DNA from: Bispira polyomma
Lineage: Eukaryota
Assembly (NCBI GenBank): GCA_965649765.1
Contig: OZ287750.1
Coordinates: 46,128,001-46,192,000 of the forward strand
Direction of reading: 5' to 3'
Length of the DNA stretch: 64,000 nucleotides
Part shown: one piece after another, positions 1 to 64,000 of the stretch
How the letters are laid out: every line of letters starts with the position of its first letter
Numbering within the stretch: position 1 is the stretch's first letter
Translations under genes and position numbers: made by a program
The notes under the pieces: generated by a model
Database searches by the model: none
Told to the model about the DNA's origin: nothing
Seen by the model: the letters and a program-made list of their open reading frames with translations, nothing else

Positions 1-12300: not shown

Positions 12301-14194
12301 TTTTGCCACTGTGGTTCAGTGGGTAACACACTCGTCTAAGAATGCCAAGGACCTGGGTTTTGATCCCAGCCCTGGGACTCCCAGGTACAAGCAGATATAT
12401 AGTGACTCGGATAACCCTTGAAAATGGCTGACGTCTGTCATTGAGTCTTATTCCCAGTGAATTTTCCCTGGGAAAATAGTCATCCTTAAGCCTATATGTT
12501 TTCAGTTAAGAGCATGACAGTTACTGGTGCCATCTGACTATAATTTAACAGTCTAGAAAAGGTTAATTAGTGCTTTGAATTCCAATGTGGTGACATTTGA
12601 ATAACTTTGAATAAGAACACAAATAGATCATGACCTGTATAACATTAAACACACCATTTTAGGTTGTTGCACCTTGGATCAAACATTTCTACATGTCAGG
12701 GACGGGAGACTACTATGTAATACCTGGGTATGTACTGTCATACTACAGCAGTTGTAGGGGCCACGGTGGCTTAGTGGTTAGCAAGCATTGCGCTTCACAA
12801 TCACTGGTCTCTCACCTCTGGGCCGCGTGACTTCGAATCCCGTCGATGCCTATATGGGAAAGGTGGTAGTTCCTTACTGTGGGCCACTGGTTTCTCTGCA
12901 GAACCTTGACCGATTGTATGCAGTGTTTCCTACAGCGTTTCAAAGAACCCGTCCCAATATAACATACTAAAAGGTACTAGAGTGGATGTTAAATATCCAA
13001 ATTCAAATTCAAAACTGCAGCAGTTGTGTCTGCTTATGTCTCCCAAACCTAGCAAACCACACTGTATTACTTTCTTTACTTTAAAAAAAAATATTTTAAA
13101 TGCTTCTGATACTGATGGCCATCACCTAATAGCAACTGATCTTTTGGCCTAGCTAGTGAAAATAAAAATGTGGGATGCTTGGGAAACCCATATATTTTAA
13201 AGATATTTTTTTATTCTTTACAAAATTTCCTACTGAAATGACACACGTGACAAAATAACAGTCTCCTGTTGGGTGTCATTTTGGAAACATAGGCTTAGAA
13301 TATACTAGCATACATAGATTAGACTCTTAACTGATTAAGGCTTAGATTGATTGAGTGCTTCGTTGATAGTACTACACTGGGAAACATAAAAAGTAGCTCA
13401 TTATTTATATTGCAAAATGAAAAGATTCTCAGAAATATATTTTAACCCAGATAAATATAGTTTTTGAATTAAAATATAAAAAATACTCTTTGTGAACAAT
13501 TAAATGTAGCCTATTTAATTTGTATAACATTCTCCGGTAATAATTCGACCCACAACATCACTCCTAACCCACACTTTGTACTTGCAAGTTGTATGTGTCA
13601 TTCAGCATTTGTATTGCTTATATTTACAAACATTTGAATAATATATCACCCTTAGTGTTCTTCAGGTACAATTAATCCACTTTCTAAATGGTTGAAATAC
13701 AATTATTTGCTGTAATTGACACAGTTTTGCTGCCTACCTAACTACCTTTGTAATAAGTATGCAACCTTATTGGTTTATGGAATAACAAACTTTTATTATA
13801 GGAGTTTCTATTATCCAAACATTCCGTTCTATAAACCCACAATTCATATTTTCCCCCATTGTTTTATACCTAGTTTCCTTTTTCTTTTGTTACGAAACCT
13901 TTATTTATGTGAACAAAATCCTGCCCTCCTAACATGCTGCAATAATACACAATACAACATTCCTTCTATTGACTACATAAATAGCTTTTTTAAAGATTTA
14001 TCTCTGTTTTCACATTGATTTGGAGGACTTTTTAGACTGACTACAGTGACACTGGGAGGGACGTATTACTATGACGATTGGTCAGAGAAACCAACAAAGG
14101 CAGACAGAGAGGACATCTGGCGGGGATGTTGTCAACTAGTGCCAAGTCTCAAGGTAACACCAGCTGCCACCGTATTCTCCCCCCCCCCCCCCCA

Positions 14195-14225
<31 letters not shown>

Positions 14226-15035
14226 CAACTCAAGCTTAAACTCATACTCCACTCAAGTGAAGGCTATATGCACAATTCACAAGTATATGGAAAGAACTCG
14301 TGACCATTCATTGTGAAAGACTTTTGAGTGCAGAATTCAAATGTTGACTCAGATTTGACCTTACTTCACCCCAGTAAGAGATTAAAAAGCCTCAGAAAAC
14401 CCCCTCAGCATAGGTCATATCACAACGGCTAGATTTAAAAGGTGGCAGAAACCAATACTGAAGTACTCTAAACCACCGACCTATGGCAAGTAGCTGGCAA
14501 ACTTTCCCAAGTGAAGGAATAGGATTCGAACCCTCATTGGTGAGAGGCCAGTCATTCTGATGCTATGATGCTAACATTTCTAACTACTAGGCCCCAGAGC
14601 TTGAGTCTGAGCTAATTCTGAGAGTTGTGAAGATTACGACCACTGAGGCTATATCAACAAAAATCCTTTAACTTGAACTCATGACTAGACTTGTGTTGAA
14701 CCCATTCCTTTGAGTTTAAAGAGAAGTTGTTAGCTACTAAAGTAGAGATTTGTGTATAGTAGTAGTTCTACAGTTTATAATAATACCTCTGTTCTGTACC
14801 TGTATATTTATTATAGAAGGCTGATGTGATTGGAGAATGGTCTGGATTTAGACCCTGGCGTCCTAAGGTAAGACTGGATACAGAACGTGTGACAGGCGCT
14901 GGCCGTACCCGGGCTATTGTTCACAACTATGGACATGGAGGGAGCGGAATCACACTGCACTGGGGCTGTGCCTTAGAAGCTTGTGAACTGGTGAAGAAAG
15001 AACTCACTGGGGGACAAATAGTGTCCAAATTATAA
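6392..15035 (+). CDS. DAO/DDO: D-amino-acid oxidase / D-aspartate oxidase family flavoprotein, 338 aa, 8 coding exons: 6392-6588, 8277-8391, 9233-9378, 10336-10390, 11476-11577, 12663-12727, 14036-14153, 14817-15035
   Basis: All introns are GT-AG and phases match (2,0,2,0,0,2,0); 1017 nt with no internal stop. Motifs VVGAGVIGL (FAD), TTGDGAAGLW, YLPWL, IVNCTG, PIRGQ, APWIKHF, VTLGGT, GFRPWR, HNYGHGGSGITLHWGCA; C-terminal PTS1 SKL. Confidence 0.93.
6690..6956 (+). mobile_element. tRNA-derived SINE family A, copy 1
   Basis: A box GTGGCCTAGTGG, B box GTTCGAATCC, shared body, poly(A) tail, imperfect TSD ACAAAACAGGGTC/ACAACACAGTGTC. Confidence 0.85.
7839..8205 (-). mobile_element. SINE family A, copy 2, interrupted by a MITE at 8045-8151
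   Basis: Reverse complement of copy 1; TSD CAATGCTTTAA at 7828-7838 and 8206-8216. Confidence 0.85.
8045..8151. mobile_element. 107-bp palindromic MITE, PIF/Harbinger-like, CAG TSD
   Basis: TIR GGGCCGTATTCACGAA...TTCGTGAATACGGCCC; CAG on both sides; uninterrupted SINE copies show a single CAG here. Confidence 0.85.
8576..8682. mobile_element. Second copy of the 107-bp MITE (fragments also at about 16560-16586 and 37040-37098)
   Basis: Same TIRs and length, flanked by CAG at 8573-8575 and 8683-8685. Confidence 0.8.
8795..9232. repeat. About 41-bp minisatellite, about 10 units, ending at the DAO exon-3 acceptor
   Basis: Recurrent TTTTGTAGTACTTTTATAGTACACCTGCACTTGTG. Confidence 0.9.
10914..11024. 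repeat. Palindromic/inverted repeat, MITE-like
   Basis: GATAAACACCAAGTGGCAC..CATTATGTAAACTTAATG pairs with CATTAAGTTTACATAATG..GTGCCACAAGGTGTTTATC. Confidence 0.6.
11578..12172. repeat. 65-bp minisatellite (35+30 dimer), about 9 units, starting at the DAO exon-5 donor
   Basis: Recurrent GTAGAGACCTCAGAATACATTGATACACTTACTGTGGCCTTAGAATATATTGATACACTTACTGG. Confidence 0.92.
12757..13013 (+). mobile_element. SINE family A, copy 3
   Basis: Same consensus; AATTCA tail; TSD ACT(A/G)CAGCAGTTGT. Confidence 0.85.
14420..14597 (-). mobile_element. tRNA-derived SINE family B (Meta-domain-like body); related copies at about 7180-7330(-), 56775-56950(+) and 56990-57130(-)
   Basis: tRNA-like head with GGTTCGAATCC, followed by GGGAAAGTTTGCCAGCTACTTGCCATAGGTCGGTGGTTT. 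Confidence 0.55.
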
Positions 15036-16752
15036 TGAGTTTCTTAATTACTGATCGACAACATGCTGCAAGGTAGCAACATTGAACTCTTTGTGTAAAC
15101 AGTGTGAGGTCAGGGGTGGTATTCTCAAACAAGCCAAAATTACACTGACTTATCTTAGTGTAGTTTTTCACTTCAGAAAGTTTAACTTTATTGTTCATCC
15201 CTGACCTTATTTTGAACTTTGACAGATCAGAGTAATGACCTTGACCTAAAAATCTATATGTTACTAGTGACATTAGAGTAAATACCTTGACCTAAAACAA
15301 TACTAATAACACAGCTGTACTAAGACCTGAGACTAAGATGGACGTGACGGTTTAAACCAAATAAAACCATAGGTTTTAACTGTGGTCGGCAAAAACCTGT
15401 CAACCCTGCTAAGACTTAGTGTCATTAAAATGTTACTATACTAAAATGTTTTTAATTTTTTGGAGTCTAACTGTAATTGTCATTTTTTTTTTCTTAGACA
15501 GAGTCAAGATCAGTATGTATTTTGGTCCTTTATGTATGTGCATATATGTTTGTATACCAGGTATATTGTAATGTATTGTACTGTATATGTATGAAAAAAA
15601 GAAAATATAAAGAAATATAAAGAGTGTTAAAGTGATAAAAGAATTTAATATATTATATTTATGGATGCAATACATGTTGACAAGTTAAAGTGTAAATACC
15701 TCACTCAATTAAACCCTATATATACACATGCCACCTGTAGAAAATGTAAGCATAACCAGGTGTATCTAAGACCATATAACGTATTTCTGTGAAATGCTTT
15801 TACACAGATTGTAAACTAAACCTAAAAAATGATGTGAGACGATGTGATTACATGACCACTATAGAAGTGTCGGTTTGGTTAAGTCACACTGGAGTACATA
15901 ATTAGTAGTTGACTGGTGTATTGTATGAGTACACAAATGTTAAGTTTTAACAAACACAATTGTAAAACACGAATACATGTACTTTCATATAACGTTGAGT
16001 AAAAACTATAAAGTCTAAACAGTAAAATATATGATTATGACTAAATGATTACATGAACACCATGAAGACTGTTGGGTTTTAAGATAACATGAACCACCTA
16101 TGTGAGGAGAGTTCATGTAAGTTTAAATGTGTTTAATGAGTACAATGCCAAATCTTTGCCACTTTATATATCAGTAACTACTGACCCAAACTTCATATTT
16201 ACTACAGATATACAGGGTTAAGACATTTTCCTCTTTAATTATAAATTAGGTGAGGCTTTCACACTGTGGCTGTCACTTACTGCATGTGTACTATGTGTAC
16301 ACGTACTGGGGGAAATCAATGTATTCATTTAACACAAATACCAGTTTTATATCTTTAGCCTACTATTTGATTTTCAGATAATCTGATATTTCACTGGTAT
16401 ATTTAACTCGCTCTTTTTATTTCTGTGTTCAGCACTGGCGATATATTATTGGATACTCTATATATTTACTTCCTCGTTTTATTATTTATACTAAATAACA
16501 TTTCTCTCCTGATTTTCTGAAAACACAATAGTTGTATATCCTTTTTAAGCTTCCTTCTTTTAAGTCCCTTCGTGAATACAGGCCCAGGATATTTTTAGAA
16601 AACCAGAAGGGTAATTTTTCTTTAATTAAATAATAAAACTTAGAAATAAATATTCACTGCAGAATAATATCCTACATATAATGGAAAAACAAGCAGTTGA
16701 ATATAAAGAGTGTAAAGTTACCACAGCAGTAACTTTAATAACAATTCTTTAA

Positions 16753-16965
16753 TTTTTTATTAATTGGGATATTTAACGTCCACTCTAGTACCTGTTTAGG
16801 TTATATTTGGATGGGTAGTCGAAAACGCTGTATACAGTTTATCAAGATTCTGCACTGAAACCACAGTAAGGAACTACCACCTTTCCCACATAGCCATTGA
16901 CTGGAGTCGAACCTACGCCATTCGATCCCAGAGGTGAGAGACCAGTGACTGCCACTGCGGCCCCC
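16753..16965 (-). mobile_element. SINE family A, copy 4 (internally deleted)
   Basis: Perfect 13-bp TSD AACAATTCTTTAA at 16740-16752 and 16966-16978. Confidence 0.85.
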
Positions 16966-17289
16966 AACAATTCTTTAACAACAAAAAAAAAATGAAAATT
17001 AGTGGGTACTTCACCCCCCGCTTAGGGTGGTGGGGACTTTTCCTGGCGGAGACTTGGCTGGTGGGCACTTCACCTGGTGAGGATTTCACCCCCTCCCCCC
17101 ACTTAGGGTGGTGGGGACTTCACTGGTGGGCACTTCACCTGGTGGGGACTTCTCCGTACACCTGAAGAATGATTTGAAGGTTCAGGAGATTAAAGAAACT
17201 AATTACTTGTAAACACATTTATACTCCTATATTTTCTGCCATCTGGTATTCATCAGGTATTCTAATTAACCCTTGCCTGAATGCAACAG

Positions 17290-17567
17290 TCAACTGCATC
17301 AGTTACTATCATTCCCCTAATTGAAGAGAGAGGCTTGAGGATGACCATTTATCAATAAACCCAAGGATCTTTAGCCTGCCACCGGGGATATGACCCAGTG
17401 ACAGAGGGCCGCCATTTTAAGTGGTCATCCGCGCCACTAGGCAAACGTGTGTACACATCTTGCCGGAGGATGTTATCGCACCAATCAAAATAGCCGCCGG
17501 TACTGGGAATAGAACCCAAGACCTTCTGATCATCAGACCAACTCCATAACCTCTAGACCACAGGGGA
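17290..17567 (-). mobile_element. tRNA-derived SINE family C (CORE/Deu-like body); fragments at about 7010-7170, 36500-36550 and 39810-39915
   Basis: tRNA-like head GTGGTCTAGAGG..GGGTTCTATTCCC; the body GGATGACCACTTAAAATGG..GTGGCAGGCTAAAGATCCTTGGG recurs. Confidence 0.55.
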
Positions 17568-17614
17568 CTAAAACACCACATTAAAAGTGGTTTAGAAGAA
17601 ACAAATAATACAAG

Positions 17615-17700
17615 ATGTCAGCTGAAAAATGTGAGTCAGAGTTTGAAGACCTGTACACAGCGTGTTGTAAAGGTGAAGAAGAAACGACTTTAGGTCTTTT
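17615..17700 (+). pseudogene. 5' fragment of a third ankyrin/death-domain paralog
   Basis: FEDLYTACCKGEEET matches FENLYRACCKGEEET of the gene at 18726; upstream 16660-16735 resembles 18510-18570. Confidence 0.7.
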
Positions 17701-18725
17701 CAACCAGAGGTGTTTTAACACTGTAGAAATTATCAGAATTAAACTCCTGTTTTGTAGAAAAAACAGAGGTTTCTTTAAAAGGAAACATCTGTTTTAAACA
17801 ATAGGTATCACTCAATTTTGAAGAAACTCCCAATTCTCCTATACATAATCCCTTTTTAGAAACAGTACGAGCATCAAGGTCACCAATAATAACGAACAAG
17901 TCCATCAAAAAGTTACGATTTAGGTACCCTTATCTTTGATCGGGTCCAGATGAATGTGTTTATATTTAAACTTCAAGGCAGGGGGCTACATAATCTACTT
18001 ATACCATTCAATATATACACGAAAAGATTGCATCTACAGATTTCTAATTTTTTAATATTTTATTAATATGGTAAGTTATTGTCCGGTAAAGTGTAAATTA
18101 AAACTGAATCTATTCATCTAGTTGTAATTGTTCCCGTTGGTCTACTCGGAAGGCAGTAAGATTTGATAATAAAACGGCCACATATAAATAATGTTTACAC
18201 CTCACAAACATAGTAAACATTTTCTATAGAATCATAAGAATGGACTAGTTCCAGCAGCTTATTTTTCCTAACTTTTACTAAATCTATGTTTTATGCTTAT
18301 TTAATGCTATATATTTGTTGTATTTTATAGACAATGACTCACGTCACAAAATAGTTTGTCACAATGGCTGTATGTCGTTTTAATCATGCACAATATAGCG
18401 CATGACATTGTCCTTATAATGCGTGGGTTAAATATCTGGATCTTTGCAGAAAACATAACTGCTACTTTATTGAAATAATCACACGAGGAAGTAAATAAAT
18501 GTTATCAAATAATATCCTAATGACGAAACAACCATTTAAATATAAGGAGTTGGAAGCTACCACAGTATTTGAAAATAAGAGAGAATAGCTTAAATGAAGA
18601 GAAATTACAGAAACCTATCCTAGTATATAGTGTGTATGACTTTAAAATAATTAAATCATTTAAGAATTTAAAAAACTAGAAGAACGCATGTTTAAAGAGA
18701 CTATTAGAAAAATAAATAATGCAAC

Positions 18726-21530
18726 ATGTCTGTTGAAACAGTGTTTGAAAACTTGTACAGAGCCTGTTGTAAAGGTGAGGAAGAAACAGCCATAAGTCTC
18801 TTAGACCAGAAGGATATAGACATTGTACACATTCTCAACACAAGACATCAAGATAATGGTACCACAGTGCTGCACATGGCTGCAGATGAGGGGCTCACTA
18901 AAGTGGTCCAAGAGGTGCTGAACAAGGGATGTCCGATAGACTTAGTGGATGATGAGGGCTTAAATGTATTGCATTGGGCTCTGCGGAAAGGAAAGAGTAC
19001 GGACATGGTTCAAGCACTTCTGGAAAGAGAAGACTGCTTCCCTTTGTATGACCAAAGTGCCACAGAAGAAGGATTCACACCATTAATGTGTGGGCTGAAG
19101 AACGGCAGTGGGGCGGCAGCAAAGGCCTTGCTTAAATGTAATGGCCAACATCCGCTGTGGAGTGTGGATAGAAATGAAAAGAAAACCTTCAGGATTGATT
19201 TCAAAAGCTATATGGTATCAAAACAAAATATTTATATTGAGGCTATGAAGATTGATGATCTAGAACTAATTACGTTATTGCTTGAAAAAGATCAGCATTG
19301 GAAAGAAGGGGTAGTTATGGAACAGGATGGAAAAAATGGACTGATGATAGCTGCAGAAAAAAAACTATGGAAGAATGTTGAAGTTGTTCTGGTGCATGGT
19401 GATCTGAGTCTGAGTCAATCTGATCTTGAAACAGTGCTGGTCAAAGTGGTCAGAGATGGTAACCACAATCTACTTGATATGATTCTGACCAAGGAATTCC
19501 AAAAAGGTACACTATGCCTCAGAACAAGACTGATACATGCCGCTCTGGCCTCGCCAAAAAGGGACACAAAGATTGTCGAGATGCTGATTTGAAACAAAGT
19601 GGATATTACAGGTGTTAATAAAAATGGCCTTAACATAGTGCATATCATAGCTTCCAATGGTGATGACAAAATTTTGTCTGTTGTAAGAGGTAATTTGCCT
19701 CAAAAAAGTTTTAACAAACAGTTCCAAGACTTACTGTCACAGAAATGTCCAGTATATAAAACTATTCTATGTTTTGGAGATATCAAACAAACTTACGAAC
19801 TGATGCAGTGCAATGCTTTACATGTAGCAACCGTAAATCTGCATTTTACTGTTTTGAGTAAACTTCTGCTGTATAGGGCTGATCCACATGACACAGATGA
19901 TAGTGATCGTTCACCTTTACAGCTTGTGAAAGAACTGAATGATGATTTTGGAAGTCTAACCCCAGATTTCAGTCGTAAATTTGACGAAATATATGAAGCT
20001 CTGCTTAAGGCAGGCAAAGAGGTGCCAGATACCAATACACAAAAAAAACTTATGGGAAACTTAGAAACGGCTGTGTTAGACAGCTACACAGAAATTAAAA
20101 CAAATTTGGTGTCTATCAAAGACAAGATTGATTCTATCGAGGGGTCTACAAACCAGTCTCGTGAGGTTATGCAACAAGTCACTGAAACAGTAACCTCATT
20201 GGAACAAAATTTGGAAGCAACATCTGTGAAAACCACGAAGGCTTTAGAAGATGTGAAAGAGGAACTTGTCTTACTCAAGTGCAGTATGTCTACTGAAGAA
20301 ATGGTATATTATGAACTTATACAACAAATAGCAAAGAAACTTGGACAAAGTCCAAGAAAAAAAGATCAAAAACCTTTATGGGAACAATTGGCAGATGAGT
20401 TACTTACGGTTGCTGCTTGTCCAACAAAAATACGCTCTAGCATCATGGAGAAAATAAAGACAGAAAATAACTCTGACCAAGAATGTGCTTTGCAGTTTCT
20501 TGTGATCTGGAAATCATTGATTTGTCAAGGGAAGATCCAGCTGCCTGTAATTCAGGAAGTACTGAATAAACTGAATGTTGAATTTTCCGATTTGACTAGC
20601 CTCAAAACACAACTTGCTGAGTATTGGCAAAGATCTGAATCAGGTATGTAATCACTGAATGTCAAACTGTAAAATACACACAAAGCCTGTTTTTGTAAAT
20701 AATCAGTATCACGGTGGTCACAATCAAAAGTGTTCATGTCATATATGCGTTAATTATTGTTATATTTTTATGTCATATATGTCATATATGCGTTAATTAT
20801 TGCTATATATTTATATTATTACTATTTTTACCCTTAGGTTGTCGCCAAGCAGTTAAAGGCAATTGTTAGTCCCAGGACCTGTGTCTGTCGGCAAGCAGTT
20901 AACATGCCAAAAATATTATGTGTTTTCAGTTTCTCACAAGGGAACATTGTTAGTGCAGCAGACGTCCCTGTTTAAAAAATTATACGTACTGTTGGTATGT
21001 AATGCTGGAAGTGGTTAGTGGTGTCAGTTTTAGTGACTTCAGCTATGTGTCACCTGTTGCTGATAATTTTCATTATATGTTGAAACTGTACAATTTCATC
21101 CAATACACTAATGACCTCATCTCCCTATTACTTGAGTATTCAGGTTTTTGTCTTAAATGTAAGATTTTGTTTTTCCAAACAAGTTCCCCTCCCAAGTGGT
21201 TTAGATAAGAGAGGCTATACTGCAATAATTTATTTTGTAGTTGATCTCAGTGACAGACAACTTAGTGACATTGCCAAAATGATTGGGAAGGAATGGATTG
21301 AACTGGGACTGGAGCTGGACTTGGACAAACCAGAGCTGGAAAAGATTGATGCAGACAATAGTCGCCTGCATGGTAAAATATTGGAGATGCTCTTGACATG
21401 GAGAAGAAAAGAGGCAGGATACTCAGATGTGAAAATGGTGCACCTGTGCAAGGCATTAAAGAAAATAGGCAGAGAAGATATAGCACATGGAATTTCTACA
21501 AAAAGTAGTAAACTTTGCAATATTGTATGA
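18726..21530 (+). pseudogene. Ankyrin-repeat (about 10) + coiled-coil + tandem death-domain protein; exons 18726-20643 and 21241-21530; single in-frame TGA at 19590-19592
   Basis: ANK motifs (GTTVLHMAA, GLNVLHWAL, GFTPLMCG, NALHVA). ORFs 18726 and 19599 are in the same frame. Phase-1 donor TCAG|GTATGT joins phase-1 acceptor TTTGTAG|TT. Death domain IAKMIGKEWIELGLEL...EMLLTWRRKE; an earlier death-like domain at IAKKLG...FLVIWK. Confidence 0.8.
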
Positions 21531-22649
21531 GTTAATGTGCATGGCGTAAGATGGAGTAAGATATATTGTTCTAAGGAAACAATTTAACGCAACTTTGGAC
21601 ATATTATGTTTTTGGCCATGTTCATTTTAGAATCTATGGTATATTTATTCCAGTAGTGTATGTTATATATAATGTAACAATAGTAAATGTTAAAGAATTA
21701 TAAGAGGTTAATTTTAATTCAAGAATGATTTTTTGGAATTTATAATTTAAAGAAATCTGATTACATATTTCAATTGCTGTAGTAATATAACTACTGTAAT
21801 GTTAGTCTCAGATTTGTATGCTTTGGTCAAGTTTGTTACAGAATCTATGGTATACTAAAAATGAGTTGATGTTATTGATGATGTTCCAATGGTTATGTCT
21901 AATTTTTAAAGTTAATTAAAGGATTTATATTAAGTAGTTTATCTATTTAACATTTAAACAATCTTACTTAGACCTTTGAAATAATATACTAGAAAATTTT
22001 CTTTTGAAAAACATGTTTGATCATGTGTAATACAGAATATCTTTTATTTCAATTTAACATTTTATTTTGTGCTGGTAAACATATAAAATAATAATTGTTT
22101 TGTATTGTATTTTCTATTTCTTATTACTTTATATTTTAATTCCTGACTGAAGATTATTTTAATCTGAATTGTGACAATTCCAGGTTATTTCAATTCATTT
22201 GTGAAATTTATAAATCTGGTTTTGTTATGGTTTAAAATAGCATTGAAAGTACAAGCAATTTACATTTTCTGTTTGGTAAGCAGGACACCTTTAGGGGACT
22301 GATACTTCAGTTCATAACCTCATTTTTGGTCCACCTTAACAATTAATTTTGCTACGACATACTTTATTCTCACAGTCTGTCCATTTTTAGACGAGCCAAT
22401 AGGATTGTTAGAACGTCACCATTCTTTCCGCTAAAACTTAGGGACACCATATTAATTTTTTATTTTTTTTTTACATATATATATATACATAAATTACAAT
22501 ACAACACAACATTACAATATACAAGTATTACAAAACAAGAGAACACAGAAATACACAAACAAAATACAACATTACTATGATAATATGTTTATTAATCAGT
22601 CTCAGATATATCATTTCTATTACATGTTTTGAAACAAAACAACATTTTA

Positions 22650-25600
22650 TTAGCTCTTGTATAATAATTCATAATAATAATATTTGTCTGGTGTAATTCC
22701 TTCAAGCATTTTTGTTGTGCAGAGAACTTTAAATTTTTCCTTCATAACTAAAATAAATTCAAAGAATATTAGACTATTCTTATTTGTTCTTTTTTTATTG
22801 ATAAACCATTTTCCAAGAGTTAAAATATAATTTATGGTTTCTAATATAGGATCATGTGTATAAGGTATTCCAAATATCACTTCACATACAGTAAAGTTAA
22901 ACTTTGTGTTTAGGTAACTATAGATCCAATCCTCCAAGTTTTTCCAAAATTTTATACTTTCTTGACATTCATATAAATGGCGAGAAATTGTATCTACACT
23001 CCCACAGTACAAACAATTTGGTGAAGTCAGTATGTGCCACTTTTATAAGTTGTAATTACAATTTAAAAGTCTGTTAATTATCTTGTATTGAAAACTTTGA
23101 TGGTAAGGTTCTATTAAAAATTTATACGCAGTGTAAAAGTTTCGGTCCAATGATGAGATTCCAAGAAAGGATAAGTTTCGATCCAGCTTTCAATTGCAGT
23201 TGGTGTTTTAGTTATTTTCCTTATTTGTTCTTCATAAACTTGTTTACAGGTAATTTTTTTTGATGGAATCCATTTATTAGAAAGATTCAAATGAATTTCA
23301 TCACTCCAACGATTTGAGATATCTATGGAATAAAGTTTTAGTTTTCCCTCCCACAATTTTGGAATGGAACTCACAACAGAGTTGTAGAACATTTGGCTTA
23401 AACTTGCATTTAGCCTTTGGTTTAATTCATGTCTTTGTAAAATATATCCGTTTTGGTCCAAGATATCTATCACTTTAATGTTATAGCCAAATTGTTTCGG
23501 AAATTGAGTTCTGGATATTGGCCTCTTAGCTATAGTAATTTCTTTATTATAAAGAATATATTCATTTAATATCTCGGTTTCATTGTCAGGAGTTGTACAG
23601 TAGACTTTATACCAGCTTTCTAAAACTTGTTGATGGAACATTGTCAAGCACTTTTTTGTAGAGATAAAACTGAAATTTTTATTTAGTAAATTTTCATTTA
23701 GAGAGAGCATTTCGTATGTCAATATTTTCCAATTAGCATTATTATTATAGGCAAGTCTTTTAATCCAGCTACATTTAGCTGCTGTATGCATAGAATAGAT
23801 GTCTACCATTTTTAGCCCACCATCTTCAATTGATGCAACAATGGTATCTTTTTTAACTTTTGCAGGTTTATTTTTCCACAAAAATGATAAAAACATGGTA
23901 TTAATTTGCTCTAAAATCTCTTTTGGTACATAAATAACGTTAAAAAGATATAAAACTTGTGGCAGAATTAGTGACTTTAGGATTATTATTCTCCCTTTTA
24001 GTGATAGGTTTCGTGAGTTCCAAATAAAAAGTATCTTTTTCATATTTTCTATCTTTACGTTAAAATTTAAATCAACCATTTCTTTTCTACTTTTGGAAAA
24101 CTAAATCCCTAATGTTTTAAATGCAGTGTTTTTTATTTTAACCATATTGATTGACTTAGGAGTGGTGACAATTTTATGGACATTTGTACCAATTGGTATT
24201 ATTTCAGTTTTGTCAAGATTGAGTTTTAACCCCGAACATTGAGAAAATTTCTTATATTGTTGAACCGCTTCTTCAACAGATGCCATATTCTTTAAAAAAA
24301 GGGTTGTATCATCAGCTAGCATTTTAATTTTGAATTCACAGCCATTTACAGCCAGTCCCTTGATATCATCTTTGTGTCTTATATATATGGCCATTATTTC
24401 TGCAACAAGAAGAAAAAGTAGAGCAGAAATTGGGCAACCTTGTCTAATTCCACGTGTTAGCTAAAAATATTGAGAGTAATAGCCATTATTACCTACACAT
24501 GAAGATATATTGGTGTACAATATTTTAACCCAACTGATAAGCTACGGACAAAAGTTATATTTTTCTAAACATTTGAACATAAAGTTCCATTCTATCATGT
24601 CAAAGGCTTTTCTAAAATCTATTAACATTAGATAACCTGATATATTGTATTTAGTACTATATGTCATTAAATCTGTTATGGTTCGAACATTTTCCCCAAT
24701 ATATCTGCCTGAAATGTATCCTACCTGATCTGGATGTATGATTTTTGGTAAGACTTTCTGTAGTCTTAAAGCTAATGCTTTTGTCAAGATTTTATAATCT
24801 GTTTGCAACAGACTTACAGGTCTCCAATTTGACAAGTAACATAGATCCTTTTCACCTTTGGGTATCAAATTTATTATTCCTCTCTGTTGGTCATTACTTG
24901 ACAGCTTATGTTCAAACGAATACAGAAAACTATTAAACAACATATCTTTAAAGTCAATCCAAAAGAATTTGTAAAAGTTGGTTGTGAAACCATCTCATCC
25001 TGGAGATTTATCATTACGTAGAAGTTTCAGTGCTTTTGTGCATTCTTCAATAGTCAATGGAGCTTCACATAAAAGATGATCAGCATTTTCTAACTTTGGA
25101 ATGAAATTGTTGTTCAAAAAGTGGCTTTCTATTGCGAAGTCATCTGTATTGACTTCAGATGTGTATAGTTTCCGATAATACTTTTCTTCTTGTATTATGT
25201 CTTCGAGATCAGTCAATGCGTTATCATTGTCTGTGATAATTTTTTTTATATACTTGTTATTAAAATTTCGTTTCTCTAGATTTAAGAAATATTTTGTATT
25301 TTTTTTCACCATGCTCTACCCATTTGGCCTTTGACCTTGTTATTATACCATTATTTTTTATCTTAATTAGATTTTCCCATTCAAGTTTACACTGGAGGTA
25401 TTCTAAATAACTACTTTCATTTTCGTTAATGTTTTACTCTAATCTGTTAATTTTTTCTGCCAGATCCTTCTCCTGTTTCCTCATTCTCTTAGCTTTATCA
25501 GCTGAGAAAATAATTGTATGACTTCTAATTTCACATTTTACAAAAGTCCCAAAGAGTATTTTTGTTTTCTATAAATACCTTATTTTTAATATTTTTAACA

Positions 25601-26443
25601 ATATCTTTAATTAAATTAACTTAGATCTGTTAGAAGGTCATTGTTAAATTTCCATATTCCCCTACCCCTTTTTCTACTTTCTGTTATTTCAATTTCGAGA
25701 TATATTAATCTATGATCAGAGCTGTTTCCAGCTATTACACTGGTATCCACAATTAATGATTCTATCTGTATTGAAACAAGCCAAAAGTCGATTCGAGACT
25801 GAACCAGTCCAACTTTTGTCATTTCTCGTCTTGTAAAAATTAGCTTATCCTTATGTCTGATCCTCCAGATATCTATAGGAGAAAGTTCTTCTGATAGTTC
25901 ATCAATATTGTTGCTGTAAACGGAGCGATTTTCACCACTGGTGCCACCTTTTTTATCAAGAGCAAGATTTAAGTATGTATTAAAGTCACCTCCAATGATT
26001 AAAGCTTTGTCACTATAATTCTCTAACATATTACGAACACAATTTAAAAATAAAGTCTGCTGTTCAGGCTTGTCCTTAGTTGGTGCATAAACATTCACTA
26101 TAACAAATGGGTTATCTTCAAATGTGCATTCTATCAATATTATTCAGCCAGTAGTGTCCTTTGTTGTTGAAACAATTGTAAATTGCAAATTAAATGTTTT
26201 GGGAATCAAAATTGCTACTCCTCTGCTATTAGTTGAACCATGCGAATATAAAACCTGACCACTCCACTCTTTTGTCCAATTTTGTTCATCTTTTAAAGTT
26301 GAATGAGTTTCTTGCAGGAGTGTAATACCATGATGATACTTTTTTAGCCATAAAAATACATTTTTTCTTTTTTGCTTATCACGTAAGCCTCTCCAGTTAA
26401 AGGAATTTATTTTAAACTTTTCTAAATTTTTAGCCGTACTCAC
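22650..26443 (-). pseudogene. LINE ORF2 (APE endonuclease + reverse transcriptase + zinc finger) with several stops and frameshifts
   Basis: SFNWRGL, LQETH, NVYAP, GGDFN, SRIDF, SDH; KSPG, NWRPVSLL, IDFRKAFD, RQGCPIS, MLADD; YCGSVDTISRHLYEC. Confidence 0.9.
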
Positions 26444-27194
26444 AAGAACTATGTTTCACAGTTTTAATATGACAGCGTAGATTTGATTTAATATCTGTTT
26501 TAATATGACATCGTAGATTTAATTTAATATCTAAGACTGATAATAACATAAACAGTAGATAAGTAGAAACACAACAAAGATACACATGTGACATGGAAAC
26601 ATTAAAGGACAAGAAGATAAGAAAAAAAAAAAAAAATTAAATTCTGTCTCTAAAAACAAAACAAAAGTAGGCTTACCTTCCTTATCTATGGATTTTAGAT
26701 AAAAATAACTAATCAAAACTAAGTTACAAGCACCAATTAGTGTTTTCAACATAGATCTACTAATGGTAATGGTATATTTATAAACTATATCTATTCATTT
26801 TTATTTGATTTATTTTTTTAATACAAAATTTATGGTTGTGGATTTTGAACAAGAATCAAGATAACTAATCAAAACTCAAATCATAATAACTAATCAAACA
26901 TCAAATCCAAAAAAAGTTTTTAACATACTATAGTATATTTACAAGCTATATGTAGTTATTTCTTATTGGGTTTTCAGTACTTTGCTAAGTATTAACATAT
27001 ACAGTATAAACATCTACATTTTAAACTATATCTGCTTGTTTAGATACAGAATAGTATGTAATTTTTGTTATCATTTTATTACCAAAAAATAGCATGCTAA
27101 TTATCGACATATAGAGGATAAACATATACCTGTTAGATACAGACTTGTATGTAATTTTTGTATGTCATTATATTATATATATCAAGCTTTAGAC

Positions 27195-28132
27195 TTACAC
27201 AATTTTGTCTCCCAACTCCATTAGCATCACACCTAACTTGTTTTGTCCTTTCCACTGACCATGATCCCAAATGTTCCTGTCTCTTAGTTTCGATCCAACT
27301 CCCCAGTAGAGGTCTTTTGGATTGGCCTCAGCTAACCTAGTTGATTTGGTGCCTTTCAAAAAGTTTCTGCAGCATGTGGACTGCTCATATTTTGCTGTGA
27401 GTGCTGTCATCATGATACTATCACACGTCCCAAATAACCTTTTTCTGACCTTTAATAGAGTATGCAAGTCCTTTCTGCTCTTAATACTAAGATCAGTCGC
27501 ATTCTGCCTTCACTACTTTTTGGAGGTGGTCCTACCCTATGGGCTCGAACCATGGCTCTGGGGGGCAGATGCCCTAGACCAGAGATTTGTAACAGTTCAA
27601 TAATCTTCCTTTCACAGACTATTGGTGTTTCTCCACGTTCTTCTGCTATGCCGGAAAAAAGTAGATTGTCCCTTCTTGAAGAGCTTTCCATCTTTAATAT
27701 TTTGTCTTCAAGCACCTTTCTGGACTCTTTTTCTTTTTCTTCAAGCACTTTTCTAGACTCTTTTTCCTTTGTCAACTCGTTCTTGCAGCTTTCTAATTCT
27801 TTTCTCTGTGTGTCCAACTGTGTAGTTAATATATCCAGCTTTGCTAACAAGTTATTATTTCCTTTTTCTATTTCTTCTTGCAATATTGATCTAAAGTTCT
27901 CTTGTATTTGCTGTTGTATTAGGTCTATTTTGTTCTGATTATCACTGGATCCGGAGTCAGCCGAGTAAACTGAGGGTTCTGCTAAGTTCAATTTACTGGA
28001 CTTTGGTTGGTTTGTTATGGAGGGTGACGGGGTGTCTGGTTCCACATCACTATGGGATCTGTAGTTTTTTGATGGCATTTTACTACTTATAGTTTCCATA
28101 ACCTCAATATATTGATATGTGTTCTGCCTCAA
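27195..28132 (-). pseudogene. LINE ORF1 (coiled coil + partial RRM) fused to a C-terminal NADAR/YbiA-like domain; internally deleted and frameshifted
   Basis: L1-type ORF1 motifs at 27490-28132. Reconstructed EQKGLAYSIKGQKKVIWD/CDSIMMTALTAKYEQ...FLKGT..RLAEANPKDLYWGVG...WKGQNKLGVMLMEL at 27195-27480. Confidence 0.78.
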
Positions 28133-29139
28133 AAAATGTTTAGTTCATTGGTTACTTTTACCTTTTATGTAGTACTACAATAGTGTTCTGACTTTTAGTA
28201 CAGCAACAATGCTCTGACACAACAAATGCACTTTGACTGGAATATCTGCTACTTAAACTTTTGTGACTACTTCTAAGATTATTTATAAAGTCTATATTTA
28301 TAAGCTTACTTTTTAACTTGAGAGTAGTGTGTCAATTATATGATATAGTAAATGTCATTTTACCTATATTCACATGCAACACAGTAAAACACCACTAATC
28401 AACATGTTTACATATTCCTTAAGTTCATTTCCTGTTTACTCCATGTTAAATCTTGTATTACTGCCCACCTAAATTTATATCCATCAGCATCCAAAAAACT
28501 ACATTATGGGAAAGACAATTTTGTACTCCTTTATTGTCTATACATTTCCCTCTTTCCAATTATATGTTTACATCACTATTTGCTGTTTTGATTATATAGA
28601 AATTTATTATATTATTTGTTAGCTTCAACTTTTTGTACCTAACTTTTTTTCATAATGTCCTCATAAGAGTATCACTTATAATGTGAGGTGGCTTTAGCCA
28701 GCATGCTCAGTCGGGGGTGAACCTTAAAACTCCACCACCATAGCCCTAGAAAGACTACTTTAAGAAAAGCATTTTGTTTTGACAACAAGTGTAATATTAT
28801 TCTTAATTGGCTAAAACACTCTCTACAAATCTCATTAGTTGACCTTGTGGGTCACTGCTTGTGTTGTGGGTATTTTCCTCACTTTGAAATTACAAACTGA
28901 GGTATCAACAGCTATAGTCTGCTTAAATTGGACGCCATTGTACTATTTTAACATTTACAAATTTTTTAGTTGTGATACTGGACTATTTTATCATTTATTT
29001 GACTATTTAAGTGTTTTATGATTGATACACACATTCATTTGTACTGGTAAGTGTTTTATAGTGACAGTGCAGGAGACAAGTTATATTGAACAATATAGTT
29101 TATCACGGTCCGGTCCGTCAATGTATATGTTGCTGTATT

Positions 29140-29630
29140 TTATATACAAAGAAATGAACAATATTGAATGTATTTATACGTGGTAATGGGTATACAGTAA
29201 CAGTACCACAGGAGAGACATATAATATTGATTTTATACGAGGATTATTCTATGCACAAAGAAAGACCAATATTAAATGTACATTAGCAGTACCATGAGAG
29301 AGTAAATATTATATTGATTTTATGACTTTATACGGACGATCATTCTAGGCACAAAGAAAATACAAACAAAACGATATTGAATGTATTTATACGTGGTAAT
29401 CAGTATACAGTAACATTAACACAGGAGAGACATATAATATTGATTTTATACGAGGATCATTCTATGCACAAAGGAAATAATAGTAAATGTACATTAGCAG
29501 TACCACGAGAGAGTGAATATAATATTGATTTTATGACTTTATAAGGATGATCATTCTAAACACAGAGAAAAGAACAATATTGAATGTACAGTGGCAGTAC
29601 CACGAGAGAGAATATAATATTGATTTTAGT
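29140..29630. repeat. Degenerate tandem repeat (about 100-120-bp subunits, about 5 copies) upstream of gag
   Basis: Recurrent AATATTGAATGTA..CAGTACCAC..GAGAG..ATAATATTGATTTTAT..GATCATTCTA.GCACAAAG. Confidence 0.8.
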
Positions 29631-30051
29631 AGATTGGCCATGCTAGGGCAATATAAGTTTTAAAATCGGTGAGAGATATACACACAGAGCAACAAGAGAC
29701 ATGAATATAAATTTAGCATAGATATATCATGCAAAGTGCAGTGGATTCTGTGAATAATAAACTTGGCAACCATTGACTGATTTCCTGACGTGGAGAGTGT
29801 GCTTCTGAGGATCTGTGCTCTGCTACATGCATTGTTCTGCTAGTTTTTACTGTCTTTCAGGGACGTAACTTTTACCTAATCACGAATGTGTCAAAATTCT
29901 TGGAAAAACAAGCAAAACAAACAAATGGTAACAGAGCACAGTTATTTGTCATTCTTAATTGTTTCAGAAAACTGACTTAGACAATATATATACATATAAA
30001 TACGGCCAATAAATTGAGCCAGTGAAAAAAAAAAAAAAAAAAAAAATTGTA

Positions 30052-31191
30052 ATGCCTAGTGTGAAGTGTACCGGCTGTGGAGGTAGACATCCGAGACCTG
30101 TGGGAAGACGATGCCTAGTGTTCAAACGGGCACAACGCGAGGCCGAGCAGGATGAATGGATTGACGACAGCGAGATTACTCAGGAAGAGGACCCGGATAC
30201 AGGGCGATTACAGCTTCCGATACAGCTTCAACTCCAGTCACAGGGTGAGTCGCTTCCAACACCGGAAGTTACACAGAATGAGGTGAACTTAACAATATTG
30301 TCAGAACTGAAAAAACTCAATAGTAGATTAGAGTTGGTTGAAAACAACCACACGGTGAACAGTAAAAGTGTAAGTGAAAGTACAAGTAAAAGTACAGCAG
30401 TAGTGACCTCTAGTCCTAATATTAGCAGGGCTCAACTTAGTCAGGCGTGTAGTGGAGCAAGTGCCCCTGATGGTGATGCCATCATACCCAGTCTCAATGT
30501 GATTAAATCCAATGATATACAAGTTCAGGTAGATCAAAGGCTGCGTGAGCTTGCCCTACTCAATGCCCAGGATCCTTCAGGTAAAAATCAGATCAAATCC
30601 CAAAGGGGTGTTTCAGTAGATGTTTTTGTTAAAAAGCGTGTCAAGTGGCCTCACCAGCATGTACTGGGAGGCTCCACAAAAGATAGAATAACGTACAACC
30701 AGCTCACATTTTCTCAGTTTGTATTGGGTTTCACTCGTAGTATTCAAGAAGAAAGTAATGCTCAAACAAAAGATCAAATGTTAGATTATTTATGTAATCT
30801 GTTAGAAGATGTCCAGGACTTTTCTTGGCAAGCTGCCAAGAATAGCCATGCAATACTCCTTTGTCAAATGGAGGAAGGTAAGATAGAATGGTCTGACACC
30901 AACAAGATTGACAGGGTACGTAGGGCACATGCCCAGAGACATGTAGTTGGTAGTAACACAGGTAGTAATTACTCCAAATCACAAACCAAAGATAGGAAAG
31001 CAGGCACACCTTGTTTTAGATTTCAAAAGGGGACATGCAAATTTACCAAGGATCATGAAATGGGGAGCAAAAACTTCATACATGTGTGTGAGTCCTGCTT
31101 TGCTATGGGTAAGTTGTTTAACCATCCTGACAAAGAGTGTAGGAACAAAAAGTATAATTCAAAAAACGGGGGAGGGCCAGCACCAAATTAG
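30052..31191 (+). CDS. Gag-like ORF1 of Ngaro-like element 2
   Basis: ATG at 30052 (MPSVKC). N-terminal CxxCxxxHx7C, coiled coil, W..AKNSHAILL core and C-terminal Cys/His fingers, all homologous to gag of element 3. Confidence 0.85.
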   Translation: MPSVKCTGCGGRHPRPVGRRCLVFKRAQREAEQDEWIDDSEITQEEDPDTGRLQLPIQLQLQSQGESLPTPEVTQNEVNLTILSELKKLNSRLELVENNHTVNSKSVSESTSKSTAVVTSSPNISRAQLSQACSGASAPDGDAIIPSLNVIKSNDIQVQVDQRLRELALLNAQDPSGKNQIKSQRGVSVDVFVKKRVKWPHQHVLGGSTKDRITYNQLTFSQFVLGFTRSIQEESNAQTKDQMLDYLCNLLEDVQDFSWQAAKNSHAILLCQMEEGKIEWSDTNKIDRVRRAHAQRHVVGSNTGSNYSKSQTKDRKAGTPCFRFQKGTCKFTKDHEMGSKNFIHVCESCFAMGKLFNHPDKECRNKKYNSKNGGGPAPN

Positions 31192-34020
31192 GCGCTGGCA
31201 AAAATGGTATAAAATATTGTAATGGACAGAGACACAGGTCAGATAGTGTATATAATCATGTAGAAGGTAGTAATACTGAAGTCAAGTATAGACAGTATGG
31301 TGATAGAATTGTGTATAGTACAGTCATACCTAATGTAAAAGTATTGCATAATAATCAGTTTTCAGGTGATTGGAGAGAAGCATATAGAAATGCAGGTCTA
31401 AAGCGCACATATGCACAGTCCCTGAAGCAGGGCACACGTGGTAAGGGTGTTGTAGTCAGCCAGCAGCAAGCTCGGTGTGGACGAAACTCTCCCACTAATA
31501 GAACAGCAAATGCCCTCAAAGTTACCAACCATAGCATATCTAAATCAGCTGTTTCAAATGGCACTAGCATTGACAACAACAAATGTCCAAAAAGGGGTGA
31601 TATTACAAAACCCCAAAGCTCCATGGCCAACAGTCACAATAAAACCCTCATTAGAGACAAACAGGTCCCACTGGCTAATCGTTTCACTCCCCTATTGTCG
31701 GCCCTGGAACAAGACGATGGTCATAACGAAGAAAGTGGGGAAAGGGGGGGATGTGATTTTCTCAAAAGTAGCATAAATAATGACACTTACGGACAGATTG
31801 GCAGTGCCATAAAAAATCAACCAGCTTGTGTCACAACTCCATTTTTAGCACATAAAAGGCGCAACATGTATGACAATGGGGATAAGGATAAAGGGAAAAC
31901 CACTTCTATTCAAGGGGTGGAAAACAACTTCACACTTCCACAAAGTGACAATGTTAGCAAAAGTACGGGTGTTTGTAATATGGGTAGTGGGGAGACTCGT
32001 ACTCCAGGAAATAAAACCAATATTGTCATAGACAGCATTGCATGGGGTAATAGTACGGTTGCTTCAAGTGAATGCAACAAACAATGTCATGGTAATGGAA
32101 CCGCACAAGGCAAGGACCAAAAAGTAGTATGGCAGGGAAAATTAACACCACATGCCCCAGTATTTATCCCTAACAAAGTACTTTCCCCGGTTGACTTGCT
32201 AAACGTAGATGGCAAATACGAATTGCAATTCTTGAGTAAAACCAACACAAAAGATATTGCTCAGCTAGTGCAATGTAAAAAATTATATGACACTTGTATG
32301 TTTCAAAACCCTCAAGGCTTTGGCTTTATACCATTGAGTGATTTTGTTAGAACCCAGCATCAGGTTAGTGTCCATACTGAGGATATACATGATCCCATAC
32401 TCTTACATGAAATGGTTAAGGCAACGGGGAAGTACAATTTTCAGCAGGCACGTTATCCTGTCAAATCCCAACTAAAGGTTGATAACTGGGAAAGGTACTT
32501 AGAGCATTACTGGGATTCACAGTTGATTGATTTCATCAAATTTGGATTCCCCCTAGGCTTTGATAGGAATGTTGAACTTCAGTGTGACTTAAACAATCAC
32601 ACATCAGCTACCCAATATCCAGCACATGTAGATACATATCTAAATGAAGAATGTGGTTTTAATGCAATTATAGGTCCCTTTGCCACCAGTCCTATTACAC
32701 AGCTTCACTGCTCACCATTTATGACTCGGGAAAAACCAGGATCAGTAAATCGCAGGGTAATCATAGATCTGAGTTGGCCAGAAGGTGGTAGTGTAAATGG
32801 AAATGAAGGACTCCTACTTGGGTACTAAATTTATCCTCACATTTCCTTCAATTGATAATATAGTAGAGCAAGTAAAGTCCTTTGGAAAGGGCTCACATAT
32901 ATACAAGATAGATATTTCTAGGGCATTTAGGCATGTCAAGATAGATCCCAAAGACTATGATTTGTTAGGCCTCTACTGGAAAGACTTCTATATTGACACA
33001 TGTCTTCCCTTCGGGTCAAGGAATGGTAGCCAGATCTTTCAGAGAATTAGTGATGGAGTAAGGTATATCATGAGTAAAAATAACCACAAGATTATCAATT
33101 ATATTGATGATTTAATAGGCTGTGGTGTACCCAGCAAAGCTAAGGCAGCATATGACTTCCTGTACCAATTACTAGGTGAGTTAGGTCTTACTATCAGTGC
33201 AAAAAAGTTAGTTCCACCAAGTACACAATGCAAATGTTTAGGAGTACTAATTGACACTGTACAAGGTACCATTTCTATTCCTGTAGACAAACTAGAAATC
33301 ATAGTCAAAACTTGTGCCACTTGGCAGGATTTTGAGGTAACCACAAAAAGAAAACTGCAGTCATTATTAGGTTCTCTCTTATATGTCGCAAAATGCTGCA
33401 AGCCAGCTCGCATTTTCCTGAACAGAATGTTGACTACTCTTAGAGCTGCTAGTAATCTGAAGCGTATTGTACTAGATGAAGAATTCCACAGGGATGTCAA
33501 CTGGTTTCAGTCTTTTCTAGCTCAGTACAACGGTGTCACCTTTTTTAACCACAAGCCGGTGGCTGCAGTCATTGAATTAGATGCATGTTTAACTGGGGTA
33601 GGGGCCAGGTATGGGGATAGGTTATACACTCTACCAATTCCCCAGTCCATGCAAGGCATCGGAATAGTCAGACTAGAGATGGTAAATATTGTAGTGGCTT
33701 TGAAGGTGTGGGGTAGTTACTGGAAAGACAGCAAAGTGGTTATCCGTTGTGACAATAGTGCAGTAGTATCAGTGTTAAACACAGGTAGGACTCGAGACAA
33801 ATACCTTGCAGCTTGTGCAAGGAATGTATTTCTCCTTACAGCTAGGCACAACATAGACTTAAAAGTAGTGCACATTTTAGGCATTAATAATGCAGTGGCT
33901 GATACACTATCCAGGTGGAAGGGCTCCAAATCTCAGTGGCAAATAATAAACAGGCATGTTAATGATCCTGTTTGGTGTGACCTTAAGCAAGAGGCCTTCC
34001 ACCTGGATTGGTCCATATAG
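31161..34020 (+). pseudogene. pol (RT + RNase H) of element 2, entered in the -1 frame from gag; one mutational frameshift at about 32805
   Basis: The -1 frame is open from 31161 into ORF 31311-32828; ORF 32797-34020 has KIDISRAFR, LPFG, NYIDD, DAC, CDN, ADTLSR. Confidence 0.88.
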
Positions 34021-35017
34021 ATTAAACATTATTGTAGGTACTACTCCAGTCATGAAGGCCCTGACCACTGGCGCCATTGGGAGGCTCACAGGAGCATTCA
34101 GGCCCTCTACACAACGAGCCTATACGGCTATGTTTAGAAACTTCTTAAGGTTTTGCTGCTTCACAGCTATTTCAGTGCATAGAATTACAGTCCATGTCTT
34201 ATTGGCATTCATGGAATTCTTGGCCTACAATAACACCTCTCCATCTCAGGTGGCCAATTACATGGCAGCTATTAAGTCCAGTTTATCAGTATATGGCCTA
34301 CCAGTTCATGTGTTTTCGGATAATAGGATCAAATTGTTCCAAAAGTCATTGTTACTGAACAGACCACTCACTGTGAAAATGAAAGGCATATTCCAAGTGC
34401 AGCACTTGGAAAAAATTGTCCATTTGTGTGACACTATGTTTATGGGTCAGGTGTATAAATCCATTTATTTGTTAGCATTTTTTGCTTTCTTTCGTATTTC
34501 AAATCTAGTTCCACATGCAAATGAACCATTTGATCCATCGGTTCACCTGGCCAGAGGAGACATCTTTTTTGCTCCACCAGGACTGCAAGTACTACTGAAA
34601 TGGTCAAAGACCATGCAATCAAAGAATAAGGTTCAGCTAATTAAAGTTCCCTCACTAGGTGGGTCTCCAATATATCCTGTGAGAGCAGTAAAAAATGTAT
34701 TGTCCCTTACACCTGGGGGAAAAAATCACCAGTTATTCCAGATTAAGAAAGCAGGTGGTTGGAGTCCACTAAATGATAACATGGTTAGGCAACATTTGAA
34801 GAAAGTGGTATTGGCTTTAGGGCTAGATCCTTCTACTCACCCCTTTCATACCTTCAGGCGTTCAGGTACCACCTTGGTATTCAACTCTAACGTTCCAATA
34901 CAACAGATCCAAAAACATGGTACCTGGACGTCTGATTGCGTCTGGAAATATATTGTAGACACCCAGGACTCAGCTACCCAGGTGGCCACTACCTTTCAAA
35001 ATCTACTTTCTCAATAA
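33956..35017 (+). CDS. Tyrosine recombinase of element 2 (intact ORF)
   Basis: FFRISN, LKWSKT, HTFRR, HGTW, WKY. Confidence 0.9.
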   Translation: MLMILFGVTLSKRPSTWIGPYRLNIIVGTTPVMKALTTGAIGRLTGAFRPSTQRAYTAMFRNFLRFCCFTAISVHRITVHVLLAFMEFLAYNNTSPSQVANYMAAIKSSLSVYGLPVHVFSDNRIKLFQKSLLLNRPLTVKMKGIFQVQHLEKIVHLCDTMFMGQVYKSIYLLAFFAFFRISNLVPHANEPFDPSVHLARGDIFFAPPGLQVLLKWSKTMQSKNKVQLIKVPSLGGSPIYPVRAVKNVLSLTPGGKNHQLFQIKKAGGWSPLNDNMVRQHLKKVVLALGLDPSTHPFHTFRRSGTTLVFNSNVPIQQIQKHGTWTSDCVWKYIVDTQDSATQVATTFQNLLSQ

Positions 35018-37097
35018 TACTACCACTAGTTTGGTTGTTTGGTGGTTATTTATTTATGTTATACTACTACGGTCTAATATATCTTAAATTTTACATGTAT
35101 AACTATTAATTCATAATGTACTACATAAGTACAGCTCTGGTTAGGTAACCAGAATAATTGTATACTAAAAATAATAGAACTTATATATATACAGTATACT
35201 AAATATTAAGAACTAAAAATGCATGTATCGGCACCAGGTTCATCTTATTCAAATCAAACATCTTAAAATCAAATTTCAAATTTAATTCATATCAAAAACT
35301 TTCAAAATCAAACATTTTAAATCTTAACTAATTATATATATAATAATTCATAAAATTGGGAACCTGTTGGCTTTAAGTTAAGGTTCCCTCATACCTATGA
35401 GGTCACCTTAGCTTAAATAGAATAAGTAATATGGTGTGTAACTGTAACATAGTTAATTATTAAATATACTCACAATTGGCAACAGGTACCTTGCATTTAT
35501 TCATTAAACTCAAAAATTTTACAATTTCAATTAGCTAAGTAATTCCTAATTCCCATTCTCAAAACCCATGGTACCTGGTGCCCTTGTTAGGGTGACCTTA
35601 GTCATTTAAGGTTACCCTACAAATGTTTTGTGTTGTACATGAAATGTAGTAGTAGTAAAATAAAATTTTATACCCGCAATACTCAGTGTACTCACTGGTC
35701 ACTCAAGGTCACCCATAGACTGGGAGAGATATTACTTAAGTCAGAGCAGGATAAACTCTAAATTTGCTCCGGGTAGCTGGAGCCCATAGACTGTGTGGAT
35801 CCCCCCCCTCCCCTGAGTTCACATCTAGTAGGCCAGGGTTGAATAGGAGCTCTGGGAGGTGATTAGGTGTCCAAGGTCTAGGGCTCCTGCCCCGGGTGAA
35901 GTTAAAGCAGACCGTAACAACCCATGCAGAAGACAGAGATAAAAGATCAACCTAATGTAAAAATTCAAACACAAGTTAGGCTAGTTCTATGACTAGACTG
36001 ATGGGGAACACAACATTAATTTATGCCTCATTTATGGGTAGACGTACAAATTTATACGGAACAAATGGAGGAATAATGTACTAATATATATATATATGAA
36101 GTACTAGATGTTCTATGCTCTATGTTATGTTTAAGGGCTAGGTCTAATTGTTTCAACCTGATGTTGGACTTTATTTGATATGAAGTAACGGTAAAAGTAT
36201 TTTATATTTTATTGGGGATTTGCTTACATGATTACTTATTGTATTATTGTTATGTATTTTATTATGTGTTAGTAGCCTATTGGGGCCTTAACATTTCACT
36301 TATCGTAAAAATCTAAGCAATTTTATATTATGTTAATGTCAATTGTGAAATATATATATGCTAACATGTACAAAATAAATACTCAAATGAAATCTTTTAT
36401 TACCTTCTTCAATCTCATAAATAAAATCCTTCATGGCCTTTTAAGAAATTCAACCTGACCTTTAGGAAATATAACCTTGATGAGACTTTTAAAGCAAATG
36501 TATGCGCTGACAGAGGGCAACCATTTTTACGTGGTCATCCGAGCCACTATGTATACATCTGTAACTGACAGCCCCAGACTGGAGATACAATCCAGGTCAT
36601 CTATGTTCCCTGAGGCATTAGTGATAGATAAAACATTTCTACCAAACAGAGATGGTCACTCCTGAAATCTTGCCTTGACAAGAAAGATGCCCGCCAACCA
36701 GCCCAACATGGGGATAGAAATAACTGCTAGTCATTAATTAACAAGAAGGCTGTTTGACCGCTAGCGGTCCCATATCTTGGCATGCCTGTATGGTAAGCAT
36801 TTCCACAAACTGTGTTACATATCTTAAGATGCTAGAGAACAATCCAACACACAAAAATAAAAATAAAATATAACCTCCTGACTTAAAATTATAGCTAGCT
36901 AATGTTTTTCTTTGTATAAACAACCAAATTACCGGAAAAACTCTTTCAATAATTTGTTTGTCATATAATTTTGCTTTAAAACCTTATAAAAATGATTTAA
37001 TTTGTGGGTCATAATATAATATTTTGAGGGTAAACTACAGCAGCCGTATTCACTATCAGACTTAAGCTAAGTCTTAGGCTTAAATCTAGCACAAAAG

Positions 37098-37515
37098 TGG
37101 TGTAATTTAATGTTTGGTGAAGTTTCGGAAAGCTAGCAAATTTCTAATTTGAAAAAAATATGCGGGTTTGTCCTACATCCAGTTTCCATTCAGAGACGAA
37201 GGCCAAATTTCAAAGTCCCAACACATTTTCAAATTCTATATTTTTTCCTAGGTATTCGAACTTTATCTGGCCCATGGTGTAGTTTAACGCTGCATGAAGT
37301 TTCGATATCTAGCATTTTCCTAACTTGAAAAAATAGGTGAGTTTGTCCTACATCCAGTGTTCATTTAGAGACTACGGCCTAATTTCAAAGTCCCAGCAAA
37401 TTTTCAAATTTTATATTTTTTCTAGATATTCAAACGTCTTCTAGTCTCTGATGTGGTTTAATGCTTGGGAAAATTTCGGAAACCTGGTATATTTCTAACT
37501 TGAAGAAATATGTGT
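37098..37515. repeat. About 175-bp tandem repeat, about 2.4 units; resembles internal arrays of invertebrate non-autonomous Helitron-like elements
   Basis: Units start at about 37099, 37276 and 37450; shared TTTGTCCTACATCCAG, AATTTCAAAGTCCCA. Confidence 0.7.
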
Positions 37516-40089
37516 GAGTGTTTGTTATAAATGTTATGGATGGCCGGACAAACCAAAAATTATCAGTCAACCTAAATGTAAAATAAAAATTTATCGGTTG
37601 ACCTGTCTATTTGAAAGTAAAATAAAAAAATGTTATCTATAAGTTAAAAGTAAAGCTTCTCAGTGGGGTTAAACATTACTCACAAAACCCCCGAAATTGA
37701 AATAGACTTAGATGATAGGAATCTTTCACAGGCCTTAAATGGCATTATTATTCCTGATTAACAACATACCATTGATCAGAGTATAAGAATTAAATACTTC
37801 TTGAACAATCCTAATCGCCATTTGCAAACATGTACATACATATCTCAAATATATCCCTAAACTCGCTGATTTACTTCTATATATATTTTCCAAGACTGTG
37901 CTGTCCACCAACAAAATGTATAATGAAAAATGAGGTAATTAGTAGGCCAAAATACAAATCCCATTTAACGAACAAAGAAAACAAAAAATAAATATATTTA
38001 AATGGGGGACACATCCTCAGTAACAAACAGTCATAACTACCGAAAATAAAGTAAAAATTATATAAGGAGATGGTAGATAGTGCCGTCTACATCTTTAGAT
38101 TATTCAAAAGCCTTATCTTGCTTATGCCCATATATGGGCACACAAAGAAAACAACCTTAAAGCGTTTGATACTATTGCCTGTGATAATAATTGTTGCAAA
38201 AGTTTCTGCTATATTGCTTGTGAATGCTGGTAAATAGTGGAATACATCATGAGACAGCCAATGACAAAATAAGAGGTCTGTCTCTTTACTATGTTGTGGG
38301 TGGGAAAGTTCACAAGATTAGTTTCCAGCCACCGTCAGCAGGCCAGAAGGAAATATTGTACCTTTACCTAACTGGTGGTTTTGGTAAGAAACGGTCAGCT
38401 GATTTTTCATGAAGTATACCTACTGAATTTCGCCATGTCCAATAGATACATGGTTTGAAGTAAGGAAATTTATTTAAAATAAATACTTTATGCTATGGGA
38501 AAAAACTGAAGTATATTGAGTATTTTAATTCTTAGCCTATAAAAATTGCGGCAAGCAACAGCCAATTTGTAACGGCAAAATCAGATGTAATCTGTTTTAT
38601 TTAGGCTGTCAGCCAGCGGTTATTTGGAAACATAGGTAAAAAAAACTGCATACACAGGTAATACACAATATTATCCCATCCTCAACCGGTAGAAGTGTTT
38701 CATTCAAGATGCAACAACTTAAGGGTTTAGTAACGTAAACACAAAAAACGATTGCCGCTAAACCACGTTATGTGTGCTCGTGGTTCTCAGAAACTGCACA
38801 ACTTTTTTCTTTGTGGCCTTAAACTGAATTTATGGATAACATATTTACATTTTCATGAGTAGAAACAATAAAAAATAACCAATGTATTAATTATATACTA
38901 ATTTATATATTTTACGTATCATTTTAATAGGTATCTTGACACATACAATACATATAGCAGTGTGTCAAATTGTAACTAAAATGGGTAATATTTTCAAAGT
39001 ACATGCTTCACAAATGTGACACAATTCATATACCAAGAAGAGATCAATACTAAAGTATTGTACATGAATAGAAAAAGGAAAACATCAGCATTATTTTGAA
39101 TGAATTTGTTTTTCAATAAAAGCACAAAAACAGGGATATTTTAGAAAAGCATTAAAGTTACACTCTTATAAACAGAAAGATGTTTTGTATTCTTCGTTTT
39201 TATAAAATAAGGAAACATATTGAAAAATGTAATTCATTAAAAATAATATACACATTTTTTAAAGTTGTATAGCGTATATATTGTGTTCATATATGCTGGA
39301 TCAATACTCGTATTATGTCACAATAAAAAGGTCTCTCTGCAAGAAATGTTTACAAATATGACGTTCCACTATAAATTTCAAATTGTGTGACGTCACAATA
39401 CAGGATCCGCTATACTACTGTTTTAATCATTCTTTAATGAAATATTGAAGTGTTAAATTGTTTCTGCATATAAAAATAGTTAAAACGGTCACTAAAGACA
39501 TATTTTAAGGCTGCCATAGTAGGTGGTTGTGGTTAAAATATTTTCGTAAGTGCAGTAAAATTTGCAGCCGCGCATTTGTGTGTTTACGTTACTAAAGCCT
39601 TAAAATAGGGGATACTAACTCATCACTAGATTTGTATTCAGCATAATGTCTACGATGCAAGAAGAGGAACATTATGTATAAATAATTATGTCTTAGTTAT
39701 GTAATACTATACTATCTATGAAAACTCATAGTACATACCAATAAATTTTATGCTGTTAGAAAGCAGAATTTTTTTTCATTAAACTGATAACTTAAATGGT
39801 GCTTCGCTGTCATTAGGTCTTGTCTCCAGTGGCAAGGTAAAGAACCTTGGAGACGTTGATAAATGGTCATCCCCAAGCCTATTATTTCAGTTAAGAAATT
39901 GACATTTGCTGATGCTAGTTGAATGTATTTGGGAAGTCAAAAAAATGGTAATTAGAGGTTAGAATGCCATACAAATATAAACAAATTTGATGTGTAAACA
40001 TTTGAACACGAACAGAAGTTAACAAAACAAGTTACAACATCAAATACGAAGCTCTCCTGCCGCCATAGACAAAAATATTTTTGCGAATT

Positions 40090-40295
40090 CAATTGTTATA
40101 ACAATTTAATTAAATCATTATAACGGATTACTAAATCGTTATAACAATTAAAAAAAACAGTTTTTTAAAATCGTTTTAACGATTTAATTAAATTGTTATA
40201 ACAATTTAGTAATCCGTTCTAACAATTTATTAAATTGTTAGAATGGATTACTAAATCGTTATAACAATTTAATTAAATTGTTAGAACGATTTAAA
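40090..40295. repeat. AT-rich minisatellite of about 21-bp subunits
   Basis: Recurrent GTTATAACAATTTAATTAAAT / GGATTACTAAATC in both orientations. Confidence 0.7.
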
Positions 40296-41637
40296 ATGAC
40301 CTGTAGCAAAAATTTATTCAGTATTTTATTTATCCAGTGAATTTCTTAAAAAATTATAAAACAGTGACCTTTTACTACTGCTAATATTCCTATCTATAAA
40401 GTCTTCAACCTCATAGACTCTTAAAGGCTGAAAAAGGTTTGATTTGTTACACTTAATTATTCTTGTACATACAAAACATCGATTGGTAGGCATGATGCTT
40501 AACTTTATTTTTGCAACCAAATTTGACACACTTAATTCATCATATAATCAGAAGCCTTAACGATACCTGAGCTTTCTATAGTTCCTATTTTCTAGTCAAA
40601 TTTTCTAACTCTCATGACATGGATACTTAAATCTTATATATTGTACTTAAAAAAATTCTTATTCATTAACCTTCTTTTGGTATTTAAAGTAACATTTTAT
40701 GGGGCCTTATTGCTGGTCCATAATACTTACAACAGGTTATATAAATTTGAAAAGACAGTTTATTTTAAAAAAGTATTACTTTTTACAATTTTATTTTTGG
40801 TGTTTGTAGATAAATTTTTACTGTGAGAAATTTTAGATTAACACTTAACTAAATACATTTTTATAAACTGACAAGATTTTATGCCACTTTTATTATGTTC
40901 GAGTACGCTACCTTTTAAAGAGGATAAATCTATATAATTTCTAGATGGTCACTTTTTATGCTTTAACCACGCCCCATATAAAGCAAACATAATCACTTGA
41001 GACAGAAGTATTTATAAACGGTTTTACTTAAACTTGCTGTTCAATTAAACTAATGTTATATGATTATTTAGTCAACAAAGTACATGTATGTGATTACTCC
41101 AAGCTAGTCATATATCAACAAATCTTTCTTCCTCCATATAGTTACAATTTAGGAACCCTTATCTTTGATGGGTCCAGATGAATATATGTTCTTTTATACT
41201 TAAACTTTTCTGCATGGGGCTATTAATTAACTACTTATACTATTCGATATATATATGCACCATAAAAGATTGCCTATACAGATTTACAAATATTTTCGAC
41301 TGGGCTTATTAATATAATTATAATTTGTTGTCGTGTTAAGGGTAGATTAAACCTTAATCAATGGCTCTATTTGTAATTGTTACTGTTGGTCTAGTCGGAA
41401 GACATTAATTGACCGGTAGTAAGATAAGATAATGGAACGAGGAAATAAAAATAGTGTTTATACTTTGCAGTATGGATTTTCTGGAAGCCACCACAGTATT
41501 TGGAAGGGGATAGCTTAAATGAACAGAAATTGTGGAAACCTATCCTAGTGTACAATGTATAATAAACCATTCAAGAATTTAAGAAGCTAGAAAAATGCAT
41601 GTTTATAGAGACTATTAGAAAAAATAAATAACGCAAA

Positions 41638-44394
41638 ATGTCTGTTGAAACAGTGTTTGAAAACTTGTAGTACAGAGCCTGTTGTAATGGTGAGGAAGAA
41701 ACAGCCATAAGACATTCTCAACATAAGACACAAAGATAATGGTACCACAGTGCTGCACACAGTGGATGCAGATGAGGGGCTCAGCAAAGTAGTCCCAAAG
41801 GTACTGCTCAAGGGATTTCCGATAGACTTAGTGGACGATCAGGGCCTAAATGTATTGCATTGGGCTCTGCAGAAAAAAAAGAGTACGAACATGGTTCGAG
41901 CACTTCTGGAAAGCGAACACTGTTTCCCTTTGTATGACCAAAGTGCTAAGGAAAAAGGATTTACACCGTTGATCTGTGGGCTGAAGAACAGCAGTGGGGA
42001 GGCAGCAAAGGCCTTGCTTATATGTGATGGCCAACATGCTCTGTGGAGTGTGGATACAAAAGAAAAGCAAACCTTCAGGATTGATTTCGAAAGCTATATG
42101 GCATCAAAGCAAAATATTTATGTTGAGGCTATGAAGATTAATGATCCAGAACTAATTAAGTTATTGCTAGAAAAAGATCAGCATTGGAGAGAAGGGGTAG
42201 TTAGGGGAACATAATGGAAAAAATGGACTGATGATAGCTGCGGAACAAAAACTATGGAAGAATGTTGAAGTTGTTCTGATGCATGGTGATCTGAGTCTGA
42301 GTCAATCTGATCTTGAATCAGTACTGGTCGAAGTGGTCAGAGACGGTAACCACAATATACTTGATAAGATTCTGACCAAAGAATTCAAAAAAGGTACACC
42401 AAGCCTCAGTACAAGATTGATACATGTGGCTCTGACCTCACCAAAGAGGGACACAAAGATTGTACAGATGCTTACTCAAAATGGAATGGATATTAAAGGT
42501 GTTAATGAAAATGGCCTTAACATAGTGCACGTCATAGCTTCCAATGGCGATGACAACATTTTGTCTGTTGTTGGAGGTAATTTGCCTCAAAAAAGTTTGA
42601 ACAAAAAGTTCCAAGACTTACTGTCACAGAAATGTCCAGTATATGACTGATAGTTCTCTGTTTTGGAGATCTCACACAGCCTTACAAACAGAAGCAGTGC
42701 AATACTTTACATATAGCAACCGTAAATATACATTTTACTGTTCTGAGTAAACTTCTGCTGTATATGGCTGATCTACATGACATAGATGATAGCGATCGTT
42801 CACCTTTACAGCTTGTGAAAGAACTGAATGAAAACTTTGGAAGTCTAACCCCAGATTACAGTCATAAATTTGACGAAATATATGAAGCTCTACTTAAGGC
42901 AGGCAAAGAGGTGCCAGATACCAATATACAAAAAAAAACTCATGGAAAACTTAGAAAAGGTTATATTAGCAGAAATGCAAACAGATGTGGTGGCAATCAA
43001 AGAAAAGATTGAAACTATTGAGGTGACCACAAAGCAGTCTCGTGAGGTCATAAAACAAGTCACTTAAACTGTAACCTTATTGGAACAAAATTTGAAAGCA
43101 ACATCTGTAGAAACCAAGATCGCTTTAGAAGATGTGAAAGAGGAACTTGTCTTACTCAAGTGCAGTGTGTCTACTGAAGAAATAGTATATTATGAACTTA
43201 TACATAGCAAAGGAAGTTGGACGAAGTCAAAGAGGAGAAGATGATAAACCTTTATGAGAACAATTGGCAGATGAGTTACTTACAGTTGCTGATTGTCCAA
43301 CAGAAATATGTTCTACCAGTAAACAGAGATAATAAGTCTAACCAAGAATGTGCTTTGCAGTTACTTGTGATCTGGAAATCATTGATTTGTCAAGGGAAGA
43401 TCCAGCTGCCTGTCATTCAGGCAGTACTGAAGAAACTGAATGTTGAAATTCCCGATTTGACTAGCCTCAAAACACAAATTGCTGAGTATTGGCAAAGATC
43501 TAAATCAGGTATGTAACAATGAATGTCAAACTGTAAAATACACACAAAGCCTGTTTTTGTAAAAAATTAGTATCATGGTGAACAAAATCTAAAATTGTTC
43601 ATGTCATGTTTGTTATTGTTTTAAATTATATTTAACACGTTCGACCCCTAGGTTGTCGCCGAGCAGTTGAAGGCAATTGTTAGTCCCAGGACCTGTGTCT
43701 GTTGGCAAGCAGATAACACACCAAATATATTATTTGTCTTCAGTTTCTAACAATAAAACATTGTTAGTGCAGCAGACGTCCCTATTTAAAAATTACAAGT
43801 ACGGTCGTTATGTGATGCCCGAAGTAGTGTGGTGTCTGTTTTAGTGACCTAGCTATGTGTCACCTGTTGTTTTGGTTATCACAGTAATTAATCTGGTGAA
43901 ATGTGAATTTCATTATATGGTTAAACTGCATGATTTTATCTAATACACTACTGACCTCAATTGAATAGTTTTTGAATATTCAGCTTTTTTTAAATCTCCA
44001 TATCACTTTCCAAATGATCAATTTTGTTTTTCCAAACAAGTAATTCTCCCAAGCTGTTTAGATAAGAGAATCTTTACTGCAATCACGTATTTTGTAGTTG
44101 ACCTCAGTGACAGAAAACTTGTGACATTGCCAGAATGATTGGGAAGGAATGGATGGAACTTGGACTGGAGCTGGACTGGAGCTGGACTTGGACAAACCAG
44201 AGCTGGAAAAGGTTGATGCAGACAATAGTCACATGCATGATAAAATACTGGAGATGCTCTTGACATGGAGAAGAAAAGAGGCAGGATACTCAGATGTAAA
44301 AATGGTGCATCTGTGCAAGGCATTAACGAAAATAGGCAGAGCAGATATAACGCGTGGAATTTCTACAAAAAGTAAAATATGCAATATTGTATAA
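41638..44394 (+). pseudogene. Second ankyrin/coiled-coil/death-domain paralog with many frameshifts and stops, inside a segmental duplication (about 41130-44730 vs about 17910-21920)
   Basis: Colinear with 18726-21530 including intron and flanks; ORF pieces at 41750, 42231, 42764, 42870, 43217 and 44149. Confidence 0.88.
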
Positions 44395-45430
44395 GTTAAT
44401 GTGCATGGCAAAAGATGAATTAAGATATATTGTTGTGAAACAGAATATATGGTATATTTATTTCAATAGTTTATGTTATATATGATGTCACGATGGTTAA
44501 TTTTAATTCAAGATTTATTTTTTGGCAGTTAAATAAAGTAGCAAGTAGCTCAGTTGTTCAGAATATTCTGATTATATATTATAATATCTGTAATAACTAC
44601 TGTAATGTTGAACTCCTATTTGGAATCATGTTTTTAGCCATGTTTGATACAGAATGTATGGTATATTCATTAAATAAGTTGATGTTAATTATGTTTCAAT
44701 GGTTACGTCTACTTTTTAAAGTAAATTGAAGGATAATGTTTAAGAAAATCTTGAATTATATCAATTAGCTTAGCTGAAGGATAATGTTTAACAAAATCTT
44801 GATTTTTATCAAGTGGCTTAGACTTACATTTAACTGATGCTGCTTAGACCGTAAACCTAATTAATGTAATTGTAGACTACCTTTTGGATATATATTAAAT
44901 CATATATTTATTCTGGGATTTCATGTTACATATTATATTCACGTGGTTTGGTTCAATTATTTAATTTTGTTAATTTTAATTTGACTTATAATTTTTTGTG
45001 TTTTGCTGTTGAACATATAATTTGTCATTTTAGCCACTGTTTAACCCTTTAATATAGCATTGAAAATGCTGAAGGGCAAACAATATAAATCCCCTGCTGA
45101 ATATCTGTACAAAAAATCAAGTTGATATGAGTAGAAATGCAGAAGGAAAAATGTTTTTGTTTATGGACATTAGTGCAAGTTGTAAATGAAATTAGATAAT
45201 AGTTTGTATTCCAAATTATGTTCATCTGGTATTTAAAGCACTTTTGAAAAACCTTTTCTTGACTAAACAACTATAGTCAACCAGTGCCAAGAAAGGCTAG
45301 ACTAGACCAGACTAGAAGATGGTCAAAATCTCTAATGCTATTAAGCCTGTCACTGGAGACCGAGGACCACCATCTCAGCCAATATGTATCTATCTGTAAC
45401 TGACAGCCCCAGACTGCACATACAACCCAG

Positions 45431-45650
45431 GGCCCCTATTCTCGAATGTATGCTCAGCTTAAACTCATACTCAACTCAAATTTAGAATTCCTACAACTCT
45501 GGATACAGTAAACATAACTAAAATCTGATTTCAAATTTGAATTCGATTTTGAAAGCTTTATTACAATGAATGGTCACAAGTATAGGTTGTTTTCTTGTAC
45601 AAGGACTTCCACATAGTCTATATTTGAGTTGAGTATGAGTTTAAGCATGA
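45431..45650. mobile_element. MITE-like element with internal inverted repeat (related sequence at about 14230-14645)
   Basis: GCTTAAACTCATACTCAACTCAAA pairs with TTTGAGTTGAGTATGAGTTTAAGC; starts after CAG with GGCCCCTATTC. Confidence 0.5.
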
Positions 45651-45750
45651 GTTAATTTTGATTAAACATTGCTACCAAATGGTTATTCCTGAGATTTAGC
45701 CTTGCCATGAAGATGTCCGTCTGCACATCATCGTTTGCCTAACATAGGGA

Positions 45751-46066
45751 ATGACAAGATAAATACTTACCTTATCCTCACAATGTGCTTAATTCTATAT
45801 TTTAATTAACCGCTCGAACACAAAATAGTAAAAAGGCATTTTTTTCTGACACTATTCCTGTTCCAACGACAATATGCATTGCGCACACATGGAAGTACAC
45901 ATGCTTCCCCGAACAGTGTAGCAAGCTCATTCTTATTTTAGAATCCTTTTCACATAAATATTGTGGGGTCTGGTGGGTGGATATTCGACTTCTAAGGATA
46001 AGGTAAGTATTTATCTTGTCATGAGATAAATTACTGCGATAAATACACTTACCTTATCCTCACAAT
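45751..46066. repeat. 272-bp element with a 28-bp inverted repeat plus a third partial copy
   Basis: ATGACAAGATAAATACTTACCTTATCCT (45751) and AGGATAAGGTAAGTATTTATCTTGTCAT (ends 46022); repeated again at 46038-46066. Confidence 0.65.
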
Positions 46067-46084
46067 AATAATTATATAATATAT

Positions 46085-47900
46085 AATACAAACATTTATA
46101 AAGCGCCAAATTGATGAGAACATCCTCTAAGGCGCTGATATAAAAAAATAGAAAATCTAGAGGCAAGAAAAGGACGTTACGGAAACGGGGTAGGTCCAGT
46201 CTGAAAAGGTAAGTTTTCAGATGGCTTCTAAAACCAGTAATTTTATCCTGTGATCCGACAGTGTGTGGGAGTTTGTTCTATTCAACAGGAGCCGCAACTG
46301 CAAAACAGCGCCTACCAATTTTTCTGTTTGGTCGGGTTGAGGAGAAGGAGAGGCAGTTTCAGAGGCAGTTTCCCCAGGTAGGACAGATAATGAGGTTAGT
46401 TGCTTTAAACACAAGAAGGTTGTATTTAAAAAGAATGCGCTGTTTGACAGGTAGCCAGTGCAGGTTCTTAAAGTAAGGTGAGACATGGCTAAATTTATCA
46501 AGCTTGTACACAATATGGCATTAAGCTTTGGCACAATAGGGCATTTTGGACTCTTTGGAGCCTTGTTATATTGACTTTATCTATACCATACAGCAAGGAG
46601 TTGCAATAGTCTAGCCGGCTGCTCACCATTGTGTTAGCAACCTGGACTGCAGTTTCGAGACTGAGGTACCTGCGTATTCTGCGCAGATCGCATAGATGGT
46701 AGTAGCATGCCCGGCAAACACTGGCTCCATGACTACTGAATGAGTTATCTTAGTTGAACATAACATCAACGTTTTTAAGTTTACTTGATGGTGACATATT
46801 GTTGTTAAGTAGACTGATCAGAAAAATGGTTTGCAAATGTCTCGAGTAGCATTTTCACCAAGAGTGATAAATTTGCTTTTATCTGGGTTGAGATATCCAT
46901 GTTTGCATAGACTCGAGGCATTTTGCCAGCTCTGATATGCTTGAGTCAAAGTTTCTTGCGTCAAGCACTAAGTATGTTTGTGTGTCATCAGCATACAAGT
47001 GGTAAGTGACATGAAACCTAGAGATTATTTTACTGAGGGGAGTGGTGTACATGGTGAAAAGAAGATAGCCCAATACAGAACCTTGTGGGACACCATGTGG
47101 TAGTAAGAAAGCTTCTGAGAAATTATCGCCAATTTAGATTTTTTGCTTTCTACAATGTAAATAGGACCGGTGCCATCGATGCCAAACCAATCATTCACAC
47201 AATTAAAGAGGATAGTATGGTCAATGGTATCAAAGGCAGCAGACAGGTCCAACAGTGTGCGTGCAACTGCTTCACCATTGTCAACAGCGACGGATATATC
47301 ATTCTGAATTTTCAACAGGGCGCTTTTGGATGAATGATTGCGTCTGTATGTTGATTGATGTGTATTTGTGATGCCTTTGTGGGCCATAAAGTTGTTTAAT
47401 TGTTTTGCCACTGCTTGCTCAATGAGTTAGGATACATAGGTAAAAAACGATACAGGTCTGTAATTTTAAAGGATGTTTATGTCGAGGCTGGGTTTTTTGA
47501 GAAGTGAAAAAACATAGGCGGTTTTAAAACAAGATGGAAGTGAAAGACTACTAGTAAATGATACAAGTAATGGGTCTGATAAGAATGTCGATATATTCCT
47601 TTAACAGAGATGTTGGGATATGATCCAGATCACAGGATTTATTTGGGGAGGATTGACAAGGTTTAAGGACTTCTTCTTCGGACATAGTACGGAAGGAGGT
47701 GAAAGTGTTGCGTATAGTGGGTGAGGTCTAGGAGGTTGATGACAGGCTGGACCTGAGTTTGTTGAAGACCTTTGGGTTATCGCGATTTTCATTAACAAGC
47801 TTAGTGTAATGGCCGTGTTTGGGGAGTCACAGCATGTTGTTGTAGCAGTTAACCGAATGTGCTTGATTGCAAACTTTAAGGGGAAGAGTTATTTGTGTCG
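46085..47900 (-). mobile_element. Decayed, 5'-truncated L2/CR1-group LINE (RT region)
   Basis: [40 protein letters not shown]; L2-like 3' end (GGCGCTTTATAAATG). Confidence 0.8.
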
Positions 47901-48109
47901 ATACAGAGCCCCACTTCAAGAATTTAAGATTTTGCAGCACATTGTCGAAGATAAGATGAGGAACATATAAAATGTATAACAACTCTTAACAGCTTGAAGC
48001 TTTAGTTTAAATAAGACCAGATAAACTATTCTTCTTATAAGTAGTAGACATACTGATGTTAAGTAGACAGAATGACATATATTCATGAAAACCTAAAAAA
48101 ACAAAGTTA

Positions 48110-49575
48110 AGATTAAAAGATAAAGATATAGCTTACCTTAATCTAAAACTGCAAGTGCAGTCCTCAAAACATGTGTAGTGGTACAAGAGTGATGTAATTA
48201 ACGTCAAGCTCTAGTCGAAGATGTGGTGTAGTCCAAATGTCCAGCATACACTTTCTTTATGATGCCACAACAAACGCAAACAGGACGGGACAGGCTTAAC
48301 TACTGATCAGGAGGCCTGTAAAGAAGAGAGAACACACATAAGTCATCAGCATACACTGAAGATAAAAACAATTTGCAAATGCATACACAGACAAACTGAC
48401 ACTTTATTGGAGCAAGAATAAAACTTGAGCCAAGCTCGTGGAAGACATAAGTTCTAGTCTAGAGGTTAGTGTATAACATAATAGTTAAAAGTACAGTGAA
48501 AAGTTGTAAGGTGTCCAAAAACACTTACATCCCGTGTCTACTAAGTAATATCTTTAAGATAAAAGTTTGTTAAGGTGTTGTCAGACTTCCAGAAGCAAAC
48601 CCCTAGGATCTGGTCAAGTGAGATTCCCCCTTAAAGGCCAATGAGTCAGCCATAGCTCTCACATCATGAGCTGTAACCTGACAAAGGTTATGAATTTCTG
48701 AATCCGCACTTTCATAAGCCAGAATGATGGTCTGTTTCAACCTTGATGAAATAGTAGATCTCTGAGTATATTTAGCAAAACTGTCCCTATGAGATATAAA
48801 AAGCAAGTTCTTTCCTGTTCTGAGACCCTAAGTCCGATTGAGGCAGGAGCTCTCACTGGGCATATGGTGATGTCCTCAGCCAATGACTCATCCACAAATG
48901 GCCTTGAGAAGCCAACTGGTACAGTAAGATACAGTAAGCTCAGACCAATGGTTTATGTTTGAGTGAAGAGAAGGTCCATGCATCAATTTCAGCTATTCTC
49001 TTCCCTGGGACGAGGGGGGGGGGGGTGGGGAGCGGTGGCCTAGTGGTTAGCGAACACTGGCCTCTCACCTCTGGGATCAGCTTGCATGGGTTCGCCCCCC
49101 TTTGATGCCTATGTGGGAAAGGTGGTAGTTCCTTACTGTGGTTTCAGTGCAGAATCTTGATCAACTCTATGCAATGTTTCCTCCAGCGTTTCCAACTACC
49201 CATGCCAATATAACCTAAACAGGTACTAGAGTGGAGGTTAAATATCCCAATTCAAATTTTAAAAAAACCCTGGGACCAGGGCTCTAAGAAATAAGGTTTT
49301 GAAGGGAACTAGTTTCAAAGAAGCCTCTTTTTGGTTCAAATGGAGGCTTGGTCTTGGTGAAAGCTAAAAAGTACTAAAGTCCCGATACAAACTGTGTCGA
49401 GAAGTCTATTCAGGTCGAGACTTTTTGAAGACTTCTAACCTTTTTGAGCCCAAGTGATATGCAATGGCTGTGCGATAACCAGCTAAAGTTGCAGCTTTAA
49501 GATTTCGCTGTTGAAATAGGAACAGTAAGAAATCTGCAATTTGGGCTATAGTAGCTGTGGAGCCGACCACCGTAT
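48110..49575 (-). mobile_element. DIRS1-type retrotransposon remnant: YR region and 3' end
   Basis: IADFLLFLF..LKAATLAGYRTAI, LFIS, AHDVRAMA.SLAF, WKSDNTLTNFYLKD; interrupted by SINE A. Confidence 0.75.
49013..49267 (+). mobile_element. SINE family A, copy 5, inserted in the DIRS1 YR
   Basis: TSD CCCTGGGAC on both sides. Confidence 0.85.
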
Positions 49576-52500
49576 TCTTGGTCTCAGGTCTTGGGGCCTG
49601 CTGAATGTCAAATAATTTCTCAGGATTGGGACTGATTTCTCCTTCACCTACAATGTGCCCTAGAAAATCTACCGTCCTAAACCCTAACTTGCACTTTGTT
49701 GGTTTCATCGTCAATCCTGCAGATTTAACTCTTTCAAACAACTTCCTCAGTTCAATCAAATGCTCCTCCCACTCTATAGTATGAGTCACTGTATCATCTA
49801 TATAGCTCTCCGACTTACTTAATCCCTTCAAAAGGATTCTCATCATCCGGTTAAAAGTGGCTGCTGAATTTACCAGACCAAAAGGCATTCTCAGATAACA
49901 GTATGAACCTTCTGGAGTTACAAAACAAGTCTTGTCTTGACTTGACTTAGCAACAGCGATTTGCCAGTATCCTTTTGACATGTCACATTTGCTTACCCAT
50001 TTGCTGTCTTTTAGTTTGCAAAATATCTGATCTGCCTGCACCATAGGTTCTGTGGAAAATACAGTTAAACGGTTGAGCTTCCGATAATCTGTGCAGAAAC
50101 GGAGTGTTCCATCAGCTTTCCTAACTAGAACAATTGGAGATGCGTATGGGGAATTGCAAGGTTTGATAACATTCATCCTTAGCATCTTTTCAACTTCATT
50201 GTCTACAACACTTTGCATGTGGTAGGGTACTGGGTATGGTTTCAACCTGACTGGTTCATCACTCAACAACTCTATCTCATGTTCAACTAAATTGGTGGAC
50301 CCTGGAAGATCAGAGAATATGTCCCTAAACTCATGAAGTAAATCAAAAACCTGTTGTTCTTGACCCTCTGATAAATCAGGATTCACAATTACATCTTTGT
50401 ATGTTTCGGTTTGCTCAAGACAGTTGAAATGTATCAGCTTATCATCGTCGACGGTTCCCACTTCTGTTTGAGACTCAATAACAGCCATAGATACAACCTG
50501 CAAAAGTGATGATTCAGCAACTACGCTAATCGCACTACCAGTACCTTGGTTACTTGGAAGCTGAAGATATTTTTTTAATAGGTTTGCATGGTAGATTTTT
50601 ACCTTGCCCTTAACCTGGACTCGATAGTCATCACCAATGGCTTCAACTACTTCATAGGGACCTTGCCATTTCACTAAAAGCTTGTTTGATTCAGTGGGCA
50701 ACAACAATAACACTTTGTCCTTCACCTCAAACTTACGTTTCTTGCTTCTCTTATCATGGTGATACTTACCTTTCAGCTGAGCGTTCTCTAATTGACTTTG
50801 AGCTAGCTTACAAGTGTTTTCTAACCTTTCTCTTAAATCCACTATGTACTGATATGTGGTTTTGGTTTCATCTGAGTCAAACTCACCTGACCATAACTCT
50901 TTAAGGATACTCATAGGACCTCTCACCGTTCTTCCATATAAGAGTTCAAACGGGGCAAAACCTGTACTAGCTTGAGGAACCTCTCTATATGCAAAAAGTA
51001 CAGCAGGGAGATACCTATCCCAATCTCGAGGTCGCTCAGAACATAATTTCCGCAACATAGATTTCAACACAAAATGAAACTTTTCCACAAGACCGTTACA
51101 TTGTGGGTGGTAAGGAGTAGTAAGCAATTGCTTAACACTAAGTAGTCTATTCACCTCCTGCATCAACTGTGATGTAAACTGAGAACCTCTGTCACTCAAG
51201 ATCTCACTTGGTATTCCCACTCTGGAAAACATTTCTATAAGGCCTTCTGCAACACGTTCGGTCTCTATGGTGGGGAGAGCAACGGCTTCTGGGTACCTAG
51301 TAGCATAGTCAACCATGGTAAGTATATAGCGATGACCACGCTCAGTGACTGGGGTAAATGGACCAACCAAATCTATTGCTACCCTTTGAAACGGTGTGTC
51401 AATAAGTGGCATTTTATTTAAGGGAACGTGGGATACCCTGCCCTTTGGGGTTGTTCTCTGACATAGATCACAAGATCTACAAAACAAATTAGCATCACTT
51501 TGTAAGCCTGGCCAGAAGAAACTACACATAATTCTGTCTAAGGTTTTCTTCATACCTAAATGACCACTCATCAGAGTTTCATGAGCCAATTTAAGTACCT
51601 TAGTTCTTAACCTTTGGGGCACTAGAAGTTGTTTCCCAGGTTTCTGTCTATTTCTGGGATGAAATTCTCGATATAAGAAACCCTTTTGGACTGAATAGTT
51701 TACTTGGTTGCCACCCCTTATCTTTACAGATTTGTTTTCTGCCGCTAAATCCCACACAGAACTAAGACTTGAATCATTCAACTGCTCTTGTTTAAATTCC
51801 TCAGATGTTAAACCTAAGTCAATCTCAGATGGAACCTTTAATGGACCTATGGGTTTTTTCTCCCTTTCAGTTTGGGCCCTGGTCATTACTGGTACCTTTT
51901 CAGTATTAGTTACCACCTCCTCAGAAGCACTATACCAATCAGGGTTTGGATCATTGACATCTCTAATACCAGGTATATTTCCCAACACTAGCGGGTAGAT
52001 GGGTTTCTCCATAATCATAGCCTCAACTTCACCTACATAGAAAGGAGTGTCTATATGTACTTTGGCAATGGGAAACTTCCTCACAGTCCCGTCAATAAGT
52101 ACACATAAAAAGACCTTCCCTGTAAACTGTTCTGGTTTCACAAGGCTTGATTGCACCACAACACCGGTACAACCACTATCCCTCAAAGTATCTACAGTCA
52201 CATCACTCACTACACCCTTAAATACTGGTAAGTTGTAGTTTTTTGAACCAATACTTTGCTCACAAGCACTAACTATAGTAATGGACTTACCTGAAGCGAG
52301 TTCCAATTGATCACCTGTTATACTCTCAGACAACAAACGCATGATACAAGTTGCTCCCGTTTCCTGCTGTTCAGATTCTGAACTAGCCCCATAGCTTTGT
52401 TTAACTGCACCAGCGGTTTGGATCTTAACTCTACAATCTCTCTTCATATGACCCTTCTTACCACATCTGTAACAGATCTTGTCAAAGACATTGGGTCTTG

Positions 52501-53350
52501 TTTTCCCCTTGGAGACAAACCTTAAACTATCCCTATCATTAGATACGTGTTTTACTGGAGTTGACTCTTTTATGAGACAGTTTTGTTCACCATGGGCCTC
52601 AACATACTGTTCTGCTAAGTAAGCCATTTCCTTCGAAGTTTTAGGAGTTCTTTCTTTAAGGAACACAGCTAATGGTTTACTACAATTGGAGACAAACTGT
52701 TCTCTCAACATGAGATCAGATAACTTATCAAAACTCTTGGAGACTTCTCCAAATTCAATCTACCTCTCAAGGTAATTGGCTAACCTATCAACAAACTGGG
52801 TTGGGGTCTCACCTTTTTCTATTCTGGATGTCCTAAACTTTGCTCTAAAGCCTTCCTCAGTCAGCTCATATCTCTTGAGAGGTGCCTTTTTTAGTTTATC
52901 AAAGTTGTCACTGTCCTCTTTTCCTAGCCTACGATAAACTTCTAATGCTGTTCCTGAAAGTAACGCGCTAAGACTCATTGCCCAATCTTCAGGTTTTAGA
53001 CTTTGGGCGGCCGCATACTTCTCAAAACGAAATAGAAAGGAATCCATATCGTCCTTATTTTCAACAAAGGGGGAAAGTTTGGGGAAGCTGGCTCTGATTA
53101 CACCTTGACCTGGTCTAACCTGGGAAGTAGAATTAAGTCTAGCTATCTCCAACTCTGCCTCCTTAACTCTTAACTCTGCATCCTTAAGTACTTTCTCATG
53201 TTCCCTTCTATCTACTCTTTCTGCCCTCTCTCTATCTTGCTGTTCCCTCTCCCTATCTTGCTGTTCCAACACAAAAGTCTGTAAAGACTGCCCTTCTAAA
53301 CCCATCTGTTTACCTACTTCAACTAGTTTGTCCATTTTTAAACTTTTCAC
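49406..53350 (-). pseudogene. Gypsy gag-pol (SCAN-like domain, CCHC knuckle, protease, integrase, RT); TAG at 52760; the last about 55 aa derive from the DIRS1 YR
   Basis: CYRCGKKGHMKRDC, LRDSGCT, H..H..C..C, IDLVGP/SDRGSQF/NGLVEK, GPY, RFCTDYRKLN, MPFGL, YIDD. Confidence 0.88.
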
Positions 53351-53996
53351 AAATAAAGGACACAGACCAAACTACCTGAATTACACAAACTACCAAACAG
53401 ACCACAGCTACAACATTTTTTACAACTACTAGTTACTACTATAGTTCAGTAAACTGCTAAGCTAACCTTGTCTACACATTGGCTTTCTAACCAATACAGT
53501 TATATACCCTTGATACCACAGATTCCACTGGTTTCCTAACCAGTACAATGATATACCCTTGATATCACCAATTAACCTGAAGTCTAATACCTTAGTACCA
53601 CCATCCCATTTACCCCTACTCGAGATGGTAAACCAGATGTATACTAAATAACACTACTTCAGTTAACCAATAAAGTGATATACCCTTGATATCACAAACT
53701 ACCCTGAAGTTGAATATCTTAGTACCACCAGCCCATTTACCCTCACTCGAGATGGTAAACCAGATGTATACTAAATAACACTACTTCAGTTAACCTGTAA
53801 ATCACACAGAAATGCAGCACGCCCCACTACACACCAAAGACTCGAAACAAACTTTTGAACTACCCTGCCCTTTAGGCTTCAACGTTTTAACATCAGCTTG
53901 TACGATAATATCTATAAAAACATCAAACCGACGTGTGAAGGAAAAGCCACATATTATTTCTTCTAAATGAGTTAATCAATTAAACTATCTACAAAT

Positions 53997-54015
53997 AATC
54001 CTGGTCATGGCACCA
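53997..54015 (-). promoter_or_regulatory. Primer-binding site, tRNA-His-like
   Basis: TGGTGCCATGACCAGGATT, 2 nt after the LTR end; close to the complement of the tRNA-His 3' end. Confidence 0.75.
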
Positions 54016-54017
54016 AA

Positions 54018-55469
54018 TGTTACGCTTTGATTGTATAGTGGTTTGTAGATAGTAAGATAGTAAAAGAGCGTTCTAACTTTACCAAGCTTATTGCTATTTA
54101 TTCGGAATTACAATGATAATACAAAATAACATGTGGCTCACATTAAGTGTGTTCAATCTTAAATTTGAACTCTCTTTACATCATAGGTTCAAAACCAGAT
54201 TATTAATAAATTACTCTCACCAAGGATACACCGTTAATAATGTTACAATACCATAGCTCACAAAGTTCCTGACTATTGTCCTCCTGATGAAATGTCTTCC
54301 AAGCTGTTAGCTGTATTACAGTAACGTTGTTGTTGTCAGTTCAAGTTTGACTAAAGTTGTTATGCAGTCATAACTCACAGTCCCAGTGAAGAATTGTGCG
54401 GAGTCGATATAACATGCTGAATCTTGCCTGTATCACCATACACTGTTGTTCTGTGTAACTAACAAGATGAATGATACCACCAGAATCAATTGTTCAGTCA
54501 TAAAGGGCGTACTGCCAGCACCAGTGCTTGAAAAGTAAAGAATTAAGCATCCTTACTATACTCTTTATACAAGTGTATCCTTGTTCATAAAGTATAACAA
54601 TATTCACTATACCTATACATAATTACTTTTGAAAATTACACATCATTAGTTAGTCATTTTACTTGTCACCTATATTCATAAACTACATATAACTCTAAAG
54701 TGACTTCAGTATTCTATTATAGAGGTATGAACCCCTAACTAAACAGACCTTTAATAAGTGACATACATATTTACATAGGCTGTTCTTATAACATGAACTT
54801 TTCAGTAACTACATATTTGGAGTAATACATTACATATACATACTATCACAATGAAATATCCATAAAGTCTAATATACCAAAGTGTATTAATTTACTTACA
54901 AACACTCCTGTAGTATAAGTTACATTTCCTTCCCCGGTAATACTACCACACTGGCTGCTACAACTCCACTGATTTTTAAACTAAACTGTTTGCCATTCTA
55001 CACCTTAGACAGCATGCCTGTGTCAAAACCGCTCAACAGAATACCTAGACTATATTGAATCAAAGTTTCTGAACAGAGCATAGCTTAAGCTCAATGTACA
55101 CTGTGTAGAATCATTCCTGAGTGATAAACAACAATGTCTAATATACACTACTAAATTCTAAATTACATGTGATAGTCACACTCACAATTAAATACAACTG
55201 CTAAATAACATGTTTAAAAGTCATAACTACTCCTCAACAACATATTACCAATAATGTATAGTGTATCTGCATATATGCGACTGAACCCTAAACTTTTATA
55301 ACTGACAGTTCTCCAACAATATTGTACCCAATACACATCAGCTGATACCCCTCAAGTCTGTACACCACATATGACATTTTAAACACACATGAAATCAATG
55401 AACTACATCAGAATGTCCACATATAGAATGCTTAACTAGTAACCAAAACATATAACTCAAATTGTAACA
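54018..55469 (-). repeat. 5' LTR of the Gypsy element (about 1.45 kb)
   Basis: TGTTAC...GTAACA termini; PBS adjacent on one side, DIRS1 sequence resumes at 55470 on the other. Confidence 0.75.
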
Positions 55470-56480
55470 AGAGGCCAACTGTTTAGACTTTTTGAGACTT
55501 CTAACCTTTTTGAGCCAAAGTGATGTGCAATGGCTATACACTCTTCTAGAAGATGGTCGCTGATGTGCCTTAATTCGTTCTTCCACTGACTTTGAAAACT
55601 GGAAATCGTTTTGCAATGGGATTCCAGTAACCAAACATTGAGATTCAGATATGGCAGGTTTGGTTGATATTGGAGGCGGTTTGGTTGCTTTGGAAGATGA
55701 GGCCACTGGGGTACGGGAACTGGTTGTCTGACTGATAGATCCACCAGATCCCAGAACCAGGTCATGCCTGGCCATCCTGGAGCTAAGACCATCATTTGAC
55801 ACAGGTAAGTTCGCATTTTCTGGACTAGTTTTTGAATGAGAGCCCTGGACAATACATATAGCCACCCAGCCCATCCCACGAGATGATCAATGCATCTATT
55901 TCTAGTGCTTGGCCATCTGGAATTGGTGATACATACAGAGGAAGCTTGTGGTTTTCAGGTACCATTGGAAAGCTCTCATATGTAGCATTCCAAATGGAAG
56001 CGTTTTCTCCATGATAGCCATTACCCCTATCAGAGACATTAACTTCCTGGACGTTACGACTTTGACAAATTCTCACACTTCTTCTGAGTTGGAAATACTA
56101 GACCTAATTTCAGGTCGAAGGGGTAGCCGAGAAAATCTATCGTCTGAGTGGGCTGGACTTTTTTAAAAATTTTTTTTTGATTTTATCACCTAGTCTAACT
56201 CCTATGGAGACTATCTTGACAGTCTGATTTCGACTTTGTTCCATCGACGGGGAATGAATTAACCAGTCGTCGATATACTGGTGAACTCTGATCCCTTGTG
56301 ACTGTAGCACTAACTTTGTTTTTTTCATGACCTGATTGAATTCTAATGGTACTGTGACAATGCCAAACGGAAGCGCCTTAAATTGGTAGGGAGTCTGGGT
56401 ACATAAAAATATGCCTTGGTTAGGTCTATCGAGGCCACCATTCCCCGTTCTTCAATGAATTTTGTATCACTTCCACCTGC
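55470..56480 (-). mobile_element. DIRS1-type remnant: RT, RNase H/DNA N6-adenine-methyltransferase-like and start of YR fragments
   Basis: ASIDLTKAYF, YQFKALPFG, HQYIDDWLI; LPLYVSPIPD..ALEIDAL..SW, VLAPGWPGMTWFWDL. Confidence 0.8.
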
Positions 56481-56513
56481 AGCTGATATAAGAGACAAAT
56501 AAAGGATACTTAC

Positions 56514-57241
56514 AGTTTACTGTAACAGACATCATGTAACAAGCTTCAGTAAGGGTATGAAACCAGCTCTCAGCTGCTATGGTATCTGAAATTTATCAGT
56601 ATTATTATTATACATTTTTACCGAGCTTTGTTGATGCTAGTCATCTTACAAAGTGCAACAACAGAATCAGTAAGCCAATTGTATAGTGCATGGACACATC
56701 TAGGTCGTAAGGAAAGATGTGGGGGTGTACATGGAGGGAAGTAAGGGGGAATTATAATAATTTATAACTGATGGGAGGGGGACTCGGACGTGTAGTAGAT
56801 AACATACTAACCTCCCACATATCCTGTCCTGGGTTCAAATCTTAGTCCTAGCATGTATGGAGGAAAGTCGGCAGTGGACTTGCGGAAGGCCAGTGGTTTG
56901 CAGAGCAGAAAAAAACTACCATGTTCTGATTTGCTTCACCAGTGAACTGGCTGATCATTGTGATATGACACATGAAGTGTTGTATATTAGTTGGTCGAAA
57001 TACTCCACTGTAAACCACCGATTATCGTCAAGTTATTGCCAACTTTCCCACTTAAGAACTGGGGCGAGATTTGAACCCAGGACCTCAGAGATGAGAGGTG
57101 AGTGTATCTCCACTGCGCCACTGTGGCCCCTACTGCAACAAAAATAAGAGACCAATAAAGGATACTTACAGCTTACCCTAACATACATCATGTAACAAGT
57201 CTCAGTCAGGGTATTAAACCAGCTGTCAGCTGCCATGGTAT
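56514..57241 (-). other. Two tandem 72-nt phase-1 exon-like units (57170-57241 and 56514-56585) within a duplicated block of about 190 bp
   Basis: Each has TTCAG| and |GTAAGT on the minus strand; open frame DT(M/I)AA(D/E)SWF(N/H)TLTE(T/A)CYMM. Confidence 0.55.
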
Positions 57242-58264
57242 CTGAAGTTTATTATTGATATTATACATTTGTAATACGCTTTATTTATGCTAGGCATCTT
57301 TTAAAGCGTAACAACATAATCAGTCAGTCTTCTTTGAAACCTCAAATGATTAAAAAAGTTGGGTGTGAAATATATCCATGTTGTATGTTCATTTCTTTGT
57401 CTAGCTATTGTAAAGGTTGTTCTGAAAATAGTCAAGGGTAAATTATATTGGTGACTATATTTAACACCTCACTGTCATGTACACATAAAAAGTTAGAGTA
57501 TCACAGGTTCACAGGTACTGGTCAGCTGATTGTCAGCTGTTGGCCTATATAAAGATTATTTGTGAACTGAGGGTTACTGGCAGTCTAGCATGTCATTGAA
57601 AAACAAGTGGGTTAAAAAATAATATCTGTATCTATACATATTTAGTCTATAAAGTTCAAAGAACTTCTCAAACGTACATGTGCTAATGTGCTGCATAGTG
57701 GGTTTGTCATATAAACCCTTGTATCAGTATATCGCTTTACTACTGGTAGGGAGAGTGTGTGGATTCACCCTCCAACCCATAAACCAATATTTATATGTTT
57801 TATGATAGGGTAAAACTTAGCTTGCACTTGTTTTGATGTCTAACACACTGATTTTGTTATGTAGTTATTAGTCTCAGCCCAAAGTAAAAATAAATATGAA
57901 AATTTCATAAAGTTTCATGAGGCCTCAAACATATCAACTAGGGTACAACTGGCAGCTTGTCTGATACCAACTCTTAAAAGGAGTGAAGGTTCTATATTGT
58001 TTTACTACATATTAATTAGGGGTTGGTAAATTATGTGTATAATATGTATTTACACAACACACTAGCCGGGGGTCATTTCAGCTCAGAGTTTTTTTTATCC
58101 ATGTGAGAACATTATGATTCAGTATTCATTCTTGGAACTATAGGTTAATTTACACATATCCAATTGTTCCAAAGAATACATATACCACGGAATACATTGT
58201 CAAATGACTTTATATATCTGTACAATATATGTGTATATAACATGTACCATGCCAGTACTCCAGC

Positions 58265-59260
58265 CTTCCATTTCCAAATGAGAGGCTACCCCCTAGAACG
58301 TATTGACTAGGCCTTAAGATGAGCCATCAGCCATCACCTTCTAGCCGTTACCAGCAAACTGGTCAAAGGACATGACAACCTGTTTATTATCAGCACCTTT
58401 CAACCACAATACTCTGGTCTCAAGGTGTTATCACCAAGAATTGGAACTTCCTGACGAGGTGTAATGACACAAAAGCTTTATAGACCAAAATCTCATATTT
58501 GGCAAAGACGAAAAAAATCTTAAAGATTTTTTGGTTAGAGCACAGGTGCAATATCCGCCTAAGCCCAAAACCATCACCACAGGACTGGTTGCACATAGTA
58601 AACCATGCACTTTTGCAAAATGCATCAATACTACTGGTCGTATCATCAGTTCACAAACCCGAAGGTTATATTCCTCTAAGATCAGAATTAAGAAACCTTA
58701 TCTATTGCATGACTTGTAACTAATACAATATATGATAAGAAAAGAAAAGAAGCCTTATGGACAGATTTCAAAGTAATTTCTACAACATCACATCCAAACT
58801 CCTCAAAGACACCACAGGCCACCATTTCAACTCACCAGGTCATCAGGCTCTGTCCGAAATAAAAATACACAGTGTAGATTTCATCCATGCGCATCCCAAG
58901 TCCACCCGATCATCTGAGGTTTAGAGGACTAAAGAAAATGTCAACATCGCCTACACCCCAATACACCTCAATGCCTCAATATACAGGAGTGATTCCTTGT
59001 TGTTTGACACAGTCTATTGCCACAGTCTAAAAAAATATTAGTTTTAGACTGTGTACACAACCTGTTGTCCCACTATTCAAACTAAATAGTGGCTCTTCCT
59101 GACTACTGTCTTAAAAGTTTTAAAAAGTTTGCACGATAAACCAGTCAGCCAAACTTGTTCACACTAAAACATTTTCCACCTCCAGTAGTCACCAGTACAT
59201 TTACAACAAATCTCAATGCGTCTGATGAGCCTATTCCACACCAGGGAAATAGTCTTTTTT
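58265..59260 (+). mobile_element. Decayed Penelope-like element (GIY-YIG end) with a degenerate hammerhead core
   Basis: RGYP, KPC...C..INTTGRI.SSQT, NLIYCMTCN, HHFNSPGH, DFIHAHPKS, LNIQE*; CTGATGAG..GAAA at 59222-59249. Confidence 0.7.
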
Positions 59261-59698
59261 TGTGAATTCACAAATAAGAGAAGTGGTTTACCTGTGATGT
59301 CATCACGTTGACCAGGTAGATTGACCATTACCTGTCAATGTAACACATGTTTGACCACAAATATTTTAAATTTCATTGGTCAGGGGGAATTATTCATGTA
59401 CAGTAACTAAGGTCACGCATCCATTCATACAGCCTGTGAACATTAAATTGGTTGAAATTATGCACTGCCCTGAACATAAAGTGACAATCAGATGTTAATA
59501 TGTGATTATCTTTAGTGTCAGTTTGTCTACGCTGTAGTACTGCGAAATGTATGATTAATGTCCTACAAATGATGCTATTAATAAATGGAGAAGATGCCCA
59601 GCAACCCTGTTTATCATTAATGGCTGCATCCCGTCCCACATGACATACTACAACCAGCTGCCCTTCTTCAATGCAAAGTGAGATACATCACCCTAAAA

Positions 59699-59960
59699 GG
59701 GGCCGCGCTGGCCTAGTGGTTAGCAAGCATTGCGCTTCACAATCACTGGTCTCTCACCTCTGGGTGGCGTGAGTTCGCCCCCCGTCAATGCCTATGTGGG
59801 AAAGGTGGTAGTTCCTTACTGTGGGCCGATGGTTTCAGTGCAGAACCTTGATAAACTGTATGCAGTGTTTCCTCCAGCGTTTCCAACTACCCATCCCAAT
59901 ATAACCTCAAAAACAGGTACTAGAGTGGACGTTAAATATCCCAATTCAAATTCAAATTCA
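59699..59960 (+). mobile_element. SINE family A, copy 6
   Basis: Same consensus, (AATTCA)n tail. Confidence 0.85.
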
Positions 59961-61198
59961 CACATTCCCTATAATAAGCTATGAAGTGTTGCTGGACAGG
60001 CAAGGTGTAGAATTAGCACCACTCCAGTTCTTGGTGGTTGTTTTACTGTGACAGACGTGTTTGATCGTGACAATTTTTTTTAGAACAGTCCAGGCCAGCT
60101 GATGGGATTTAAGGAGAATGGACACGACACATGATAATACAAGATTAATACAATATAAGAGGCATTTTAGTATCAAACAAGTTAAGGTAGTTAAATATAT
60201 ATATTTAAGGTAATTCTTCAATTTTCGCTTATGCAAGACCAGTATTTTTGAGATGTTTATCAACCAAATTTGATTTTTTTTTCGTTCTTGGATATGGCAA
60301 ATCAGATTTGTGTACAGGAGAACATGTACAGATAATTTACAAACAGATAAAAAGTCTCCATCGCATATTGCTACAGGCTGTCGTGTAGGTGAAAACAGAA
60401 GCCAACACATCGCTCACTAAATCAGGTTCCATTAGTTTCCATTGTTTTGACATTGTAAAAACATGTGTAACTAATGTGCCCAGTTACCTACACTCACAAA
60501 CAATGTATTCATGTTTTAACAGCAGGTCTCAGGCCCAGAAACCAGAAATATGAAAAACCAAGCAAGTTGGCTCATTCACTCGGGGTGTTTAGGCTTCACG
60601 CCAGTCAGTCCTGCCTCACCCTTTAGAAATCTGCTTAAGTTACCAGACTAATTTTAACAGGTAAAAAGGTTATGACATCATGGGATTTCCACTGGTTATT
60701 AGGGGTTCAAATTGTTTATTATCTTAAATTCTGATTGGCCCAAGAGTAAGGGTTCACCTCCCATTTGTGACTTAGCTTCAGTTTAAAACTTGAGATCGAA
60801 TGGCACAGACGTACTTGAATTGTTTTGAATTGTTTAGAACTGTTTTTATATTTACAAAAGCTTTTATCAATTTTACAAACTGTTTATACGTTTTTAGTTT
60901 GTTTTAGTGATTGTGGATATATAAACTGGACTTAAAAAACGGACTAGAACATGGAATAGTACTTGTGAAATTCTCACTCAGTGGAGTTGGAATACAGTTG
61001 GAGTTCACTCGGCTGATCTGACAACCTCATGCTTGTATTGCCTGAAAGAGCAGCTTAAAAGGGACGATTCAAATCATTTTGATTAGTTAATGTTGTCCAA
61101 ATTGGTCGAATTTTGATCACAAGCTTGAAGTTGTCACATCAGCGTTCAGAGGGCTGTGAATATTTTTCAGAAATTTCAGATAACATTGACAATTTAAA

Positions 61199-62412
61199 AT
61201 GCCTAAGAGCAATAAAGCATTGTGCAAAAAATGTATGACCAGGCACGCACCACCTACGGGGAAGAAGTGTACCTTGGTAGACGACGGCAGTAGCAGTTCA
61301 CAGGTGGAGGGAGTGAAGGATACACCACAGCCAGCGAGTGTGGAGATGGACACGGCGGAGTCAGCGGTGGAGGACACGGACAGTGTACAGATGCAAATCC
61401 TGATGCAACTCAAAAAGGTGAACTCACGACTGGACATGGTCGAGGGACAAGTCGCAGATGTGCGGGCGAAAACCACAAGTGCCAGACGGGACAATATTAA
61501 GTAGTGCTTCTCAAAAACATTACAGTAAAAGTAAAAGCAAATCGAAAAGTAAAAACAGTGAAAGTGATAGTGATGTAGATTATCAGAAACATTACAGTAA
61601 GAGTAAAAGTAGTTACAAAAGTAGAATGATCTCAAGTGAAAGTGACACCTCTTCAGATGAATCTGTTGTACCCACTATGCTTGTATTGAGATCCTCTCAA
61701 GACATACAGAGGGAGGTTGACAGCAGGTTACGGGAACTAGAATGTCAAGGGGCATGTCAGGCAGGTAAATTTCTCACCTCAAAAATTAAATCAAAACGGG
61801 GGGGGCAGTGTTGACGTGGTTGTTAAACAACGTGTGGCCTGGCCTCAAGAATGAATTTTTTTTTTTTTTTTTTTTTTTTTTGGGGGGGGGGGGGGGACCA
61901 GCAGGCAAAGACTTGCTTATGACCAGCTGTCACTGACACAGTGGGTTCAGGGCTTCTGTAAAAATATTTTGGAAGAACGTGATAGTAAAACTAAGGACAA
62001 AATGGTACAGTACATGTCTGAACTTATGGAGGACGCAACAGATTTTTCCTGGCTGGGAGCTAAACCGGCACATGCGGTTCTGTTGTGCGAGATGGAGAGA
62101 GGCACTTTGACATGGCAAAACACATCTCGCACAGATAGAATTTGCAGGGCGCATGCGCAAAAACATCTCGCAGGGTCGGGTAAATCAAATTTAGCAAGAA
62201 GTACTGAAACAACCAGAAAACCTTGGTTTTGCAAAAACTTTCAAACCGGTAGCTGCTCTCACACAAAAGATCATGAGACAGGGGGAAAAATGCATAAACA
62301 TATTTGCTGAACATCTTTGGACAGGGGAAGGGAATTAAATCACCCAGAAAAAGATTGCACATTCGCTAAAAAGAAAATGTTTGCAAAAAACGAGCAAGCT
62401 GTTCAAGTCTAG
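61199..62412 (+). pseudogene. gag of element 3 (several frameshifts and stops)
   Basis: CKKCMTRHAPPTGKKC; IKSKRGG; EDATDFSW..AK.AHAVLLCEME; CKNFQTGSC..DHE. Confidence 0.82.
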
Positions 62413-64000
62413 ATCAGGGTGAGGGCAGCAGAAAACAAGTAAATGATCATATGGTTAGTACTAACGCATGTGTTGAACAGAATGGTGTGGACTTGGGGAA
62501 AGTCAAATATACTGCTTCTCCTGTTGTGGCTAATGTATTTAGAACAAGAGTCTTCTATCGTACTGGTGTTAATGTAAAAGAAACCCAGGCTTTATTAACA
62601 CGTAAAAGTGAACAAAGTTTTAAGTATACAAGCACAGTCACCCCAAGTAGGCAAAGCAATCGAATCATTAGTAAAGTCTTTCATTCCAAAAGAACAATGG
62701 CCTATACAGACAATCAAAGTAATGGCACAAATAAAAACATGGACGTGGCTTTAACACTGACGACGAGTAAGGGTGGTGTCAGCCAAGACTTAGTTCAAGG
62801 TAAGGAATGGGAAAAAACTGACCAAAGTGACATTCACTTGACTGACATGATTCGTGACATGCCTGTTGAAACAACTCAAGTTAGCAGTAGTGACACCAAT
62901 AAAACTGATCAAGGTGAACTAAGTGACAATCCTACAAAACCAAACCATTTGCTTTATGATGTCAATAGGAACACAGATGATAATAAATTCATCAATTCTG
63001 TATTGGGAAGAATAAAGACATGGACAGTACCAATTTGATCAATGTGGCCAGTTTTGAAGCTTGGCATACTCAGTCAGAGTTTGACTTTGGATTTATCCCC
63101 TTGCCTGATCCAATGGCTAGTGACAAATCTAAAGCAAAAAACATCCAAACAATACTTGATCCTTTTCACCAACATGAGGTAATCAAGAACAGTGGAGATT
63201 ATAACTTCAGGGGTGCACGAATACCATTGGTTTCACAGTTAAATGTCAAAAAATGGCGCACATATCTCAATGGGTACTGGGATAAGCAGTTGGTGGAATT
63301 GATTGAATTTTGTTTCCCGGTAGATCTTAATAGGCAGTGCTCTTTGAGGTTGGAAGGTAATAACCATAAGTCGGCCACTGACCATCCAGAAGACATTGAA
63401 GTATACTTGCAGGAAGAGGCCAAGTATGGGGCTATATTAGGTCCTTTTAGTGAACATCCAATTAAAGGGGAGCACTTCTCCCCATTCATGAGCAGAGAAA
63501 AACCAAATTCGGTTAATAGAAGGGTGATAGTTGACCTCAGCTGGCCCCCAGAGGCCTCAGTAAACGCAGGTGTGGACAAAAACCAGTATTTGGGGGTCAA
63601 GTTTAATTTGACCTTCCCTACAATTGACCATATAACTACTGAACTAAACAAGTTAGGTAGGGGTGCCCTACTTTACAAGATTGACGTGAGCCGTGCATTC
63701 AGGCACGTAAAAATAGACCCACATGACTATGACCTCCTAGGCCTATATTGGCAGGGGGCGTACGTAGATACGTGCCTCCCATTCGGAAGTAGGCATGGCA
63801 GCCAAATATTCCAAAGATTGAGTGACACGGTACGTTATGTTATGCGTTGCCATGGTTACAGTGTCGTAAATTATATCGACGACTTTATCGGGTATGGTAC
63901 GCCCTCTGTCGTCCAAAAATCGTATGATTGCTTATTTAGCACCTTGCAAGATCTTGGTTTAAATATCAATGACAAAAAACTCATAACACCTGCAACCCAG
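62385..64000 (+). pseudogene. pol of element 3 (stop/frameshift near 63038; RT runs off the window end)
   Basis: SPFMSREKP, RRVIVDLSWP, KIDVSRAFRH, CLPFGSRHGS, NYIDDF. Confidence 0.85.

Follow-up and report, generated by a model that had tools for sequence, protein, structure and literature searches.

A conserved A AAA AAC heptamer and downstream stem-loop point to programmed -1 frameshifting at the gag-pol junction of a Ngaro-like retrotransposon clade

We analyzed a retrotransposon copy on the forward strand of a 64,000-nt stretch of Bispira polyomma DNA (the window). The main parts of this copy are:

28682..28930, + strand: 5' split direct repeat A1, matching both A copies of the sister copy L031 at 94-99%
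30052..31191, + strand: gag ORF of 379 aa, with C-terminal CCCH/CCHC-like Cys/His motifs and K371-N372 followed by 7 aa; 97 homologs
31158..34020, + strand: pol, lying in frame -1 with respect to gag, comprising a variable N-terminal linker, RT and RNase H, without methyltransferase
33950..35017, + strand: tyrosine recombinase (YR) ORF; PF00589 at E 6.5e-6, which falls just short of the curated threshold, and SAM-like domains
35040..35722, + strand: 3' repeat B; the A2 and second B present in L031 are missing from the window copy

This organization fits a Ngaro-like YR retrotransposon of the order DIRS. Ngaro elements are described, in the portions of PMC3783388, PMC4157794 and PMC9210276 available to us, as having the order gag, RT/RNase H and YR, no methyltransferase, and A1..B1-A2-B2 repeats, and the element is like them in all three respects. 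Its ORFs lie in that order on one strand. Pfam recognized only RVT_1 and RNase H-like domains in pol, which ends right after RNase H, and found no methyltransferase domain behind it. The split direct repeats are arranged A1-ORFs-B1-A2-B2 in L031 (A, 249 nt at 98.8% identity; B, 702 nt at 98.3%) and are also present in L087; the window copy retains A1 and one B only. Gag had no match in Pfam, and no protease domain was detected in the element. In the window copy, a frameshift near 32800 interrupts pol and divides it into ORFs at 31158-32828 and 32797-34020.

The end of gag and the beginning of pol are packed into a short interval with the following features:

31155..31157, + strand: TAA closing the -1 frame upstream of the heptamer, read from the sequence
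31161..31167, + strand: slippery heptamer A AAA AAC, phased as X XXY YYZ with respect to the gag frame
31168..31175, + strand: 8-nt spacer between heptamer and hairpin
31176..31199, + strand: predicted stimulatory stem-loop within which the gag stop lies, from folding and family comparison
31209..31211, + strand: pol codon 17, ATA in the window copy and ATG in 16/17 family copies

In the gag frame, positions 31159-31191 read TCA AAA AAC GGG GGA GGG CCA GCA CCA AAT TAG. The -1 (pol) frame becomes open just 3 nt ahead of the heptamer and is 556 codons long. Because the TAA at 31155-31157 closes this frame on the upstream side, the overlap between gag and pol is limited to 34 nt, with the heptamer as its sole X XXY YYZ site. 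In the hairpin, 6 bp are followed by an A.C mismatch, then by 2 bp and a loop of 6 nt, and the gag TAG (31189-31191) spans the loop and the 3' arm. Folding of the 40 nt at 31168-31207 gave -15.5 kcal/mol (z -3.16), a value equaled by 0/200 shuffles; for the longer interval 31168-31237, z was -2.28 and 4/200 shuffles equaled it. The strength of the window hairpin is modest. A search of 31050-31350 against Rfam returned no match.

The initial annotation had read these features as A-AAA-AAC at 31161-31167 in the gag frame, an 8-nt spacer, a hairpin containing the gag stop, and a -1 frame open from the heptamer into pol. Each of these was confirmed: the heptamer has the right phase, the hairpin contains one A·C mismatch, and the TAA bounding the -1 frame lies just upstream. 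The further statement that pol has no early ATG holds for the window copy, in which the first pol-frame ATG is codon 156 (31623), and for the clade as a whole, but fails for the element's own family, where pol codon 17, located 18 nt past the gag stop, is ATG in 16/17 near-identical copies (L002-L017). Among these 17 copies the heptamer is AAAAAAC in 15 and AAAAAAT in two.

We assessed conservation by searching the genome with the Gag core, scoring 150 of 7,411 candidates. From this search and a previous one we took 74 loci, with long open gag frames favored, which fell into 28 families at 85% DNA identity. Under a strict rule the heptamer stood at the gag end in 65/74 loci, one of which (L053) proved on inspection to be off the junction, and in 24/28 families. 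The families of L056 and L104 also have the heptamer, in copies with a broken gag, bringing the total to 26/28; the other two, L067 and L101, are single-copy families deleted over the heptamer site, the deletion in L101 being large and L067 still keeping the hairpin. In a second set, made up of 30 loci of which three or more also occur in the first, the heptamer stood 3 nt before the stop in 26 instances, with the hairpin in 25 of these 26. In many families the gag stop lies 0-3 nt after the heptamer. Since these families share ancestry, the counts describe non-independent events. In an RT tree built from loci of this genome (short rows L039, L068, L081, L082 and L180 dropped), the 20 members of the -1 heptamer type formed one branch (98/100); the counts thus reflect one inherited, long-kept signal rather than independent origins. 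The root of this tree rests on a single very long gypsy branch, and we therefore claim no order of events.

The downstream fold is conserved along with the heptamer. The 36 nt after the junction heptamer folded with a median of -15.7 kcal/mol, compared with -3.6 kcal/mol at 170 AAAAAA[C/T] sites elsewhere in these loci, and a hairpin of -10 kcal/mol or lower was predicted in 22/24 family representatives versus 3/170 control sites. When a 44-nt window was folded, the stem began 5-9 nt downstream in all 24 representatives, although several unrelated stem sequences were involved. The 15 alignable families have a common 7-bp stem in which one of the seven pairs is compensatory (G-C to C-G), a thin level of covariation. 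RNAalifold found no consensus structure across all 24 families because their stem lengths differ. An H-type pseudoknot was not supported clade-wide: the longest helix between loop and downstream sequence averaged 4.25 in the 24 families versus 3.93 after shuffling, and such pairing rose above the shuffle level in only a few long-loop families.

The junction presents a phased heptamer in the ORF overlap, a predicted 3' fold 5-9 nt downstream, and, at the level of the clade, a downstream -1 ORF without a conserved start of its own. Judged from sequence, Gag-Pol is very probably made by programmed -1 ribosomal frameshifting at A-AAA-AAC, assisted by the stem-loop at the gag end. From the signals, their phase and their conservation, all read directly from the loci, we infer a slip, a slip rate and products of the following kind. 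On the unspliced RNA, most ribosomes would translate as far as the gag stop, yielding the 379-aa Gag. A smaller share would be paused by the stem-loop 5-9 nt downstream of the heptamer, and the paused tRNA-Lys and tRNA-Asn would slip back one base, so that translation would continue in the pol frame from 31167. In an unbroken copy the product would be a Gag-RT-RNase H fusion of ~1,320 aa, and the slip would set the Gag:RT ratio. A gag stop 0-3 nt past the heptamer may add to the pause. The proposal that a YR retrotransposon makes Gag-Pol in the manner of a retrovirus is supported by the conservation of heptamer, frame and hairpin.

The recombinase would be made separately, from a spliced RNA joining Gag codons 1-176 to YR. 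The predicted splice sites are:

30578..30586, + strand, cut after 30580: phase-1 splice donor CAG/GTAAAA in gag, with a like site at the corresponding position of related families
34023..34039, + strand, cut after 34037: phase-1 splice acceptor at the YR start, found in 60/66 alignable loci and 25/25 families

The donor sits just before the KSxRG motif of gag. Relative to pol, the YR frame is 0, +1 or -1 in different loci, and stops often precede YR; on these grounds we rejected, for this clade, a frameshift from pol into YR. Conservation of donor and acceptor while the YR frame varies supports a spliced Gag-YR product over such a frameshift. Three contig sets of unrecorded kind, compared over 28600-35800, showed no joint at this splice, an outcome that speaks neither for nor against it. 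The initial annotation had envisaged three Gag-headed proteins from one transcript, which stands for one primary transcript but not for the mRNAs, of which we predict two, unspliced and spliced.

Could Pol instead be a separate protein, begun at an internal AUG by reinitiation after the gag stop or from a subgenomic RNA, with the heptamer incidental? The ATG located 18 nt past the gag stop in 16/17 copies of the window family is what such a route would use. Across the clade, however, the first Met moves from codon 17 to codon 367 among families, and to codon 382 in single copies, while the heptamer and hairpin stay fixed, and in unselected copies of the second set it falls at codons 50-382. 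Some families have hundreds of stop-free codons ahead of their first Met. Long runs of this kind, for example of 367 and 332 codons, occur in the -1 frame only (the other frames have 26/37 and 10/41 stops), although such run statistics are inflated because representatives were picked for the longest open frame. A codon-position and indel test for selection on the pol N-terminal linker gave a weak third-position excess from noisy alignments, which does not separate the two readings. Internal initiation also leaves the choice of A AAA AAC codons unexplained, and we regard it as very unlikely.

A second way of producing Pol would be to splice the gag donor to another acceptor at the start of pol. 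The donor that this requires is conserved and in phase 1. Using a weight matrix made from 25 YR acceptors, we scanned around the heptamer, beginning at -60 and reaching +900 at the furthest, with less covered in representatives whose frame ended sooner. In-frame acceptors with a score of at least 8 were present in 0/24 representatives, and the six matches obtained were all out of frame; a scan of this type may miss weak acceptors. We give this route slightly less credence still than internal initiation.

Least probable of the three is that the Lys-Asn pair is a protein motif of the Gag end, that the hairpin serves packaging or reverse transcription, and that Gag-Pol arises by polymerase slippage in the A6 run. 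Two observations are in keeping with it. In the decayed copies L041, L057, L079 and L104, an indel just upstream of the A6 run joins gag and pol in one frame. Gag homologs from outside this genome, which were compared as protein alone, show KN at that level only: from the 97 homologs, 42 have an intact C-terminal Cys/His motif, and KN occurs within 12 residues of the end in 38 of these, one residue before the end in 29 (background 5.8%). Among more distant Gags (148 new representatives after 50% clustering), 68 have the motif and 37 of the 68 end in KN, two of them spuriously; KN is absent from many Gags near 27-32% identity.

Within the genome, on the other hand, the constraint acts on nucleotides, as indicated by codon bias at the gag ends. 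We collected 46 uninterrupted gag ORFs by protein-side ascertainment, and 38 of them end in a KN encoded as A AAA AAC, compared with 7.4% expected from codon use; the remainder comprise three with A AAA AAT, one with A AAA AGC, one with G AAA AAC and three without KN. The A AAA portion is present in 42 of the 43 K[N/S] ends, and this includes the third base of a preceding codon that is otherwise variable. KN pairs elsewhere in gag are encoded by mixed codons (A AAA AAC in 5/34). The hairpin, moreover, is kept at 5-9 nt, the ribosomal distance. Stop-codon readthrough was rejected for the window element, since the 0 frame recloses 5 codons past the gag stop.

Searches for related DNA in other species yielded little. 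A metagenome scan for related DNA returned a single locus, L105, which on reading was an unrelated GC-rich gene; the viral contigs scanned held no related loci; and matches in the ESM Atlas were confined to unnamed clusters that were weakly recognized. The initial annotation had staked its reading on heptamer and frame being kept by other families, which is borne out by 26/28 families in this genome and by KN in 38/42 outside Gags.

This conservation extends across the clade of the window element, but not to all Ngaro-like elements: sister lineages in the same genome have a +1 GUU-stop junction or an in-frame UAG in its place, and likely use a forward slip or stop-codon readthrough. A search with a Gag lacking KN led to a group that ends gag with CGR GTT stop in 22/27 scorable loci, the stop being TAG in some, TGA or TAA in others. 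In its wider form the junction of this group is (C/A)GR GTT stop, with pol in the +1 frame. Among longer loci the GTT-stop end was found in 11/20, and in nine of these 11 the RT ORF itself has its start in the +1 frame, 17-71 nt upstream of the gag stop. The window's first element reads CAC TAG GAC (AAC in one copy) in 20/20 copies examined, and the same frame is open for at least 864 nt past the stop in 19/20, which suggests that it uses UAG readthrough. Two further arrangements were seen: a group comprising L171, L176-L180 and L183 retains A AAA AAC but has no hairpin close by, and in L186 the site is C CCA AAA and pol is in -1.

The +1 junction resembles that of closterovirids, for which the site GUU_stop_C is given in the part of PMC10053543 available. 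Both have GTT/GUU followed by a stop and a downstream frame in +1; the base after the stop in the sister lineage is usually T and sometimes C, and the likeness is one of resemblance only.

The heptamer of the window element belongs to a well-known kind. A AAA AAC ranks with the shiftiest of heptamers, according to PMC5009743, and is used by MMTV, IAP, BLV, HTLV, BIV, EIAV and astroviruses, with a typical frameshift spacer of 6-9 nt, according to PMC3835772. Compared with retroviral gag-pro and astrovirus ORF1a/1b, the junction has the same heptamer in the same phase, a spacer of 5-9 nt, a 3' structure and a polymerase in the -1 frame; it differs in that the gag stop of this clade lies in the spacer or the hairpin. 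MMTV gag-pro, which had been offered as an example, is matched in heptamer and presence of a downstream structure but not in the type of structure. The MMTV stimulator is an H-type pseudoknot, whereas that of this element looks like a plain stem-loop, and loop-downstream pairing at shuffle level places it closer to the stem-loop type. Unlike the products of retroviral systems, the Gag-Pol fusion may stay uncut, since no protease domain was detected.

Among animal retroelements, pol is in the -1 frame in 28/51, many of which have heptamer sites, according to PMC5009743; the animal LTR retrotransposons with -1 gag-pol are LTR/integrase elements, unlike the YR element described here, and the terms 'DIRS' and 'tyrosine recombinase' had 0 matches in the part of that article searched. 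For Ngaro, Poulter and Butler (2015), as quoted in the accessible text of PMC13003380, proposed that the YR ORF is probably expressed via programmed frameshifts, on the evidence of a -1 overlap. We found, within the literature as available to us, that the mechanism is canonical and the signal known in kind, and that frameshifting had been suggested for Ngaro before but not pinned down. The Poulter and Butler 2015 passage is said to cover the gag-to-RT overlap as well, and Goodwin and Poulter 2004 reportedly also covers gag-to-RT. No slippery site is named in the available portions of PMC3783388, PMC8547959, PMC6681497, PMC3266345, PMC9210276, PMC7192593, PMC4157794 or bioRxiv 10.1101/2022.06.16.496473. 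The literature search, over such partial texts, found no gag-pol slippery site or stimulator for elements of the order DIRS; Repbase reports and supplements may bear on novelty.

Expression of the downstream ORFs of YR retrotransposons has so far been argued mainly from ORF overlaps. A heptamer and stem that are fixed over a deep clade amount to a 45-nt cassette that is directly testable, that predicts a Gag-RT fusion along with a fixed Gag:RT ratio, and that comes with a natural series of stem variants behind a single slippery site; it also provides an annotation rule for where pol begins. Taking the sequence evidence together, we think it reasonably likely that Ngaro elements follow a retrovirus-style program of Gag, recoded Gag-Pol and spliced Gag(N)-recombinase, in which the recoding module has been swapped within one genome among -1 A AAA AAC with a stem-loop, a closterovirus-like +1 GUU-stop, and UAG readthrough. 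If this is true, then, together with the splice and with the +1 and readthrough lineages, it would mean that these elements have reached the solutions of retroviruses and switch among them.

The way in which pol is joined to gag varied among the Ngaro-like elements. In a sister lineage (loci L107-L135, L167-L170, L172-L175, L181, L182, L184 and L185), pol lies in the +1 frame and gag ends in (C/A)GR GTT stop, a junction similar to the closterovirid GUU_stop_C site described in PMC10053543. These +1 loci formed a single branch of the RT tree, built from Bispira polyomma loci alone (support 92/85). Another lineage (L171, L176-L180, L183 and L186) carries A AAA AAC 18-21 nt upstream of the gag stop; a near hairpin following this heptamer was absent from L171, L176-L180 and L183. 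The heptamer of L186 is C CCA AAA, and its pol lies in the -1 frame.

A third arrangement was found in the family of the first YR element of the window, which is young and numbers at least 40 copies.

20-22 and 23-3068, first YR element of the window (copies L187-L206)

In all 20 copies examined, gag and pol share one frame and are parted by a single TAG (TAG GAC), a candidate for stop-codon readthrough. In the copy carried by the window, the frame is broken near 250.

The frame of YR relative to pol also differs from family to family. Conserved phase-1 splice sites were predicted in the main element:

30580/30581, predicted gag splice donor
34037/34038, predicted YR splice acceptor

The N-terminal linker of pol ahead of RT (31170-32300; about 350 codons) is hardly alignable across families, yet its frame remains open.

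Elsewhere in the window, an ankyrin-repeat gene region is present twice, 22.9 kb apart (18720-20651, broken by a TAA at 19590-19592, and about 41700-44400), the copies having diverged to about 88-93% identity. A decayed gypsy-type element (49406-53371, minus strand) has an unusual domain order, with integrase 5' of RT.

6689-6948, 7844-8199, 12756-13013, 16745-16947, 49038-49267 and 59698-59958, both orientations, SINE-like dispersed repeat

The main-element copy in the window stops at 35722, after a single B repeat (the 3' repeat, 35040-35722), and solo matches to B are numerous in the genome. Both would be expected from recombination between B1 and B2, the two B repeats of full elements.

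What the first reader, a model, noticed from the sequence alone, without database searches (positions are those of the whole stretch)
35225..35915. Matching structured RNA domain (about 700 nt) after YR in element 2
Seen: long-range pair GGCACCAGGT (35230) / ACCTGGTGCC (about 35573); GGAACCTGTTG/CAACAGGTACC; a 13-bp stem ending in TTAAATAG, then TATGGTG; hairpin TAGGGTGACCTTA/TAAGGTTACCCTA; ACTTAA-N6-GCAGGAT (35734-35752); a rod of about 143 nt at 35761-35903 (CCGGG, GGAGCCC/GGGCTCC, TAGAC/GTCTA, CCTCCC/GGGAGG, GAGTTC/GAGCTC); then TTAAAGCAG. Motif order and rod length mirror element 1 although the stems differ in sequence, which is the pattern expected for a conserved ncRNA. I know of no description of such a domain.
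Basis: partly seen in the sequence, partly recalled or inferred. Interest (0 to 1): 0.78.

Follow-up and report, generated by a model that had tools for sequence, protein, structure and literature searches.

The report
Folded tail of Ngaro-type retrotransposon
The stretch is the strongly folded non-coding tail of a jumping gene that copies itself through RNA and inserts with a tyrosine recombinase; it most likely carries signals on the element's own RNA rather than being a separate RNA gene, and its claimed match to a second element is weak.

Summary
It lies between the YR stop and a terminal B-type repeat of a Ngaro-type retrotransposon (gag, RT-RNase H, YR) in an animal genome. The 'mirror' with element 1 is only marginal: anchored and chained motif tests give p about 0.05-0.2, and the motifs are absent from 28 of 28 related loci, only one of them a same-clade full tail. 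New here: a 119-nt G-free linker shared with relative L002, an internal UGUA/AAUAAA poly(A) module, and a break near 35726 where this copy leaves its sister copies, so the 700 nt may be two units. A pistol-ribozyme-like geometry at 35413-35461 failed membership tests. Best reading: cis-acting structured 3' module of the element's RNA that governs 3'-end formation and end restoration; no RNA data. The scan noted a folded Ngaro tail before in another genome (e1-7557041).

The parts
30052..31191 (+). gag-like ORF of element 2 (379 aa, C-terminal Cys/His motif)
   Evidence: similar to gag of element 3, L002, L003 (E 1e-28 to 1e-40)
31311..34020 (+). RT-RNase H gene, split over two frames near 32800; no methyltransferase domain found
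   Evidence: (RVT_1 E 5e-13)
33956..35017 (+). tyrosine recombinase ORF (353 aa), overlapping RT
   Evidence: Phage_integrase E 6e-06; 155 relatives at E <= 1e-20
35018..35224 (+). AT-rich segment after the YR stop, beginning with the TTTGG motif seen after the stop in relatives; no AATAAA; not a copy of the terminal repeat
35230..35582 (+). long-range helix 35230-35243 / 35568-35582 closing the 5' half of the domain
   Evidence: pair probability 0.73 on +, 0.24 on -
35239..35357 (+). 119-nt G-free linker (56 A, 46 T, 17 C), longest in the window; L002 has a 121-nt one after its YR
35358..35490 (+). three-way junction: closing stem 35362-35371/35478-35487, 13-bp hairpin 35372-35417 with inner stem, hairpin 35425-35470; holds TTAAATAG (35413) and TATGGTG (35430); pistol-like spacing at 35413-35461 that fails membership tests
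   Evidence: (z -5.3)
35584..35622 (+). hairpin / 13-6-13 inverted repeat 35588-35619; the one G.U pair is G-C in most sister contigs
   Evidence: P 0.92; 35613, other letter in 852 of 873 depth in X1
35634..35714 (+). internal poly(A)-site-like module: UGUA motifs, AATAAA at 35659, and AAGGTCACCC (35705-35714), a second perfect complement of 35590-35599 that is not populated at equilibrium
35726..35915 (+). ACTTAA..GCAGGAT, rod 35756-35907 and TTAAAGCAG; this copy's sequence here is unique among contigs and depth is far lower than upstream
   Evidence: z -3.5; record 7; depth 38-81 at 35803-35809 in X1
36281..36488 (+). terminal B-type repeat with AATAAA at 36374, similar to element 1's B; no second copy in element 2
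   Evidence: 0 of 274 window controls; at most 5 of 200 block shuffles
4056..5383 (+). element 1 tail for comparison: B1 4056-4245 identical to B2 5194-5383; spacer 4246-5193 with junction hairpin 4250-4275 and rod 4692-4847
28600..28900 (+). possible 5' end region of element 2 (depth peak; CGGGGGTG..TTAA motif like the rod end and the A-repeat end of L002); not a copy of the tail
   Evidence: no alignment to the tail

Best explanation
This is the non-coding 3' module of a Ngaro-type tyrosine-recombinase retrotransposon, i.e. the stretch between the YR stop and the terminal B repeat that in this superfamily holds B1, A2 and a spacer. It is transcribed as part of the element's full-length RNA, not as its own gene. 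SHOWN: element anatomy, folding potential, G-free linker, two poly(A)-site-like modules (35659 and 36374), no Rfam family, no ORF. INFERRED: helices separated by G-free, unpairable linkers act in cis. Most likely job: 3'-end control, letting polymerase read past or choose between the internal and the terminal poly(A) site, as retroviral repeats do, and holding the internal B|A junction folded so that the missing ends can be restored during reverse transcription. A role as Gag/RT binding or priming site is possible but untested. The 700 nt are probably two units, 35225-35725 (shared by many copies) and the rod from about 35726 (few, divergent copies).
For: Ngaro layout: B1=B2 in element 1; full A1-B1-A2-B2 in L006 and A1=A2 in L002; GDSL/SGNH hydrolase after YR in relatives L005 and L017; definition in PMC9210276 and PMC8547959 (passages). 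Elements 1, 2, L001, L002, L004 and 20 protein hits form one clade (100/99). Fold z -5.8. G-free tract of 119 nt: expected 0.05 to 1e-6 times in the window for G 10-18%; 121 nt in L002 and 74-96 nt in five more loci after YR. In relatives a stem encloses the B1 AAUAAA in 14 of 16 printed folds by my reading, about 8 families, with more enclosing pairs at B1 than at B2 in 5 of 5 loci that gave both copies (29/1, 13/10, 14/8, 13/0, 14/2). A stem spans the B1|A2 junction in 6 of 6 elements with a known junction (z -1.6 to -5.0). In helices stable on both strands the internal non-WC positions are G.U on + in 4 cases and A.C in 0. Sister contigs turn the one G.U of hairpin 35588-35619 into G-C. Region 35089-35641 is laid at 580-4300 against 140-310 for the coding body (X1).
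Against: No RNA evidence of any kind. Element 2 has neither an A1 copy nor a B1=B2 pair in the window, so its repeat boundaries are inferred; none of three candidate junctions shows a clear spanning stem (z -0.7, -1.9, 0.1). The helix that would enclose AAUAAA 35659 costs 4.2 kcal/mol and has probability 0.0. The hexamer itself is clearly more paired at B1 than B2 only in L006 (0.22 vs 0.82), and element 1's B1 stem depends on the window chosen (0/0, 3/3, 10/3). The minus strand folds at least as well. No covariation test was possible for this domain because no alignable homologue was obtained. Four of the five B1/B2 loci are related. Depth from contigs is not a copy number and may include cross-mapping of AT-rich sequence.
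Confidence: 0.5

Rival explanations
1. Largely incidental or composite: hairpins arose by local inverted duplication in a fast-evolving spacer, the rod and the 36281-36488 repeat are a piece of another Ngaro tail next to (or recombined with) element 2, and the likeness to element 1 is chance plus shared base composition.
For: Motif sharing p 0.05-0.2; whole-tail similarity falls to z 1.0-1.8 under block shuffles; motifs in 0 of 28 loci; this copy is unique from about 35726 to 36331 while its body differs by under 1% from collapsed contigs; 36281-36488 matches element 1's B but not element 2's own post-YR segment; DIRS-1 inserts into older DIRS-1 copies (PMC7192593 passage); 13 of 425 tiles fold at z <= -3.
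Against: G-free linker recurs in relatives; at least five single-copy contigs carry the rod region; the expected left half of an interrupted older tail was not found (6 of 318 controls at best, after narrowing); long rods occur in three tails (elements 1, 2 and L005, z -2.6).
Confidence: 0.2
2. A discrete conserved non-coding RNA of about 700 nt, homologous in elements 1 and 2, made or processed from the tail and acting in trans.
For: Same order of motifs and a rod of similar length and position; CACC(A/U)UA can pair with UAUGGUG in both; ACTTAA..GCWGGAT occurs only at these two places in the window; CGGG..T..TTAA occurs at both rod ends and at the A end of L002, 3 of 5 window hits in element positions (motif chosen after the fact).
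Against: Marginal statistics; element 1's 5' half is not significantly structured; L002 lacks motifs and rod; break at 35726.
Confidence: 0.12
3. The structure works in single-stranded cDNA or in DNA: folded junction or the 13-6-13 palindrome at 35588-35619 is a recombinase binding/recombination site, as with folded single-strand substrates of other tyrosine recombinases (integron attC, CTX phage; recalled).
For: DIRS-1 cDNA is single-stranded and mostly linear (PMC7192593 passages); minus-strand DNA folds at z -4.4; the palindrome is perfect in most sister contigs; GGT(C/T)ACC occurs 3 of 5 times in the window within this domain; junction-spanning stems also form as DNA in relatives.
Against: Element 1's known junction has no 13-6-13 palindrome; the palindrome is in 0 of 268 loci; G.U bias and the G-free tract point to the plus-strand RNA.
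Confidence: 0.12
4. 35413-35461 is a divergent pistol-type self-cleaving ribozyme that cuts the element's RNA between 35456 and 35457 when the 13-bp hairpin opens.
For: Exact pistol spacing: UUAAAUAG, 4-bp P2, 5-nt loop, 6-nt pseudoknot strand, G-N-G, 7-bp P3, 2-nt junction; the G33-C41 pair (PMC6795133 passages) reads A-U. A descriptor written after seeing the site hits only here in the window and in 0-1 of 3000 shuffles. An AU junction occurs in 2 of 27 phage pistols.
Against: No Rfam pistol hit at E <= 10; a P1-less core model gives 7.5 bits, below chance hits of up to 17 bits (training set was selected on the canonical motif); loop AGUAA against YUAAG, G33 and C41 changed, no 5-bp P1 with a 6-nt loop (22 of 27 phage pistols have it); none of 120 viral matches to an A33-U41 pattern looked like a sound pistol (9 weak folds); element 1 does not fit; fold costs 6 kcal/mol.
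Confidence: 0.06

Closest known systems
Ngaro retrotransposons (order DIRS), split direct repeats A1-ORFs-B1-A2-B2 (PMC9210276, PMC8547959, PMC3783388; passages read)
   Same: gag, RT-RNase H without methyltransferase, overlapping YR; non-coding tail after YR; B1=B2 in element 1; related loci with full repeats or an SGNH hydrolase.
   Different: Tail is long (about 1.35-1.5 kb from YR stop to end) and has no hydrolase; element 2 shows no A1/A2 or B1/B2 identity; my searches found no paper describing RNA structure in Ngaro tails.
Internal complementary region and 3' hairpin of Dictyostelium DIRS-1 (PMC7192593, passages read)
   Same: Non-coding cis element after the genes needed to rebuild the ends; primer of reverse transcription unknown, a 3' hairpin proposed.
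   Different: DIRS-1 has inverted repeats and an 88-bp ICR complementary to the ends; no such complement was found here.
Retroviral polyA hairpin / poly(A)-site suppression in repeated ends (PMC2645353, PMC3694450; search listing and abstract starts only)
   Same: A repeated end carries AAUAAA and RNA structure decides which copy is used; relatives show a stem around the B1 hexamer whose 5' arm lies outside the repeat.
   Different: Here the internal 3' copy, not a 5' LTR, must be passed; in element 2 the enclosing helix is not favoured in the predicted ensemble.
Pistol ribozyme, Rfam RF02679 (PMC4604425 first of four parts; PMC6154101, PMC6795133 passages)
   Same: UUAAAUAG linker and exact spacing of P2, pseudoknot strand, G40/G42, P3 and 2-nt junction in element 2.
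   Different: Conserved loop, G33, C41 and P1 not met; no model hit; known from bacteria and phages.
SIRE of Trypanosoma cruzi VIPER and solo AB repeats of Cafeteria Ngaro (PMC6681497, PMC8547959; passages read)
   Same: Terminal non-coding parts of YR retroelements occur in excess of the coding body.

Membership tests
Ngaro superfamily (DIRS order) | gag, RT-RNase H and tyrosine recombinase ORFs in order, often overlapping | tested here: met
Ngaro superfamily (DIRS order) | No methyltransferase domain after RNase H | tested here: met
   Pfam finds only RVT_1 (and RVT_3 in element 1); ORF ends after the RNase H region
Ngaro superfamily (DIRS order) | Split direct repeats A1...B1-A2-B2 | tested here: inconclusive
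   Element 1: B1=B2, A1 outside the window. Element 2: no A or B pair found. Same-clade L002: A1=A2, no B pair within the contig.
Ngaro superfamily (DIRS order) | Phylogenetic placement with named Ngaro elements | tested here: inconclusive
   YR tree has no named reference; element 2's clade is related to loci with Ngaro hallmarks (L006 repeats; L005/L017 hydrolase)
DIRS-1-like | Inverted terminal repeats and internal complementary region | tested here: not met
   no inverted match over 11 nt between 28000-30050 and the tail
Pistol ribozyme RF02679 | Score at Rfam gathering threshold | tested here: not met
   positive control 11 of 20 viral loci hit
Pistol ribozyme RF02679 | P2, P3, 2-nt junction and linker spacing | tested here: met
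Pistol ribozyme RF02679 | P1 stem with 6-nt loop forming a 6-bp pseudoknot | tested here: not met
   4 of 6 pairs at the canonical position, 5 of 6 elsewhere; no sound P1
Pistol ribozyme RF02679 | Conserved core A31, R32, G33, G40, C41, G42 | tested here: not met
   R32, G40, G42 present; 31, 33, 41 read U, A, U (consensus)
Pistol ribozyme RF02679 | Site-specific self-cleavage | not testable with these tools
   needs in vitro assay
Conserved ncRNA shared by elements 1 and 2 | Covarying pairs in a structural alignment | tested here: inconclusive
   two sequences only; the consensus fold of the MAFFT alignment does not recover either rod
Conserved ncRNA shared by elements 1 and 2 | Motifs present in other related elements | tested here: not met
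   0 of 28 loci (15 with tails >= 500 nt, one of them same-clade)
Conserved ncRNA shared by elements 1 and 2 | Discrete transcript | not testable with these tools
   no RNA holder listed

The most novel reading that the evidence does not exclude
A large, unnamed animal clade of YR retrotransposons has replaced exact split repeats and the hydrolase ORF with a long structured RNA module (G-free scaffold, pseudoknotted three-way junction with a pistol-like core, poly(A) switch, rod) that cuts or primes the element's RNA, which would supply the missing primer or end-processing step of DIRS-order retrotransposition and be the first pistol-like RNA in an animal mobile element.
Probability: 0.1. Interest if true: 0.82.

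Novelty: new variant of a known kind. Interest (0 to 1): 0.42.

Why it matters
How DIRS-order elements start reverse transcription is unknown (PMC7192593, passages), and elements with a repeated 3' end must pass an internal poly(A) site. A long, strongly folded tail with defined helices, a G-free linker shared with a distant relative and two poly(A) modules gives concrete sequences to test in reporters, probing and priming assays. The protein clade is large (155 YR and 578 RT clusters), so a real RNA module would be widespread. As it stands the conservation claim is not established, which limits the weight.

Tried and rejected
No whole genome held. No RNA holder listed among 3 runs; no evidence on expression either way. 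No relatives in viral contigs or prokaryote genomes; 28 confirmed loci from 598 pattern matches in metagenome contigs, scan cut at 51 of 64 parts. Rfam: nothing at gathering in the window or in 20 of the 28 loci; at E <= 10 only chance hits. Decayed hydrolase ORF: no tblastn hit under E 0.8 and longest frame 56 aa on +. A1 or B2 copy of element 2: none. Homology of 5' regions of elements 2 and 3: z 0.8-1.5. Nested insertion into an older tail: left half not found. Poly(A) switch by the alternative helix: probability 0.0. Pistol membership rejected. Twister and hairpin ribozyme likenesses were considered from recalled consensus and dropped, with no Rfam hit. Two-sequence consensus folding was uninformative. 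Sigma-70 scan irrelevant for a eukaryote and at chance (7 vs 8.2). Rows dropped: L015 gave no B1/B2 pair and one L024 row was an unrelated tandem repeat; output was cut in the middle (L016); one search shows 40 of 798 letter differences, 15 of 52 joints and 12 of 1035 loose ends. Literature: nine searches found no description of RNA structure in Ngaro tails or of a pistol ribozyme in a DIRS-order element; the library lacks most subscription papers, including the original Ngaro description, and no supplements were read.

Full report
Setting. The window looks like animal nuclear DNA (tRNA-derived SINE copies, a LINE endonuclease, a gypsy-type pol, ankyrin duplicates; the host kind is my inference). 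It holds three tyrosine-recombinase (YR) retroelements. Element 2 has gag 30052-31191, RT-RNase H 31311-34020 split over two frames, and YR 33956-35017. No methyltransferase domain was found. Element 1 ends in two identical 190-nt repeats, 4056-4245 and 5194-5383, the B1 and B2 of the Ngaro layout A1-ORFs-B1-A2-B2 (PMC9210276 and PMC8547959, passages). The YR has 155 relatives at E <= 1e-20 and the RT 578 at E <= 1e-40, without DNA context. One metagenome scan gave 28 loci from 598 pattern matches. In a YR tree elements 1 and 2, L001, L002 and L004 fall in one clade (100/99); loci with an SGNH hydrolase after YR (L005, L017) or with short full split repeats (L006) lie outside it. No named reference was in the tree.

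Observation. All listed stems and motifs are at the stated places. The 691 nt fold at z -5.8, 0 of 20 shuffles as good, with three local peaks: 35350-35499 (z -5.3), 35550-35699 (-3.4) and the rod (-3.5). The minus strand folds as well, as RNA (z -7.2) or DNA (z -4.4). In helices stable on both strands of the two tails, internal non-Watson-Crick positions are G.U on the plus strand 4 times and A.C never, a weak pointer to plus-strand RNA. In fixed 150-nt tiles 13 of 425 reach z <= -3, only one of them in this domain, so the fold is real but not unique in this genome. Rfam has nothing at gathering level or, beyond chance hits, at E <= 10. The region is not a decayed hydrolase gene.

Match to element 1. 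Element 1's 4246-4910 folds at z -1.6. Both elements have a GC-rich rod at a similar distance from the YR stop and from the terminal repeat, and in both CACC(A/U)UA upstream of UUAAAUAG can pair with UAUGGUG (read from the sequence). But collinear chains of shared words are reached by 3 of 60 to 39 of 200 shuffles; motifs anchored on the rod ends give joint p 0.05-0.19; an 8-mer plus 7-mer is shared by 1606 of 3000 random segments, and by 198 of 3000 with the pairing condition. Rods align at z about 2, the 5' halves at z 0.3, and the whole-tail signal drops to z 1.0-1.8 when local composition is kept. The one robust link is element 1's B against 36281-36490 (0 of 274 window controls, at most 5 of 200 block shuffles). 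Neither motif pair occurs in 28 of 28 related loci, even with a mismatch per half; 15 have tails of 500 nt or more, and only L002 is both same-clade and long enough. L002 has no comparable rod.

(1) A 119-nt G-free tract, 35239-35357, the longest in the window, expected 0.05 to 1e-6 times for G at 10-18%; L002 has 121 nt after its YR, also followed by a strong stem, and five more loci have 74-96 nt. (2) An internal poly(A)-like module: UGUA motifs and AATAAA at 35659; the next are at 36374 and 36420. (3) A second perfect complement of 35590-35599 at 35705-35714, which would enclose the hexamer but costs 4.2 kcal/mol and has probability 0.0. (4) Contigs of two runs of one study (depth is no copy number and one run may be the window's source): single-copy contigs 14-20, coding body 140-310, positions 35089, 35517, 35613 and 35641 at 809, 581, 873 and 4288, the rod at 38-81 (X1). 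A contig identical to the window spans 35696-36361 at single-copy depth, so this copy parts from its sisters at about 35726, while other single-copy contigs carry divergent, partly deleted versions of the rod region. Most contigs read C at 35613, which makes hairpin 35588-35619 a perfect 13-6-13 inverted repeat. (5) Element 2 has no A1 copy and no B1=B2 pair in the window.

Relatives show what such tails do structurally. A stem whose 5' arm lies just before B1 encloses the B1 AAUAAA in 14 of 16 printed folds by my reading (about 8 families). In the 5 loci that gave both copies, enclosing pairs number 29/1, 13/10, 14/8, 13/0 and 14/2 for B1/B2, but the hexamer itself is clearly more paired at B1 only in L006, and four of the five are related. 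Element 1's version depends on the window folded. A stem spans the B1|A2 junction in 6 of 6 elements with a known junction (z -1.6 to -5.0), but at none of three candidate junctions of element 2 clearly. This agrees in kind with the earlier scan note e1-7557041, which is an unchecked AI note and not independent support.

Pistol lead. UUAAAUAG followed by a 4-bp stem, 5 nt, 6 nt, GUG, a 7-bp stem, 2 nt and the partner strand (35413-35461) has the spacing of a pistol ribozyme (recalled, then checked in PMC4604425 part 1 of 4, PMC6154101 and PMC6795133 passages, and on 27 distinct phage examples from 121 matches). A descriptor written after the fact hits only this site and 0-1 of 3000 shuffles. 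But A31, G33 and C41 and the P1 stem are not met, Rfam gives nothing, a P1-less core model scores it 7.5 bits against chance hits up to 17 (the model was trained on motif-selected sequences), and element 1 does not fit. It is not a member; an in vitro test is cheap.

Mechanism. Shown: anatomy, folding potential, linker, poly(A)-like modules. Inferred: the tail is part of the full-length RNA and acts in cis, most likely in choosing the 3' end (compare retroviral polyA hairpins, PMC2645353 and PMC3694450, listing only) and in presenting the internal junction for end restoration; the primer of DIRS-order reverse transcription is unknown and a 3' hairpin has been proposed (PMC7192593, passages). 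Odds: cis RNA module 0.5; incidental or composite 0.2; discrete shared ncRNA 0.12; DNA-level recombinase substrate 0.12; pistol-like ribozyme 0.06.

Novelty. Nine paper searches found no account of RNA structure in Ngaro tails; most subscription papers are not in the library. The element type is known and the scan has noted a folded Ngaro tail before. This long, multi-domain version is a new variant whose conservation is not established. Interest 0.42.

Noticed in passing
L006 4040-4125, L008 6378-6460, L009 3162-3255, L010, L012, L016, L021, L023-L026, L002 4947-5030: A stem whose 5' arm (TTTGGG motif) lies just before the B1 repeat encloses the internal AAUAAA; at B2 the arm is missing. Candidate poly(A)-site occlusion in Ngaro elements, with different stem sequences between families.
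   Followed up: partly
window 4235-4290; L006 4130-4180; L009, L016, L023, L024: An imperfect hairpin spans the B1|A2 junction in all 6 elements with a known junction; candidate folded substrate for the recombinase.
   Followed up: partly
L005 1595-1725: A rod of about 130 nt overlaps the end of the SGNH hydrolase ORF; its 3' arm is the GGGTTTGG..TTTGGGG motif that precedes the poly(A) signal (z -2.6).
   Followed up: partly
window 61000-61149: Strong imperfect hairpin (z -3.8 to -5.1) ending about 50 nt before the gag start of element 3.
   Followed up: no
window 28712, 35893, 4827, 60581; L002 168 and 5455: CGGG(G)T..TTA(A) motif at the end of L002's A repeat, at both rod ends and upstream of elements 2 and 3; may mark A-repeat ends or a promoter element. 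Chosen after the fact.
   Followed up: partly
window 23000-28200, minus strand: Degenerate LINE (endonuclease domain at 25616-26137) back to back with the 5' region of element 2.
   Followed up: no
window 18700-21500 and 41750-44400: Duplicated ankyrin-repeat gene region (about 90% identity, 22.9 kb apart) flanking the LINE and element 2.
   Followed up: no
window 40088-40319, 8031-8088/8639-8696, 10900, 15100, 46000: Other strongly self-complementary stretches (tile z -6 to -18), probably small inverted-repeat transposons.
   Followed up: no
window 30025-30047 and 61856-61897: Long homopolymer runs just before or inside gag of elements 2 and 3; possible sequencing artefacts or slippage.
   Followed up: no
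L241 340-389 and 60-106: Two pistol-like matches in one small viral locus.
   Followed up: no
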